Below, in pieces: positions 1-64,000 of a stretch of DNA of 64,000 bases (positions within the stretch are counted from its first letter, which is position 1; every line of letters starts with the position of its first letter). A program made the translations under genes and the position numbers. The notes under the pieces were generated by a model that was given only the letters and a program-made list of their open reading frames with translations, had not been told where the DNA came from and did no database searches. This DNA comes from an uncultured virus (IMG/VR IMGVR_UViG_3300042881_004014) (lineage: Duplodnaviria; Heunggongvirae; Uroviricota; Caudoviricetes): the IMG/VR virus record IMGVR_UViG_3300042881_004014; one strand, written 5' to 3'.

Positions 1-1574
1 TCAAATTCAGGAACCGGCACTTCCAACTTCATAGCGTATGCCGTATTAGCAGAACCAGTTTGAGTTTCTAATGAAGCCCATTGTCCGTAGTTGAATTGTT
101 TGTTACCATCCTTATAGATAGAACCACTTACATATACTGAACCACTTATATATTGTGAACCATTAAATTGATTTGAACCAGTTGTTGGTAAATTACGAGC
201 TCCATTTATACTACCTGTTAAATTAAAATTACCACTTTCTCCAAAAGTCCATTCTCTTAAAGGAGGTCCGGCTTTGATTTTCAATGTCTCATTTCCTACA
301 CCAAGTATAATTTGTGAGTTTGGTGCTACATTTTCAGCCGAAGTTCCAATTCTAACCGAATAATTTTCATCATCCGCATATATTTCACCAAACCCATTAT
401 TTAATTTTAAGATACCATCATCACCTAATACTATACTATGTTCACCCACTTTAAGTTCTACAGAAGCATCTGAACCAAGTTGGTAATCTGGACTTTCTAT
501 AGTCAAAGGATATGCTGGATTAAGGGATACAGATGAACCAAATGCAATAGTTCTAAAAGACTCTCCAGATGGGACATAATTACCAGTTACCGTCCTTATT
601 GTACCATCATAAAATCTAATTATCCATCCATTTTGTACTCCACTACTTTCTGCATTATCAGCTACAATTAATCCACTACCATTCAAACCAGTACCACCAT
701 AATAGTCTTGTGCAATTGTTATTTGTGTACCAACTGTCTCAACACTACTACCTGAAATTATATTGCCTTCAAATGTTAAAGTAGAGTCCAACAATATGGA
801 TGTACCGGAAGTTCCACTTGTACCACTTTCACCGGATGTGCCACTTTCACCAGAAGTTCCAGATGTACCATCTACTCCACTCGTACCACTTTCGCCAGAT
901 GTGCCACCATTTCCAGATAAACTTGTATAAGTTACTCCATTTAATATAATAGAACCAGTCATTAGTAAAGAACCAGTTAAATTAATATCACCATTAGTAA
1001 TGTTTAATGAACCAGAAGTTAATCCGCTACCCAATGAATTATATCCAATATTAATATCACTAGGAAAATAACTTTTACCATCATAATCAAATACCCAATT
1101 AGATTGGAATGAACCTGATTTTTGAACTAATATTGCTGCAGTAGGTCCATCTGAAACAGGATATGAATTTAATTGATTTGCAAAAAAGGATGCATCATCA
1201 GATACATTCGTAGGATTAGTAATAGCTCCAATTAATAAAGTTCCATCAGATGTTAGAAATAGTGGAGCTCCATCAGAACCGGTTACTCTTAAACCAAAAG
1301 AAGGACCTCCAATAAAATTTACGTCTCCTATTGTAAGTGAAATATCACCACTACCACTTATTGTTTGAGTTCCAGTAAAAACGTTAGAACCAGTTGTTGC
1401 CAACGAATTACTATCTGCAAATACCGAAGTACCAGAAGTTCCATTTACACCCGATGTTCCAGATGTACCAGCTACACCAACTACATCAGGTAAGTGAGAT
1501 AACGATACTTTACCATCACCATCTAACGGAGCGTATCCATTTACTTTTCCTCTATTTATTTTACTTTCAAACAT
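1..1574 (-). CDS. Fibre/virion structural protein with collagen-like G-T-S repeats, 3' end outside window
   Basis: Not in ORF track (truncated). Manual translation from ATG at 1574: MFESKINRGKVNGYAPLDGDGKV...GTSGTSGVNGTSGTS...GTSGESGTSGVDGTSGTSGESGTSGESGTSGTSGTS...; same frame still reads QFNYGQWASLETQTGSANTAYAMKLEVPVPEF at the window edge. Confidence 0.85.
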   Translation of the reverse strand, partial: MFESKINRGKVNGYAPLDGDGKVSLSHLPDVVGVAGTSGTSGVNGTSGTSVFADSNSLATTGSNVFTGTQTISGSGDISLTIGDVNFIGGPSFGLRVTGSDGAPLFLTSDGTLLIGAITNPTNVSDDASFFANQLNSYPVSDGPTAAILVQKSGSFQSNWVFDYDGKSYFPSDINIGYNSLGSGLTSGSLNITNGDINLTGSLLMTGSIILNGVTYTSLSGNGGTSGESGTSGVDGTSGTSGESGTSGESGTSGTSGTSILLDSTLTFEGNIISGSSVETVGTQITIAQDYYGGTGLNGSGLIVADNAESSGVQNGWIIRFYDGTIRTVTGNYVPSGESFRTIAFGSSVSLNPAYPLTIESPDYQLGSDASVELKVGEHSIVLGDDGILKLNNGFGEIYADDENYSVRIGTSAENVAPNSQIILGVGNETLKIKAGPPLREWTFGESGNFNLTGSINGARNLPTTGSNQFNGSQYISGSVYVSGSIYKDGNKQFNYGQWASLETQTGSANTAYAMKLEVPVPEF

Positions 1575-2220
1575 TTTCTATTGTTTTTTGGAAATATCTT
1601 TCTATTCTTTTACTCAAACGAACTCTTACATCTGTTTCGGTTCTGCCTACCACATCGTATGGTAATAAAAAACCAAAACTTAGGAAAACTCTTCTTGATT
1701 TGAATTCGTTTGTCCAATGTTTGTATAACGATGCTTCAAATCCGTATAAATCACCTTCATTTATAGTTATAACATCTTTATCTAAAAACAATTCGTAATC
1801 CTCTGATAAAACACTTATGTTACATTTATAATTAACATATCCTTCAACTGCCGCATCATAGTGAGGATTTATCTTCCCACCACTATTCATATCTACCGCT
1901 TGTAAGAAGATATGATTTTTAGGAAAATGGAATTCTTTTGCAATCCTATCAATGATACTATGAATAAAATCAGGTAGTTTCTCTTTTGAAACATCTGATA
2001 CGGATTGGAACTTTGTAATATAATTTGTAAAAGGTGTATCCGAAATATCGAACATATAGGATTTACCTTTTAGTTCTTTTGATAATTCCGAAAGATGATG
2101 ATTAGCACCATTACCACTATGGTCAATCGAGTCTATCCAATTTATTATTTGTTTAGACTCGGTAGGTGTAATAAATCCCCTTTTTATTTTATAATTACTA
2201 AAATCCAAAACTTTTTCCAA
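1567..2220 (-). CDS. 2OG-Fe(II) dioxygenase-like protein
   Basis: HxD (PHYD), distal His (YKHWT) and Arg strand (RRVFLSF) of a double-stranded beta-helix oxygenase; start is TTG and uncertain. Confidence 0.75.
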   Translation of the reverse strand: MEKVLDFSNYKIKRGFITPTESKQIINWIDSIDHSGNGANHHLSELSKELKGKSYMFDISDTPFTNYITKFQSVSDVSKEKLPDFIHSIIDRIAKEFHFPKNHIFLQAVDMNSGGKINPHYDAAVEGYVNYKCNISVLSEDYELFLDKDVITINEGDLYGFEASLYKHWTNEFKSRRVFLSFGFLLPYDVVGRTETDVRVRLSKRIERYFQKTIENV

Positions 2221-2458
2221 TTTTTTTCAAACCATACTTTGCTAAAAACTCTTTTGGGTTCATTGCCTCTATTATAGTTAATTCAGCAGAACTCATCATC
2301 TGATTAGCTTTTTCTTCGGTAACTGCCATTACACACAATTTGTGAGTTGCAGGTAATTCTCCGCTTGGTGATAAATCTATTTTTAAGATATTATCATTTT
2401 TCATTTTTTCTCTTGCTTGCTGAACTTTTGATTCTTCGCATAATATACATATTCTCAT
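2198..2458 (-). CDS. Hypothetical protein (possibly N-terminal part of the oxygenase gene)
   Basis: 86-aa ORF with ATG and A-rich leader; overlaps the oxygenase ORF at an A7 run. Confidence 0.65.
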   Translation of the reverse strand: MRICILCEESKVQQAREKMKNDNILKIDLSPSGELPATHKLCVMAVTEEKANQMMSSAELTIIEAMNPKEFLAKYGLKKIGKSFGF

Positions 2459-2473
2459 ATTTCTTTCGTTTTA

Positions 2474-5134
2474 TTAGTCTATTGCTTCGGTGATGGCTTG
2501 AGTTATATAGAATTGATTACTATCATCTAACGCAGTTAATACAATCGTTCCATCAAATCTTCTTTGAATAGTTTTGTTATAATTTCCATAAACCATTGGG
2601 GCTGGGTGTAATTCAGTAACTGTTAATACTAAATCAGTAGTTCCACCAAATGAACCAGATGCTATTGTTATAGTATCATCCACTTCGTATAGATTTCCAC
2701 TATTTGTAATTGCAATATTACTAACAATACTTGATGCAACAGTTACTTCAAATACCGAACCCGAACCAAACCCTGCAGTTGAACCAGTTAAATCTGAATA
2801 AACTCCATCAGTTCCATCGGTTATCGAAGATGATATGGTATTGATTACCCCTAAATATGTGGTAAAATCATAATCATCCAATTCCGTTTCTATTCTATTA
2901 TATTGGAAGTCATTACCTATTCTATTGTATGTAAATCTATCTCCAATATTGTTATCGTAGAAGTATTCTCCGATTATATTGTCAGTAAAACTATTTCCAA
3001 TTACATTACCTCTATACGAACTGCCACCAAATCCAAAACCATCACCAATCATATTATCAGTAAAATCATTTCCAATTTTATTACTTTTGAAATCATTAGC
3101 AATGGTGTTATCAATAAAATTATTTAATATAAAATTCTCCACGAACCCATTACCAATATTATTTTCAATAGTATAATCACCAAATATGTTACTGATACAG
3201 CCTTCTCCTATATCGTTTCCGGTAAAAATATTACCAATAGTATTACTATTAAACCCATCTCCAATTTCATTTCCTACAAATGCATAACCAATTTTATTTG
3301 AGATAAAACTACCTGAAATTAAATTTCCTTTCATCTCATTACCTATTTGATTGTACTCAAACGATTCTAGTTCACCATTATTTACTATTGTATTCGATTC
3401 AAAATCACTTTCAATATTATTGTGTAAAAATTCATTATTAATAGTATTATCGTAAAAACCACTACCGATTACATTATCCTCAAAAGATTGGCTAACAATA
3501 TTATCATAAAAATCATTACCGATTTTGTTTCGGGAAAAATTCGTATCACCATAATCATCAGACTCTCCTATATCGTTATTTCGAAAACTAGAACCTATTT
3601 GATTATCTTCGGTCCAACTGTAAAAGTTATTATTATAAACTTCATGTCCTATTATTGTATTACCTAAGAATGATGAAAAGAAGTTATTATTATAAACCTC
3701 ATCCGCTATTGTATTTTCTCTAAATTCATTGTAGGTCTTATTTCCGTAAAAACTTTCACCTATTCTATTATCACCAAATTCACCACCTAACACATTATTA
3801 TAAAACCCATTAAGAGTATTTTTACTAAATTCATCAAGTATGATGTTGTGGTCAAAACCTCCGTTGATTATGTTATAATAAAAATCATCATCTGATGTGT
3901 AGAAGTTATTATAGAACTCACCATTAATGATATTGTAATCAAAATCATCCTCATCCTCATCTCCAAAATGATTATTGTGGAACTCACCACTAACTGTGTT
4001 GTATCTAAAATCACAAACAATTATATTATTGTAAAAACTATCTTTGATTATGTTATTATCAAAATCGTTATTAATAATATTATTATAAAATCTATCCATA
4101 ACTATATTAGAGTTAGAACTAGCATCATTAAATGTGTTATTTCTAAAAACTTGTGAGAATGAATTATCTCTATAAGTGTTTTCACCTTTGAATACATTGT
4201 TTGGTAATAGGAAAGTATTTTCATCCCATACCGTAAATGCAGCCGTATTTGTAGATGTGTTATTAAAACAGTCTCCTATATACTCAAAGGTTGGTATTTC
4301 TATTGAAGCTGAATTAGATAGGATGTTATTTTGTTTCCAAGACACTCCTTCTAATAGATTTGCATCTAACAAACGAGTATCACTAGGAGAGTTATATCTA
4401 CTTCCAGTAACAACCATACGATAATCATCTTCAATTGATACGATTTCATAGTAAAATACAAGAGGGTCATTATTGATATTCAAAACACCAACAACACTTC
4501 CAGTTGTGAAATTTTCAAAAAATGTTCCACTACCGGTGATAAAAGCAAAACTACCAGATTCTTCAACAGAAATAGTTCCATCATAAACATCTTCAGAATA
4601 ATATGCATCATATCTTTTGAAAAGAACTTCTCTGAAATCGTAATCCATTTCGTTTCCTTGATTATCTTTTCTATATATAATTCTACCAAATGCAGGACTA
4701 TCAGTTACTTCGGTTTGATTAAATGTAATATCGTATTTAATATTATCATTTGGATATTCGGGTTGATATGCATCTGATGCCAAAGAACCGGAGTCTAATG
4801 CGAATACAATTATAGGTGAAATACTACCTGTTCTATAATTACCAACTTGAATTGAGTTACCATAAACATCATAATCCGGTTGGTCATAACAAGTCCTAAA
4901 ATCGGTAATCTTATAGTAAGTACCAGGTGTTAATGAATCAGTCGCTAATGAAGCGGTTAATCCATTATAAGTGGTTTCTACTAATCCACCACCAGCTCCA
5001 CCACCGGTTAGATTACCTTCACTATCTTTTGCTTTGATAGAGCCATTTGTTGTATCTATAAACAAATTATACCCACCTTCTAATGGAGTATCTAAATCTG
5101 CGGCTACTTGCCCTTGTAATTGAATGTATTGCAT
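2474..5134 (-). CDS. Virion fibre/spike-like protein with Asn-rich beta-helix repeats
   Basis: 886 aa; long array of ~11-aa N-x-I-G-x-x-F repeats; C-terminal GSGSVFEVTV..ITNSGNLYEVDDTITI module typical of phage structural proteins. Confidence 0.7.
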   Translation of the reverse strand: MQYIQLQGQVAADLDTPLEGGYNLFIDTTNGSIKAKDSEGNLTGGGAGGGLVETTYNGLTASLATDSLTPGTYYKITDFRTCYDQPDYDVYGNSIQVGNYRTGSISPIIVFALDSGSLASDAYQPEYPNDNIKYDITFNQTEVTDSPAFGRIIYRKDNQGNEMDYDFREVLFKRYDAYYSEDVYDGTISVEESGSFAFITGSGTFFENFTTGSVVGVLNINNDPLVFYYEIVSIEDDYRMVVTGSRYNSPSDTRLLDANLLEGVSWKQNNILSNSASIEIPTFEYIGDCFNNTSTNTAAFTVWDENTFLLPNNVFKGENTYRDNSFSQVFRNNTFNDASSNSNIVMDRFYNNIINNDFDNNIIKDSFYNNIIVCDFRYNTVSGEFHNNHFGDEDEDDFDYNIINGEFYNNFYTSDDDFYYNIINGGFDHNIILDEFSKNTLNGFYNNVLGGEFGDNRIGESFYGNKTYNEFRENTIADEVYNNNFFSSFLGNTIIGHEVYNNNFYSWTEDNQIGSSFRNNDIGESDDYGDTNFSRNKIGNDFYDNIVSQSFEDNVIGSGFYDNTINNEFLHNNIESDFESNTIVNNGELESFEYNQIGNEMKGNLISGSFISNKIGYAFVGNEIGDGFNSNTIGNIFTGNDIGEGCISNIFGDYTIENNIGNGFVENFILNNFIDNTIANDFKSNKIGNDFTDNMIGDGFGFGGSSYRGNVIGNSFTDNIIGEYFYDNNIGDRFTYNRIGNDFQYNRIETELDDYDFTTYLGVINTISSSITDGTDGVYSDLTGSTAGFGSGSVFEVTVASSIVSNIAITNSGNLYEVDDTITIASGSFGGTTDLVLTVTELHPAPMVYGNYNKTIQRRFDGTIVLTALDDSNQFYITQAITEAID

Positions 5135-5138
5135 ATTT

Positions 5139-5903
5139 TTATATTATTGTTCCTGTTCCGTCTATTGATGAATTACCTATTAATATAACTTCTCCACCCA
5201 CACTTATCTTACCATTATTTTCAATAACACTATCTTTAAGTAATAGATTTCCACCTATAAATAGTGTTCCTTCTTTTTTGAATGATTTGTTTGCGGAGTA
5301 TTCTACTTCTTCATCACCACCTTCAATTAATAAAAATCCGTTTTCTAAAATATAATCTCCCGAAAAAGTTAATTGTTCTGTTTTTCTTATTAAATATGAA
5401 TCGTATGTGTTATTCCAATTTGTATTTGCTGATAAATTTGTTAGTTGTCTACCATCTCCTAAATAAGCCGATGCTGTTAGTGCTGCCGTATATTTTACAG
5501 TCTTTTGTCCACCAGCATTATTCTCAATTGAAAATGATGAAGTTTCTTGCGTTACCGCATCTACGAAAATAATTGAACCTTGTGATATATAAAGGTCTTT
5601 CCAAGCATTTGATGGTGAACCTAAACTAAATGAAGATGTGAATGTTCCTTGTCCAGTTGCCGGTACTAATGAACCACTAATTAGGATTGAGCCACTTATA
5701 ACTTGCTCACCTCTAAAGGTATTCGAACCTGTGATTGCAAATTTATTATTTAATGTGGCTTGTGATGCTGTATAATCATTAAAAGAAGATGTTGTTACTA
5801 AGAAAGATAAATCACTATCTTGTGCAGAATCTCCTTTTGGTCCTTGAACACCAACCGATGATATAGTTACTTTTGTTAAATTTTGTGTTACTTTTATTGC
5901 CAT
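5139..5903 (-). CDS. Putative virion structural protein
   Basis: 254 aa; short collagen triplet GVQGPKGD; TGSNTFRGEQVISGS motif shared with the 1..1574 protein (TGSNVFTGTQTISGS). Confidence 0.65.
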   Translation of the reverse strand: MAIKVTQNLTKVTISSVGVQGPKGDSAQDSDLSFLVTTSSFNDYTASQATLNNKFAITGSNTFRGEQVISGSILISGSLVPATGQGTFTSSFSLGSPSNAWKDLYISQGSIIFVDAVTQETSSFSIENNAGGQKTVKYTAALTASAYLGDGRQLTNLSANTNWNNTYDSYLIRKTEQLTFSGDYILENGFLLIEGGDEEVEYSANKSFKKEGTLFIGGNLLLKDSVIENNGKISVGGEVILIGNSSIDGTGTII

Positions 5904-5904
5904 T

Positions 5905-6288
5905 TTATCTCGTTACGTTTTTAGATAATTTAACTTTACCTTCCAATAATCTCGTAACTTCACACCCTTTAACCACTTCTAAATCATAAACTGCTTCACC
6001 AAAATCTAATAAAGATGATGAATATGCTGATATATAGATACCTATTGAACCACTTTGTATTGGTGTTATACCATTTGAACCACTTAGATTAATACCCGTT
6101 CCACAACTATCCGAAAGTGATGATGATAGTGATAACAATGTTGTTGTTGACTCTACGTGCGGACGTATTTGCATTCTCGCATGATAACCACTCAAATCAA
6201 TTGCCGAACCACTTTCATCGGTCCAATCAATTTGAAAATTAGTTGTTGCTCCTTGCTCTATTACAAATGAGTATCTTCCTGCTGCCAT
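5905..6288 (-). CDS. Beta-sandwich fibre-attachment/adaptor-like structural protein
   Basis: 127 aa; IEQGAT..F, IDLSGY.ARMQIR, AVYDLEV, RLLEGKV motifs common in tailed-phage structural adaptors. Confidence 0.65.
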   Translation of the reverse strand: MAAGRYSFVIEQGATTNFQIDWTDESGSAIDLSGYHARMQIRPHVESTTTLLSLSSSLSDSCGTGINLSGSNGITPIQSGSIGIYISAYSSSLLDFGEAVYDLEVVKGCEVTRLLEGKVKLSKNVTR

Positions 6289-6343
6289 TATAATTGATGT
6301 TTAATACTTATAAATATTGTAAAATTTAGTAATGGAAAAAAAA

Positions 6344-6377
6344 GCATAAAAAAAGAGGAATAGTTCCCTATCCCTCT
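6344..6377 (-). terminator. Rho-independent terminator after DUF2589-like pair
   Basis: Minus strand AGAGGGATAG-GGAA-CTATTCCTCT followed by a T run. Confidence 0.85.
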
Positions 6378-6394
6378 GATTTTATAATAAAATT

Positions 6395-6871
6395 TTATTT
6401 TTGATTCGGGTCTTCCAAATTTTTAATATATTCATCAATTAATCGACTAACCGCTTCCGGCTTTTCATCTGCCTTAAATTTTACTTTAATCTTAGCCATA
6501 CCAGCTTCACTTGGATTGTAACCGGAATCAACCTCAATACCTTTGATATTGTGTTCGTATCCCTTTTTCTTAAATAACCCCAATAGAGATTTTTTAAGAT
6601 TGGAAACTTCCTTTTCTTCATCACCAAATATAAGTCTACAAGAGAACTCAATATCTAATTCTTCCAACCCAATAGATGAGTGGTCTGCTAAAATATAAAG
6701 AGGAACAATCATATCCCTACCACCTATATTAAAGGAAGTAGTTTTGGGTGTACCATCTTCATTGAAATAGTTTCGGAGAGCATTAATATGCTGTCTTTCA
6801 CTTATACCTTGAGAAACCATGGCGGCCTCTAACAGACCGCCAACTAGTTCCTCTACATTTAATCTTGCCAT
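6395..6871 (-). CDS. DUF2589-like protein (short paralogue)
   Basis: 158 aa; EELVGGL.EAAM..Q, IVPLYILADHSSIGLEELDIEF, C-terminal PEAVSRLID pattern. Confidence 0.7.
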   Translation of the reverse strand: MARLNVEELVGGLLEAAMVSQGISERQHINALRNYFNEDGTPKTTSFNIGGRDMIVPLYILADHSSIGLEELDIEFSCRLIFGDEEKEVSNLKKSLLGLFKKKGYEHNIKGIEVDSGYNPSEAGMAKIKVKFKADEKPEAVSRLIDEYIKNLEDPNQK

Positions 6872-6897
6872 AATATATAACCTTTATTGTTTAATTA

Positions 6898-7500
6898 TTA
6901 CTTAGCTGCAGTACCTTCTCCGAATGGAATTAACGATGGCTCTAACATTTGAGTTAGGTAATCAGATAATTTCAACATACCTTCAGTTGCTGGTAATTGC
7001 TCAGCATGTACTTTTACATTGTATTTTGCTGAGTTATCAGTTGAACGAGTGTTTTCTTTGTTGGTTGAAACTTTACCTGCTACTTTAGCGTTAAAGCTCA
7101 TTCCCCACCATTTTCCACCTGCAGACATTTCATAGCTGTTTTCACTAGCTGATGTATCCTTCGATGCTTCAGATGTTTTAACTTCCATAGCGAATTCGAT
7201 GTCCGCTGATGTAATAGCCAATGATGGTAGTGGTACTAATGGTAACATTGGAACTTTACTATACAATTTTTGTATTTCTTGTTCACCTGTATCTGCGTTA
7301 GTAACAACACGATTCATTTCTACGTCTAATGAACGAGCAGATGTTTTACCTGTCTTTTCATCTTTTACGAAAGCAACTTCAGAAATGTACTTCCAAGTTA
7401 CTTCATTTAATTTTGCTTGCCCTTTAGCCATTCCAATAATAGGAGAAACAATTAGTTCTTCTATTGGAAGACCTGCGAACTGGTCTGCGATTGATGCCAT
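6898..7500 (-). CDS. DUF2589-like protein (long paralogue)
   Basis: 200 aa; QFAGLPIEELIVSP..MAKGQAKL, VPMLPLVPLPSLAITSADIEFAMEVK, STDNSAKYNVKVHAEQLPATEGM. Confidence 0.8.
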   Translation of the reverse strand: MASIADQFAGLPIEELIVSPIIGMAKGQAKLNEVTWKYISEVAFVKDEKTGKTSARSLDVEMNRVVTNADTGEQEIQKLYSKVPMLPLVPLPSLAITSADIEFAMEVKTSEASKDTSASENSYEMSAGGKWWGMSFNAKVAGKVSTNKENTRSTDNSAKYNVKVHAEQLPATEGMLKLSDYLTQMLEPSLIPFGEGTAAK

Positions 7501-7580
7501 AAAATTTATTTTTTTTTATATTAGTTTAACGTAACCAAAGTTGTTTATAAGTATGTAGTATTTTTTGAAAGCAAATAGCT

Positions 7581-7784
7581 TTATGAAAATTTAACCATAC
7601 CCTTATATTTCTTTTTTATTTTATCTATTTCCGAAATTGCTTCCGTAAAACTTTTTTTAATTTCTTCATTTACAGTAAAATCCATTATAACTTCACAATG
7701 TGGGCATGCCATCACTGGATGCTTTATAATAAATTGTAAAGTTAAACCAAGTGGTTGTTTACATGCGGGGCAGGGTAAAGCCAT
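7581..7784 (-). CDS. Small zinc-ribbon protein
   Basis: 67 aa; CPAC...CPHC plus C-terminal basic helix; own upstream promoter motif at 7800-7808. Confidence 0.7.
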   Translation of the reverse strand: MALPCPACKQPLGLTLQFIIKHPVMACPHCEVIMDFTVNEEIKKSFTEAISEIDKIKKKYKGMVKFS

Positions 7785-7826
7785 AAAATTCTACTTTATT
7801 ATAAGTATAAGAGTTTTAACAAAACC

Positions 7827-7859
7827 GCATAAAAAAGAGGGATAGTTTCCTATCCCTCT
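7827..7859 (-). terminator. Rho-independent terminator of major capsid gene
   Basis: Minus strand AGAGGGATAG-GAAA-CTATCCCTCT plus T run, just downstream of the capsid stop. Confidence 0.9.
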
Positions 7860-7882
7860 AATTCTATAAAATTAAGTTTCTA

Positions 7883-9523
7883 TTAAATAGAAGCTAAATC
7901 TTTAACAAAAATACGACCGTAGTACTCAGGACGAACCATTTTCTTAGCGTATCTTGTCATTACACCTCTACGAGGAGTAAAGTTTGTTGGGTCATACACC
8001 AAAGGAGTCATAATTAATGGAACGTATGGTGCGTAAACAGCTCCAGTTTCCAAGAAGTTTGAACCTCTGAATCCTAACAAGATTTCGTTTGAAGTCATGT
8101 AAGGGTTTTTGTAAACAGTGTATCTATTAGCGATAGCACCAACTTGCGTTACACCAGCTGCGAAAGATGCAGAATCCTTATCAGCGTTCACTGTAAATGC
8201 AGGAATCGATTCTAAGATAGTACATACATCAGGAGAAGCAACAACGAAGTTAGCTCCACCTCTTAATGTCAATTGGTGAATTTTGTTAGATACTTTGTTT
8301 AATTTAGTACCTAAAGTTTGGAACCAAGTATTCTTTTGGTAAGCCATTCCAGTTGCTGCTCCAGACCATACGCCTGATGCTGCATTGTATTCTTCACCAA
8401 TAGTTGCTGACCAATACTCAGTAGTTAAAGCGTTTGATTTTAACATATCTAAGATTTCTAAGTCAATCTCTAAAGAGATATAATCAGATAACATAGAAGT
8501 TAATTCCGCTTCAGCGTCAATTGAGTGGTAAGCGTTCAAATCTTGCGCCAATTCAGGAGTCCATACTGCTTTCAACTTACGAGTCTTAGCAACGATAGCC
8601 TCTGATTTCAATTCTAAGTCAACCTCAGGAATATCGATATCAGTTCCGATTGTTCCTTCAGTATCTGCTCTTTTACCAGAGTTTTTACCATCTTCAAAAT
8701 CACCTCTAGAGTAATCATTTGGTACAACTGAGTAAGTTAATACTACAGTTTGTGCAGCAGTTTTAGCAGTTTGTAAACCAGCAGATGCTGATACGAACAT
8801 TACTAAGTTAGCTCCAGATACTTTGTGGAATTGATTTAAGTTAGTAAGTGAACCACTTGCTACGTTAAATGAACGTACACCATCTAAATCAGCTGTTGTT
8901 GGAGCTGTGAAAGTTGCTTTATGCACTTGTCCAGCTGCTACAGAAGCAGAAAGTTCAGATGTAAATCCTACATCAGCCCAAGATGCTGAAGTATAAGTGA
9001 TTGCAGAGTGAGCGAAAGATGCAGTTACATCATTTACTGTGTATCCGAATCTACCTTCACCATATAAACCATTTTCAGCTACTGCAGTAGTACCGAAACC
9101 AGCACCAGCAGCAGAATCTTGTCCGTTACCACCAAAAAGTGATTTTCCAGAGAAAGTTGGGTTACCACCTTGAGCAGTACCATATTTGAAATCCAAATAG
9201 AATACAAGTCCAGAAGGTAAGTTCATAGGTTGTACACTAACGAATTCTTTAGAAGCAATCTCACCGAAGATTCTTCTTACTAAAGGTAAAGCTACACCGC
9301 TCCACTCTTCAGAGTTTGCACCAACACCAGTTTGTGTTGCTTCATCAAGCAATTGTTTTGCTTGGTTTTCCAAAAGTACAGCCATTGCACTTTGGTCTTT
9401 TGTCTTTAAGCCTTCAAGAAGTCCAGTTTTTTCCCATTTTGATTTAAGTTGACGAGTTTCGTTCAACATAACCGATTGTGGGTTCTTTCCTTCCATTAAC
9501 TTAGATAAATCGAAATTTGCCAT
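7883..9523 (-). CDS. gp23: Major capsid protein (T4 gp23-like)
   Basis: LPLVRR, VSVQPMNLPSGLVFYLDFKY, AKTRKLKAVWTPELAQDLNAYHSIDAEAEL, YAPYVPL, PRRGVMTRYA. Confidence 0.97.
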   Translation of the reverse strand: MANFDLSKLMEGKNPQSVMLNETRQLKSKWEKTGLLEGLKTKDQSAMAVLLENQAKQLLDEATQTGVGANSEEWSGVALPLVRRIFGEIASKEFVSVQPMNLPSGLVFYLDFKYGTAQGGNPTFSGKSLFGGNGQDSAAGAGFGTTAVAENGLYGEGRFGYTVNDVTASFAHSAITYTSASWADVGFTSELSASVAAGQVHKATFTAPTTADLDGVRSFNVASGSLTNLNQFHKVSGANLVMFVSASAGLQTAKTAAQTVVLTYSVVPNDYSRGDFEDGKNSGKRADTEGTIGTDIDIPEVDLELKSEAIVAKTRKLKAVWTPELAQDLNAYHSIDAEAELTSMLSDYISLEIDLEILDMLKSNALTTEYWSATIGEEYNAASGVWSGAATGMAYQKNTWFQTLGTKLNKVSNKIHQLTLRGGANFVVASPDVCTILESIPAFTVNADKDSASFAAGVTQVGAIANRYTVYKNPYMTSNEILLGFRGSNFLETGAVYAPYVPLIMTPLVYDPTNFTPRRGVMTRYAKKMVRPEYYGRIFVKDLASI

Positions 9524-9561
9524 TTTATTTTTCTTTTTTAATGTGTTTGTTAATAAATAAA

Positions 9562-10584
9562 TTATTTAATGTTTGCAAGTTCTTTGAATCTTGCAGCCAT
9601 TAGATTTGTGTTCTCAGAAATGATTTCTTTCTTAGGTGCAGTTGAACGAGTTGGCTTAGATGCTACGCTTTCAGCGATTGCTCTTTTAGCTTTTCTTTCA
9701 GTACCTGTAAAGTTCATTGATTCTGATAACGTTGCGAAAACTAATTTTACTTCTCTAACAGAAGTTGTTCTGTCAAGATTTTCTACAACTTTACCTTTTT
9801 GCTCGTTAGTTAAATTATAACCTCTAAACAATTTGTTAGCGTAAAGTAATTTTGCGTTCAATAAGTTTACTTCGTTGATTGTAGATTGTAATTTTTTGAT
9901 TACTGAATAAGCTTCTTCTAATTCTGCTTCTAATTCTGCAGAGTTATCAACAACTTCTTCTTCACCTTCAGTTACTTCCTCATCATCCCCGTAACCCATT
10001 TCTCTAAGGATTTCCTCTAAGTCGATTTCATCTTCTTCTTCAGATACAGGAGCTTCTTCTTCAGAACCCATTTCCATTTCTTCCTCTTCAGCTACAGGAG
10101 CTTCTTCGGGAGCAATTTCCATTTCTTCTTCTTCAGTTACTTCCTCTTCTTCAGAGTCCATACCCATTTCAAGTTCTCTGATGATTTCTTCTAAATCTAA
10201 CTCATCTTCACCCATCTCATCTTCTTCAGACATTGATGCGTCATCAGCGTTAGTCGGGTCATCATACCCTTCAGCTTCTTCCATTGCTTCTTCAGAGTCC
10301 ATTTCTGTTTCCTCTTCTTCAACAACATCAGTAGCTTCTTCTTCATTGCTTACCATAGCAGTTTGTTCTTCGTCATCACCCATGTCTAAATCCATTGAGT
10401 CCATCTCTTCTTCCATAGTTTCTTCCTCTTCACCTTCCATTTCAGCTTGTAGCTTTCTTGATAGGATAGATTGTAAACGTGGAGTAAAAGCTTCCTCTAA
10501 TGCGATTTTAGCGTTAGCGATAGCGGTTTCCCTTACAGCCTTGGCATCAGCAATTGCTTCTTTTAACAATTTTGAATTTGCCAT
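9562..10584 (-). CDS. Prohead core/scaffolding protein
   Basis: Extremely acidic central region with coiled-coil ends, directly upstream of the capsid gene; ends ARFKELANIK. Confidence 0.85.
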   Translation of the reverse strand: MANSKLLKEAIADAKAVRETAIANAKIALEEAFTPRLQSILSRKLQAEMEGEEEETMEEEMDSMDLDMGDDEEQTAMVSNEEEATDVVEEEETEMDSEEAMEEAEGYDDPTNADDASMSEEDEMGEDELDLEEIIRELEMGMDSEEEEVTEEEEMEIAPEEAPVAEEEEMEMGSEEEAPVSEEEDEIDLEEILREMGYGDDEEVTEGEEEVVDNSAELEAELEEAYSVIKKLQSTINEVNLLNAKLLYANKLFRGYNLTNEQKGKVVENLDRTTSVREVKLVFATLSESMNFTGTERKAKRAIAESVASKPTRSTAPKKEIISENTNLMAARFKELANIK

Positions 10585-10796
10585 TTCTTTTACCGTGTTT
10601 TTTAAAATTTTCTGAAGTTATTTGAGGAACCTCAATGTAGTTGGTTTTGAATTGGTTGTTCGGTAACTACACATATAGGTGAGTATTCATTAACCAATAA
10701 ACCCATAAGAATGGGTTATTAACAAAGATAAATATACATATTTTTTAGAAAACGATAAAAAATGTATAATTTTCTTTAGTTTTTTTTAAAATACAT

Positions 10797-10822
10797 AAAA
10801 AAAGATGGATAAACCACCTTTT
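10797..10822 (-). terminator. Probable Rho-independent terminator
   Basis: Minus strand AAGGTGG-TTTAT-CCATCTT followed by a T run, right after the 95-aa ORF. Confidence 0.6.
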
Positions 10823-10823
10823 A

Positions 10824-11111
10824 TTAATACGATTGCCCAGTATTTATATTAAATTCAGGTATACCATAATATGCAATACCTACACCAGATGATTGTGTAA
10901 TCTCAGTTATACTACCGAATACATCTACTCCAGCTGGTATTGTATTTAAACCAAATGAACCAGATATTTGTGAAGCATTAAATTTAAGGTCAGTTACTGT
11001 AGCTGTTACCGTCTTATAACGATATACATTACTAACTGTTAATTGCCTAGACCCACTTATAATTTGAGCCCCACCTAGCCCATACGCATGTTTGTTAGAA
11101 TCGATATACAT
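10824..11111 (-). CDS. Small beta-rich protein, possible head decoration protein
   Basis: 95 aa in head cluster; IPAGVDVFGSITEITQSSGVGIAY beta pattern; two ISGS motifs. Confidence 0.5.
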   Translation of the reverse strand: MYIDSNKHAYGLGGAQIISGSRQLTVSNVYRYKTVTATVTDLKFNASQISGSFGLNTIPAGVDVFGSITEITQSSGVGIAYYGIPEFNINTGQSY

Positions 11112-11134
11112 AATAAAATTGTTTTTTAATATAG

Positions 11135-12271
11135 TTATTTTTTTAATTTTAAACTTCTTTGTGCGTTGGTTAAACCATCAATGATTGATTGCAATCCCCC
11201 CTTAACACCATCAGTATCTTTATCTTTAACTCTCTTATCTAAAATCTTTGTATTCATTTTTAAAAAGTTAATGATTGCATTTTCAACTGCGCTCCATCTA
11301 ATTTCTTCTTCATTTACCGATTCATTCTTTTGGTGAAGTTTGATTGTAAGTCTTTGATTTGGATTACCATCGTGTCCAACCAATGCACTAACAAAATTCA
11401 TTTTACCTTGCAAGTTTGCTGATTTAATACTTTTGAAAAGTTTTACACCATCCAAATTATGTTTATCAATAAAGGCTTGAACCGCATCACCTCTTGTAGC
11501 AGTTAATGCTGCAATTCCCATTGCTTCTTTACCAGCACCTTCAGTTACTACTGATTCTCTTTTATCAAGCTCAAAGTATATTCTACTTTTAACTTTTTGG
11601 AATGTATCAGCTGCTAACTTAGCGTTACCAGTAAATCCCATCTCCAATCCAATTTCTTTTGAACGAATACCTTTTTTAGCCAATGCCATTATTTGAGCTG
11701 CTACTGGTTTAGAAACTACTTGAGTTGGTGTATCAACGTGAATGATATGTTTGAATGCCTCAGTTACTACTGATTCTAAATATACATATTTACCATCAAA
11801 TGATGCTGCTATTTTTTTTGAATTTAAAAAATCTGCTGCTTTTTTAGCATTGTTTGGTGAATCATAAACCATTGCACCATCATCTTCTACCATTTTAAAT
11901 CCCTTATGAATACTACCCATATGTTTAGCAACTTCAGGAGATAACGATTCTTTAATAATATTCTCCATTAATCCAATTGCAATATCTTTAACTTCTCTTT
12001 CTGCACCAGCTGCATATTTCTTATTTACAATTGCAATAGTGTTTCCAGATACTTTAATTCTATACATCGGTATCATTGAAGTTGAGAAATCATACTTTAC
12101 ACCAATTTTCTTTAATTCAGAACCAACGTTCATAAATGATGATGCGTTTTTAACTGCTGCTTCAATTTTATCTAAATCAGCATCGTATCTTCCTTCGTTT
12201 ACTGATTCTATTTCTGAAAGAACTGATTCTTTCATAGTTTCTCTTACTATTTTTCTTAATTGCTCTTTCAT
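11135..12271 (-). CDS. Modular putative internal head protein
   Basis: 378 aa; ~70-aa modules separated by ESVNE/ESL/ESVVTE/ESVVTE/ESVNE linkers; head cluster. Confidence 0.65.
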   Translation of the reverse strand: MKEQLRKIVRETMKESVLSEIESVNEGRYDADLDKIEAAVKNASSFMNVGSELKKIGVKYDFSTSMIPMYRIKVSGNTIAIVNKKYAAGAEREVKDIAIGLMENIIKESLSPEVAKHMGSIHKGFKMVEDDGAMVYDSPNNAKKAADFLNSKKIAASFDGKYVYLESVVTEAFKHIIHVDTPTQVVSKPVAAQIMALAKKGIRSKEIGLEMGFTGNAKLAADTFQKVKSRIYFELDKRESVVTEGAGKEAMGIAALTATRGDAVQAFIDKHNLDGVKLFKSIKSANLQGKMNFVSALVGHDGNPNQRLTIKLHQKNESVNEEEIRWSAVENAIINFLKMNTKILDKRVKDKDTDGVKGGLQSIIDGLTNAQRSLKLKK

Positions 12272-12273
12272 AA

Positions 12274-12822
12274 TTATTTTTTTCCTAAACGTTCTTTTAC
12301 AATTTCACCATCTAAATCAGAAATTTCATAGTATCTATTTAATATGTTACCCATATCTTCATAAAGTGAATGTAATCTCTCATCTAACTGTCTTGCTTCA
12401 GTTGCAACCTTTTCAAATGCTTTATCCATTTTATCTAACTCACTCATATTTCTTTTGATGGTTACTTTATCAAACCAATCATCAGCTTCAGAAAGTGTTA
12501 GGGTTTTAGCAGCTTCTACGATTCCACCCAAAGTTTCAGCTACCTCAACGATATCTGAATTTCTTTTCATTTGCTCTTGGAATGTTTTATAAGTTGAAAT
12601 AATTTCTAAGAAGTGTTTTTTAACTTCGTTTGATAATGGTCTATTATCTTCTAATGATTCAGCTATACTGAATTTACCATTAACTATTTTTACTTCATTG
12701 ATATTGGTTTTACGAATATCATTATATCCCTTAGATACGTTATTACCACCCTTTTGTTCTACTTTTAAAGTAAAGGTGTTATTTGTTACATAATCGTATA
12801 TGTCAAAGTTTTTCTTGCTCAT
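12274..12822 (-). CDS. Hypothetical head-cluster protein
   Basis: 182-aa helical ORF translationally coupled to the protease gene. Confidence 0.7.
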   Translation of the reverse strand: MSKKNFDIYDYVTNNTFTLKVEQKGGNNVSKGYNDIRKTNINEVKIVNGKFSIAESLEDNRPLSNEVKKHFLEIISTYKTFQEQMKRNSDIVEVAETLGGIVEAAKTLTLSEADDWFDKVTIKRNMSELDKMDKAFEKVATEARQLDERLHSLYEDMGNILNRYYEISDLDGEIVKERLGKK

Positions 12823-13409
12823 TATATTAATCCTGTTATGATTTCTCTCATTAAATCTTGTGCTTTACAAAATTCACCACAAACATCAGTACCAATAGAT
12901 TTAACTACCGATTCGTTCATAGGTGTCATAAATGCACCATGCGTAGATGGATTGGAAACAAAATCCCAACCGATTAATTCAAAGTCCTCTTGAACTTCTA
13001 CTTTATTTCCTTCTAATTGTCTAGTAGAACCCATACCTCTTGATGAGATACCTAATAGGATTCCAGCTCTTAACAATTCTTTTAATATGTTTCCAGATGG
13101 TGTTGGTAAGATTTCAACTGTACCACATAAATCATTACCTTCCCAATGAATTTCTCTCACATTATGAGATACGTTCTTCAAGTTGATTACAGACGAATCA
13201 GGGTGGTCTAATTCACCTAATGCTCGTCTTTCTTTGATAAGTGTTTCATATCTCTTTGCTTCTCTTTGTAAGATTGGCATTGGATATACTCTACCATTTT
13301 GGTTTTCCGCCCCAGCTCTTTGTAGGATTCCTTTAACGATAGTTCTACCAGAGGCATCTTCGTTAACTAATCCCTTAAACAAATTCGTTTCTATTATTAA
13401 GCTTTTCAT
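12822..13409 (-). CDS. gp21: Prohead protease (T4 gp21-like)
   Basis: NQNGRVYP, ALGELDHP, VSH, LGISSRGMGS, DFVSNPST. Confidence 0.95.
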   Translation of the reverse strand: MKSLIIETNLFKGLVNEDASGRTIVKGILQRAGAENQNGRVYPMPILQREAKRYETLIKERRALGELDHPDSSVINLKNVSHNVREIHWEGNDLCGTVEILPTPSGNILKELLRAGILLGISSRGMGSTRQLEGNKVEVQEDFELIGWDFVSNPSTHGAFMTPMNESVVKSIGTDVCGEFCKAQDLMREIITGLI

Positions 13410-13434
13410 ATCTGCTCCTCTTATTATTTATGGA

Positions 13435-14538
13435 TTAATTTATTGATTTGAATTTAGGATAGCCCCTACCCTCAACAAATTTAAAACCATTTTGTTTTTT
13501 CATACTACCTAAAAACAAATCTTTGTAGTATATTTCAACATACGCATATCCAGTTACTTTACAAATATGTTCAGCTGCTTTAATTGCGCTTTCCAATGTA
13601 GTAGCCAAAAAGTTTGTTTCTCTTTCGGTATTTCTTTGATTGGAATCCGTATAGAAATCAAACATAAATCTTTTTTTAACGTCTGCTGCTTCATTAAATG
13701 TATCAGTTTCAGAATTTACATTCTCTTCCAATCCAAATGGCTTTAACCAATTAATCCAATTTTTTGTAATCCAATTAGTTCTATTTTGTGGAGATACTGT
13801 CCAATACTTTTTATATATAGATTTAAATACCGGAATTAAACTACTATTTTTAAAACCTGCAATACCAGACCATCCTTGTCCACCTCTAACTGCTTGTAAA
13901 AAATCACTATCATCCTCATAATATTCCATTGAGTTGGATAATATATCTACCAATGCTAACATTGATTTATCATTACCAATTGCTTCGTTAACTGATTCTT
14001 TGATTACAACGATTCCGTTTTCATCACCTCTTTTAGCAGTTTTAATACCACCATCAATATCACCTAAACGATGTCTTACTTTTTTTGAACCCTTTGTATT
14101 ACCATTTTTATCAGATGGAACGAATGTTGCTGAAATACTATCCATATCTACAACTTTATAATACTTCCCACCATCTATTCCCTTTAATCGGGTGAATCCT
14201 TGTCCTAATATTACAGAACCGATTTTTAAATCAGTTGGATATGATGCTTCATCTACTTTTTTACCAGCTCTTAAATCTGCTAAATCATCACTACCGATAT
14301 CACCATCTTTATCAACATCTAATTTCTTTTGACCACCAACTAATTCTTCATTCTTTTCACCTCTACCATCCCATGTGGCATCGATTTTATCAAAAAATGC
14401 TTTCTTTTCCTCATCACTCATAGATGGGATAGATTTTCCAGCTTTTTCTAATGCGGCTTTGAAAAATGATTGATACTCCGATTCCTCATTAACGATTGTA
14501 CGAAGTGTTTCTTTTAGTTTTGCTCTAGTAATATTCAT
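13435..14538 (-). CDS. Modular putative internal head protein with EF-hand-like loop
   Basis: 367 aa; DVDKDGDIGSDD loop; linkers IVNEE, VDEAS, ESVNEA, FNEAA. Confidence 0.65.
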   Translation of the reverse strand: MNITRAKLKETLRTIVNEESEYQSFFKAALEKAGKSIPSMSDEEKKAFFDKIDATWDGRGEKNEELVGGQKKLDVDKDGDIGSDDLADLRAGKKVDEASYPTDLKIGSVILGQGFTRLKGIDGGKYYKVVDMDSISATFVPSDKNGNTKGSKKVRHRLGDIDGGIKTAKRGDENGIVVIKESVNEAIGNDKSMLALVDILSNSMEYYEDDSDFLQAVRGGQGWSGIAGFKNSSLIPVFKSIYKKYWTVSPQNRTNWITKNWINWLKPFGLEENVNSETDTFNEAADVKKRFMFDFYTDSNQRNTERETNFLATTLESAIKAAEHICKVTGYAYVEIYYKDLFLGSMKKQNGFKFVEGRGYPKFKSIN

Positions 14539-14553
14539 AGTATAGGTTTCCTA

Positions 14554-15003
14554 TTATAGTTTGCTAATTGATGTAGCAATATTGTTTAATCTCTCTCTTA
14601 TTCTGAATAAGTTTGATTTAGTTCTTTTCCAATATTGGTCAGAGTTTAAATCACCTTCATTTTTAATCTTACCATACCAACCAAGGAATGTTTCGATTTC
14701 AGAAAGTTGTCTATTAACATTAGAAATTCCTCTACCAATTTTTTGTTTTGGAGAGGATTCATCTTTTCTTAATTCATGCCAACGATTTTCATCAACTTTT
14801 TTATATCCAGTTGATTGATTTATTCTTTTTGTAATTGCATCATCTGGTTCAGCTTCTTCATCAGTACCATCCGTTGCTTTGAATGCATTGGGAGTATTGT
14901 ATCCAGCTACATCACCAGTTGTTGTTGCTTCACCTAACTCTAACTCCTCTTGCTGAATCTCTTCTAAAAGTTCATCAATTAGTTCTCTTAGTTTACTTGT
15001 CAT
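14554..15003 (-). CDS. Hypothetical head-cluster protein
   Basis: 149 aa; EATTTGDVAGYNTPNAF motif; overlaps the upstream gene end. Confidence 0.7.
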   Translation of the reverse strand: MTSKLRELIDELLEEIQQEELELGEATTTGDVAGYNTPNAFKATDGTDEEAEPDDAITKRINQSTGYKKVDENRWHELRKDESSPKQKIGRGISNVNRQLSEIETFLGWYGKIKNEGDLNSDQYWKRTKSNLFRIRERLNNIATSISKL

Positions 15004-15871
15004 TTAATCTACCCTTTAGTTCTTTAATTAATTCGTATGATATCATTAATGATGATACGTGATTATCAGAAACAGTCTTACCAATTTTAGTTTTATTTAA
15101 AACAGATACAGTCTCAGCTAATTTAATTTTAGTAACTTTGTCATTGATAGACTTATGTAATACTTTTAATTCTTTTACTATTGATGGAATTTCCTTCTCA
15201 ACGTATTCTTTAAATTTAGTAGTATTGGTAATATTATTAATAAACTGCTTTAATAATTCTTTTTGACTTTCATCTAAATTAGAATATTTTTTATTAAACG
15301 TTTCTACTAATATTTTGTAGGTAAGTAATCTTAAATCTTTATCTTGTTTTTTATAAGATTCTACTAATTTCTGAGCATCATCTGATTTTTCTACAATTAC
15401 TGTTTGATTCGATGTTATATTTTCAATTAAAGTAATTTTAGAATTAAAAATATCTTTAACATCATAATCTACCATATTCTTAGCTTCAAATACTTTATAT
15501 ATTGATGCTAATACTTTATAGTTAGTTATTGGAGATGATAAGAAATCATCCATATCGAATGATTCATTAATCTTCTTAATAAGATTATATTTTTCTCTTT
15601 GTAATTTACTTTGATTGATACGGGTATGCGCTTCATTGATTGTATCAATAAATTTTTCAGCTCTGGATTCTGACTTATATTTCTCCTTTAGTAAGAGTTC
15701 ATATAATCTATGTTCTTTATTCAATTCAGTTTTTGGTGAAAAGAATTCTCTAACAATATGCTTTGCTTTTTCAGTCGCATCTCCATTAAGCACTTCTAAT
15801 GTAATTTGCCTTACAAGAAGTTCAAATAGAATACCTGTGTTCTTAAATTTCGAATGTTTTACCTTCTTCAT
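14993..15871 (-). CDS. Hypothetical head-cluster protein
   Basis: 292 aa; KHSKFKNTGILFELLVRQIT start; directly downstream of portal with promoter motif at 15920-15928. Confidence 0.75.
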   Translation of the reverse strand: MKKVKHSKFKNTGILFELLVRQITLEVLNGDATEKAKHIVREFFSPKTELNKEHRLYELLLKEKYKSESRAEKFIDTINEAHTRINQSKLQREKYNLIKKINESFDMDDFLSSPITNYKVLASIYKVFEAKNMVDYDVKDIFNSKITLIENITSNQTVIVEKSDDAQKLVESYKKQDKDLRLLTYKILVETFNKKYSNLDESQKELLKQFINNITNTTKFKEYVEKEIPSIVKELKVLHKSINDKVTKIKLAETVSVLNKTKIGKTVSDNHVSSLMISYELIKELKGRLNDK

Positions 15872-15938
15872 TTATTTTTGTCCTATAATAATATATTCAT
15901 AAACGATGTAATCATTGTGTATAAATATAAGTTTTAAT

Positions 15939-17708
15939 TTATTTACTAATTTTTTCCTCGTCTAACAAATTTGAATCATCTAAAAAGTCAACTTTTTCTT
16001 TTATAATTTGTTTTTTTGATGATATTCCGTTAATGTATTCTTTTGCAATATTTGCATTAACTCTAACCGCTGAACTTTCTCTTTTCAGAGCTTTTTGGTT
16101 TTCTTTAGCTCCTAATGGGTCTCTACCATAAGGATGTTTATCTTTACCATAAGTATTACCCTCTCTTGGTCTACCACCTTCATCCTTTAATTCCGTTTTA
16201 AGTTTTTCCAAACTTTCTTCGATATCAGTTGGTTGTTGTGGCATTGCCGGGTCATTTCCTTCGTTTTCAATAGCGTTATATCTGAATCTATCTTTGAGGT
16301 CATTTATCATTCCAGCTTTTTGTTGGTCTACCTCATCTTTACTCATATTGAATATATTTTCATATGCCCAATCTTTAGAAATCATATTTAATGCATTGAT
16401 ATCAGAAACTAATCTTACTTTCTCACTCCAAAGGTTTACTTTCTCTTGCTCATAGATTGTAGATGGATTTACCAATGATAATTCAAAATCAACCATATCA
16501 GCATCTTCGATACCTTGAGATGCTAAATGTACAATTGCCAATTTAGTAAGTTCGGATACCAATGTTCTTTGGATTCTCTCAATCGTTCTTGCAAATCTTA
16601 CATCTTCTGCAGCAAGTGTTGCTTTACCATTTACATTCTCATCATACCCCAAATATGCTTTTGGAATTTTAAGAGCTGCAAACAATTTGTTTTTTAAGTA
16701 ATCAATATCTTCAATAGCTGTGTATTGTAATCCACCTAATGAATCAATTTGAGTACCACTATCACCACCCCTAACAGGTAAGAAGAAATCTTCAGTTAAG
16801 TTTTGGATATTATATTTTAAGTTATAATCACCACTATTCTTATCAACAAATGGAACTTTCTTCATTTTGTTGATAATCTTTTGCATGTAGTTATCCACTT
16901 CGTTTGGTGGAATATTACCAATATCAATTTTGAAAACTCTCTTATCCGGTGCTCTCATAATTCTATGAATTAACATAGCATCTTCCATAAGAGAAACTTG
17001 TTTCCAAATTCTTCTACCATTTTCAATCATTGCCTTACCATAAGGTAAGAAGTTGGTATCTGATAATAATCTAAAGTGTACTACTTCATAGTTCTCATAT
17101 TCACCTTTTCCAATAGGGTCATGATTAACTTTGAACTTAACATAGTTTGGATTATTTGGGTCAGTATTTTCCAATCTTTCAGTTTCATAAACTGGAAGTG
17201 GTTGTACATTAATAATACCATTACCTGGTTGTATTTCCACCGAAAGGAAAAAATCACCATACTTAACCATATTACGAGTCCATGCCCATAGGTTAAATTC
17301 AATATTTAAAATATCATAGAAAAGATTTTCTAATAATGCTTTTACTTTTTCGTTTTGAGTTTTGATTTGAATTACATCTCCAAATTCATTCTTTAATGTA
17401 GATTCATCTGAGTATATATCTAATGCCGATGATATAATCGGGTCATTATCCATAGCATCATAATCTCTAAATAATTCTCTACGAACTTGATGGTATGCCA
17501 TTGACTGTGCAGCCATTTGGTCACCAGCAAATCCTCTTTGTAATTTAGTGTACCTATCTCTAAGGTTCAATAAATTAGTACTTCCTTGCTGTCTGTCATC
17601 AACATCAACTACTTTTCTCTTCCCATCCTTGTCAATTTTGACTACGGCTTGAGTAGAAAAGAGTTTTGTTAATCTTTGAAAAAACGTACTTTGTTGTTGT
17701 TCTGCCAT
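15939..17708 (-). CDS. gp20: Portal protein (T4 gp20-like)
   Basis: YDAMD.DPIISSALDIY, MEDAMLIHRIMRAPDKRVFKIDIGNIPP, EDFFLPVRG, LKIPK; start moved to MAEQQ (17708) to avoid overlap with upstream gene. Confidence 0.95.
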   Translation of the reverse strand: MAEQQQSTFFQRLTKLFSTQAVVKIDKDGKRKVVDVDDRQQGSTNLLNLRDRYTKLQRGFAGDQMAAQSMAYHQVRRELFRDYDAMDNDPIISSALDIYSDESTLKNEFGDVIQIKTQNEKVKALLENLFYDILNIEFNLWAWTRNMVKYGDFFLSVEIQPGNGIINVQPLPVYETERLENTDPNNPNYVKFKVNHDPIGKGEYENYEVVHFRLLSDTNFLPYGKAMIENGRRIWKQVSLMEDAMLIHRIMRAPDKRVFKIDIGNIPPNEVDNYMQKIINKMKKVPFVDKNSGDYNLKYNIQNLTEDFFLPVRGGDSGTQIDSLGGLQYTAIEDIDYLKNKLFAALKIPKAYLGYDENVNGKATLAAEDVRFARTIERIQRTLVSELTKLAIVHLASQGIEDADMVDFELSLVNPSTIYEQEKVNLWSEKVRLVSDINALNMISKDWAYENIFNMSKDEVDQQKAGMINDLKDRFRYNAIENEGNDPAMPQQPTDIEESLEKLKTELKDEGGRPREGNTYGKDKHPYGRDPLGAKENQKALKRESSAVRVNANIAKEYINGISSKKQIIKEKVDFLDDSNLLDEEKISK

Positions 17709-17739
17709 TTTTGTTTTTGTTTTTATAACCTTTATTAAT

Positions 17740-18147
17740 TTACCAAGCTTTACAACTCCAATACCTTGCTCCTGTTTTTGGACCAGGTGTATCACAATTG
17801 TGTCTTGCTCTAAATGATGCTCTTCGTTCTGGGTCTGATTTTTTAATTCTCATAGTTTCTTCACCTGCTGATTTTGCTGATGTTCCGCCATGCCCAAAAT
17901 TTACTTTTACAACATTCCCTTTTGGATTGTTAACATATACTTTAAACTTCTTAACATCACCTCTCATCGGTTTATTGAGTTTTACCTCTCTTCCCTGATA
18001 TTCGGCTTCGTTAACTTCCCCCTTTATGGTTTTTAAGAATTCTATGAATTCTTTTAAATCATCGTAGTTTTCAACATAATATTCAGTAACATCTTCTTCG
18101 AAAATGCCTCTGATTTCATTGTAAAGTTCTAAAGTATAATTTTCCAT
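17740..18147 (-). CDS. Conserved phage protein with basic Cys/His C-terminal module
   Basis: 135 aa; EAEYQGREVKLNKP, VVKVNFG, RRASFRARHNC, RYWSCKAW. Confidence 0.75.
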   Translation of the reverse strand: MENYTLELYNEIRGIFEEDVTEYYVENYDDLKEFIEFLKTIKGEVNEAEYQGREVKLNKPMRGDVKKFKVYVNNPKGNVVKVNFGHGGTSAKSAGEETMRIKKSDPERRASFRARHNCDTPGPKTGARYWSCKAW

Positions 18148-18208
18148 ATATTTGACTAAATATTATCTAATACTATATAAATATCATTTTATATAACTTT
18201 ACATAATT

Positions 18209-19795
18209 TTATAACCATTTACTTAAATCTTCAATACTACCATCCCCAACGTTCATTTGCCAAGGATTACTATCCATATCGTTACCACCATAAACACCAC
18301 TATAAGTATATGATGATATACTGTTAATAGCTTGTTTTGTTAAATCAATACCCTCTTGTCTTAATCTAAGTGATGTATCTCTAACCCAAAGTGATATGGC
18401 TAATGCCATCGTAAGGTCATCATTATAACCACGCATTGCCTCAGCTCTACCATTGTTCCAAATGAATGTAAATAACTCATCTATGGTTCTTACTGAACGG
18501 ATTATGATTGATTTTTCTCTTACATACTCCTCCAACTTTGAAATAATCAAAGGTCGGGTTCTTGATGTGGTTGAGAATCCAGCTACCATACTTCTATCCT
18601 CCGAACGATATTTGTTTGATAATTGATTATCCACATCCACATATTTTAAATCTCGAGATGTATAATACAAATTAGTATATCCCCTATCCAATACTTGTTG
18701 AATAGCTGCCCAACCAATATTTGCGTTTTCAATTACCAATAGTGCGTTGTTATATTCGGTTGCTAATGATACTAAGAAATTTCCAAAATCCTTTGTATCC
18801 AACTTACCTCTATATTCTGCTACTTGCGCAGATGCTTCAACATCAATAACGTGTGCGGTAGAGTAATCCGAAGAATCTCCCCTCGAAACGTCAGCTGATA
18901 CTATGTAAGTTTTATTATAGTTAGGATATTCCCATCTCCAAAGGTTTCCATCAAATCCACCTTTTTCTACTGGGTCTTGCACAAATGTTTCTTTATAAAA
19001 TTGTAGGAGTTGTGGTTCGATTACACTATCTCCAGAAGATACGAAATCACAATCACACTCTTGAGCTGCTCCCTTTGTTCCTAATAGAACCTCTTGTTCA
19101 TCTCGCCAAGCTTGCTCTCTTTCAGGATGTACACTCCAATGGATTCTAATATTATTAAATGAGTTTGTTCCATCTTCAGAACCTACCCAAGTTTTGTGGA
19201 AAAAGTTTCCAACACCATTTGGTGTAGAAAGGATAATTGCGTTACCCCCAGTTGATAATGTAGATTGTGCAGATACCCATATATCTTCAATCTTATCGAT
19301 AAATGCCGCCTCATCAAATACTAATAAAGATAGTGCTTCAGAACGACCAGCATCACTAGCAGCAGATGTTGCTTTGATTTGAGAGCCGTTTGCATATCTA
19401 AGTGATAATTTGTTATCCTCCACCGTTGTTAGTTTTAACCAACTTGGTAGATATTGATTCATAACCCTTACCTTAGTTACTAAGTTTTTAGCAACCTCTT
19501 GCTTTGTTGCAATAACCAATACGTTAAAATCATCATTAAATAGCATTTTCCAAAGTGAGAAACCAGCAGTCAATGTTGAGATACCAGTTTGTCTTGATTT
19601 TAGAATAATATTATAACGATGGTCTTTAAACTGAGTTAGTGTATCTTCTTGAAACGGAAAAAGGTGAAAGGGTATTTTACCTTTCACCGGATGTTGAATC
19701 ATACAATATTTTCGCATGAAGTATATCGGGTCTTTTGCACACTTTTGATATTCTTCAGCAATAATTTGTTTTAATGATTTCTTTACTTCAGCCAT
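18209..19795 (-). CDS. gp17: Terminase large subunit (T4 gp17-like)
   Basis: Walker A KSRQTGIST, Walker B LLVFDEAAF, STPNG, nuclease SADVSRG and NDDLTMA. Confidence 0.96.
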   Translation of the reverse strand: MAEVKKSLKQIIAEEYQKCAKDPIYFMRKYCMIQHPVKGKIPFHLFPFQEDTLTQFKDHRYNIILKSRQTGISTLTAGFSLWKMLFNDDFNVLVIATKQEVAKNLVTKVRVMNQYLPSWLKLTTVEDNKLSLRYANGSQIKATSAASDAGRSEALSLLVFDEAAFIDKIEDIWVSAQSTLSTGGNAIILSTPNGVGNFFHKTWVGSEDGTNSFNNIRIHWSVHPEREQAWRDEQEVLLGTKGAAQECDCDFVSSGDSVIEPQLLQFYKETFVQDPVEKGGFDGNLWRWEYPNYNKTYIVSADVSRGDSSDYSTAHVIDVEASAQVAEYRGKLDTKDFGNFLVSLATEYNNALLVIENANIGWAAIQQVLDRGYTNLYYTSRDLKYVDVDNQLSNKYRSEDRSMVAGFSTTSRTRPLIISKLEEYVREKSIIIRSVRTIDELFTFIWNNGRAEAMRGYNDDLTMALAISLWVRDTSLRLRQEGIDLTKQAINSISSYTYSGVYGGNDMDSNPWQMNVGDGSIEDLSKWL

Positions 19796-19798
19796 AAA

Positions 19799-20218
19799 TT
19801 ACTTTATTAAAAGGACTGTAGTTGCAATTATTCCAACAATTGAAGTTACCTTATAAAATCCAGTTTTAAACTTCTGTCCTTTTAGTTCTTTTATTAAACT
19901 TTCCGATTTTTGTCTCTCTAATGAAAACTGCTCATCCTTTTTAGTAATGATTAATTCTAAGTTTCCAATCTTTTCGTTTTTAAGAGTATCCTTTTGTTTA
20001 AATAAACTTATTTGTTCATCTTTAAGTAATACTGTTTTATTTAATTCAACAATCTCCAATTTAGCTCCATCAAAACGAATTAGGTCTTGATAAACTAATC
20101 TAGCAATTTTTGTTGGTAAAACTACAACACTTGTATCTTTCTTAGTTAGCGTATCTTTCTGTGAATAAGCGCTCGAGCTCAATGTTACCAATAGTAGCAA
20201 CGTTATTAACTTTCTCAT
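19799..20218 (-). CDS. Secreted coiled-coil protein with C-terminal hydrophobic anchor (spanin-like partner)
   Basis: Signal peptide MRKLITLLLLVTLSSSAYS/Q, coiled coil, C-terminal VTSIVGIIATTVLLIK. Confidence 0.55.
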   Translation of the reverse strand: MRKLITLLLLVTLSSSAYSQKDTLTKKDTSVVVLPTKIARLVYQDLIRFDGAKLEIVELNKTVLLKDEQISLFKQKDTLKNEKIGNLELIITKKDEQFSLERQKSESLIKELKGQKFKTGFYKVTSIVGIIATTVLLIK

Positions 20219-20480
20219 CTGTATTATTTTTAATTATAGTTATGTTTTTTGTTACTTGTTGAATATCTTTATCTACATTAGAGATATGTGTATCAACTAA
20301 ATCAATTTGAGTATCTATCAAATCATTTTTTGTATAAACCGAATCAATATCCTTTTGGATTGAATCAATTTTTTGATTATAGCCAGCTATATCAGTTTTA
20401 ATTTGGCTGGTTGTAAATATACTCCACCCTATTAACACTGCGATAATAACCAATAAAATTACCAATTTGTTGTCTTTCAT
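20142..20480 (-). CDS. Inner-membrane coiled-coil protein (i-spanin-like)
   Basis: N-terminal TM LVILLVIIAVLIGWSIF then coiled coil; start set at MKDNK (20480). Confidence 0.55.
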   Translation of the reverse strand: MKDNKLVILLVIIAVLIGWSIFTTSQIKTDIAGYNQKIDSIQKDIDSVYTKNDLIDTQIDLVDTHISNVDKDIQQVTKNITIIKNNTDEKVNNVATIGNIELERLFTERYAN

Positions 20481-20490
20481 ATTATTAAAT

Positions 20491-21168
20491 TTAAAGTTTT
20501 GAAACCAATTCATAATTCTTATCTTTTAATAATTCATATGCTGCGTTTCGTTTTTCTATAACTTCGATAAGTTCCAACTTACCACTATCAATATCTTTTT
20601 GTATTTCAGTTTTTAACTGCTCTACATCTTTATCATTTTGCCATCTTTCAACTGAGCCATCTTCGTTTACATACTCATGTATATTGGATACCTCTTTATA
20701 TGCGTTGTTTAATTTTTCCAAAACATCCGTACCATAAGCTGCCATATTTGAATAAATTCTATATTCACTATATGCTTCCCATAAACCATCTTGTTTTATT
20801 TGAAATTCTCGTCTAGCTAAACAGCCAGCACAATATCCAGTCTTTGAAATTAACTTCTTATCTGCATTTGAGTAGTTACCACTAACATCACAATCATTTG
20901 ATTTACAACTTGAAATTTGTTGTAAATAATTTCTAACTTCAGACATGGTATCACTACTCTTAGATTGTCTTACTCTACCATATTCTTTTTGTTCCCAAAG
21001 ATAACCATCTTTATCTTCCCAAATATCTCCAATGGTTCTGGAAACTTCCTCTTTTATATTAGAGAATCCAACTTGCGTATTTTTTTCGTATTCACCAGTC
21101 TGAACCATATCAGCCAACTTTCTACGAGTTGGATGCATGAAACTTTTCTTAAATTCTGTATTAGCCAT
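20491..21168 (-). CDS. Hypothetical protein with putative Zn-binding Cys cluster
   Basis: 225 aa; CKSNDC...YCAGC; promoter motif at 21193-21201. Confidence 0.7.
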   Translation of the reverse strand: MANTEFKKSFMHPTRRKLADMVQTGEYEKNTQVGFSNIKEEVSRTIGDIWEDKDGYLWEQKEYGRVRQSKSSDTMSEVRNYLQQISSCKSNDCDVSGNYSNADKKLISKTGYCAGCLARREFQIKQDGLWEAYSEYRIYSNMAAYGTDVLEKLNNAYKEVSNIHEYVNEDGSVERWQNDKDVEQLKTEIQKDIDSGKLELIEVIEKRNAAYELLKDKNYELVSKL

Positions 21169-21212
21169 AAATTGTTCTTATATATTCATATATATAAGTA
21201 TTGAATTTTTTA

Positions 21213-24200
21213 CTATTCGTAAAATAATCCAAGAATTTGATTTAATGGTGCAAATGTACCTGTTAGTTTCATTGTATTTCCATTGTACACAAATACGATA
21301 CCTTCGTTTGGAACTATTTTATCTTTTCCACCAATAGCGTTTAATCTTTGTAATTCCATTTTAAGTTTTGCTATCTTCTTTTCATCACCACCAGTCTTAA
21401 CATCTGATATAGTTTTATCTAATCTATCCTTCATAGCTCTAACCGCAGAATCAGGGTTTGCTGTAAGTACTGAACTCATAAATGAAAGTACTTCAGAGCC
21501 AACACCCAAAAATATATCCTCAAAAGGTCTAATATTATCCTTTGCTATCTTAGCGTGGTCATTCTTATCAATACCAGTTGCCCAACTTAATACTTTAGCA
21601 TCGGTAATGTTTTTATTGTCTAAACGGAATGATTTATCATAGAATGCCCATCTCTTAACCAATCCCATTAGAGTTCTATTATCAATCGGAGATGGTGATT
21701 TCTTAGTTACAAAATCAGTCCACCATGCTTGATGATAATCAGCAATACCATCCGTATCGGATAGTTTAAACTTAGATTGTAGTTTTGTAATCTGTCCACT
21801 ATATTTTCCTTTTAATGAAGTTAAGTTTTTTGATTGTGGTAACTTAACAACTGGAGGTCCTTGTATTGTATAAGCCGATTGTACGTTTTGATTTACTTGC
21901 TTAATCATACCAGCCAAAACTTTAGCTGCTTCTTGATTTTCACCAATTGCTATACCAGCTTCATTATATTCCATTGTTCCATGAAATACTAATAGTGCTT
22001 GTCCATAAGGAATTACATTTACCGAAGTTGGATATATTACCTCCAAATTCATAAAACATGCACCATTCTTAAAAACTTTTTCTCTTTGTTTTTCTGAAAG
22101 TGATTTTATTGCTTTTGATAAATCACTCATAGCAAAGTTGTATGCTTTTTCTAACTCACCTCTTCCGGCAAACTTAGTAGCTACTCCATTTATATCCAAT
22201 GCCTTCTCACCTCTATTAGCTAGATGTCCTTTGTTTCTAGCAGCAACTAATCTTCCATTCACCCAACTGATTGCTAATGCTTGTCCATCAGTTTTTTCTC
22301 TTGTCAATTCCAACTTACCTTCTAATGCACGATTCACAATATCTTTAAGTTGTCCAAATGTTAAGTTAATTTCAGTATCAAATGGATGATTCATATGTCC
22401 ATACGCACCACCTTCAGTTAATAACCCCTCAGTTATGTTTGGGTTATTATCAGTTCCACATTTGTGACACATATAGGTATCACTTCCACCTTCAGAAATT
22501 TTCCAACTCCAACCACAATTATCACAAATTACTTTACCATTTTCTACTCTTTCACTAATCCCACCACCCAATGCGTATGGTTCGTTATATTGTAATTTCT
22601 CAGCGTTAAATTTCTTTCTTAATCTTTTAAGAACTTCTTTATGTTTATCAATCCATGCTTGGTCTGGGTAACCCATTCCAATTCCTTCAAATGCTGATTT
22701 GGTTTTTACTTTATACCAACCACCACCCGGTGTTCTGAATATTCTTGCAGGTATTTCTAATATTCCATTTGATGGTAATTTAGAATGATACTTTGAATCA
22801 ATATGAACAACCTTTACAATGAATACTTTTTTCTTATTATCAGCTCCAATCAATTCAACTTCTAATGGAACTGCTACTCCACCTATTTTAAGTTTACCAC
22901 CAAAGATATTACCTTTAGTGTATGCTTCTTCTACTGATTTTTTAACCATTTCATATCCTTTATCTTCGGTATCCTTTGTATTTGTTTGATGACCAGGTTC
23001 TGTTTTTTTACTATCATCAAAATCAATTGTATCCAATTCTGCACCATATCCCATATCAGGTGTATATGTTCCCGATTTGTGATGTTGTAAAAAATTATGG
23101 TCTATTGTACCATCCGATTTATGATTTTTTGAATTAATATTTTCATTTTTACTTATTTCAATTGCTCTTAATTGCTTAAGTGCTTTCTCTTTAGTATCAT
23201 GTGTTCCTAATCTATCACCACCATCCTTTGGATATACCACCCACTTACCATCAATATGTTTGATTGTTTCAACAGTCAATTTCATTGATTCTTTGCTTCT
23301 AAAATCTCTAGTTCCACCTTTATTATCTTTAAATCCGAATGATTTATAGAATTGGATTAATCTTCCCTTAGAACCCCCAAAATCAGATGATGGAGTTAAG
23401 AATACATCTTTTTTGGTTTTCTTTGCATAAGTAATAATATCATTCATTACTTTTGTACCAATACCCTCACTTCTTTTTTCTTTTGGAACAACTATTCTGT
23501 GAATTTCTAAGTATTCTGGATATTCATATACATCCAATTCCACACCATGTTTTTTCCCCAAATGAGAGTCTAACGTTTCAGCAATTACTGATTCAAATTT
23601 ATATTCAGGTGTTGTTGTTTTGAATTCACCTTTTCTCATTATAGTTTTTGCAATAGCTTTATTAGCTTGAAGCATAAATGGTATATTGATATTAGTTCTA
23701 TTATCCTTTGCTACAACTTGGTTGTATTGAGTTAAGAATTCAACAAATTTCTTTTTATTTCTACCTAATCTTTTAAAGAACCCAGTTAGTTCTGCTGCTG
23801 ATATTTCCTTACCATTTCTCGTATCATTTAATCTATCGAAAAAATGTTTATCAGTAAGAACGATATCAATTGGATTTAATTGTCTATCAGCGTATTTATC
23901 AATTTGTTGTAAATCAGCCATTGGGATTTCGTTAATTACCGATTCGTTTTTACCAGTATCTGCTTTTTTAGCAGCAACACCAATTTCTTCTGCAAATTTA
24001 TTTGACATTGGTATCACATCCTTTATATCGGCATCAATAACAATAACTTTCATATTAGCAGGTTTCCCATCTCTAATTGCGTTTGTTGTTACAGCTGCCC
24101 AACGATGATGACCATCCACTACATATCCATCTCTACTTACATAGATTGGAGCAGTAATCTTTGGATGATTCGGGTCATTCTCTAATGCCTTTGCCATACC

Positions 24201-25685
24201 AGCTACCTTTGCACCAACTAATTCAGATTGAGTTGCTTTTAGAGAATCCGATGGTAATTCAGTTTGGATAGTTTTAATACCCTTTCTTTTCAATAGTTCT
24301 CTAAACATTGGTTCCGTATCAACTTCACCATTTATATCTTTTTCCATACTTGCCGCAGGTGAACCTTCGGTTGGTTTGCCTTTAAATTGTGGCATTTCCT
24401 CACGAGGAATTCCAGCATTACCAGCACAATATAAGTTTGTTCCAGCTACAGTTATTTTACATAAATTGTAATTAGGAGCTGCTTCACCATTTTCTTTTGC
24501 CTGATTTGTTAGTTGAACCAACTTATCAATCTGCATTGAAATTTCTCTTTGTTGCTTATTTGAAATTTTAGGAATATCCGATTCTGAACTAAATGTATCT
24601 GAATCTGCTTTTGGTAATACCTTAGTTACATTATCTAATGCAACATTTGGTATTTCAGTTTTGGGTTTTTCTTTTTGCTTAACATCAGGTGCATGTTTAA
24701 ACATATCCGAACCGGCTACTTTAGTTCCTTTAGATGGTTCCGATTTTGTATCACTAGCTCCATCTATTTTAACATACTTACCACCATCATTCTTTGAAAA
24801 AGATGGAGAAGATTCATCATCCTCTTTACCTTTTTGTTTATACACACCATGTCCAATATGAGTGTATTTGGAATCATCATTTTCATCTTCAAAGATTACT
24901 TGATATCCTTCCTTTATCATTCTAAAAGTTGCTACCTTTTTACCATTGATAGTTGGCATTCCATGTTCATCTTTTCCAATAGTTTTTACAATAACTTTTT
25001 TATTTTTAAATCTACCCATTAAAATGGTATCTCCGATTTCAACATCTAATGTAATACCTTCATCTAAATTAATTGATTCTGGTAATTTGGAAAGTTTATC
25101 AACAACCATATCAAAAATTGATTGATTGAATTTACCATAAGCTTTCTTTACAAAGAAATCTTTTTTATCCTCAGTACTACCTTTTTTTAAACCAATCCTA
25201 ACATCAGTACCACTAATTGCATTTGGTTGTGCTGGTGATATAAAAACATACCCCCTATCAGCATATCCTTCCAATTCAATACTATCTTTGTATTTTTCAA
25301 AATACTTCCCACCCAAACGACTTGAATCTTTCTCACCAACCACAGTTATAAATGCAGTAGTTTCTTTATTGAATTTGCTTAGGATTTCAGTTGGAGCATA
25401 GGGATTTTTGACCTGAGCTATTTTGTTTGATGGGATACCAAACATAGTGGTCATTACCTTTACTTTCTCCTTAAAATTGAATGGGGATTTTTGATTGTCT
25501 GTTTTATCAGAGGTTCCGATATAAACATTATTTTTTCCAAACTTTTTTACTAATGTTTGGTAAGTAGCGAAGTGCCCTTTATGAAAAGGTTGAAAGCGAC
25601 CAGAGTAAACAACAACTAAGTCCTTTACACTGCTCGCTTCTCCTAATAATATACTCTCTACTAAAAACTTTGATAAATCACTCAT
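21213..25685 (-). CDS. Polyvalent multidomain protein: HxGH nucleotidyltransferase, ParB/Srx-like, GNAT, Zn ribbon, KxDG ligase-like domain
   Basis: GRFQPFHKGH; PIYVSRDGYVVDGHHRW; IVVPKEKRSEGIGT...LIQFYKSFGF; CDNC...CHKC; GHMNHPFD...EKTDG. Confidence 0.8.
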   Translation of the reverse strand: MSDLSKFLVESILLGEASSVKDLVVVYSGRFQPFHKGHFATYQTLVKKFGKNNVYIGTSDKTDNQKSPFNFKEKVKVMTTMFGIPSNKIAQVKNPYAPTEILSKFNKETTAFITVVGEKDSSRLGGKYFEKYKDSIELEGYADRGYVFISPAQPNAISGTDVRIGLKKGSTEDKKDFFVKKAYGKFNQSIFDMVVDKLSKLPESINLDEGITLDVEIGDTILMGRFKNKKVIVKTIGKDEHGMPTINGKKVATFRMIKEGYQVIFEDENDDSKYTHIGHGVYKQKGKEDDESSPSFSKNDGGKYVKIDGASDTKSEPSKGTKVAGSDMFKHAPDVKQKEKPKTEIPNVALDNVTKVLPKADSDTFSSESDIPKISNKQQREISMQIDKLVQLTNQAKENGEAAPNYNLCKITVAGTNLYCAGNAGIPREEMPQFKGKPTEGSPAASMEKDINGEVDTEPMFRELLKRKGIKTIQTELPSDSLKATQSELVGAKVAGMAKALENDPNHPKITAPIYVSRDGYVVDGHHRWAAVTTNAIRDGKPANMKVIVIDADIKDVIPMSNKFAEEIGVAAKKADTGKNESVINEIPMADLQQIDKYADRQLNPIDIVLTDKHFFDRLNDTRNGKEISAAELTGFFKRLGRNKKKFVEFLTQYNQVVAKDNRTNINIPFMLQANKAIAKTIMRKGEFKTTTPEYKFESVIAETLDSHLGKKHGVELDVYEYPEYLEIHRIVVPKEKRSEGIGTKVMNDIITYAKKTKKDVFLTPSSDFGGSKGRLIQFYKSFGFKDNKGGTRDFRSKESMKLTVETIKHIDGKWVVYPKDGGDRLGTHDTKEKALKQLRAIEISKNENINSKNHKSDGTIDHNFLQHHKSGTYTPDMGYGAELDTIDFDDSKKTEPGHQTNTKDTEDKGYEMVKKSVEEAYTKGNIFGGKLKIGGVAVPLEVELIGADNKKKVFIVKVVHIDSKYHSKLPSNGILEIPARIFRTPGGGWYKVKTKSAFEGIGMGYPDQAWIDKHKEVLKRLRKKFNAEKLQYNEPYALGGGISERVENGKVICDNCGWSWKISEGGSDTYMCHKCGTDNNPNITEGLLTEGGAYGHMNHPFDTEINLTFGQLKDIVNRALEGKLELTREKTDGQALAISWVNGRLVAARNKGHLANRGEKALDINGVATKFAGRGELEKAYNFAMSDLSKAIKSLSEKQREKVFKNGACFMNLEVIYPTSVNVIPYGQALLVFHGTMEYNEAGIAIGENQEAAKVLAGMIKQVNQNVQSAYTIQGPPVVKLPQSKNLTSLKGKYSGQITKLQSKFKLSDTDGIADYHQAWWTDFVTKKSPSPIDNRTLMGLVKRWAFYDKSFRLDNKNITDAKVLSWATGIDKNDHAKIAKDNIRPFEDIFLGVGSEVLSFMSSVLTANPDSAVRAMKDRLDKTISDVKTGGDEKKIAKLKMELQRLNAIGGKDKIVPNEGIVFVYNGNTMKLTGTFAPLNQILGLFYE

Positions 25686-25743
25686 TATATGATAATTATT
25701 TCTCTTATACCATATAAATATAATAATTTATTGTTTTAGTTTT

Positions 25744-26070
25744 TTATTTAGCCGCTTGCTCTTTAAAAGCTGGATTATAAGTAATAGTACCTTCTCTTAA
25801 ATCGATTTGACCTCTTGGGTATTCCTTTTCAAGACCAGCTACTAATTCTCTCATCGCATCATTTTGAGATTTAAAATCAGCTTCAGCTCTTTCTAAACCA
25901 TCATGTAGTTTATCCATTTCTTCTTCTAATTCTTTTCTTCTCAAATAGATTTGCCCGAAAGCGTTTACTAATTCTTGAATTTTACCATTGCCTTCTCTTA
26001 GTGGAGTAAGGATATCTTCGGTTAATTCTACTGTAACTAACTCGATTTTTTGAATTGTTTCGTTTGCCAT
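25744..26070 (-). CDS. Coiled-coil hypothetical protein (paralogue of 30617..30889)
   Basis: 108 aa; ends EYPRGQIDLREGTITY. Confidence 0.75.
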   Translation of the reverse strand: MANETIQKIELVTVELTEDILTPLREGNGKIQELVNAFGQIYLRRKELEEEMDKLHDGLERAEADFKSQNDAMRELVAGLEKEYPRGQIDLREGTITYNPAFKEQAAK

Positions 26071-26116
26071 TGTTTTTTTAATTAAAAATTGTTTTTGAAT
26101 TCATATATAAATATAT

Positions 26117-26869
26117 CTAACTGAAATTTTCAGAAATTACACTTACCCCACGTTTTTGTATAACCTGAGATGAACATCGATTTCCAAATATAATTGATTC
26201 ATTAATATTATTTGTTTCCAAATACTTTGTAGTGAATCCTGCTACAAAAGTATCACCTGCTCCTGAGATATCCATTATCTCAACTTTATCAGTTGGATAC
26301 ATATTGTTTAAATACATACATCCATCTTTATCTAATGTGATTATTAGTTTTTCTAAAATCCATTCATTATTTTCAATAAATGATTTATTATTTTGATATT
26401 CGGTTCTGTTTAATTTAATGAACTTTAAATCAGTGCACCATTCTCCTAATTTTTTTTTAGTATCACAAATTGTATTAGGGTGATTAAATGCTATTTTAGC
26501 AATATCAGTATCACTTAGAAATCCTTTGTTATAATCCGATATGACTATCATATCAAAATCATAAAAATTTATTTCAGAAAGTGTATTACCAATAGGCGGA
26601 ACTACATCATCAATATCAACTCGTAAAAGTAAATGATTAAAACTTTCCTCAACATATCTCTTTTTTACAATCAATTGAGTATTACAAATCAATTCAGTTT
26701 TACAACCCAATGCTTCTAAATTTTCTTTAACATTATAAGCCATACCACCATTGGTGATTGTATGTGATTCTATAAAAACAGGTGCAGGTCCTTCAGGTGA
26801 TAATCGTGTAGCTTTTCCATAAACGAATTCATCTAAACATCCCTCACCTATAATTAATACTTTACTCAT
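26117..26869 (-). CDS. hldA: Heptose-7-phosphate kinase-like, PfkB family (HldE/RfaE domain I)
   Basis: LDEFVYG..RLSPEGPAPV, GGMAYNV, SDYNKG, DISGAGDTF. Confidence 0.85.
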   Translation of the reverse strand: MSKVLIIGEGCLDEFVYGKATRLSPEGPAPVFIESHTITNGGMAYNVKENLEALGCKTELICNTQLIVKKRYVEESFNHLLLRVDIDDVVPPIGNTLSEINFYDFDMIVISDYNKGFLSDTDIAKIAFNHPNTICDTKKKLGEWCTDLKFIKLNRTEYQNNKSFIENNEWILEKLIITLDKDGCMYLNNMYPTDKVEIMDISGAGDTFVAGFTTKYLETNNINESIIFGNRCSSQVIQKRGVSVISENFS

Positions 26870-27251
26870 TTGTTAATATTTTAGTTGTACTGAAATCATC
26901 CATTCGATTAAAATACACAATTGATTTTGCGTATTGTTCTCCCACTATTGGTTTATTTTTATAATCAGACCCAATTACAAATATATCAGGGTTATATGTT
27001 TTAATTACATTTTCTAATAATTCAGCTGAATCAAATATAACTACTTTACTAACTCCTTTAATTCTTTCCAAATTATACTTTCGTTCTTCTTCAGTATGGA
27101 ACGGTCTATCTTCTCCTTTTAATTCCTTTACTCTCCTATCGGAATCAATTCCAATAATAACAATATCACCAAAGGCAGATGCGAACTCAATCATCTTAAA
27201 ATGCGCATGATGTAAAACATCAAAACATCCATTTAACCAAACCTTTTTCAT
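26862..27251 (-). CDS. hldC: Heptose-1-phosphate nucleotidyltransferase-like (HldE/RfaE domain II)
   Basis: NGCFDVLHHAH, GIDSDRRVKELKGEDRP, GSDY, FSTTKI. Confidence 0.85.
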   Translation of the reverse strand: MKKVWLNGCFDVLHHAHFKMIEFASAFGDIVIIGIDSDRRVKELKGEDRPFHTEEERKYNLERIKGVSKVVIFDSAELLENVIKTYNPDIFVIGSDYKNKPIVGEQYAKSIVYFNRMDDFSTTKILTNE

Positions 27252-28390
27252 AGAAACTTTTCTAATTCATTAATAACCATCTGAGATGTAATTGCTTTAG
27301 TACATTCAAATTGCCTATCCGTACCTTTATGGTCTGGACACCAATTCCAATCACCAGCATCTAATTTTAATCGGTTAAAGCATCCACCACATTTATCTTT
27401 AGGTGAAGTTATTCTAACACAATCTTGCATTTCTGCCCAATCATATGAGAATCCACTAATCAATACCGTCTTTGTACCCAATGCCCAACTTAACCAACTT
27501 AACCCACTACCAATACCAATGAATGCTTTTGATTTTCTCATTTCATCCATTACTTTTTCCAAAGAACCGGCTGGGTGTTTGACTACTCCAGTTGGGTGTT
27601 TATTACCCATATAATCATTATTCTCTTGTGATAATAGTTTAACTGTATAACCTTTATCATTTAACCAATTCACTACTTCTTGCCAACCATTTGGGTTATT
27701 CCAATACTTAGATTGAGCAGTTCCATGTATTGCTATTGTTATTAACTTATCATCTTTAACAATATCTGATGATGGTAACTTTGGTTTTATTTCTTTATAT
27801 GGTAATCCCAATATATCAGAACCCATTTTTTGCATTGTTTGGGATTTAAAATCGTTTGGATTTTTTCTGTTATTTACACTACCATCTTCATTATAGAATA
27901 AACCAACAGTATACATTGCGTATAAATTTTCAACACTTTGACCTGGTTTTACAAATTCTATATTTGGATATTGTGACTCTAACATTTCGTTATGAAATGT
28001 AGATACAATTAATTCACAATTATGTACTTTCTGAAATTCGTCAAAGTATGGAAACCATGCTAATGTATCACCCAATGCTTTTGATGATAGTGCTAGATAA
28101 ACTCTCTTATTAGTTGCGGTATAATCATGTTCAAAAAATAAAGTATTACCTTCCCATATTTCAATTCTCCAATCTATAAAATACTCAATATTACATTTAG
28201 CCCAAGTATTGTTTGATAATTCGGTTGTGAATAAAACATTACCATTACGTTTGTTTATAAACTTAACATTGTATTTACCCGTTTGGTTTCCCAATACTTC
28301 AGCCCAAGGACCATTTACGAAATGATAATTTACTTTATTTCGTACTTCAACAATGTTATTTAAATTTTTAGTTAATTTATCGTAAATCAT
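27248..28390 (-). CDS. Autotransporter heptosyltransferase (Aah/TibC family)
   Basis: SKALGDTLAWFPY, QSKYWNNPNGW, FIGIGSGLSWLSWA, VLISGFS and iron-finger-like CGGCFN...WNWCPDHKGTDRQFECTKAIT; start at 28390 gives TAATG coupling. Confidence 0.9.
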   Translation of the reverse strand: MIYDKLTKNLNNIVEVRNKVNYHFVNGPWAEVLGNQTGKYNVKFINKRNGNVLFTTELSNNTWAKCNIEYFIDWRIEIWEGNTLFFEHDYTATNKRVYLALSSKALGDTLAWFPYFDEFQKVHNCELIVSTFHNEMLESQYPNIEFVKPGQSVENLYAMYTVGLFYNEDGSVNNRKNPNDFKSQTMQKMGSDILGLPYKEIKPKLPSSDIVKDDKLITIAIHGTAQSKYWNNPNGWQEVVNWLNDKGYTVKLLSQENNDYMGNKHPTGVVKHPAGSLEKVMDEMRKSKAFIGIGSGLSWLSWALGTKTVLISGFSYDWAEMQDCVRITSPKDKCGGCFNRLKLDAGDWNWCPDHKGTDRQFECTKAITSQMVINELEKFL

Positions 28391-30552
28391 TAATTCCATT
28401 TTTTTACTTCTCTATCAATAAGAGAAAATCCATCTGCTTGTTTAACATACATTTTATTTGTAGTATATCGTAATTTAGATTCTTTATTAAACACATCAGT
28501 TAACCATAAATCATATCCCTCCCATAGGGTATCATTAAATCTATCAATCCACCAACTCTTTGTTCTATTTGGTATTAGATACGCATGTGCTAAATCTTGG
28601 TTTGATGCAGTTTTACTGAATAAATCATCAATGTATTCTTTACTTCTGGAATTATTGTTTGATAATCCAATAAAGTAAACATCATCTCTTTCAGAAATAA
28701 AACATGCTTTATGAACTGCTTCAACAAATTCTTTTAATCCAGTGAATATAAACGCATCAGCTTCAAATACTAATGTATAATCAAATTCATCATCCATAGC
28801 TTCTAATGCTCCCCTATGTGCGTTAAAGCACCCATAATGCCTACCCGTTAATGGACCTAATCCATTCCCAAAGTTTCCCGGCTTATCCGATATCTGATTT
28901 GGTCTTTTACAAAAATCAGATGGTGGTGTTCCATCAAATGGAGTATTTACAATTGGTTGATACACCATTCCATAACTTTCCAATTGTTTTAGTGATTCTG
29001 AACTAATTTGTTCTCTCAAATCATTTGGCTTAGTCATCAAATGTTTAATTTGAATCTTTGGTTTTTTTCTAACAAATGAACGATATACGTGCTTTGCTTG
29101 ATTATAAAAAAATTCATCAGCTGCTCTAGTAACCCCCGGAAAGAAACTTCCACCATAATCATCTCCACTAATAACACCACCCGGTTTTACTTTATGATAC
29201 CAAAAGTTTAAATCGGATTTTAAAGAATCATAAGTATGACCCGCATCCAACATAATAAAATCAATTGAGTTATGTTGAAATTGATTTGATGCGTTTTCAG
29301 ATGTATCCTTTATTACGTTAAATAATTTTGAGTTATTACTTAACATAGTATTTTCCATAAATTCTGAAAATATATCCCCACCAAATCCACCAACTATTGT
29401 ATCATGTATTTCTTCACCATCGGTACCTTTCCAAGTATCAACAGTTGTAAATTTAATATCTTTATTAGAATCTTTAATTAAGGTAGCCATATGATTGGTT
29501 GATTTACCCAACCATGCACCCAACTCAACAAATACATCACCATCGGTTCCATTTTCAACCATTTCATTATACAAATGTTCATATGAAAACCAACCAGGAA
29601 TTTCATTAAATTCAGGTTGTAGTTTTTCTAATATAATTTGTTTGGTTTGATTTAGGTTATCATCGATATAAGTAACCAATTCATTATTATCATATGAATC
29701 CAAATATGTGTGTAGTTTTCTGAATATAGATGGTAATCCATATCCCAATGCCTCTTTAATAGATAATGGATTTAATTCCAATTTAGAACTAAAGTAAAAC
29801 ATATCCGATGCTTTGTAGAATTTATCTACATCACTACGTTCACCCCATACAATACAATTATCAGGTTTGTGTTTCATTATTGGTCCCCAATATGATTCAA
29901 AGTTCATAGCTTGGTTTCCGATAAAATGAAATTTAATTTTATATTTTTCTAATAATCTAGCTACGTTGAATATTTCACCCTGATTCTTACCTTCAGTAAA
30001 TAATCCAACCATAAGAACATGCTTCCAATCAGATTCAAATCCCAATTCGTTTTTGAATTCGTTTTTATCATACTCAATAGTTTCTATTGGATAATCCCAT
30101 ACACGTGTATCTACTCCCACCAATTCAAATCTTCGTCTACTCCATTCAGATACTAAAACATATCTATCTGGATGATATTTGATTTCATTTGGATTTGTAT
30201 GAGAACCATGTGTAGATGCTACAATATAGTAATTTCTACTATTGTCAAAAATAGTATCTAATATATTGTGAGCTAAAAAATGTTCGGGGATTTCCGTAAA
30301 ATGAATTATGTTTGGTTGAGTTGATTTAATAATATCCACAAGTTCGGATTTATTATCACCCAATGTGTACAACTTACATAAATCAGCTATTTGATTCTTT
30401 TGTACTACAAAGGCATCACCAGAGTGATTGTTTACCTCAACTACCTCAATATCAAATTTATCTTTAAAGATTTGAATTTGCTTTAAAAGGTATTGTGGCA
30501 TCCCACCAGTTGAGAGATGGGATGCTATATATAACAATTTTTGTTTTGACAT
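28390..30552 (-). CDS. Tri-domain GT4-like glycosyltransferase / SAM methyltransferase / GT25-like glycosyltransferase
   Basis: HLSTGGMPQYL, KNQ, ELNPLSIKEAL (GT-B); VELGAWLGKS, DAGHTY, GDDY (methyltransferase); YGCFNAH, VFEADA, AHAY (GT-A). Confidence 0.8.
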   Translation of the reverse strand: MSKQKLLYIASHLSTGGMPQYLLKQIQIFKDKFDIEVVEVNNHSGDAFVVQKNQIADLCKLYTLGDNKSELVDIIKSTQPNIIHFTEIPEHFLAHNILDTIFDNSRNYYIVASTHGSHTNPNEIKYHPDRYVLVSEWSRRRFELVGVDTRVWDYPIETIEYDKNEFKNELGFESDWKHVLMVGLFTEGKNQGEIFNVARLLEKYKIKFHFIGNQAMNFESYWGPIMKHKPDNCIVWGERSDVDKFYKASDMFYFSSKLELNPLSIKEALGYGLPSIFRKLHTYLDSYDNNELVTYIDDNLNQTKQIILEKLQPEFNEIPGWFSYEHLYNEMVENGTDGDVFVELGAWLGKSTNHMATLIKDSNKDIKFTTVDTWKGTDGEEIHDTIVGGFGGDIFSEFMENTMLSNNSKLFNVIKDTSENASNQFQHNSIDFIMLDAGHTYDSLKSDLNFWYHKVKPGGVISGDDYGGSFFPGVTRAADEFFYNQAKHVYRSFVRKKPKIQIKHLMTKPNDLREQISSESLKQLESYGMVYQPIVNTPFDGTPPSDFCKRPNQISDKPGNFGNGLGPLTGRHYGCFNAHRGALEAMDDEFDYTLVFEADAFIFTGLKEFVEAVHKACFISERDDVYFIGLSNNNSRSKEYIDDLFSKTASNQDLAHAYLIPNRTKSWWIDRFNDTLWEGYDLWLTDVFNKESKLRYTTNKMYVKQADGFSLIDREVKKWN

Positions 30553-30577
30553 AACTTATTTATATGTTCATATCTTA

Positions 30578-30609
30578 CAAAGATACAAAATTAATTTGGT
30601 ATTTCCAAA
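30578..30609 (-). promoter_or_regulatory. Bacteroidota-type housekeeping promoter for glycosylation cassette
   Basis: Minus strand TTTG-N20-TATCTTTG matches the -33/-7 TTTG/TAnnTTTG consensus. Confidence 0.75.
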
Positions 30610-30616
30610 TTATTTA

Positions 30617-30889
30617 TTAATAAACTACCGTCCCAGCTTCTAAATCAATTTGTCCATTTGGATATTTAATATCCAATTCAGCAAGTTCGGTATTCATATC
30701 AGCAATAGATTTATCGATTCTATTACCAAATTCTTTTTCTTGAGATTCAATATCTGCAATTTGAGATTGTAATTGTCTTTTACGAACAGCCGATTGTCCC
30801 AATGCAATAATCATATTGTTTTGTTCTTCTTGAATTGATTTTAATTTATCAATTACCGATTGTTCTAATTGTTCAGTTTTTTGTTCCAT
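30617..30889 (-). CDS. Coiled-coil hypothetical protein (paralogue of 25744..26070)
   Basis: 90 aa; ends KYPNGQIDLEAGTVVY. Confidence 0.75.
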   Translation of the reverse strand: MEQKTEQLEQSVIDKLKSIQEEQNNMIIALGQSAVRKRQLQSQIADIESQEKEFGNRIDKSIADMNTELAELDIKYPNGQIDLEAGTVVY

Positions 30890-30944
30890 AATTATTGTGT
30901 TTGTATATTCATATATAAGTATATACTTTTTTATTTAAACGAAA

Positions 30945-31331
30945 TTATTCAGGTTGTATTGGGTAAATATATGGAGTTGTATTTGTAATATCTCGTAATG
31001 CTTGTCTATAAGTTGCCCACTCCAATTTCTTTTCAGCTGATAGTGGTGAATCATTAAATTGAGTCCAATCGGATTCAGATAATAGATTATTTCGTTTCAG
31101 TCTAACCGTAAATAAATCCCGTTCAGCTTGTTCATCATTAGTAAGTGGGTTTTTAGTATGTACACTATTTACATATTTACATCGAGTACTAATTGCCTCT
31201 TGCCACTCATCATAGGTGAGTTCAATTCGATTTTCCGTAGGAATATACTTAATATCCCAAACATCAGTTGGGTAAAATCCAGTGTAATTCCCATCAGAAT
31301 CGTATGTTGCAAAAATTTGTCTTTCAGTCAT
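30945..31331 (-). CDS. Tail fibre assembly chaperone
   Basis: RNNLLSESDWTQFNDSPL...EWATYRQALRDIT; directly downstream of the large fibre gene. Confidence 0.85.
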   Translation of the reverse strand: MTERQIFATYDSDGNYTGFYPTDVWDIKYIPTENRIELTYDEWQEAISTRCKYVNSVHTKNPLTNDEQAERDLFTVRLKRNNLLSESDWTQFNDSPLSAEKKLEWATYRQALRDITNTTPYIYPIQPE

Positions 31332-31357
31332 AATTTAATTTTAATTAATATAATATA

Positions 31358-34300
31358 TTATCCCGTTGGAAGATTACCAATAGCTATCCAATACCCATCA
31401 ACACTATCTAATACTAAACTAACACCAGATGTGGTAAGGTTATATATATGATTATATCCATTTGAACCATTTGAACTTCTATAAGATGCACAAGTTACAA
31501 CCGGTGGTGAACCAAATGTTACAGGGAATGTTACGTTAGCAGAACTATTTATTCTTCCCCATTGTATAATACTACCATCTGATAATTTTTGGTAATTATT
31601 TGTAGACATTGAACTAGCAACCGTATTTGTTTGGTGTTGGTTTCCTAATCCAATAAGGTTATCGGTATAAGTATATGCAAACCTATTTGATGAGTTACCA
31701 ATATTGTACAATGAATCAGATTCAGGTATAATATCACCCTTTGAATTAATAGCTGTTGAGGTATCAACCCCAAGACCAACTGTTTTTTCAAAATATGATA
31801 TACCACCGGCTGCTTTAAGTACTTCTTGATTAGCTGAACCTGCTGGTTTTCTTGGTATTCTAACATAGGTATCAGGTGTTGATACTACTTGAATACCACC
31901 GGCTTTAATCTCAACGAAATTGGATGGAACAGATACATTTAATATAGTATCGTATGTTGGTGTATTTGCTAAAGTTGGCCCAACAGTATGTGATTGGTAT
32001 GTAAATGAATATGAATTAATACTGGAACCAATATTTGCTCTTTGACCCGAATACCCATAAAATCTAATTGAATATCTAAATCTAATATTACCAGTAGATG
32101 TTAGATTCATTGAGCGCGTTACACCAGTTTGGGCAGAAACATTATTTTGATAACCACTTATAGTGTTGGTTGAAATATATGTCCAAGTACCATCATTATG
32201 TGATATAATATCATCTGAAACATAGTTATGAACTCCAGGTACAGAAAATGTATATACCCATTCATCGGTTTTAATAATTTCAACACTATCAACTAATACC
32301 AATTTAATACCATTACCATCTTTGATGTTAATCATACTTTTACCAGCAACTAATTCAACAGTCTTTATTTGTTTATTATCGTTTAACCAAAATCCATGCG
32401 AATCAGATACTCTAATAGTTTTACCACCGGCTGATACTTTGTAAACTTTATCAACTTTTCTCTTTTTAATTTTAGCTATTTCAAATTCACTAAATTTGTT
32501 TACTTCAGTATTATCTAATTTATCATTCCAACTCCATGCTATTATTTTTTCACCTTCAACAACATCTTTAGCAAGAATAGTTTCACCAGATGATAATATA
32601 ATTTTAGTATCACCAGTTACGGATACAAAACTTTCAAGTTTTACGTTGTGGGTTAATATACCATTAACATAATAAGTATGCTTACCAGATACTCTAATGT
32701 TATAAACATCATCGGTTTTCTCATTTATAGTTATTGATGTTATCTCAACTTCTTCATTTTCTGAATTTAGGAATATATCTCCAACATTTATTTTATCAGT
32801 TGTTTTAATACACCAAACACCATTTTGTTTAATAATATGTTTGTGTGAGTGTGTACATTCAATTAATCCATTATTTATATTGTAAATTTCATTATCAGCA
32901 TATGATTTGATATCCAACACCTCTTCAATTGTTTTTTCGGAATCGGATATATGGGTTGCAGTCCAATCATTTTCTTCGGAATATTTTGGTGTTAATGAAT
33001 CAATATCTAATGATTTAATAAAATCACCAATTTGAATATCTTTAATTTGTTTGAATGAACCATCACCCATTTCAATTAGTGATGTTCCAACTAAACACGT
33101 TCCACCTCCCCCTTCTTCTATATATTCTCCGGTATAATAATTACCAGCATTATATGAACTAACAGCTGCGGCTGTTCCAAGTAAAGTTCTACCCACAACA
33201 ACACCAGTAGAAATATTAACTGCTTCTAAATTTAATTCTGCGTATGCAACAGATGGTGATGAATACCCACCATGGAATTGCCCATTGAATGTAGGTAAAT
33301 ACGATGGGTATGATGTGGTATGACTAACTCCTGCTGGAATTGATACAGATACGGCTGGTATATTTAGTGCAACTTCAAGTGCTCCTGCTGCTGTAACATT
33401 ATATGAACCCGTTGATGGTAATGATACCATATAACTCGAATAAACAAAATTGGCATTAGATGTATTTGTTGTTACCGATTGTGGTGTTGGATATACAACC
33501 CCCGAACCCGTAAACTGAAAGTATTTAACATCACCTGTGGTTGTTGTTAATTCATTTGAAGGTGATATAATTACCTTTTTTTCACTACCAGTATAAAATT
33601 GTAATTCAGGTAAAGATGGGTCAAATATTATTTCACTATTATCATCACGTAAATTACCACTATCAGCATCAATAATCCAATCTCCGATTCTACCATCAGT
33701 TGCGTTAATACTACCAGATAAACCTGCATTATTAGCGTTTACATTTCCATTAGCATCAACAGTAAAATTATATCTAATTGGATTTGAACCAGAAATTATT
33801 CCTATGTTAATAGCTCCTCCATTTATTTCAGAACCATTAATTGTTGAACCTTGAACGTTTCCTGAGAAATTAACACCATCACCCGTATAGTTCAAATATG
33901 CACCATCTTTACTTCGTAATGAGAATAACGGGTCATCTGACCCAGATGGAAATCCTAAAAATACACCAACCTCATCAAAACTTTGACTTAATTGCCCCAT
34001 TGAAAGGTATGGTTTATCGGATTGATTTAATGTTGAACCTGATGTTGATAATCGCAATCCCTCACCAGAAATTATTCTAAATTCACGACTACCCGCTGAT
34101 AATGAACCTTGTGTATATGTGTAATCACCATTGGTATTGGGATAATAATAAGAGGCACTTGCGGCGGAATTAAATTTAATTGTTTGACCATATGGATTTG
34201 ATGCTGATAGAAATAATCGAGTTTCATCTTCAGAAATTCCATAAATTTTCATTGCAGGGAAATTCAAAACATTACCAATACCCAATACAGCTACATCAAA

Positions 34301-37300
34301 TGCTTTTATAATATGAGATTTTAAATCACTTGGTACTTCTGGATATGCACTTTCAGGTTGGTCATAAAGTAATTCTTGTATAAAATCATAATATGATAAT
34401 GGAAAATCACCAGTTTGCCTTACTTCTAAATAATTTGCACCAGATGGCCATGCAATATATGAGTCTAAAGAAGAAGATACGACTTGCAGTGATGATGTTG
34501 TGTGGAATGCAATTTGATAAGATGAACTATCTGCATATAATCCATTTGATAAAAATAATTTTGAATTACCAATTTCACTATTACTTGCACTATTACTTGC
34601 GCTTAATATTCTATGATTCGTAGTAAGTGTACCAAATACCGTTAAAAGTGCAGAACCACTACCATCAAATGGATTAGGTCCTTTAAGTGCTCTATTTGCT
34701 CCAAAACCTACTAGATTATTCAACCCAGCATATACATCATTATGTAGAGATGCTGTTACTTCCGTATTATATTGATATCCAACGGGGAATGTAGTTGGGA
34801 AGTAGATACCAGATGGGTCAATTATCCATCCACCAAATTTACCAGCAGATGCTGATACAATACCAGATACATTTAATTCATTTCCATCCCAACGTAAGTG
34901 TCTTGTACCATCACCATTTTCAATTGATAATAATCCAGTTGTTCCAGCAGTTCCAGTAGGTCCACCATCTTCAGTTACACCAATATAAACTCCCTTTTGT
35001 CCATAACCTTGAATTGATTGTCCGATTGATATATATGGTTCACTATCTCCACCATAAATTGTAATTTGTGGATTAACATCATATGAAGTTGCTGGTGAAC
35101 CTACATTAATTGTATTTTTAATAAATGATTCTTCGAAGATACCAATCTTAGCTGCTACAAAGAAATCTTCTTCTCCTAACTCTTCCCAATAATCAGTTTG
35201 AGTATTAGGTTGTTTGGCGCCAATTAAAGTATATCCAGAGGGTACAGTATCAATTGATTGAGTATATAATCCAGAAACAGTATTTGATAAATAAGTATGA
35301 GGACCCGATGGTAATTTAGTTGCGTAATACATCTCAGGTGTACCATCTCCATTCTTATCAAATAAAACTGCATCTCTCCTTTTCTGATTTAAATCAAAAA
35401 GATAATTAGTTGAACCACTCCACTCTCCTCTAAATACAACACCAGGACCAGTTGCTCCTTCAAATACTGTTGTTAATGATTGTGATAAGAAATAAGTTGC
35501 TCTACCATTTTCTATATCAACTTTATAAACAATTGTAGCTGCTTTATTATCTTGTGGATTTGCCCAAGTTTGAATTGGTGCCACCGTAGCAGGACTTCCT
35601 GTTGGTCGATTTGTTTGAGTTATAAATCCGGGTTTACTATATAATGATGCTGAGAATTCTCCCAATGTACCAATAACATTACCAATTAAATCTAATGTTT
35701 CCTCAGAGTAAGTACTAACATGCGTTAATTCAGTAGTTCCTTTAAATGCTCTAATTTGTGTACCAGTACCAGTTAACGTTGTACTTCCATCAGTTTCAAC
35801 TAATACAGCAGTTGCTGGATTTGTTAATGAAACTTGATAGTTATCAGCTCCCGCTTTTATACCAGTAATAGTTACTTCAGATGTAGCAATTACCCCAGAG
35901 GTAGTATTACCATCTCTAATTTGAACTTGCCATGTTGCATTTTCGCCAGGAGATGTAGCATCACCGGAACCAATTTCAAATACATTATCAGTACTAATTG
36001 TACTATAAGCAAATCCATCTTTAAAATATTGGTAATAAGTTTGAGATGCGGTAACATTAAATGCAGTTGCCGTTAAAAATATTGAATCTAAGGGAGAAGT
36101 TACTACACCATCTCCATCAAAATTAACTACTAATGATGATGCAGCCAAACTAACCGAACGAGCATTTACTCCTTCTTTTTGTTTTGTAAAAGATTGTGTA
36201 CGAGTTACATATTGTGAACCAGTTACAATACCATTTGTAATTGAAAATGGTCTTATTAAAATTGAATAATCAATACTAGCTGAATCATCCGTCATATTAC
36301 TCATTGATACAAATAACATTGTATCATTTAACCCATTATCAGTTGTTTCCGTTTTTGATGCAGTTAATAAACCAACAGTAATATTATTTACCGAAATAGA
36401 TGCGGTAAATGTTCCTGGTAATTCTTGTGAATTAAACTCTAAATATTCATCACCTTGCTTAACTTTTAAAGTTGTGTTTGTTGTTGTGTAATCATATACA
36501 CCACCATTTTCATCAGCAGATAACGCGAGTATTGTTGGGGCTAATTCAATATTGATTGCAGCTGCCCCATCAACACTTTTTTGGAATTGTTGAAAGAAAC
36601 TTTGTGTATAATAAGATGCGGTATAGAATGGATGAATTTCTAATTTATATTCAACACTAGCGGTTAAATCAGTCATATTGCTAAATCCACTTATACTCAT
36701 AGATGCATCTCCCATTATTTCATCAAAGGTAGAATATTGAATTCCTTTTGTAATAATAGATGCAGTTGTAAATGTACCCGGTTTTTTACTACTTGTAAAT
36801 ATAAGTGGTAAGAATCCCTGCGTTATAGTAATATCCGTAGCTGCTGTTTCATAACTAAATACTCTACCTCTTTGGTCAGCATTTAAAGTTATTGGATTTG
36901 GATTAATTTTTACTACAATTGCATCATCACCCGGGTCTCCATCGGGTACAGATACGAATGTTTTATCAATACTAATAGATGCTGATGTATAATCTTCTAA
37001 ATAAGTAAATTTAGTACTTAATTGTTTTGTTTGAACTGCTTCATAAAATGGAATACCATTTTGACCGGGAATACCACTATTAATTATATTATTATCAAAA
37101 TCCGTTACCTCAACACTAATTCTTCTATCAAATGTACCGGTAACATAAAACATATAGTAATATGGTTCAATTGTTTCCGGGTCAACAGACATCGATGGGA
37201 ATATATTCAATGTACCACTTATAGGTGCTTCGTTTGTTCCTCTCAAATAGAATGAACCAGTTACTCTACCAATATTTGGAGTAAACTCTCTTTCGGTTCT

Positions 37301-39727
37301 TGATTTAATACCAAATTGTTCGGTATCGATTGGTATAAATCCAGATGCTAAACCATCTTGTAAATCGGTTAGGATAATTGAAGTTAAAATATCATTTTGA
37401 GTTGGACCATCCATAAGGAAAACCGTCAACTCCCCATCAATAGAATCTCTATTAAATGTTGCGTTATAATTCAACTCACCACTACCAGTTGTACCAGCTT
37501 TTAATCCTCTAATAAATCCACTACTACTTGCTTCAGATAATAGATAATATGATGATGTTGGTTGTCCTAATGGTGTTAATGATGATGATAATACTCTTAA
37601 CTTTGCATCGGAGAATCCAATTTGTGGTAATCCATTTTTTAATATAATTTCATTTGTACCATCAATACGAATAGCTTGTAGTTCTAAATCGTTATCAGAA
37701 CTATTCTTTATAAATGTTCCTCTATAAGGTCTAATTTCAAAGTTTACACCACCCTTACCATCAGCAACTCTTGTAATTACAACTTCATCAGTTACTCCTT
37801 CTACTTCTCCAGTAAATCTGATATATTGTACAGTGATATCATTTCTAGAACCAGTAAAATTAGAAACGTTTAATGTTGGAGTAAGTGTGTTTATATTATT
37901 TAATAAACCCGGATATCTTCCACCAATATATTCAGATGGTAATATATAATCACCAAACTCATCATAGGCACCAGACGTATATGTGATTGAACCAGTTATT
38001 ACACTTGTTTCAACATTAAATATAATTGTAGTTGGTGGTAATGGATTAGCAGGTGCAGATGCGGAATCAAACGCAAAATATAATTGATTTGGTGTAATTG
38101 TAAGACTCTTATTATAAAGATTCAAATTACCACCATCAAATGTTTTTGTTTTTTCTACTGCTACTGGAATGTAATTATTGTTAATATCGTAGAATTCAAA
38201 ACGATAATCAAATGTTTCTTTTTGTAATGTTTTTGGTACAGTTTGTACAAATGTTATTTCATCAGGTGAAAATGAAGTTTCTTGCGATGCTTTAAAACTA
38301 ATATCACTTATATACCAATCACTTCCCTTAACTTCAAAATATAATCTAGCATTATCAAAATCATTAGCTATAATATTTTCACTTAAGTTTACTTTTTGTA
38401 ATACTGAAGTTGATGAATCAATTGTAGTAATTGTTTGAGATGTAGGTGTTCCATTTAATGAACCACTTAAAAATACTTTAATAAAATCACCAGTTGTATT
38501 TTGTGATTTTCTTGCATTTAAATTTAATGTATATTCAACACCTTGTTGGATACTTAAACTTTGAGTTGTATAAAAATACGTTCCCGCATTTGAATTTATT
38601 TTGGCCGAATTAAATAAGAAATCTCTATTAAATTCAACCGAAACTGCATTTGATGAGGTTAACCAATAATTATCTAACCTAATATCAGTTAAATTACCAT
38701 AGTATTCTTCAGTAGCAGTTACAGTTTCAATATCTCTTAATAATTCATTAGATTCTAATTGTAAATCTTGAACAAATTCATAATCAGTAAGATTTGATTG
38801 AGAACGTCTAAATACTTTAACTCTTGCCGCATCACCAACGAATGTTTTCATATCGGTGATATTGATTTTTGCAAATGAACCAGTAAGTGCAGTTGCTAAA
38901 TCAGAAACCCCCTCCAAATAATTGAATGTTACTGAGTAGTTTTGATTTGTAAATGATTTTACAATACCATTTTGAGAATATGGTGTAGTTACTATAATTT
39001 CAGTATCGCTTACAATATCATCAATTATACTACTATAATTTAAGCTATCTACCGTAATAGTTTGACCAACAACAGACCCTGTCCAATTATCACCACTAGC
39101 TACATTTAATCTGTATGATGTTGGTAATGTGAATCCCGTTAATTTTGCGTTTTCATTTGGTACTAAAGGAACACCATTAACAGTACCTGTCTTAGTTATT
39201 GCTAATGAATTATTATTAAAAATTGGTTTATTTATTTCAGTAATCTCAACTTGAGGTCTACGATAAAATCTAACTCTATCTTCATTGGCAAGGTTTTTAT
39301 TAACTTGAAAAGTTCTTTCCCATTTAACATTATATGCACCCTTCCATTCAGCAGGAATATCTCTTGTTACACCATTGTCAACATATTGATTAAGTTCACC
39401 TAATACAGTAACTTTACCTAATCCAATTGGAGTATCTTCATAAATGTAAACTGCTATTAGTTTGGAAATTCCTTCATAATATTCAGGTATACCATTTCCA
39501 GGTTCGTAATAGATAGGGTCACCATTAACATCTAATATTTCAATTTTGATTTCAGTAGATGGTTGCAAGTATTGCGAACCTTCAATTAGGAATCCATTTT
39601 TACCACCTGTAAACGTATCATTAAATTCAGTAATTCTGAAATAATCCGAATTTGGGTTATTATCTATTACAAATGTACCAAATGATGATAAATTTTGTTC
39701 TGGTGAATATTTTTTAATTCTAGCCAT
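31358..39727 (-). CDS. Large tail fibre/host-specificity protein with tandem Hint domains
   Basis: 2789 aa; repeated Ig-like DGxxG..I.L.P modules, two GxIGGW/GDW.I motifs, C-terminal YQKLSDGSIIQWG..VTFPVTF tip domain; followed by fibre chaperone. Confidence 0.85.
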   Translation of the reverse strand: MARIKKYSPEQNLSSFGTFVIDNNPNSDYFRITEFNDTFTGGKNGFLIEGSQYLQPSTEIKIEILDVNGDPIYYEPGNGIPEYYEGISKLIAVYIYEDTPIGLGKVTVLGELNQYVDNGVTRDIPAEWKGAYNVKWERTFQVNKNLANEDRVRFYRRPQVEITEINKPIFNNNSLAITKTGTVNGVPLVPNENAKLTGFTLPTSYRLNVASGDNWTGSVVGQTITVDSLNYSSIIDDIVSDTEIIVTTPYSQNGIVKSFTNQNYSVTFNYLEGVSDLATALTGSFAKINITDMKTFVGDAARVKVFRRSQSNLTDYEFVQDLQLESNELLRDIETVTATEEYYGNLTDIRLDNYWLTSSNAVSVEFNRDFLFNSAKINSNAGTYFYTTQSLSIQQGVEYTLNLNARKSQNTTGDFIKVFLSGSLNGTPTSQTITTIDSSTSVLQKVNLSENIIANDFDNARLYFEVKGSDWYISDISFKASQETSFSPDEITFVQTVPKTLQKETFDYRFEFYDINNNYIPVAVEKTKTFDGGNLNLYNKSLTITPNQLYFAFDSASAPANPLPPTTIIFNVETSVITGSITYTSGAYDEFGDYILPSEYIGGRYPGLLNNINTLTPTLNVSNFTGSRNDITVQYIRFTGEVEGVTDEVVITRVADGKGGVNFEIRPYRGTFIKNSSDNDLELQAIRIDGTNEIILKNGLPQIGFSDAKLRVLSSSLTPLGQPTSSYYLLSEASSSGFIRGLKAGTTGSGELNYNATFNRDSIDGELTVFLMDGPTQNDILTSIILTDLQDGLASGFIPIDTEQFGIKSRTEREFTPNIGRVTGSFYLRGTNEAPISGTLNIFPSMSVDPETIEPYYYMFYVTGTFDRRISVEVTDFDNNIINSGIPGQNGIPFYEAVQTKQLSTKFTYLEDYTSASISIDKTFVSVPDGDPGDDAIVVKINPNPITLNADQRGRVFSYETAATDITITQGFLPLIFTSSKKPGTFTTASIITKGIQYSTFDEIMGDASMSISGFSNMTDLTASVEYKLEIHPFYTASYYTQSFFQQFQKSVDGAAAINIELAPTILALSADENGGVYDYTTTNTTLKVKQGDEYLEFNSQELPGTFTASISVNNITVGLLTASKTETTDNGLNDTMLFVSMSNMTDDSASIDYSILIRPFSITNGIVTGSQYVTRTQSFTKQKEGVNARSVSLAASSLVVNFDGDGVVTSPLDSIFLTATAFNVTASQTYYQYFKDGFAYSTISTDNVFEIGSGDATSPGENATWQVQIRDGNTTSGVIATSEVTITGIKAGADNYQVSLTNPATAVLVETDGSTTLTGTGTQIRAFKGTTELTHVSTYSEETLDLIGNVIGTLGEFSASLYSKPGFITQTNRPTGSPATVAPIQTWANPQDNKAATIVYKVDIENGRATYFLSQSLTTVFEGATGPGVVFRGEWSGSTNYLFDLNQKRRDAVLFDKNGDGTPEMYYATKLPSGPHTYLSNTVSGLYTQSIDTVPSGYTLIGAKQPNTQTDYWEELGEEDFFVAAKIGIFEESFIKNTINVGSPATSYDVNPQITIYGGDSEPYISIGQSIQGYGQKGVYIGVTEDGGPTGTAGTTGLLSIENGDGTRHLRWDGNELNVSGIVSASAGKFGGWIIDPSGIYFPTTFPVGYQYNTEVTASLHNDVYAGLNNLVGFGANRALKGPNPFDGSGSALLTVFGTLTTNHRILSASNSASNSEIGNSKLFLSNGLYADSSSYQIAFHTTSSLQVVSSSLDSYIAWPSGANYLEVRQTGDFPLSYYDFIQELLYDQPESAYPEVPSDLKSHIIKAFDVAVLGIGNVLNFPAMKIYGISEDETRLFLSASNPYGQTIKFNSAASASYYYPNTNGDYTYTQGSLSAGSREFRIISGEGLRLSTSGSTLNQSDKPYLSMGQLSQSFDEVGVFLGFPSGSDDPLFSLRSKDGAYLNYTGDGVNFSGNVQGSTINGSEINGGAINIGIISGSNPIRYNFTVDANGNVNANNAGLSGSINATDGRIGDWIIDADSGNLRDDNSEIIFDPSLPELQFYTGSEKKVIISPSNELTTTTGDVKYFQFTGSGVVYPTPQSVTTNTSNANFVYSSYMVSLPSTGSYNVTAAGALEVALNIPAVSVSIPAGVSHTTSYPSYLPTFNGQFHGGYSSPSVAYAELNLEAVNISTGVVVGRTLLGTAAAVSSYNAGNYYTGEYIEEGGGGTCLVGTSLIEMGDGSFKQIKDIQIGDFIKSLDIDSLTPKYSEENDWTATHISDSEKTIEEVLDIKSYADNEIYNINNGLIECTHSHKHIIKQNGVWCIKTTDKINVGDIFLNSENEEVEITSITINEKTDDVYNIRVSGKHTYYVNGILTHNVKLESFVSVTGDTKIILSSGETILAKDVVEGEKIIAWSWNDKLDNTEVNKFSEFEIAKIKKRKVDKVYKVSAGGKTIRVSDSHGFWLNDNKQIKTVELVAGKSMINIKDGNGIKLVLVDSVEIIKTDEWVYTFSVPGVHNYVSDDIISHNDGTWTYISTNTISGYQNNVSAQTGVTRSMNLTSTGNIRFRYSIRFYGYSGQRANIGSSINSYSFTYQSHTVGPTLANTPTYDTILNVSVPSNFVEIKAGGIQVVSTPDTYVRIPRKPAGSANQEVLKAAGGISYFEKTVGLGVDTSTAINSKGDIIPESDSLYNIGNSSNRFAYTYTDNLIGLGNQHQTNTVASSMSTNNYQKLSDGSIIQWGRINSSANVTFPVTFGSPPVVTCASYRSSNGSNGYNHIYNLTTSGVSLVLDSVDGYWIAIGNLPTG
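32195..32623 (-). other. Hint (intein-like) domain 2, 143 aa, no endonuclease
   Basis: SVTGDTKIILSSG..AKDVVEGE, block B RVSDSH, VYTFSVPGVHNYVSDDIISHN; +1 residue Asp. Confidence 0.88.
32645..33097 (-). other. Hint (intein-like) domain 1, 151 aa, no endonuclease
   Basis: CLVGTSLIEMGDG.KQIKDIQIGD, block B ECTHSH, VYNIRV..HTYYVNGILTHN; +1 residue Val. Confidence 0.9.
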
Positions 39728-39793
39728 TTAACTAAGATTTCTTTGTTGTTTCTCTTTATAAGTATTTGTATTTTTTAAATATACATACTTATT

Positions 39794-39820
39794 CTAAAGA
39801 AAACTAAAGAGTTCTAAAGA
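39794..39820 (+). repeat. Three CTAAAGA direct repeats at 10-bp spacing (candidate operator)
   Basis: CTAAAGA at 39794, 39804 and 39814, between promoter motif ATACTTAT (39785-39792) and the RHH gene. Confidence 0.7.
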
Positions 39821-39844
39821 ATGGTTAGTTTAATACGATAAATT

Positions 39845-40018
39845 ATGAATAAGAAATATGCTATGTTACAAATTGATGCTGAGGTTCATCAATTGTTAAA
39901 AGATTTTTGTAAAGATAAGGGTTATAAAATGAATGGGTTGGTTGAGAGTCTAATTAAAGATAAAGTATCCCCATTTAAAACTCAACAACCAACCAATATT
40001 TTAAGAACTAGAACTTAA
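39845..40018 (+). CDS. Ribbon-helix-helix DNA-binding protein (below ORF-track cutoff)
   Basis: MNKKYAMLQIDAEVHQLLKDFCKDKGYKMNGLVESLIKDKVSPFKTQQPTNILRTRT, 57 aa; strand-helix-G-helix pattern; fills an intergenic gap and has its own promoter motif. Confidence 0.75.
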   Translation: MNKKYAMLQIDAEVHQLLKDFCKDKGYKMNGLVESLIKDKVSPFKTQQPTNILRTRT

Positions 40019-43000
40019 CGCTAGAGAACCCATTCACTTTTTTAATTTCCATTAAGGAATCTACTACATCTCGCATTGAATCAATATGTGATATAATCAT
40101 CACAAAGTCAAATTGAGTTTTAAGATAAGCGAACAACATATACAATGATGTTAAGTTCTCATTATCTAATGTTCCAAATCCTTCATCCACTACTAAGAAG
40201 TTTGGACGAGGCAGGTTACATACGTTGATTAGAGCGATTCTAATTGCCAATCCTGATATAAACTTCTCCATACCACTACACATCTCTAAACTCCATTTCT
40301 GGTCATCATAGACAATATTAGCGTTGATGTTTTTACCATCCATATCCAATTGAACTCCGAACTCTACAATTTGACCTAAGATATTATTAACCTCACCTTC
40401 AATCATAGGAAGTGCCTTTGATATCAATTCATATGATATACCATCCTTACTTAATGCATTTAAATAGTATTCATATAATCCAAATTGTTCTTCTAACTCC
40501 TCAACCTCTTTTATTCTCGCCTCAATAGTTTCCTTTTGATTTGTAAGGGATGATACATCACCATTTAAGTTAAGAAGTAATTTATTCTTTTGCTCTACTA
40601 ATGTTTTAGAAGATGCTAAATCAGTTCTTACAATTTGAATTTCAGTTCTGATTTCTTTGTTCTTTTGGATTTGTTTTTCATTCTCCAAATAATCAGCTAT
40701 AAGTTGTGTAACTTCCTTAACTTCATTCTCTAGCTTAACTTCTTGAGTTTCAATTGTTGATAACTTGTTAATAAGTGTTGATAACTCTCGTTCTACCTTA
40801 GTTTCATCTGATTTGGTATCACTTAACAACTTCCAACTTACTTCATAATTCAATAATGAATTTACAGATGATTCTAATTCTAACTTAGTTTCATTATACT
40901 GAGATTGCCTTTCCTTAAATTCTTTAATAGATTCAACGGCTTCCTTTTTAGCTTCTAAAATAGTTGCTGAGTTTTCCATACAAACATTACAATCTTCATT
41001 GTACTTATGGGAATCTAAATGTTCCTTTTTATCATATAAAGATTCTAACTTAATATCAATCTTTTCAATTTCGTTTGTAAGGGTTTGTAATTGCTCCCTT
41101 TGAGTTTTTAATCTACCAATACCACTTTCTATATCTGCTTCATCAAATCCCTCCAATGCCCCTAATAACCTATCTCTATCGGATTGTAATATAACGATAT
41201 CAGCTTTAGTTTTAGATTGTTGTTTCAACAAGTCGATTAAATTATTTCCTAATGTCGATTTTTTATTTTCTAATTCAGTTAATGAATATGTATCCGATTT
41301 TAAAGGAACTATTTTTTCGTTGAGAGAAATTAATTTTTGATTGTAGGTATCCACACTTCCAGTTGCTTCATTAAGTTGAGCTTCTATCAAACTATACTCT
41401 TTGTTCTTACTAATAAGGTTAGTTTCTATATCAGCTAATCGTTGAGTGAAATCATCCTGCTTAAACTTTCTGATTAGAGAAGCGTTATCCCTATTTTCAT
41501 CCGATGCTATGGTGTATAACTTATCAAATACATCAACTCCCATAAACTGAGCAAGAATCTCTTTACGTTCGGTTTGTGATTTATCAATAAATAGTGCGTT
41601 ATTACCCTGAAGTGATAATGTAGTTAATACAAAATCCTCATAACTTCCCATATATTGTTGGATGATGGAATTGGTTTCCCTCCTTTGCTCTCCATTCAAA
41701 GAGGTAACCAACCCATCTTCAACTTTCCAAAAGTCAACATCAACTTTGATGTTTTTTCCTTTATTAATTATTTTTGCTTTCCTTTCAATAAAGTAATTAA
41801 TCCCATCGATTTGGAAATTAAGTTTACAGTCAAATTCCGTTTTTCTATTATTAAGAATGTTCTTTGCTAAATACGTTCTACTTGTCTTGTCAAAAATACA
41901 AAATGAAATAGCATCAAATAGAGATGATTTACCACTAGCATTTGGTGCAAATACACCAACCATTCCCTTAGCGTTATCAAAACGAATTAAGTTGTTTGGT
42001 CCATATGAAAACATATTTGAAAACTCAAATGTCTTTGGTATCCATTGTATATTAGGAATACTTTCCTCATCAACTAATCGAGTATTTAATTCTCTATTAA
42101 TTTGTTGAATCTTATCAATCGTATCAGCATCAGCGAAGTATTGTCTTTTTAGATAATCTCTAATCAATTCATTTTGGAATTCAACATCCCTAACATTACC
42201 AATAGAAAGTTTATCATCATAATTACCAGTCTTTTGTTTGGATAATGTATCCATTCTAGTTACTGTAAATTCTTCAACTTTGTATTTCTTTTTGATATCA
42301 GTTAATACTCTTTTAATTTTAGATGGGTCAGTATTGGAAATACGAACTCTCAAACGAGGTTTTGCCGGCATATCCGTAACCGCTGGTACAACCCCATTAA
42401 TTACATCTAATGTATAAAACCCATAATCATTTTCAATATCAAATTCCTCAAATGTTCTTGATTCAACATCCCATAAAAGGTAACCATGCTTATCCAATGA
42501 TTCTCCGTGGTTTTGTTGGATAAGTGAACCAGCATATGCAATGGTAGGAATACCCAACGTTTGTCTTTTATGGATATCACCTAACATAACCATATCAAAT
42601 CCTTCAAACATATCAGTTGTAAATGAATTTGATGATACAGTATAACCAATATCAGTTTCTGCATTATTTACAGGCCCGTGAAATAAACAAATTTTATTCT
42701 CACCTTCTACCACTTCAGCCTTTGGCCAATTCTCTTTTTTGTCAAGTATCGAATACACAACAAAAGTAATATTGTTAAAGGGATAGATGCCAGTATCTCT
42801 AAGATAGTGAATTCTTTCATTATTTAAGTTTTCTACGATTGGTGTAAGTACATCCAATCTATAATTATTATTTAAGTTACAGTCGTGATTTCCGGTAATT
42901 AAAAATGTTTCTTTTAAATTAGCACATTCGGTTAGAAACCAACTAATCTCTCTAACCAATTCCGGACTCATTTCAGTTTTAGCATGGGCAATATCACCAG

Positions 43001-43139
43001 CCAAATAGATAATAGAATTTTCAATATTATCTTTTCTAACATTTTCTAAAAACTTATTGAATACATCTCTGTACTCATTATGTCTTTTTAAGTTACGGAT
43101 ATGTAAATCCGCTAAGTGATAGATTTTTTCTACTTTCAT
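40008..43139 (-). CDS. Fused Mre11/SbcD nuclease - Rad50/SbcC ATPase (gp47-gp46-like)
   Basis: HLADLH, AGDIAH, GNHD, LGDIH phosphoesterase motifs; Walker A APNASGKSS; zinc hook CNVC; CSGMEK; VVDEGFGTLD; IISH. Confidence 0.93.
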   Translation of the reverse strand: MKVEKIYHLADLHIRNLKRHNEYRDVFNKFLENVRKDNIENSIIYLAGDIAHAKTEMSPELVREISWFLTECANLKETFLITGNHDCNLNNNYRLDVLTPIVENLNNERIHYLRDTGIYPFNNITFVVYSILDKKENWPKAEVVEGENKICLFHGPVNNAETDIGYTVSSNSFTTDMFEGFDMVMLGDIHKRQTLGIPTIAYAGSLIQQNHGESLDKHGYLLWDVESRTFEEFDIENDYGFYTLDVINGVVPAVTDMPAKPRLRVRISNTDPSKIKRVLTDIKKKYKVEEFTVTRMDTLSKQKTGNYDDKLSIGNVRDVEFQNELIRDYLKRQYFADADTIDKIQQINRELNTRLVDEESIPNIQWIPKTFEFSNMFSYGPNNLIRFDNAKGMVGVFAPNASGKSSLFDAISFCIFDKTSRTYLAKNILNNRKTEFDCKLNFQIDGINYFIERKAKIINKGKNIKVDVDFWKVEDGLVTSLNGEQRRETNSIIQQYMGSYEDFVLTTLSLQGNNALFIDKSQTERKEILAQFMGVDVFDKLYTIASDENRDNASLIRKFKQDDFTQRLADIETNLISKNKEYSLIEAQLNEATGSVDTYNQKLISLNEKIVPLKSDTYSLTELENKKSTLGNNLIDLLKQQSKTKADIVILQSDRDRLLGALEGFDEADIESGIGRLKTQREQLQTLTNEIEKIDIKLESLYDKKEHLDSHKYNEDCNVCMENSATILEAKKEAVESIKEFKERQSQYNETKLELESSVNSLLNYEVSWKLLSDTKSDETKVERELSTLINKLSTIETQEVKLENEVKEVTQLIADYLENEKQIQKNKEIRTEIQIVRTDLASSKTLVEQKNKLLLNLNGDVSSLTNQKETIEARIKEVEELEEQFGLYEYYLNALSKDGISYELISKALPMIEGEVNNILGQIVEFGVQLDMDGKNINANIVYDDQKWSLEMCSGMEKFISGLAIRIALINVCNLPRPNFLVVDEGFGTLDNENLTSLYMLFAYLKTQFDFVMIISHIDSMRDVVDSLMEIKKVNGFSSVKF

Positions 43140-44074
43140 AAATTATTAAGTTTGGATAGGATTAAGGAATCCCATTCCGTTATATTTGCGTTTTTAACTA
43201 AATCATTAACCTCATCAAATCCCATATCACCAGCATCTTTACCAATTGGAATAATGTTTTTAACACTTATCCCATTTTTAGTAAAGTATTCAGAATGTTT
43301 AACTGAATCACTAACAGCATCCGAATCTAATATGATTGTGATTTCCTTAACGCCTCTTTCAAATATTTTCTTCTTTAATGTTTTTGGTAAAAACTTACCT
43401 AAGATTGGAATTACATTTCTCTTAACTGAGAATGAATCAAATACACCTTCCACCAATGTAATAGGTTCGTTCCAATTGATTTGATTATCAAATACAATTA
43501 CATCTCTACTAACAGGTGGATTTTTATATTTCATTGTAGCATCTTCATAAAACGAACGAGCTACAAAATAATTTAATTCATCATTCTCATTATAAGATGG
43601 TACAATTACTCTACCACCATATAATCCATCTTCACAATACCCCATACCATATTTAAGAATCTCATCTTTAGAAATTCCTCTACGATGTAGATATCCCAAC
43701 GCTTGGTTGTATGCGATGTTGATTGATTTTGGTTTGATGTGTAATGGTTTGAATTCTTTTGGAAGTTGTAGTTTAATTACTTCCTCATTCTCATCCGAAC
43801 TAGTTGGTGTGTAATCACCATAAATGGATATTATTTTACCCAACTCATTTCTATCCACATTTAATTTGCGGAGTAATGATTGGATACTACGTCCTTTTGA
43901 ATCACAAACCCAACAATGCCAATATTGGGTATCCAAATTGACTTGTAGTTTCTTTTTGTGGTGATGACAAAATGGACAATGATGGGTTTGTTCGTTGCCC
44001 TTCAAAGAAGTACCAACGCCTAAAACACCATCTAATACATTTATAACAATTAATTTATTTCTAGCGGAGAGCAT
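43136..44074 (-). CDS. DNA primase (Zn-binding + TOPRIM)
   Basis: CPFC...HCWVC, KYKNP, LVEGVFD, LDSDA, KDAGD. Confidence 0.9.
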   Translation of the reverse strand: MLSARNKLIVINVLDGVLGVGTSLKGNEQTHHCPFCHHHKKKLQVNLDTQYWHCWVCDSKGRSIQSLLRKLNVDRNELGKIISIYGDYTPTSSDENEEVIKLQLPKEFKPLHIKPKSINIAYNQALGYLHRRGISKDEILKYGMGYCEDGLYGGRVIVPSYNENDELNYFVARSFYEDATMKYKNPPVSRDVIVFDNQINWNEPITLVEGVFDSFSVKRNVIPILGKFLPKTLKKKIFERGVKEITIILDSDAVSDSVKHSEYFTKNGISVKNIIPIGKDAGDMGFDEVNDLVKNANITEWDSLILSKLNNL

Positions 44075-44095
44075 ATATTTAAATTATGGTTTATA

Positions 44096-44127
44096 CAAAT
44101 ATACGAATAATATTTGATATATCCAAA
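44096..44127 (-). promoter_or_regulatory. Bacteroidota-type promoter for primase/Mre11-Rad50
   Basis: Minus strand TTTG-N20-TATATTTG. Confidence 0.75.
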
Positions 44128-44328
44128 TTAAATACCAGAATTCTTTACTTCTCTTAAAAATTCAGCTAATAGTTCTAATTGCTTGATTACATTTGTATCA
44201 CCATTACGTGCTTGCATTCCCCTAACAATATCTTGGATTGAAGTTGCTGCTACAATTAGAGCATCATCCTTTGAATTTAAGAATGCTTCCGAAATATTGA
44301 ATTTTTGTGCTACTTGTGTTAAGTTCAT
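44128..44328 (-). CDS. Hypothetical protein
   Basis: 66 aa, ATG start, fills gap, preceded by Bacteroidota-type promoters. Confidence 0.65.
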   Translation of the reverse strand: MNLTQVAQKFNISEAFLNSKDDALIVAATSIQDIVRGMQARNGDTNVIKQLELLAEFLREVKNSGI

Positions 44329-44359
44329 AATATGTTCTATTTAATTTATAGTTTATACT

Positions 44360-44490
44360 CAAATATACGAAAAATTTCCCAGTATACCAAATATTTTTGA
44401 TAAAATTTTCCACTATAAATTGATTTAAGTACAAATATAGTGAAAATTTTCCATTATACCAAGTCTTTTCGGTAAAATTTTCCACTAATA
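44360..44490 (-). repeat. Degenerate 72-bp-period tandem duplication, each copy carrying a Bacteroidota-type promoter
   Basis: Copies start at 44360 and 44432: caaatata..gaaaa.ttt.cca.tataccaa...ttt..g.taaaattttccacta; TTTG-N20-TATATTTG (44360-44391) and CTTG-N20-TATATTTG (44432-44463). Confidence 0.8.
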
Positions 44491-44915
44491 TTGCCATTTA
44501 GGCAATTGTCATCTGAAAGGACATCGTATTTGAACATCCAATATACCTCATAATAAGATAGTGATTTTTTAGAATTGCAGAATTGGATGATTTCTCGTTT
44601 GAACTCATCTTGCTTTCCTTCTTTAACTTGTTCGTTTATCCACTCATTAGATGAGTAGTATTTTTCCCAATCGGATGTTTTACGAACCTTCTTTTTAAGA
44701 GGAGCTCTACCACCCATTCCGGCTGCCTTACGCTCCCCCTTAATTTTTGCAAGTTCTCTTACTCCGATTTTTACATTACGAACACTTTCAAGTGATTTCT
44801 TTCCAATGTAGTATTTGCCGCTTGGGGTGTGTGTTATCATATAGATAAACCCAACAGCTTCTTCAGAGATTACATCTTCGGTAATCTCTTTATTTTCACA
44901 TAACCAATTTGACAT
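44454..44915 (-). CDS. GIY-YIG endonuclease-like protein
   Basis: GFIYMITHTPSGKYYIGKK, SDWEKYYSS, FKREII, LSYYE, LNGNI. Confidence 0.8.
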   Translation of the reverse strand: MSNWLCENKEITEDVISEEAVGFIYMITHTPSGKYYIGKKSLESVRNVKIGVRELAKIKGERKAAGMGGRAPLKKKVRKTSDWEKYYSSNEWINEQVKEGKQDEFKREIIQFCNSKKSLSYYEVYWMFKYDVLSDDNCLNGNISGKFYRKDLV

Positions 44916-44918
44916 AAA

Positions 44919-45131
44919 CTATTTTTTAAATTTATCAGAATAAGGTTTACCTGGAGCAAATCCAGAGGCACCTTGTCCTAATTTTCTTCCGCCAGCAGCT
45001 TCAATTGCTTTTTCATCTTTTGATAAATCTCTTCCGCCATCAGCTTCAAGTGGAGTTTTGTCACCACCTTTAATATTTGCTTTAGATGCAGCGGGTGGAG
45101 TTTTTGCTAATAATTCTTCTAATGTTGCCAT
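44919..45131 (-). CDS. Small hypothetical protein
   Basis: 70 aa, ATG, promoter motif at 45145-45153. Confidence 0.65.
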   Translation of the reverse strand: MATLEELLAKTPPAASKANIKGGDKTPLEADGGRDLSKDEKAIEAAGGRKLGQGASGFAPGKPYSDKFKK

Positions 45132-45156
45132 AATTTTTGTTTATTATAAATATTAT

Positions 45157-46095
45157 TTAAGTATCGAAACGTACAATAAAATTAATAGGATAATCCGGTA
45201 ATGATTTTATTGGTTTTGGTAATTTAGCTACTGCTACCATATTAAGTCCATCATCATATAATCCAATTGTTGTAATATATGGTGCTAAGTATGAACCAGT
45301 AGGGTCAACTGAACCACTATTGATATAATCATCAAAACTTCCAATAGATACCCCATCTAATTGAGAAACGTATGGATGTTGTGAATCACGAATTAATTTA
45401 AACCCAGGTTTATAATATGATGCAGTGGTAAACTGATTTGATGATAGTTTTTTATCTCTTCTATTTGTTACAATATCAATTTTTTCTGCACCTTGCTCAT
45501 AAACAGCAGTTGGGTTTTGTGATACGTTAAATTCATTCTCATTAACTGATAGGAATATTTCATTCTCATAAATTGTCATTGTAGAACGATATGATATTTC
45601 AAAATTACTAAGAGTTGTTTCATCAACAACATCTTTAGTAACTACAACTAATCCCCTATCGTAAAATACATTTCCTTTTATATTACCAGAATTATCTACC
45701 AAATTAGAATTACCATCATCAGTTACACTAACCGCTCCATATTGTAATTCCATTGTTCCTATTTTTATACCCTCACCATAATACTCCTGTGGTATTGATA
45801 TTACACCAATAGCATTACCCATAATTCTTTCATTAGTGGATGCATATGATTCACGATTACCAACTTCAGTTAATACCGATGCGGTTGCTGGATTTAAATA
45901 GAATTGTGCATATATTGAATCATACAAAGTTCGTTTGGATATACCATTGGAATTTGTATCGTCTGTTTCAGAATCATACAAATCACTTTGTAGTGTTCCA
46001 TACAATGGGGTAATATCAGTCTCATCCAAAGTCCACTCTTTGTAAACTTTGAAAGGTCTAACGATTACATCCGATTTTGGAATTTCTTTTATCAT
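45157..46095 (-). CDS. Tail/baseplate structural protein (paralogue of 46186..47391)
   Basis: GNVFYDRG, ENEFNVSQNPT, PYITTIGLY...VAVAKLPKPIK; start set at MIKEIP downstream of promoter motif 46112-46120. Confidence 0.7.
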   Translation of the reverse strand: MIKEIPKSDVIVRPFKVYKEWTLDETDITPLYGTLQSDLYDSETDDTNSNGISKRTLYDSIYAQFYLNPATASVLTEVGNRESYASTNERIMGNAIGVISIPQEYYGEGIKIGTMELQYGAVSVTDDGNSNLVDNSGNIKGNVFYDRGLVVVTKDVVDETTLSNFEISYRSTMTIYENEIFLSVNENEFNVSQNPTAVYEQGAEKIDIVTNRRDKKLSSNQFTTASYYKPGFKLIRDSQHPYVSQLDGVSIGSFDDYINSGSVDPTGSYLAPYITTIGLYDDGLNMVAVAKLPKPIKSLPDYPINFIVRFDT

Positions 46096-46127
46096 TCGAA
46101 ATATACTTTCATATAAATATCTAATAA

Positions 46128-46155
46128 ACAAAAAACCCCCTTATTCAGGGGGTTT
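46128..46155 (-). terminator. Rho-independent terminator
   Basis: Minus strand AAACCCCCT-GAATA-AGGGGGTTT followed by T run. Confidence 0.85.
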
Positions 46156-46185
46156 CTATAATTTAGGGTTTATTAATTTCTAATT

Positions 46186-47391
46186 TTAGAATGATAATTT
46201 AACTTTTATAAGTACCTCTTTATCAAATGATTTGTTTATAGGTTGAGATGTTTTAGCTACTGCGATTAATTCGTTTGAATCGTTTAATAATCCTACTGTT
46301 GTTATGAATGTTTGTGGGTCAGTTTCGAAAGTTGTTTCTACAAATGTTCCATCAGTATTTGTGTACGTTGGGTTATTTGAATAGTTGAACTCTCTATTTG
46401 TTGCTCTAACAAAGAAATGTTGTGTAGAAACGTTTTCAGTTCTACGAGCTTCAAAATCTGCACCATTAGCAATTGCTTGTACTAATCTTTTGTGATTTTG
46501 TTGTTCTGCTGCTACTGATATAGAACCACTAACATTAACAGACGTTGTTCCCCAAGGTTTAACAGTACCAATTGTTGTACCAATTGCGGTTGGGTTTAAT
46601 ATAATAATACCTCTATCAGGATAGAACAATCCAAATCCTTCGTTTGTAGAAGATGTTGTTGTATTGATTGTAGCTTCGTTTTCAGTACCTAAGTTAAGTG
46701 AACCACTTACTACTTTAAATACTCTACCAGCTTTACCTAATGTATCACCAAATTTCTTACCACTATCATCAATGAAAGTGAAAACTCCATTTGAACCAGA
46801 AACGGTCATTGACCAGTTTCCTGCATCCATCTTTTCTCTATATCTTGCTCTATTTAATGTGATAGCGTAGATTGAATTTGAATCATTAGCTATACCACTT
46901 CCATTTTCAAATGAGAATTGTGTATCAGTTGGGTCTAATAGAATAGAACGATATTGTGCGTAAGTTGCTTTAGAAGCAAGTAATGCATTATCATCATTCT
47001 GAAGTGATACTGAACCACTACCATTCACATGTCCATAAGCTACACCGAATTGAACTTCAGCAGCAGTATCCGTTCTTGGGTCAGTACTATACACATCATA
47101 ATAGTAATTACCACTTTGGGCTACTTGCGTTGATGAAGTATAAGCTGCGGTTAGGGAACCAGCATCTCCACTCCATATTCCAGTTGTTACGATTTCTACT
47201 TTTGCATTTACTTTATCGAATTCACCGAATCTTTTGTAAACTCCAGTAGATACTCCAGCACCTGCTTGTAGTTGTTGTCCAGCCGGTAGGGCTGAATTTA
47301 AAAGAGCTACGATATCATTACTATCGATTTGCCCTCCAGCTGCTAGTGCTGCGATTTGGGATGCGATTTGTGGGTTGTTTATAATTGCCAT
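46186..47391 (-). CDS. Tail/baseplate structural protein
   Basis: 401 aa; GLFYPDRG, NREFNYSNNPT, TFITTVGL...IAVAKTSQPINK. Confidence 0.75.
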   Translation of the reverse strand: MAIINNPQIASQIAALAAGGQIDSNDIVALLNSALPAGQQLQAGAGVSTGVYKRFGEFDKVNAKVEIVTTGIWSGDAGSLTAAYTSSTQVAQSGNYYYDVYSTDPRTDTAAEVQFGVAYGHVNGSGSVSLQNDDNALLASKATYAQYRSILLDPTDTQFSFENGSGIANDSNSIYAITLNRARYREKMDAGNWSMTVSGSNGVFTFIDDSGKKFGDTLGKAGRVFKVVSGSLNLGTENEATINTTTSSTNEGFGLFYPDRGIIILNPTAIGTTIGTVKPWGTTSVNVSGSISVAAEQQNHKRLVQAIANGADFEARRTENVSTQHFFVRATNREFNYSNNPTYTNTDGTFVETTFETDPQTFITTVGLLNDSNELIAVAKTSQPINKSFDKEVLIKVKLSF

Positions 47392-47405
47392 ATCTTATTT
47401 TCCTT

Positions 47406-48029
47406 TTATGCTCTATATGTTACAGTTACAGGAATAGTTTGTGAACCTCCAGTTTCGTTACCATAAACAGTTATTGTTGTTGAAATATTTGTAGTTAACG
47501 ATGGATTTGGTGTAAATGCAAATGATAAACCATTTACTACTTGTGCAGTAGTTGTGATTTCCTCACCTAAAAATACCGGTACAGTTCCTGCCCCAGCTGC
47601 CCCTTGCGATACTGATAATGTTCCAGCTCTTTGGTCAGCTAATACAACAGTGTATCCAGCGTTTGTATTTCCAGCAGGAGAAGTTGTTGGAGAAAGAGAA
47701 ACGATTCCCTCATTCTGAAAAACTCCTATTGATGGAATACCCAATGATACAATTGGAATTTGTGTTGTACCCTTTGGTAGTGTAACTAATTTATAACGTA
47801 ATACCTGCGTTTCATCAGGCGATGCTTCCAAAATTGGAATTGCTTTTATTGCCGAATCATAATATGCACTTCCTTTTGGATGAGCTGGTTCGTACAATGT
47901 ATAATCAATCTCATCATCACCTAATGCAAATTTGGTTATGTTAAGAGATTGACCCGATGCCAATTTTTGTCTACCTTTTTTGGTAAGAATAGCATCTACT
48001 GTAATTGATGTGTTATTTAAATATCCCAT
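47406..48029 (-). CDS. Tail-collar/baseplate structural protein
   Basis: DAILTKKGRQKLA...ITKFALGDDEIDY resembles tail-collar fibre N-terminal domains. Confidence 0.65.
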   Translation of the reverse strand: MGYLNNTSITVDAILTKKGRQKLASGQSLNITKFALGDDEIDYTLYEPAHPKGSAYYDSAIKAIPILEASPDETQVLRYKLVTLPKGTTQIPIVSLGIPSIGVFQNEGIVSLSPTTSPAGNTNAGYTVVLADQRAGTLSVSQGAAGAGTVPVFLGEEITTTAQVVNGLSFAFTPNPSLTTNISTTITVYGNETGGSQTIPVTVTYRA

Positions 48030-48093
48030 AATTTTTTATTATCCCTTTTGATATACTATAAATATAACTTTTTTTAAATTTAATTAATTTTGA

Positions 48094-51000
48094 TTAGTCA
48101 ACCTCCAATATTGGTTCACCTGAACCTCTACCAGTATTAGCCACTCTAAGAATGTTAGGATTAGTAGTAAATATTTCAACCGGGTCTAATCCATCAGGCG
48201 TTGTAGTTGATGTTTGTTGTGAACCTTCGAAAAATGAATATTTTAATCCTTGTGTTAAATTATTTTTATAACGATAATGTGATGGGAAGTAACCATTTAA
48301 TGGAGTTACCTCTATTACATTATTACCAATCGATGGTGGAGTTGCCCCAACCGGTACAATTGATACATTATACCTATAATTAGTTACTTCTTGAATTTCG
48401 TACTTAATTTGTTCATTATTTGTTGTTGCCGGCCAACCTTCAGTTTGAACACTTACTTTTTCTATATAAGATTCCTTAACTTTATATATTTGCTTTCTTG
48501 ATGAAGTCATATTACCAAATATATCTAATGTTGTCAACGAACCAGTTCCATTTAATGCATATAATCCAAATCCTGCCAAATCCAATGATTTATCATCCAT
48601 TCCAATTTGTGTAGATGAGAATGAATCAACAGTAGATTCTAATTTGGAACCATTTGGAATTTCAATTTCTACTTCATAAGTTGGATATGAACCTTCTAAT
48701 ACCGTAACATCTTCTAATTCAATTAATGAATCATATGTAGGATAATCAACTAATAATCTTGTAATTTCATCTGAATTAATGGTTGCTTCATAGTTATCCA
48801 TTTGAAATGAAAACTCAACATTATCAGTTGTATTAATAGATGTATCATGTACATTATAAGTAGATTCAACTTCTATATTATCACGTGTATCAATTGATGA
48901 TTCATAATCACCCCTTTCAGCTGCTGGTTGTTTCCATTTAGTTTTACTTCTTTCTAAATAATGTGGTTCAATTAATAAACCTTTAGAAACACTAGCTCTA
49001 GCCGGAACTAAATCTTGTAATACATCAAATAATGATTTGTCGATTTGTCTAACTAACTGAATGTATTCATAAATATCTCTATCTAATCTTTCAAAATAGT
49101 ATTCTCTTAAAATTCTAAGTTCGTTGTAATCATCCTTATATTCATCAGCAGGTGCACCAATATAATTGTCAATGTTGAATGAACCAAATGATTTTAAGAT
49201 ATCCATATTCAATTCCTTAACAGGCGAAAAGAATAATCCTAATCTATTTGAATCAACTGGTGCTCTATCAAATGCTTTTTTGGTTGCTCTAACTTTGTGA
49301 GATAAATCACCAACTAAAGTTTGTTGTTCAAATCTAATTTTATCAGATTGATTAAATCCTAATGACGGTACGTTTGCCGTTACAGTCCTATCATATGGAG
49401 TATATTGGTATGGATAAATGCTTGATGATGGGAATGATACAGTTGTACCATATGTTACACCATAAGCTTGAGAAACCGCAACATTCAATAAGTTGTTATC
49501 GGCTGTTCTATCTTTTGGGTATTCAAAATCAAATCTAACCCATAAATCTTCAGTAGATGCTGTATATGAATTTCCATTGGTTGCATCAGGTAGAAGTGTA
49601 TGTGTTTCAATTACACCATCTTCCAATGGTTGTTTCCATAAACGGAACTCATCCATTGAACCACTTAATGCATATCCAATTTTAATCAAACTACCAGTAT
49701 TCCAAGAAGTATTACCAGTTAATACTAATGGTGCCGATGTTACTTGCGTTCTAATTCTATCACCCAATGCATCCTTTGCAATAATTTGAAAAGATGAATT
49801 AGCTCCAACTAATGTTCTATTAATTACAATCTCAGTATATTCATCATTGAATATATTAAATTCAGATGTGGATGCGGATGCTACTAATCCAGTCGATGCT
49901 GATACATAAAAATCTAATGTACCAAATGTACCCTTTGTATTAGTAACTCCCAGTTTCCAATTTTGAATAGAACCACTTTCAGCTTTTACAATACCATAAT
50001 TACCCGGCTGAGTTAGATTAACTCTTAACTCAACTGAATTTGGATATGTACCACTTACTTCTTTCCAATCCGTTTGAACATATTCATTTGTATTGGTAAA
50101 GTTAATAGCTGCCGTTCTATCATCAAATGTAAATTTGGTGCTACCACCCAATGTTGGGTCTTGTGGTCCACCAAACTCCATAATAGTTAATAGAGATTGT
50201 GGTACTCCATAACAAGCCATTACAGCTTTTAAAGAACGAGCCGTACCTTTATGTTTTAATAAATAAGGTAAGTTGTTTAATATTCTTCTCCAAACTTCTT
50301 CGTTTGCAGATTTTAAACTTGTACCATATTTTTCAGTTCCATCTTTGTTTTGTCCAAATGCATACTCCCATAGGAATTGAGAATCGTATGCACGTTTCCC
50401 CTCCCATCCCATTGATTCCAACATTTGGAATACCAATTCATCTGAGAATCCATTTGAAGTGGCTTGGTTAAGATTTTTTAATTGTTTTAATGAATTTATG
50501 TATGCCCAAATGATATCAAAGTGCTGTCCAATCATATCTAAGAATAACATATATTCTTCATTGTCATAATCCTCTTTGATAAATCTAGGAAGATTATTAT
50601 TTAGATAGTTTGGATTATACTTATCATAATCATCAGCCACACTTATAATAGTATCATACCAATCAATTGCCGTATTACTTGTAGTTGCTACAATTGTATT
50701 AGAAACTTTTGGATATGCTAAAGAATTTGTTGATGTATATAAGAATGTTTCAAATCCATCAAATGAACCAATTAAATTATTAATATTATCTAATTGTTTA
50801 TTTGCTTCAATTTGAGATAGAATATTGTAAGAAGGAGTTTCGTACTCTAAAAATAAATCATTTTCGGTTAATAAATAATAATCATTCTCCGTTGTTAAAT
50901 AAGTTAATACAACATTTTGAGAAGAAACTGAGTTATAGGTTGTTTGGTATGTTTCTAATAATTGAATCTTATACCAAAAGTTTTTAACTCTTTCAGCAGA

Positions 51001-52350
51001 TGAACCAAAATGTACATAGTTATCAAAGGTATATGTTGAACCAGATACATATTCAATATTTAATTGAGATGTATCAATATCATTATTTGTTATATACTTT
51101 TGTATTAATGATGTTGATGTAGTTGAACCACTTGCAATCAAATCAGCAAAGATTTGCATTCCAGTTCCATTATCAGTTTCTAATGTAAAATTAGGTCCTT
51201 TTAATGGTTGACATAAACTATCTAATTTACCAACCAATGTAACCATTTCAATCATTGGTTCCGTTTGTGCCTTTGTTATCCAAACTTTTTGGTTTGGTTG
51301 CACAGACGTTGGTAATGGTTCGTATAATTTAAGGATTAATGAATCCTCAGTTGGAGATAATACTACTTTATCAATATTACTCTCATCTAATCCAGTCCAA
51401 GTTGTAATTACTTTGTTATCACCATTACCTAAATGTAATAAGTGAGTTAAGAATTTAGATTCATCAAATATTTTTCTATCGAACTGAGCAACAAATCCTT
51501 CAACAATTCTATTGATTGCTAAATCTCTTGGTATCTCTAAGTCACCCTTATCAAATAGGATAGGAATAAATTCAATAGGCCCCGTTACAACTTCTTTACC
51601 TGCAGTATTATATGGTATTAATTTAAGAGGAATTGTTACTTTATCAGTAGTAGATTGGTTTATATTAACCATATCTCCATTTCTTCTAAAATCAGATTGA
51701 GCTATGCCATCTTCCAAATTAACTGAAATTTCTTTTTTAGTTAATTTAGTACTAATTGGAGTAGCCGTTTCAAAAACACTAGCTGGGTATTTCTCAACTA
51801 ATTGTTTTACATTAAATGTTTGCGTACCCTTTGGTGAAACTTGAATATAATCAGTTGAATTACCAACATATATTCTAACATATGTAGTATCAACAGAATT
51901 CCAACTAATATCAAAGTTTACATCATACCCAATAAAATCAGCACCTCTAACTACTTTAGGATAACTAATTTCTCTAATATCAGGCACATTTACAAATACA
52001 TCATCAACTACATTAATGAAAATATCTAAACCAAATTCAGATACATTTATTGATTCTTGAGTAGGTTGATTTGTAACAATACTTTGAGCTACAGTTATTG
52101 GAGCTGGTTTGATTTGTTCCCTTATAGGATTATTTGTAAGTAATCCAATTTCATTTTTAGGTGTTGTTGGAAATGTAATTGGTGTTATTGGAATTGTTAT
52201 AGGTGGTTGTGATACAATTGTCGCACCTCCACCGCCGCCTCCTCCTCCATAATTTGGAAAATTAAAGCCACCGCCTCCACCACCATCATTGATGAATGAA
52301 AATCCACCCTCTGTGTTGGAACCTAAATCCGTTTGTAGTGCTCTTATCAT
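48094..52350 (-). CDS. Large baseplate wedge-like protein with LamG-like domain
   Basis: 1418 aa; LPYLLKHKGTARSLK (wedge gpI/gp7-like), SGSMDEFRLW (LamG-like); Gly/Pro/Thr-rich N-terminus. Confidence 0.7.
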   Translation of the reverse strand: MIRALQTDLGSNTEGGFSFINDGGGGGGFNFPNYGGGGGGGGATIVSQPPITIPITPITFPTTPKNEIGLLTNNPIREQIKPAPITVAQSIVTNQPTQESINVSEFGLDIFINVVDDVFVNVPDIREISYPKVVRGADFIGYDVNFDISWNSVDTTYVRIYVGNSTDYIQVSPKGTQTFNVKQLVEKYPASVFETATPISTKLTKKEISVNLEDGIAQSDFRRNGDMVNINQSTTDKVTIPLKLIPYNTAGKEVVTGPIEFIPILFDKGDLEIPRDLAINRIVEGFVAQFDRKIFDESKFLTHLLHLGNGDNKVITTWTGLDESNIDKVVLSPTEDSLILKLYEPLPTSVQPNQKVWITKAQTEPMIEMVTLVGKLDSLCQPLKGPNFTLETDNGTGMQIFADLIASGSTTSTSLIQKYITNNDIDTSQLNIEYVSGSTYTFDNYVHFGSSAERVKNFWYKIQLLETYQTTYNSVSSQNVVLTYLTTENDYYLLTENDLFLEYETPSYNILSQIEANKQLDNINNLIGSFDGFETFLYTSTNSLAYPKVSNTIVATTSNTAIDWYDTIISVADDYDKYNPNYLNNNLPRFIKEDYDNEEYMLFLDMIGQHFDIIWAYINSLKQLKNLNQATSNGFSDELVFQMLESMGWEGKRAYDSQFLWEYAFGQNKDGTEKYGTSLKSANEEVWRRILNNLPYLLKHKGTARSLKAVMACYGVPQSLLTIMEFGGPQDPTLGGSTKFTFDDRTAAINFTNTNEYVQTDWKEVSGTYPNSVELRVNLTQPGNYGIVKAESGSIQNWKLGVTNTKGTFGTLDFYVSASTGLVASASTSEFNIFNDEYTEIVINRTLVGANSSFQIIAKDALGDRIRTQVTSAPLVLTGNTSWNTGSLIKIGYALSGSMDEFRLWKQPLEDGVIETHTLLPDATNGNSYTASTEDLWVRFDFEYPKDRTADNNLLNVAVSQAYGVTYGTTVSFPSSSIYPYQYTPYDRTVTANVPSLGFNQSDKIRFEQQTLVGDLSHKVRATKKAFDRAPVDSNRLGLFFSPVKELNMDILKSFGSFNIDNYIGAPADEYKDDYNELRILREYYFERLDRDIYEYIQLVRQIDKSLFDVLQDLVPARASVSKGLLIEPHYLERSKTKWKQPAAERGDYESSIDTRDNIEVESTYNVHDTSINTTDNVEFSFQMDNYEATINSDEITRLLVDYPTYDSLIELEDVTVLEGSYPTYEVEIEIPNGSKLESTVDSFSSTQIGMDDKSLDLAGFGLYALNGTGSLTTLDIFGNMTSSRKQIYKVKESYIEKVSVQTEGWPATTNNEQIKYEIQEVTNYRYNVSIVPVGATPPSIGNNVIEVTPLNGYFPSHYRYKNNLTQGLKYSFFEGSQQTSTTTPDGLDPVEIFTTNPNILRVANTGRGSGEPILEVD

Positions 52351-52397
52351 ATCTTATAAATATCCAATTTATAATTCTTATTTGTCTTATTTACCAC

Positions 52398-53810
52398 TTA
52401 TCTAAAGTTTTGTTCCCTATTTCTACTAGGTCCTCCACCTCCACCATAAGGTGAACCACCTCCACCTGATGATGGTTTTGGTGTTACTGTAACTGGTTTT
52501 GGTGTTCCTATTGATGGAGTTCCTCCACCAGCATAAGGATTAGATACTACCTTTGGTGGTGTTGATACTACTACCTCAGTAAGAACTTCACGAGATGGTC
52601 CTCCACCTCCACTATATGGATTTGTTGTTATTTTTATAGGTGCTTCAACCGGTCTTACTTCATTTTCATAATCACTTAATGAAAATGGAAAAATCTTAGC
52701 ACCATATTTACCAATATTTTTAAATACAGAATGTGGTATTGTTATTCCAGCTACATCACCATCCTGTAAATCATCAAACTCCAATATATCTTGTCCAATA
52801 ATAACAGTAACAGCTTTAACATCTGCGTTTTTTAAAAATCCAATAGGTACACCTAACTTAGAATTTATGTTATATATTATTGATTGCTTTTTTAATAATG
52901 TTATTTGTGGGTTTAATGCAGGTCTAGGTGCTTTAACCAACTCAGTTGTAATTGTTATTGATGCGTTATTATTTAATGTTATATTATAACTTAAACTTTC
53001 ATTTGGCGCTGCTGATATTGGTGGTCTTGTATTTGATTGTATTTGTGTTATTCTGTATAGTGAAGTATTTGCGGATTCTACTTTAAATGTAGTTCCACTA
53101 ATATCAGAATATGGAGTTGAACCATTATCAGGAAAAAACTCAACACTTCCATTTTTTACAACCCTAACCGAATTACCAGCACCACTTACGTTTACAGTAA
53201 AATTATATAAAGCGGTATCATTTTCAACTGATTGTTGGGTTAAATTAAAATTTAAATTTGAAACAACAGATGAAACAGCGGCTGTTGTATTTGTTGATTG
53301 TTCCACATCATTTATATAATGCTTTACTTTCATTTGAGTTGATGTAATTCCCAATGTACCCAATGATGATAAATCAGGTAAATTAAATATATTAAGGAAT
53401 GGTCTATTAATAATAGTTGCACCATTTGGATTTTCTAATGAAATTACATATTTATCACTACTGGTGTATCCTTGTTTTTCTATTGTTATTACCTTATCAC
53501 CATTTTTTAATTCTTCTTTACTAAAAGTTAAATTTTCTGATGTTGTTTTTGATGAATTTATACCATTAATATAAATACTTGCACCAGCTATGTTTGATGT
53601 TATTTGAAATGTTCTATTAGATGGTGTTGCTATAATTGTTGGCGTAGGTACAGCTATTGGTGTTGGTGTAATAAAAGTACTACCACCACCGCCGCCACCG
53701 CCGCCACCACCAAAAGATAAGTTTGAACCGAAATTACCAAATTGGTTTTCGCCAAACCCATTACCAAAGGAGTTTAAATTAAAATCATCATATTGTAATG
53801 CTTGTATCAT
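52398..53810 (-). CDS. Structural protein with PEGA-like domain and Gly/Pro-rich termini
   Basis: ITSNIAGASIYING...ITIEKQGY; poly-Gly tracts. Confidence 0.65.
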   Translation of the reverse strand: MIQALQYDDFNLNSFGNGFGENQFGNFGSNLSFGGGGGGGGGGSTFITPTPIAVPTPTIIATPSNRTFQITSNIAGASIYINGINSSKTTSENLTFSKEELKNGDKVITIEKQGYTSSDKYVISLENPNGATIINRPFLNIFNLPDLSSLGTLGITSTQMKVKHYINDVEQSTNTTAAVSSVVSNLNFNLTQQSVENDTALYNFTVNVSGAGNSVRVVKNGSVEFFPDNGSTPYSDISGTTFKVESANTSLYRITQIQSNTRPPISAAPNESLSYNITLNNNASITITTELVKAPRPALNPQITLLKKQSIIYNINSKLGVPIGFLKNADVKAVTVIIGQDILEFDDLQDGDVAGITIPHSVFKNIGKYGAKIFPFSLSDYENEVRPVEAPIKITTNPYSGGGGPSREVLTEVVVSTPPKVVSNPYAGGGTPSIGTPKPVTVTPKPSSGGGGSPYGGGGGPSRNREQNFR

Positions 53811-53828
53811 ATCTTATAAATATCAAAT

Positions 53829-55031
53829 TTAAGAATCTCTACTAATTCCACCACCACCTCCATATCCACCACCGCTAGTTTCGGTTGGTGTTGGTGTTAT
53901 TTGGCTTGGGGTTGGTATTGTTACTGGGTCAGGAGACACTACCGTTGATTTAACTGGGTTAGGTGTTGAAAATACAGGTATAGGAATTCCAACAGGTATA
54001 GCATCTTGAATACTAACATCTCGTGTTGGATTACTAACTTCAGTTTTTTGTTTGGTTACCATTACCACAGCAGGTTTAGCTCCAATCATAACATCCGATT
54101 CTCTTCTTTGTAATACAACACCAACATCATCTTTACTTTCATCAAAGCCAGCATCGATTTCAGTTTTTGTTTGTATCGTTCTCATTGGTAAATAAACTTG
54201 TACAATTTCTATTAAGATTATTTGTGCTATTTTAAACACATCTTCTCTGGATAATTGTAGTGGTAAACTTATCGATTTTTTATTTCCATAATTTGCCGAT
54301 TTAATTGATGACTCTCTACCAGCAAATTCATATTTAACTGCTTCAACAAATTTAGTATGTATTTTAGTAGCTAATGTATCCAATCCAGCTATACCAAATT
54401 CAGCAACTAATTTATTATACCATTGTTGACTATAAGTTCTTTTAATAAAATCATCAACTATTGATGGATTTATTGATTCCAAAAAAGTTGGAACATATGG
54501 AATAACATCATCTTTAAAATCTCCACCATTAATTAATATATTAAATCTCTGAAGTAAATCAGTTTTTTTAGATACATCATTTATTAATGGTAATAGTTTA
54601 ACTTCAGTTCTGGATGGTGATATTTGCTTAATCCACATTTTTTCATTTGGTGATTCAAACCCAACTCGTTTATTTAATAAAGTTATTTGAGTTTTAAATA
54701 TACCATTATCATAACCACTTTCTTTTAACAATCTTTCTATATCAATAAAGTATTCTTTTGGGAATTGCAATGCTTGAAATAATGTGTTATCTGCAATTAA
54801 AAAGTAATCACTAATATTTTGTGAGTTTAATGGGACATACCTAACTAATTCACCAAATTCACCCTGTGGTAATTGTGTATCGTTAACATCATAGATGATA
54901 AATTCAATCATATCCGAATCAGAAAAACCAAAGAATGATTGAAGAGTTCCCTGTTCAAAAATTGCTCGGTCTTTAGCACTAATTCTAAATGCTTGATTAT
55001 CAATTATTTGTTTAAATGTTTGTATTGCCAT
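53829..55031 (-). CDS. Baseplate-region structural protein
   Basis: 400 aa; DMIEFIIYD, IKQISPSRTEVKL; Pro/Thr/Gly tail. Confidence 0.65.
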   Translation of the reverse strand: MAIQTFKQIIDNQAFRISAKDRAIFEQGTLQSFFGFSDSDMIEFIIYDVNDTQLPQGEFGELVRYVPLNSQNISDYFLIADNTLFQALQFPKEYFIDIERLLKESGYDNGIFKTQITLLNKRVGFESPNEKMWIKQISPSRTEVKLLPLINDVSKKTDLLQRFNILINGGDFKDDVIPYVPTFLESINPSIVDDFIKRTYSQQWYNKLVAEFGIAGLDTLATKIHTKFVEAVKYEFAGRESSIKSANYGNKKSISLPLQLSREDVFKIAQIILIEIVQVYLPMRTIQTKTEIDAGFDESKDDVGVVLQRRESDVMIGAKPAVVMVTKQKTEVSNPTRDVSIQDAIPVGIPIPVFSTPNPVKSTVVSPDPVTIPTPSQITPTPTETSGGGYGGGGGISRDS

Positions 55032-55045
55032 TTTTATATTTTATA

Positions 55046-56110
55046 TTATGTAGCCCTTCTACGTCTTGCTTGCCAATAATGTGTGTTTAATGTAAGTGTA
55101 CCTTTTGAATTAGCATCTTTTAAAACTACTTTACCATCAAATGTACCTTCATTATCATATTTACCACCTCTTCTAGAAACTACTATGGCTACTTTACCAG
55201 GTGTACTACCACCATCAGTTGATTTTGGTATTGTTATTTTACCACCAACAACATTACTAAAATCAAATGCATTATTTCCTTGTTCTGATACTGTTAATAC
55301 CGCATCAATATCACCCACATTATACAAATCAAATCCATTTCCAATAAGAAATCCCCTAGCATCTTTTTTTCTATCATCATACCAAATCTGGAAACCTTCA
55401 TTAAACTTATCTGCAATTTGTACTTGTATAACTTTATATCCGATTTTTTCCGATATTGCGTATTGGTTTGGTAATCCATTTATAAAATCTAATAAACTAG
55501 CTTTCTTAGCAGCATCAGTTGCTAACTCTTGTTGCTCTTTAAGTTTTCTTTCAAGTTTAAATGCTTCCTGCAATGCCTCAACCCTAGCTTCTAAGGATAC
55601 CCTTTGTATTGCTTCATTTAATGAATTAACAATTGCGTTTTGTAAATCAATTGTAGTTGTTGCTATTTGTGAGTTAGCAACTGTAGATTGATTTTCAGCA
55701 ATACTAGCTTTAAGCTTTTCACCATCAACTTCAACTCTCAAACTTTGTGTTACAATTTCAAGACCACTAACCTTAGAACGTAAATCTGATACTGTCCTAG
55801 TTAAATCCTTTACCTGAAGTGTTAAATCAAATACACTTTGAGTTGCTTCATTATATATAGGTCTAGCTACACCATCAAATGGTTGAACACGTCTTTGTGG
55901 TATTAATTCAAATATAGTTGTATCAACTGCTTTAGTTAACTCATCTATATTATAGTTAGGTTTAACCAATTTACCAGAAATAATACCATCTGCCAAATCT
56001 GATTCTTGAAACAAACGGACACCAGCTGCGTTCTTCTCATTTAATGCTTGAGAACCACTAACTATTATTCTACCAACTTGTTGTTCGTTTTTTAAACCGG
56101 AATCTTTCAT
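55046..56110 (-). CDS. Baseplate-region coiled-coil + beta-domain protein
   Basis: 354 aa; central coiled coil, C-terminal beta-rich region. Confidence 0.6.
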   Translation of the reverse strand: MKDSGLKNEQQVGRIIVSGSQALNEKNAAGVRLFQESDLADGIISGKLVKPNYNIDELTKAVDTTIFELIPQRRVQPFDGVARPIYNEATQSVFDLTLQVKDLTRTVSDLRSKVSGLEIVTQSLRVEVDGEKLKASIAENQSTVANSQIATTTIDLQNAIVNSLNEAIQRVSLEARVEALQEAFKLERKLKEQQELATDAAKKASLLDFINGLPNQYAISEKIGYKVIQVQIADKFNEGFQIWYDDRKKDARGFLIGNGFDLYNVGDIDAVLTVSEQGNNAFDFSNVVGGKITIPKSTDGGSTPGKVAIVVSRRGGKYDNEGTFDGKVVLKDANSKGTLTLNTHYWQARRRRAT

Positions 56111-56112
56111 AA

Positions 56113-57177
56113 TTATGCTATAACACTAAATGTATAATCTTCATCAAAAAATTGAGGTGTTCCATCAACCACAACTTTAATTTCTATTTTATATACTCTG
56201 TCAACTTCCCAATTAGATAAATTTAATTTAAAGAAGTTTCCATCCGTATCACAACTTACTTTAGTAAATTCACCAAATGGTACAATTACATCACCACTGT
56301 GGTAATCTGATATTTGGTAATACGTTTGTTCATTTAAGAACTTTGATGTTGAGTATTGAGCGGTTGAACTAAATGTTTTAATTGGATATAATTCTCTACC
56401 AACTACTCTTATTTTAGGAGTTGTATTTACTTTATATTCCTTTTTAAAATTTCTTAATCCAACTTTTATTTCTTCTGCTACCAATTCAGTCATTGAACCA
56501 GTTACAAAAGTTGTATCATCCCAACCAATTCTAATTTTTGGTTGATGTATTGTTTTTGTTTCTTTACTAAAGAATTTTAAAATACCATAATCAGATGTAT
56601 TATATTCATTTGCAAATGGTAGTTTTAAAATAAGACCATCATTTGGAATTGAACCACTAATCCAATCTTGCATAATATCGTTGATATCCATATTGACATC
56701 AGTTGTACGATATTCAAAATCTTGCGTAGCAAATACATTTGAATAAAATGTACCACCTAAACCAGCATAAGAACCAGTAGATACTTCAGAAAATTCTGCG
56801 GTTTGTAACCAACGTAATACTGAATCTCCCTCTCTATTGTTCCAAGTTACCCCAGCGGTTGTGATATCATCAAATCGAGTACCCTTGCCCATTTCCCAAC
56901 TTTGTGAGATTGGATATGCCTCCAATGTAAATTCCAATGGTAGTTCCTCAGAATCAGTTTCTCTCAAAACTAACTCAGCAGAACTCATTGTTACATCACC
57001 ACTAGCTATACTAGCTGAGAGTGGCTCTATATCGAATTTAAGGAGTGCTCTTGATATATCTTTTATGTTACCATAAAATACCTTACTCACTTCCAATACT
57101 TCATCTAAACCAGTGTTTTGGTCTGGTTGTTGTAAGTACACCGATGCATCTTTTGATGCTGTTAAAAAGTATATCAT
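56113..57177 (-). CDS. Baseplate-region beta-sandwich structural protein
   Basis: ASKDASVY..NTGLDEVLEV, SRALLKFD, SQSWEMGKG, PNDGLILK, FFSKET, PKIRIGW. Confidence 0.65.
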   Translation of the reverse strand: MIYFLTASKDASVYLQQPDQNTGLDEVLEVSKVFYGNIKDISRALLKFDIEPLSASIASGDVTMSSAELVLRETDSEELPLEFTLEAYPISQSWEMGKGTRFDDITTAGVTWNNREGDSVLRWLQTAEFSEVSTGSYAGLGGTFYSNVFATQDFEYRTTDVNMDINDIMQDWISGSIPNDGLILKLPFANEYNTSDYGILKFFSKETKTIHQPKIRIGWDDTTFVTGSMTELVAEEIKVGLRNFKKEYKVNTTPKIRVVGRELYPIKTFSSTAQYSTSKFLNEQTYYQISDYHSGDVIVPFGEFTKVSCDTDGNFFKLNLSNWEVDRVYKIEIKVVVDGTPQFFDEDYTFSVIA

Positions 57178-59210
57178 TATTTAGCTCTTCCTTTTATATC
57201 CACGTCCGGAAACTTAACTTCAAAAACCGATGGGTCCAATGATGGATAAATTACTTTATCTTTAGTTGCCGCCATTATATTATATGAATTAGCAGAATAT
57301 TGTCCACCACATTTATTTACAATTTCCATTTTTGGTACTGAACTTACCCCATCCACATTAGCTACTATTAATTCCAATTCACTTAAGTTGATAGTATTAT
57401 TAAATGTCCAATTATCAATATTAAAATAATCTTTTAATTCTTGAATACAATTAGATAGTACTTCACTATTGTTGTAATTTCTAAGTGTAATAATTTCAAA
57501 ATTAATTCCAATGTTTATAATATATCCATTTGATATATTTACACCATCGGTAAGAATTTTATATTCTGTTAAATATGTTTTTAAGTTTTCCTTAACTGCT
57601 CTATTCAGTTCCGAAAGTTTACCATCTGCATCATATCCTAATAAATAAAGATTGATTGCGAATGGGTTATTTTTTTCATTATCATTTGAAGTTTTACCAA
57701 CTAAGAAATCTCTAATTTCAGTTTGTACACTTCTCCTATCAGGTTCTTCATTATCCGGCTTATTAACAAAACTCATTACCAAATCAGTAAACTCATTTAG
57801 AGCCGATGGTGATGATAATATTGCTGATGGGGAGTTGTTATCCAATGTACCATCTGCCGTAGCGTATGCCTTTGCAATACCCCCAAATTTGGATGGCATT
57901 GCCAATACTCTAATTTGATAATCTTTAGCAGTTACTGCTCTATTTTGTGAACCAAAGTTTGCTAATGCATTTTGTCTAATCTCTTCAATTGCTTCACCAT
58001 CTCTACCACCAGTTGCAGGTACTTCATTATCAACGGCAATTGATGCTTTTGTTGTATTATAAATTGCACGTTCCGTATCAGTAAATAATTGTGTATCTTC
58101 TTCAAATTGAATACCAGTAATTCTAGTAAGTGTACCTTTACCAACATTTGATGAAACACCACCACCAACTAAATACTTAAGAGTTATAGTTGTATTTGAT
58201 GGTGAAGTACCATAAGTTTTAGTATGTAAGAAATTGGTTGGGTCAAATGATGCTTCCAATCTATTGATTGAATTTGGTAAACCTAATCCAACATTTTTTA
58301 AATTTGGAATTAAAGTTTCATCATTTGCAGTTGGGTCACCAGCACCAAATTGAACAGTAGTTGTACTATCTGAATTTACTTTCTTTACAAAACGTTTTGG
58401 TGTTTTTATTGTTTTAAGAATGTAAGGTACTGTTGTTTTAAATTGATATAAGTCCGGGTCATTATTTTCAGTATTTGGGTAATCCACAAATACCATTTCT
58501 TGTCCTAAATATGGAACCTCATAATATTTGTTTCCGTTTAAATCTCTTACATCATAAATATCAATTACATTAGTATCAGCAATATCAATTTTTTGAAATG
58601 CTTCATATGAACCAAAATCAAAATCTTGCGTTTTTATTTCAGCTGAAATTGCGTTTACATATTTCTTAACTAAATAAAATGATGGTTCACCAGAAATGGC
58701 ATCCCTTTCATATAAAGTTAGTTCTCTATCAGTTGAATCGGTAAAATCTATAACATTTTGAGTAATGAATTTAATACCACTTGCTGATTCAACCTGCATA
58801 CCCTCTTTAATCCTAAGTAAAAACTTAGTATCAATTGTATTATTAACACCAGTACCAATAGCTGGTACTAATTGGTAAACCGATAATGTTGTAATTGCAG
58901 GTGATGTTACTTTTGGAGTGTATCCTAAATATTGTGATAATGCAATAACATTTTCAATATCTTCCGCATGAACCATTAATGATTCCTTTAACGTATCATC
59001 AATGTAATATGAAAGTGAATCACCTATATACGATGCCATTTCAATGAACATCATACCAGGAGATGATTCATTAAAATCAGAATATGTTTTAGGGAAATAA
59101 GTTTTACTAAACTCTATTAAATTATTTCTAAAGTCCGTAAAATCTTTATTAAGGTATTTTATATCCTTACCCTTATTCTTAAAATTCTTATTTGTTTTAG
59201 TTATTGCCAT
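57177..59210 (-). CDS. gp6: Baseplate wedge subunit (T4 gp6-like)
   Basis: NKDFTDFRNNLIEF, DFNESSPGMMFIEMASYIGD, LGYTPK, VQFG, GGRDGE..EEIR, QNRAVTAKDY. Confidence 0.88.
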   Translation of the reverse strand: MAITKTNKNFKNKGKDIKYLNKDFTDFRNNLIEFSKTYFPKTYSDFNESSPGMMFIEMASYIGDSLSYYIDDTLKESLMVHAEDIENVIALSQYLGYTPKVTSPAITTLSVYQLVPAIGTGVNNTIDTKFLLRIKEGMQVESASGIKFITQNVIDFTDSTDRELTLYERDAISGEPSFYLVKKYVNAISAEIKTQDFDFGSYEAFQKIDIADTNVIDIYDVRDLNGNKYYEVPYLGQEMVFVDYPNTENNDPDLYQFKTTVPYILKTIKTPKRFVKKVNSDSTTTVQFGAGDPTANDETLIPNLKNVGLGLPNSINRLEASFDPTNFLHTKTYGTSPSNTTITLKYLVGGGVSSNVGKGTLTRITGIQFEEDTQLFTDTERAIYNTTKASIAVDNEVPATGGRDGEAIEEIRQNALANFGSQNRAVTAKDYQIRVLAMPSKFGGIAKAYATADGTLDNNSPSAILSSPSALNEFTDLVMSFVNKPDNEEPDRRSVQTEIRDFLVGKTSNDNEKNNPFAINLYLLGYDADGKLSELNRAVKENLKTYLTEYKILTDGVNISNGYIINIGINFEIITLRNYNNSEVLSNCIQELKDYFNIDNWTFNNTINLSELELIVANVDGVSSVPKMEIVNKCGGQYSANSYNIMAATKDKVIYPSLDPSVFEVKFPDVDIKGRAK

Positions 59211-59216
59211 ATTATA

Positions 59217-59645
59217 TTATCCTTGTACATTAAATGTTACTTCATTTAAATCTACACTACCATTAACTTGAAACTTTAGTGAAATATTTATTTGATTCCT
59301 ATCTTTTAATGCATCTGTTTGTTCAACTACTATATCAGCTATTGTAACATAAGGTAGCCATTGTTCAAATGCCTCATTTATAGCATCCTCAATTTTGCCC
59401 TCAATATCATCATTATTAAAATCAAATAGTATTTCATGTAATCCACTACCAAATTCAGGTTGTAAAATTCTTTCACCTCTTTGTGTTAATAATAAATTTT
59501 TTATGTTTGACTTTATTTGGTCGGTTGTATTATATGTTTGAGTGAATCCATTTCCTCCAATTTGAAGAGGCAAAGATATACCTATCGCATAATCATTGTA
59601 CGTTTGGGTATCTTTTACTATCTTTGAACCTAATTCAATTGCCAT
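59217..59645 (-). CDS. gp25: Baseplate gp25-like sheath initiator
   Basis: QIKSNIKNLLLTQRGERILQPEFGSGL..LFD, WLPYV. Confidence 0.9.
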   Translation of the reverse strand: MAIELGSKIVKDTQTYNDYAIGISLPLQIGGNGFTQTYNTTDQIKSNIKNLLLTQRGERILQPEFGSGLHEILFDFNNDDIEGKIEDAINEAFEQWLPYVTIADIVVEQTDALKDRNQINISLKFQVNGSVDLNEVTFNVQG

Positions 59646-59654
59646 ATCTTATAA

Positions 59655-60203
59655 TTACATTCCAGGTCTCCAACCACCTTTTGATTTATCAAATGCTTTA
59701 ACTAATGCTGAGTTATCTCTATTAAGAATTCTATCCAATCCAGCTAATCCAGTTGTTATACCCAATCCAGCTTTAGATGGACCTGAGCTCATATCACCAT
59801 ATCCCATTTTTTCTGCTATATTTTGTGCACCCATTGTATGAACATCTGATGTATTAAAATTTAATGTTTTATATTCATCTCCCATTGGAGCCCCAGCGTA
59901 TGGTGATTCCGTATGTTGTGTTCCATTAAATGGCTGTGTTTGGTTTAACACTTCATTCAATAAAGGATTTTTACTTAACATTCTAGTTGGTTGTGGAGTA
60001 TGTTGAATACCCTCACTAACCTCATTATCCATAAATGTTGGTTGAGCAGGTTTTTTAGTTAGAGCTCCTCTTAATTGAGAATTCTCTCTTAATAACTTTT
60101 TCATTTCAGCCTTTACACCTTCTTTAACTAAGGTTGGTAATACGGCTTTTATTTCATCTTTAACAATAATTTGTATTGCTTTTACTAATTTATCAGTATC
60201 CAT
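59655..60203 (-). CDS. Hypothetical protein
   Basis: 182 aa; SKNPLLNEVLNQT; promoter motif at 60230-60238. Confidence 0.7.
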   Translation of the reverse strand: MDTDKLVKAIQIIVKDEIKAVLPTLVKEGVKAEMKKLLRENSQLRGALTKKPAQPTFMDNEVSEGIQHTPQPTRMLSKNPLLNEVLNQTQPFNGTQHTESPYAGAPMGDEYKTLNFNTSDVHTMGAQNIAEKMGYGDMSSGPSKAGLGITTGLAGLDRILNRDNSALVKAFDKSKGGWRPGM

Positions 60204-60283
60204 ACTTGTTTAGTTTTTATTCCCTTCACTATAAATATCTTATTATAATTTTTTGGTTATTGAAGTGATAGGTACGTTATGTT

Positions 60284-61675
60284 CTATTTTTTTACACAAG
60301 GAGGTGGTATAACAAACCCATCATATTTTTTTGGTGCTTTTGAAAATACACCACATCCATTTCTATTAAATCCACCACCACCAGTGTTTCCTTCTATTGT
60401 TGTTATTGAACCATTTGGTAAAACCGCTGATACAATTCCAATATGATGTGCATGTCCTGTCTTATCTGAATATATTACAGCTGCTCCTAATACTGGTTTA
60501 GATGACCAATATCCTTTTGATTTTGCCCAAGATTTCCAACTTGCACAAGCTGCTGCTCCGGGTGGAGTTGGTAAACCGGCTTCTTTCCACCAAGTAGTTA
60601 CAGCACCCGCACACCAATAATAACCAGAACCAGATGATTTAACTTTCGCTTGATTATTTAATCCAGCAAATCCAATCATAGCATCAATTCTACCTGCTTT
60701 TGGTAATTGCCTACCTCCAGTAAAACCACCATAGTTTTTACCAGGTGGAGTACCAGTTTCTAATATACCAATATCCTTTTTGGCCGCATTAACTACCTTA
60801 GCCCCAGCAGGACATTTAGCATCAGTTATTTCAGCCAATGCATCAACTTCCTCTTCAGTTAAATCAACATCAGCTGCGTTTTGTTCACCTGCTTCTAATT
60901 CTTCTTCTTTTAATGTAGCATATTCTGCAGCTGGTTCCCTTTCTTCTAATGAAAGTGTTTCATCATTAGCTTCTATTTCAGCTTCAGCTTTTTCAGCTTG
61001 AAATGATTCAATTTGCTCAGGTGATAATGTTGTATCAGCTGCATTTTCAACCTTTGCTAATGCTACGGCAGCTGCTGCAGCTATAGCGGGTACTGATACC
61101 GATGGTGAAGATGGTGGTACCATATATCCAGTCCAAGGTAAAATACCCGGAGCTGGTAATGGTGATGGTACGGCTGGGTATAATGATGTAGTTTGTACAA
61201 CTCCAGATACCGTTGTTAAATGAATCGTTGCTGCCAAAATGAATTGGTCAACAATTAATCCAGTATTATCATTTGGTGGTATTGGTGGTTGTGGAGTCCA
61301 AACTCCAGGGTTTACAACCAAATTAGATATAACCGCAACGTTTTGAACCGAACCGGGTGCAGGTATCATTGGTATTGGATAATTGTTCATAATCCCACCG
61401 GCCCAATAAGCTTGTACACCTTTTCCAAATTCACTAACTAAACTAAAAGCAGGTGAGTTAGATGCTTGTCCTTGATATAATGAAATTTTAAATAAATTTT
61501 CCATTACAGATGTATTTCCATTTTGAAGAGAAACCATATGAAGTAAATCCTTACCTGCTTTTATGGCTTTATCATACTCAGTTGCCCATAGGTTCGCTAC
61601 AAAGTCAATATCCTCTATATTCTCAGGTGAATTTGCTTTATTTAATATGTTTGATTTAAAAGTTGCCCAAGACAT
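60284..61675 (-). CDS. CHAP-domain peptidoglycan hydrolase, probably virion-associated
   Basis: WCAGAVTTWW (Cys), HHIGIV (His), TIEGNT; N-terminal Pro-rich domain and acidic linker; adjacent to hub/spike gene. Confidence 0.82.
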   Translation of the reverse strand: MSWATFKSNILNKANSPENIEDIDFVANLWATEYDKAIKAGKDLLHMVSLQNGNTSVMENLFKISLYQGQASNSPAFSLVSEFGKGVQAYWAGGIMNNYPIPMIPAPGSVQNVAVISNLVVNPGVWTPQPPIPPNDNTGLIVDQFILAATIHLTTVSGVVQTTSLYPAVPSPLPAPGILPWTGYMVPPSSPSVSVPAIAAAAAVALAKVENAADTTLSPEQIESFQAEKAEAEIEANDETLSLEEREPAAEYATLKEEELEAGEQNAADVDLTEEEVDALAEITDAKCPAGAKVVNAAKKDIGILETGTPPGKNYGGFTGGRQLPKAGRIDAMIGFAGLNNQAKVKSSGSGYYWCAGAVTTWWKEAGLPTPPGAAACASWKSWAKSKGYWSSKPVLGAAVIYSDKTGHAHHIGIVSAVLPNGSITTIEGNTGGGGFNRNGCGVFSKAPKKYDGFVIPPPCVKK

Positions 61676-62908
61676 TTATGATGTTTTATTTAGAGTACTT
61701 AAAAATTCTTTAAGTCTTGATTTAATAGAGTTAAAATCTGCAATATTTGTTGGGCCTGTTGCTGATGGGCCTGATGGTGTTAAATATATTTGTGCTACAA
61801 TAGCATCAATTAATTCTTCCATTAATCCCAATAGAGTTTCTCCTCTAACTAATGATTCCAAATCAACATTACCAATATTAACTTTACCATTATTAGTATT
61901 TAAGTTTATATCCTTATCGTTTGTTAAAACGTTAATATTATCACCAACACTTACTTCAATCCCAAGCTTATTATCAATTGATAATGTACCATCTGAAATA
62001 AAACCATAATTTTTCTTAGAATAGAAAATCATTTCAGATGTCTTTGCTGAAAATATTAATCTATCAGAATTTATTAGGATTTGATTTCCTTTTAAATCAG
62101 ATGGGTAACTTTTAAATGCCGATGGTTTGGTTTCAAAATCAGATGTACCAGAATCAGAAACAGTACCAGGTTGAAATGGTAATTGATATTCGTTACTACC
62201 AAATACAATTACACTACCATCTCTATTTACATCCTCTTCAGTTGATTTAGTATTATCCTCTTTTAAACTTATTGAGTTTTCAATATTTCTAATAGTAATT
62301 GTTGGTGAGAATGAATTATCAGGATTGTTATATCCAGAAAATCTAATTGATTGTCCGAAACGGCTTTCAATTGTAGTATCACCCTCATATAACTTTAATT
62401 TATGCAAATTACCATTTGCTTTAAAGTATTTACCATATCCATCTAATTCTTCAGATTCAGCATTACTTCTAACTATCCCAGTTGATTGAACTTTTCCATA
62501 ACTAGCACTTTTATTTACAGAACTTTTATCAGTTGGTTTTGCTGATTTTATTGTAGTCTCTTCCGAATTTATATTTGGTGTAGCCGATTTACCAATACGT
62601 TCATAATACGTTGCACCACCAGCTCCACTTACAATGTTTACAACTTCATTTATAGTTGGTAATGAATTATAATTTAGATTTTTTGGAAAAGCAACAGACT
62701 CAGCAGTTCCTTTATTACTACCACCTTGTGATTTATATTGAATTGCGCCTATATAAATAGCTTTATCACCATTTGGAATTTCTAAATCAGTTAATACAGA
62801 ATCATCTGAATTTAAAATTACATGATATACTATACCCGTTGTAGATGTGGGTGCTCCACCCTTACCACCACTTTGATTTGCTCTAACTGATGAATTTCTA
62901 TCAAACAT
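61676..62908 (-). CDS. Baseplate hub/central spike protein (gp5/gpV-like)
   Basis: N-terminal OB-like LPTINEVVNI, EGDTTIESRFGQSIRF, beta-helix-like C-terminal strands, LVRGETL...TPSGPS. Confidence 0.7.
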   Translation of the reverse strand: MFDRNSSVRANQSGGKGGAPTSTTGIVYHVILNSDDSVLTDLEIPNGDKAIYIGAIQYKSQGGSNKGTAESVAFPKNLNYNSLPTINEVVNIVSGAGGATYYERIGKSATPNINSEETTIKSAKPTDKSSVNKSASYGKVQSTGIVRSNAESEELDGYGKYFKANGNLHKLKLYEGDTTIESRFGQSIRFSGYNNPDNSFSPTITIRNIENSISLKEDNTKSTEEDVNRDGSVIVFGSNEYQLPFQPGTVSDSGTSDFETKPSAFKSYPSDLKGNQILINSDRLIFSAKTSEMIFYSKKNYGFISDGTLSIDNKLGIEVSVGDNINVLTNDKDINLNTNNGKVNIGNVDLESLVRGETLLGLMEELIDAIVAQIYLTPSGPSATGPTNIADFNSIKSRLKEFLSTLNKTS

Positions 62909-62909
62909 A

Positions 62910-63305
62910 CTACTTTTGTATTTTTTGTTTTAACTCTTCTACATCATTCTGAATAGAATCAATACGTTCTACTTCCTCTTGCACTTCTTCAATCTCTGCT
63001 AACAATTGTTCTCTTTCGGCTGCTGATAAGAATCCATCCTCACCATCATTCTTTTGATTTGCCAACATTATACGTTGTGCTATTGTTGCTAATTTAATTA
63101 ATTGGTCATCATTTCTAACGGATGAATCAATTAAATCTTTTAAGATTGGACCAACTACCGCCATATCACCAGCGTGTCTAATCGTTTTCCTCATTTCAGC
63201 AATAAGTTCTGAAATATGTTTCTTTTTGGTGATTTGGTTCGTGTAAATATCCTCAAATAACCCACTTAGGTTCTTTCCAGGAAATAATTCAAAATCTATT
63301 GACAT
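62910..63305 (-). CDS. Helical hypothetical protein
   Basis: 131 aa; promoter motif at 63333-63341. Confidence 0.7.
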   Translation of the reverse strand: MSIDFELFPGKNLSGLFEDIYTNQITKKKHISELIAEMRKTIRHAGDMAVVGPILKDLIDSSVRNDDQLIKLATIAQRIMLANQKNDGEDGFLSAAEREQLLAEIEEVQEEVERIDSIQNDVEELKQKIQK

Positions 63306-63361
63306 ACTTTATTGGTATATATTGTTTATATATATAAATATCAATAAAGTAAAAAGTGATT

Positions 63362-64000
63362 TTAATTTGAAAGTTTAGTAACTACAATTTTGATTTTAGG
63401 AGTATATCCGTTTGGTAGGTCTCTTTTAATTCCCTCAAACGATTCTATTTGATTTTCTCTAAAAGTTAGCTTTAAAACTTTGTTTGTTAAATCTAAAAGT
63501 AATTGTGATGATGTAACCATTTTATTGGTATCTCTCATCATATTTAGATTAGAAGAATGTTTGTATAATTTTTTTCTCATCAATGGTAAGATATCATCTA
63601 CCTTTTCAGCACGAGTCATCATTTTTTCAGCTGACATTTTCCTTAATTTTGATGATAAGTAATCAGGCCCTTCTATATATCCAGCCCCATGATGTAAGTG
63701 TCCGTGATTTGTTCTAACTACATCTCCATCAGTATGCAATTCAAACTTAGGATTATGCTTTGATGTTGTTTCAATTGATATCATTTTATGTGGAGTAGAT
63801 ATAAAGGTATGTCCTTTAATTCCACCATCAAATGTTATAGCTGAATTTACTACATCTTTAATGGTTTTCTTAGATAATGCGGTACGAATCTTATTACCAT
63901 CTTTAGAAGGTTTACCACCTTTTTTAACGATTTTCTTTTCGTTCTCATCATACCCAACCATAAGTGCAGTATTAACTAAACCAATACCATACTCATTTAG
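63362..64000 (-). CDS. Ntn-hydrolase (peptidase C45-like) protein, 5' end outside window
   Basis: Frame stays open to the edge (LNEYGIGLVNTALMVG...), VRTNHG, TSSQLLLDL. Confidence 0.65.
   Translation of the reverse strand, partial: LNEYGIGLVNTALMVGYDENEKKIVKKGGKPSKDGNKIRTALSKKTIKDVVNSAITFDGGIKGHTFISTPHKMISIETTSKHNPKFELHTDGDVVRTNHGHLHHGAGYIEGPDYLSSKLRKMSAEKMMTRAEKVDDILPLMRKKLYKHSSNLNMMRDTNKMVTSSQLLLDLTNKVLKLTFRENQIESFEGIKRDLPNGYTPKIKIVVTKLSN

What the first reader, a model, noticed from the sequence alone, without database searches (positions are those of the whole stretch)
6395..7808. Zn-ribbon + paired DUF2589-like genes inserted right behind the capsid gene
Seen: a long and a short DUF2589-like paralogue plus a CxxC-CxxC protein, with phage promoter motifs at 7800 and 7546. 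The long copy has an extra Ser/Thr-rich alternating segment (SASENSYEMSAGGKWWGMSFNAKVAGKVSTNKENTRST) absent from the short copy, and by eye uses capsid-like codons (TTC, AAC, TAC). I know DUF2589 as an uncharacterised, mostly bacterial family that occurs in pairs; I recall a link to R-body (reb) loci, which needs verifying. Inference: a highly expressed two-component oligomer whose hairpin resembles the membrane-inserting hairpin of beta-pore-forming proteins (lysis aid, exclusion, or anti-grazer/anti-competitor toxin).
Basis: partly seen in the sequence, partly recalled or inferred. Interest (0 to 1): 0.78.

Follow-up and report, generated by a model that had tools for sequence, protein, structure and literature searches.

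The report
Mobile DUF2589 trio linked to cell-wall lysis
Three small genes sitting behind the capsid gene of a large freshwater phage form a mobile cassette whose two core proteins, of unknown fold, are found across bacteria next to cell-wall-cutting enzymes, so they probably help break or open the cell envelope rather than build the virus particle.

Summary
Window 6395-7808 (minus strand) encodes a CxxC...CxxC protein (67 aa), a long (200 aa) and a short (158 aa) DUF2589 protein. Both pass Pfam's cut-off. Two of the phage's own promoter-like motifs and two near-identical terminator hairpins frame them. The long gene has capsid-like codon usage (rank 3 of 51).

The trio is a mobile cassette. 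It stays together in 77 of 80 related viral loci, in three cyclic gene orders. It lies next to the capsid gene only in this phage's own population (8 of 80). A 76%-identical relative has capsid-terminator-p127 with no trio. Elsewhere the trio lies inside or beside the endolysin block.

In bacteria, DUF2589 pairs plus a conserved ~88-aa protein lie within 3 kb of a peptidoglycan hydrolase or binder in 57 of 80 loci. These hydrolases come from at least nine unrelated families and mostly lack signal peptides. No holin-like gene was seen in 11 of 12 cassettes. One phage variant of the short protein carries an inserted peptidoglycan-binding domain.

No known fold matched. The recalled R-body link failed. 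Best reading (about 0.5): an uncharacterised envelope-breaching or hydrolase-release module, perhaps a soluble two-component beta-hairpin pore. No function has been tested.

The parts
7836..7859 (-). Terminator-like stem-loop plus T-run just after the capsid gene. It is the upstream copy of the duplicated stem-loop/promoter unit that brackets the cassette.
   Evidence: 10-pair stem AGAGGGATAGGAAACTATCCCTCT followed by TTTTTT; alignment with the copy at 6354-6377.
7800..7807 (-). Phage promoter-like motif TACTTATA, 16 nt upstream of the Zn-ribbon gene's start codon.
   Evidence: 17 of 26 minus-strand matches are intergenic, P 2e-18.
7581..7784 (-). Zn-ribbon-like protein of 67 aa (CPAC...CPHC plus a basic C-terminal helix). 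It is the third member of the phage cassette.
   Evidence: ORF; only sub-threshold zinc-ribbon Pfam hits; phrog_15404 7.5e-5, function unknown; always found with the DUF2589 pair; no homologue in the bacterial loci.
7546..7553 (-). Second promoter-like motif TACTTATA, 46 nt upstream of the long DUF2589 gene.
6898..7500 (-). Long-type DUF2589 protein of 200 aa. It has an N-terminal helix, a beta-sheet core, a Ser/Thr/Gly/Ala-rich hairpin (residues ~109-153) with a GGKWWG centre, and a C-terminal helix. Its codon usage is capsid-like.
   Evidence: PF11655 4.5e-30. AF2 pLDDT 72.8, hairpin below 50.; contigs from RNA libraries of 3 of 4 runs cover it.
6395..6871 (-). Short-type DUF2589 protein of 158 aa with the same topology. 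In place of the hairpin it has a variable segment with a cationic amphipathic helix (LKKSLLGLFKKK). It starts 26 nt after the long gene and has no promoter motif of its own.
   Evidence: PF11655 6.8e-13. AF2 pLDDT 67.6, helix 91-100; alignment; sequence.
6354..6377 (-). Terminator-like stem-loop after the short gene. It is the downstream copy of the duplicated unit.
   Evidence: AGAGGGATAGGGAACTATTCCTCT followed by TTTTTTT..
6309..6316 (-). Promoter-like motif TATTTATA, 21 nt upstream of p127 (5905-6288). It belongs to the downstream copy of the stem-loop/promoter unit.
7883..9523 (-). gp23-type major capsid protein. It is context only and not part of the cassette.
   Evidence: PF07068 3.3e-76; phrog_138.

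Best explanation
The three genes are one mobile, late-expressed cassette.

Core and likely role (inferred). The core is a long plus a short DUF2589 protein. This pair is the phage version of a widespread, uncharacterised bacterial module that works together with peptidoglycan hydrolases to breach the cell envelope. The most likely role is to let a signal-less endolysin, or in bacteria other cytoplasmic wall- or membrane-degrading enzymes, reach its substrate. On this reading the pair does the job that holins do in ordinary lysis cassettes.

Proposed mechanism (inferred, not shown). The abundant long subunit and the short subunit co-assemble. The amphipathic Ser/Thr/Gly/Ala-rich hairpins of the long subunit, with their aromatic-glycine tips, insert into the cytoplasmic membrane from inside. 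The variable segment of the short subunit, which is a cationic helix here and a peptidoglycan-binding domain in some relatives, contacts the envelope. The small third protein, a Zn-ribbon in phages and a conserved ~88-aa protein in bacteria, regulates or nucleates assembly.

Position (shown). The place behind the capsid gene is a recent relocation by recombination between repeated terminator/promoter units and carries no functional meaning.
For: Shown:
1. Both proteins are PF11655 members.
2. In 77 of 80 related viral loci the three genes are together on one strand. The orders are 49 Znr-long-short, 22 long-short-Znr and 6 short-Znr-long, and none falls in the other rotation class. The capsid gene is in the flank in only 8 of 80.
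3. Relative G001 has capsid-terminator-promoter-p127 without the trio. Its trio lies between homologues of g107 and g239, two genes of this phage's endolysin block.
4. With G000's endolysin-block proteins as queries, 26 of 80 viral loci hold a homologue of at least one of them within the 6-kb flanks. The trio lies directly next to the GH19 endolysin in L012 and L062, and 3.8 kb downstream of it in L056-L058, L060 and L061.
5. The phage endolysin (G000:C1:8174-8995, PG_binding_1 plus GH19) has no signal peptide or TM segment.
6. In 80 bacterial loci (the best 80 of 370 found) the DUF2589 pair, usually with a conserved ~88-aa protein, has a peptidoglycan hydrolase or binder within 3 kb in 57 of 80. 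It is within 1 kb in 54 and on the same strand in 52. The families are GH19 18, GH108 11, an unnamed family 8 (the member inspected, L098, begins with a PG_binding_1-like segment, seen by eye), GH25 4, SLT 4, Amidase_2 4, PF11860 muramidase 3, GH24 2, VgrG3-C 2 and PG_binding_1 alone 1. The density is 62 hits per 454 kb near the cassettes against 1 per 561 kb in the far flanks of the same loci.
7. Of the 15 adjacent PG-related proteins inspected, 12 have no hydrophobic N-terminus; the three exceptions are two GH25 and one SLT. In 11 of 12 cassettes there is no small TM ORF on the cassette strand.
8. The module occurs in monoderm Lachnospiraceae directly upstream of an Amidase_2 enzyme. An outer-membrane-only role therefore cannot be general.
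9. In one phage lineage (the L029 type) the short paralogue carries a PG_binding_1 domain in its variable segment. One metagenomic protein fuses Amidase_2 to a long-type DUF2589 (1 of 30 long forms scanned).
10. The hairpin is 35-63 aa and 55% S/T/G/A/N. It has an aromatic+Gly centre in 63 of 70 homologues, and its residue alternation is above shuffles (mean z 1.93).
11. The long gene has capsid-like codon usage here (rank 3 of 51). It ranks 1-5 in its neighbourhood in 13 of 14 relatives. Contigs from RNA libraries of 3 of 4 runs, from three studies, cover it.
Against: - No experiment and no structural match supports a pore. Foldseek PDB found nothing at E <= 0.001. VIA-align over 48,161 chains gave best Z 4.1 (long) and 3.7 (short), driven by the N-terminal helix.
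- The hairpin is variable in length, only weakly hydrophobic on its apolar face, and predicted with pLDDT below 50.
- None of the three proteins has a TM helix or signal peptide, so they are not holins by definition.
- The phage's endolysin block contains g107, a 107-aa protein with one moderately hydrophobic segment (seen by eye, below my threshold). It could be the real holin.
- In this phage the trio is 63 kb from the endolysin.
- 23 of 80 bacterial loci show no hydrolase with my query set.
- The 4 Vibrio SLT genes are divergent, signal-bearing MltF-like enzymes and may be coincidental neighbours.
- Related genomes are counted separately, so 57 of 80 is not 57 independent events.
- The far-flank control used queries taken from near-cassette genes, so it is biased.
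- Some cassettes sit next to non-wall enzymes: patatin, GDSL lipase, a colicin-type DNase and a C58 protease. That fits a release or cargo system as well as a lysis device.
- Capsid-level codon bias is higher than one would expect for a classical holin.
Confidence: 0.5

Rival explanations
1. The DUF2589 pair is the cargo, not the gate. On this reading it is a two-component, possibly pore-forming, toxin or other released factor. Its exit from the producer depends on the neighbouring muramidase, as in holin/peptidoglycan-hydrolase-dependent ('type 10') secretion or bacteriocin release. The phage carries it to act on other cells (competitors, grazers, superinfecting phage hosts) after lysis.
For: - The neighbours include a range of antibacterial-type enzymes beside the wall hydrolases: patatin in L097, L104, L106 and L141; GDSL lipase in L133; a colicin-DNase/WHH protein in L161; a C58 protease in L118 and L152. 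That resembles effector islands.
- The GH108+PG_binding_3 architecture next to the Luteibacter and Roseateles cassettes is, from my recall, the architecture of the muramidase used for typhoid-toxin export.
- The long subunit has a high-expression codon signature.
- The hairpin is amphipathic.
Against: - No signal peptide is present on either protein, although periplasmic cargo of such systems usually has one.
- No immunity-like gene was recognised.
- No similarity to any solved toxin fold was found.
- In phages the trio clusters with the endolysin block, not with host-interaction genes.
- A phage lyses its host anyway, so a dedicated release partner is not needed.
Confidence: 0.15
2. The pair is a non-pore partner of the hydrolase. 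It could be a cytoplasmic chaperone, inhibitor or timer that holds the endolysin inactive until late, or an envelope-anchored scaffold that positions it on the peptidoglycan.
For: - The pair is tightly and repeatedly adjacent to wall hydrolases of many families.
- One phage short paralogue has a PG_binding_1 insertion, and Geotalea has a separate PG_binding_1 gene in the cassette.
- An Amidase_2-DUF2589 fusion exists.
- The proteins are soluble with no TM segment.
Against: - One conserved partner would have to recognise at least nine unrelated catalytic folds, which is unlikely for a specific chaperone or inhibitor.
- The cassettes still lack any recognisable export route for signal-less hydrolases.
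- Capsid-like codon usage of the long subunit suggests far more copies than an enzyme regulator needs.
Confidence: 0.15
3. The proteins are abundant virion or assembly components, such as a head decoration, an internal head protein or an assembly scaffold. They would be expressed with the capsid gene.
For: - The trio sits directly behind the capsid gene with late-type promoter motifs.
- The long gene's codon usage is next to that of capsid and scaffold.
- The sequence is highly conserved in metagenomes. In one search, 994 clusters scored E <= 0.001, and the 120 best listed are 91-97% identical except for one 254-aa form at 73%.
Against: - The position behind the capsid gene holds in only 8 of 80 loci, all 100% identical to the window. 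The closest relative has capsid-p127 without the trio.
- Neither DUF2589 protein matches a PHROG family.
- tblastn of the long protein found no match in 50,697 phage records. A bacterial homologue matched only one 4-kb fragment. Records of this genome or near ones may be left out of that collection.
- Homologues are common in bacterial chromosomes outside prophages, next to regulators and housekeeping genes.
Confidence: 0.1
4. The cassette is an accessory ('moron') module for defence, counter-defence or superinfection exclusion, and has nothing to do with lysis.
For: - The cassette is mobile, bracketed by repeats and found at variable genome positions.
- It is of bacterial origin and rare in cultured phages.
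- Some bacterial copies lie near integrases, HNH genes or restriction-modification methylases.
Against: - PADLOC has no match for any of the three window proteins or for the five bacterial cassette proteins scanned with them. The one hit was a weak PbeC match, E 0.0041.
- The consistent neighbour is a wall hydrolase, not a sensor or nuclease.
- The long subunit is strongly conserved and highly expressed across a whole phage clade.
Confidence: 0.1

Closest known systems
Phage lysis cassettes (holin + endolysin, with or without spanins)
   Same: - The module is adjacent to signal-less peptidoglycan hydrolases whose catalytic family is swapped freely while the partner module stays.
- It is expressed late, to judge from the promoter motif.
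- In relatives it lies in or beside the endolysin block.
   Different: - Holins are small integral membrane proteins with at least one TM helix. None of the three proteins has one.
- Here the partner is two paralogous soluble ~160-200-aa proteins plus a small third protein.
- The module also occurs as a stand-alone cassette in bacterial chromosomes.
Bi-component and other beta-barrel pore-forming proteins (leukocidin/haemolysin, aerolysin, gasdermin types); the comparison rests on my recall of those families
   Same: - There are two paralogous subunits.
- The Ser/Thr/Gly/Ala-rich amphipathic hairpin is about 40 residues long, has an aromatic-glycine tip, and is disordered in the monomer model.
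   Different: - No fold or sequence similarity was found to any solved chain.
- The short subunit lacks the hairpin.
- The hairpin varies in length from 35 to 63 aa.
- The proteins have no signal peptide, so they would have to act from the cytoplasmic side.
PeSL cassettes (promoter plus stem-loop units) that shuffle genes in T4-type phages (Arbiol et al. 2010, PMC2839356; abstract and outline read. Comeau et al. 2014, PMC4122927; search listing only)
   Same: - The cassette is bracketed by two near-identical stem-loop-plus-promoter units, both in this phage (7836-7859 and 6354-6377) and, with a different repeat sequence, in relative G001.
- The cassette sits at different genome places in close relatives.
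- Only cyclic permutations of the gene order are seen, as expected for a circular intermediate like the reported PeSL mini-circles.
   Different: - The promoter motif here (TAYTTATA) precedes mostly structural genes, so it looks late rather than sigma-70-like early.
- This phage is only distantly T4-like.
- No circle or recombination junction was observed. The mechanism is inferred.
Holin/peptidoglycan-hydrolase-dependent protein release in bacteria ('type 10 secretion', bacteriocin lysis proteins); recalled, not read here
   Same: Stand-alone bacterial cassettes combine a phage-type muramidase with accessory genes and sometimes with other degradative enzymes.
   Different: Those systems use a membrane holin or a lipoprotein lysis protein. 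Here neither is present, and the DUF2589 pair plus the ~88-aa protein occupy that place.

Membership tests
DUF2589 (Pfam PF11655) | Score above Pfam's gathering cut-off (23 bits) over the full-length profile | tested here: met
   the long protein scores 105.5 bits (profile 1-153 of 154) and the short protein 49.7 bits (3-153 of 154). One search gives the same result on the genome.
   nearly all of the 80 bacterial loci show a short-type ORF beside a long-type ORF; 77 of 80 viral loci have both.
Zinc ribbon | Two CxxC knuckles about 15-25 residues apart and a match to a zinc-ribbon family above its cut-off | tested here: inconclusive
   CPAC (5-8) and CPHC (27-30) are present in the translation. 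All 11 Pfam hits are below their cut-offs; the best is Trm112p at 18.2 bits against 22. No structure was predicted.
Holins | Small protein with at least one transmembrane helix | tested here: not met
   no 19-residue window with Kyte-Doolittle mean >= 1.6 in any of the three proteins. This is a simple hydropathy scan, not a dedicated predictor.
Beta-barrel pore-forming toxins or gasdermins | Fold similarity to a solved member | tested here: inconclusive
   Foldseek PDB found no match at E <= 0.001; an anthrax protective-antigen pore appears only at E 1.2. VIA-align gave best Z 4.1 and 3.7. The models have pLDDT 72.8 and 67.6, and the hairpin is below 50.
Beta-barrel pore-forming toxins or gasdermins | Amphipathic membrane-spanning beta-hairpin | tested here: inconclusive
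   residue alternation is above shuffles (mean z 1.93; 64% of 70 sequences have z > 1.64) and an aromatic+Gly centre is present in 63 of 70. However, the apolar face is weak and the length is variable. There are no membrane data.
R-body (RebB, PF11747) loci | Genomic linkage of DUF2589 genes with reb genes | tested here: not met
   RebB is found in 1 of 5 DUF2589-bearing genomes (A. fischeri chromosome II, ~1.266-1.284 Mb). The DUF2589 pair lies near 1.10 Mb (locus L128). No RebB hit occurred among the 79 + 145 neighbour proteins scanned.
PeSL-type mobile regulatory cassette | Gene(s) bracketed by repeated composite promoter + stem-loop units, with variable position among close relatives | tested here: met
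   repeats in G000 and G001; positions and orders.
PeSL-type mobile regulatory cassette | Excised mini-circles or recombination junctions | not tested
   No read-level search for circle junctions was made. The runs laid were contigs only.
Virion structural protein | Match to a structural PHROG or Pfam family, or conserved position in the structural module | tested here: not met
   no PHROG match for either DUF2589 protein; the trio is next to the capsid gene in only 8 of 80 loci. Virion proteomics cannot be done with these tools.

The most novel reading that the evidence does not exclude
DUF2589 pairs are a new class of soluble, two-component beta-hairpin membrane perforators that act from the cytoplasmic side. 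On this reading they replace holins. They would be used by many bacteria, across at least five phyla, as release modules for signal-less wall hydrolases and other degradative enzymes. A clade of ~270-kb freshwater phages would have captured them, with a Zn-ribbon regulator, as a self-contained cassette that hops between terminator/promoter units through a circular intermediate.
Probability: 0.3. Interest if true: 0.85.

Novelty: new variant of a known kind. Interest (0 to 1): 0.68.

Why it matters
DUF2589 is a large family with no assigned function. A search over 1.84 billion representative proteins found 968 clusters at 50% identity. In the held library the name appears in only two papers, neither functional, and 'PF11655' appears in none.

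This work gives the family a concrete and testable context: it is a conserved partner of peptidoglycan hydrolases.

If the pair proves to permeabilise the membrane, it would be a lysis or release device built on a different principle from all known holins. It would also supply the missing release step for signal-less endolysins in Bacteroidota-type phages, and for stand-alone muramidase cassettes in bacteria.

The phage version is very abundant in freshwater metagenomes (994 and 539 clusters at 90% identity). RNA-library contigs from three studies cover it.

Separately, the cassette offers a clean natural example of terminator/promoter-mediated gene shuffling outside the classical T4 group. 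All 77 complete trios are cyclic permutations of one order.

Tried and rejected
- **Complex prediction.** Complex prediction of long + short, with alignments A1 and A3, gave no verdict (score 0.04 against a mark of 0.32) and the controls were not run. This is not evidence either way.
- **Sequence search of solved structures.** Nothing was found for the long protein. The short protein had only chance-level hits with E >= 0.25.
- **Foldseek against PDB.** There was no hit at E <= 0.001. The top rows are unrelated (Q-beta coat, a Microcystis extracellular tube at probability 0.14, reovirus sigma1, anthrax PA pore, tail-tube proteins), all with TM below 0.25.
- **VIA-align wide.** Both models matched only long-helix proteins, with Z <= 4.1.
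- **BFVD.** It returned only two unnamed viral homologues, A0A516MP19 and A0A516L4Y6.
- **ESM Atlas.** It gave no lead; the best score was 0.76 and the Atlas holds no model.
- **PADLOC and NCBIfam.** No family matched.
- **Phage records (INPHARED).** tblastn with the long protein found no match. With a Brenneria homologue it found one 4-kb fragment. Records of this genome or near ones may be hidden there.
- **Fused forms.** Of 30 representatives scanned, 1 carried an enzyme domain (Amidase_2). All 96 longer homologues listed carry PF11655, one also PF18029 (not looked up) and none a wall-hydrolase domain; P0160, read, has an unannotated extension.
- **Zn-ribbon in bacteria.** No homologue was found in the 80 bacterial loci.
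- **Sigma-70 promoter scan.** It found no more sites than shuffles (20 against 20.0), so I relied on the phage's own motif.
- **RNA-library contigs.** They did not cover the Zn-ribbon gene, the 3' half of the short gene or p127. With contigs, a hole proves nothing.
- **Virion-decoration reading.** I considered it and rejected it as the main explanation because of the lineage-specific position and the bacterial contexts.
Full report
**What is there**

The window is part of a 270,865-bp virus record that CheckV rates as complete. It has ~31% G+C, and every gene I called lies on the minus strand.

Reading downstream from the T4-type head genes, the order is:
- portal (PF07230), prohead protease (PF03420) and an acidic scaffold;
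- gp23-type capsid, 7883-9523 (PF07068, 3e-76);
- a 67-aa CxxC...CxxC protein, 7581-7784;
- a 200-aa protein, 6898-7500;
- a 158-aa protein, 6395-6871;
- p127 and fibre-like genes.

Both larger proteins are DUF2589 members above Pfam's cut-off (105.5 and 49.7 bits against 23). They are only 21% identical to each other (E 6e-4). The small protein gets only sub-threshold zinc-ribbon hits and two PHROGs of unknown function.

**Signals**

TAYTTATA is a genuine phage motif. Of 26 matches on the gene strand, 17 lie wholly in the 3.9% of the span that is intergenic, 5-49 nt before a start codon (P 2e-18). The plain count is not above shuffles.

They precede the Zn-ribbon gene and the long gene. The short gene starts 26 nt after the long one and has no motif, so long and short are probably co-transcribed.

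Terminator-like hairpins follow the capsid gene (7836-7859) and the short gene (6354-6377). The two hairpins are near-identical, and each is followed by a promoter motif.

The long gene's share of C-ending two-fold codons is 0.50. That is third of 51 genes, after capsid (0.57) and scaffold (0.56), against a median of 0.20. The short gene (0.23) and the Zn-ribbon gene (0.0) are ordinary. The long gene keeps this bias in 13 of 14 relatives, whatever its position.

Contigs from RNA libraries of 3 of 4 runs, from three studies, cover the long gene of ~90%-identical relatives. These are contigs only, so they give no level, strand or transcript ends, and DNA carry-over is not excluded.

**A mobile cassette, not a capsid accessory**

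Close relatives of the long protein occur on 175 viral contig stretches, of which 80 loci were kept.
- In 77 of the 80, all three genes are present on one strand.
- The orders are 49 Znr-long-short, 22 long-short-Znr and 6 short-Znr-long.
- These are the three rotations of one circular order. No locus falls in the other rotation class.
- The capsid gene is in the 6-kb flank in only 8 of 80 loci, all of them 100% identical to the window.

In G001 (274 kb, complete, capsid 76% identical) the capsid gene is followed by a single terminator plus promoter and then the p127 homologue. G001's own trio lies elsewhere, bracketed by a different pair of near-identical stem-loop/promoter repeats.

This is the pattern described for the PeSL cassettes and mini-circles of T4-type phages (PMC2839356, abstract and outline read). 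I infer recombination between such units, possibly through a circle. No junction was observed.

**Where the trio normally lives**

The phage's endolysin is at G000:C1:8174-8995. It has PG_binding_1 plus GH19 and no signal peptide or TM segment, and it lies 63 kb from the trio.

In relatives the trio sits in that same block:
- between homologues of g107 and g239 in L011, L016-L024, L056-L058, L060 and L061 (in L015 only g239 was detected);
- after the g634 homologue and just before the g107 and g239 homologues in L069-L075;
- directly beside the endolysin in L012 and L062.

In all, 26 of 80 loci matched at least one block protein. L077 has a more distant GH19 about 5 kb upstream.

**Bacterial homologues**

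A pattern scan of one genome per species found 370 loci, and the best 80 were kept. They span Pseudomonadota, Campylobacterota, Bacteroidota, Bacillota, Desulfobacterota and others.

Almost all show a short-type and a long-type DUF2589 gene. About 70 also have a conserved ~88-aa protein with no Pfam family, no cysteine pairs and no similarity to the phage Zn-ribbon.

Pfam scans of neighbours covered 79 proteins from 12 loci and 145 proteins from 36 further loci. For the second scan I dropped L138, L154, L155 and L163 to fit the 150-protein cap. I then recounted over all 80 loci with phmmer, using the examples found. The recount shows a peptidoglycan hydrolase or binder:
- within 3 kb in 57 of 80 loci;
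- within 1 kb in 54;
- on the same strand in 52.

The families are GH19 18, GH108 11, an unnamed family 8 (the member inspected, L098, begins with a PG_binding_1-like segment), GH25 4, SLT 4, Amidase_2 4, PF11860 muramidase 3, GH24 2, VgrG3-C 2 and PG_binding_1 alone 1.

With the same queries there are 62 hits in 454 kb near the cassettes and 1 in 561 kb of far flank. That control is biased, because the queries came from near-cassette genes.

Of the 15 adjacent PG-related proteins inspected, 12 lack a hydrophobic N-terminus; the exceptions are two GH25 and one SLT. In 11 of 12 cassettes no small TM ORF lies on the cassette strand. The 4 Vibrio SLT genes are divergent MltF-like enzymes with a signal anchor and may be coincidental neighbours.

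Other neighbours include patatin, GDSL lipase, a colicin-type DNase and a C58 protease.

Two fusions point the same way. A phage short paralogue has PG_binding_1 inserted in its variable segment (L029). A metagenomic protein joins Amidase_2 to a long-type DUF2589.

**Structure**
- The AlphaFold model of the long protein (70-sequence alignment, pLDDT 72.8) has a 30-residue N-terminal helix, a sheet of long strands, a C-terminal helix, and a hairpin at 111-153 with pLDDT below 50.
- The short protein (pLDDT 67.6) has the same topology, with a helix at 91-100 where the hairpin would be.
- Neither model matches a solved fold.
- Across 70 long-type homologues the hairpin is 35-63 aa and 55% S/T/G/A/N. 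It has an aromatic+Gly centre in 63 of 70 and residue alternation above shuffles.
- This pattern is compatible with a membrane-inserting or barrel-forming hairpin. It does not prove one.

**Interpretation**

The strongest and most repeated signal is partnership with wall hydrolases whose family is freely exchanged. That is the hallmark of lysis cassettes.

The partner hydrolases are mostly signal-less, and no holin-like gene is present in the cassettes. The module also occurs in monoderms. The most economical reading is therefore a membrane-opening or release function (confidence about 0.5). A two-component hairpin pore is the specific mechanism I favour (about 0.3).

The rivals are a released toxin or cargo, a hydrolase regulator or scaffold, a virion component, and an unrelated accessory function. 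They are set out with their tests in the Rival explanations section.

The R-body recollection is not supported.

'DUF2589' appears in two papers of the held library, both as a passing annotation, and 'PF11655' appears in none. I therefore found no published function. Subscription journals and supplements were not searched.

Noticed in passing
window 31358-39727 (-): A 2,789-aa fibre-like protein with Hint/intein-type domains (Intein_splicing, PT-HINT, Hint; residues ~2209-2511) and a gp53-like C-terminal domain. It may be an intein or a self-cleaving module inside a giant tail fibre.
   Followed up: no
window 21213-30552 (-): A sugar-modification cluster sits inside the structural region. It holds a 1,490-aa protein with cytidylyltransferase + GNAT domains, a PfkB kinase, a second cytidylyltransferase, a GT9 heptosyltransferase-like protein and a GT1 + methyltransferase fusion. 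It looks like a heptose or nucleotide-sugar pathway, perhaps for virion or host-surface glycosylation.
   Followed up: no
window 40008-43139 (-) and 44454-44915 (-): An Mre11-like phosphoesterase and a Rad50/SMC-like ATPase are fused in one 1,043-aa ORF. A SegE-type GIY-YIG homing endonuclease lies nearby.
   Followed up: no
window ~44075-44127 and ~44329-44453 (upstream of 43136-44074 and 44128-44328): A second, different upstream motif (TTCGTATATTTG..TATAAAC) precedes the primase gene and a small ORF. It may be the promoter of another temporal class (seen by eye, two copies only).
   Followed up: no
G000:C1:3028-8995 (outside the window): This is the endolysin block. It holds a GH19 endolysin with PG_binding_1, a 634-aa protein homologous to T9SS-sorting-domain proteins of relatives, g107 with one moderately hydrophobic segment (a possible holin or spanin-like protein, judged by eye), and two signal-peptide proteins, g239 and g420. 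In relatives the trio sits between g107 and g239.
   Followed up: partly
L128:8867-9139, L130:8748-9014 and about 70 other bacterial loci: A conserved ~88-aa protein (motifs FDLT.V.YIKR...GEHQVV.QW.VYH.GF.RKP) accompanies the bacterial DUF2589 pairs. It has no Pfam, NCBIfam or PADLOC family. It is apparently an undescribed family.
   Followed up: partly
L029:6703-7416 (also L031, L032, L036-L038, L041, L053 by length and identity): The short-type DUF2589 here is 237 aa, with a PG_binding_1 domain (residues 109-170) inserted where the window's short protein has its cationic helix.
   Followed up: partly
protein P0001 (254 aa, sequence): This metagenomic variant of the long protein has a tandem internal duplication of about 54 residues (the TSARSLDVEMNRVV...EFAMEVKTS segment). 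It could be a real variant or an assembly artefact.
   Followed up: no
L087, L089, L090: Three MAG contigs labelled Rickettsia or Rickettsiales carry one short-type and two long-type DUF2589 genes. Their long-type genes are 37% identical to the window's long protein, and there is no ~88-aa gene and no hydrolase. The binning or the biology of these contigs is unclear.
   Followed up: no
L092, L099, L103, L119 (about 7150-7850 in each): In Oxalobacteraceae cassettes a fourth ORF of ~180-190 aa lies between the ~88-aa gene and the long gene. It has a DUF2589-like 'LELT.YGYC' strand motif, so it may be a third, very divergent paralogue (judged by eye).
   Followed up: no
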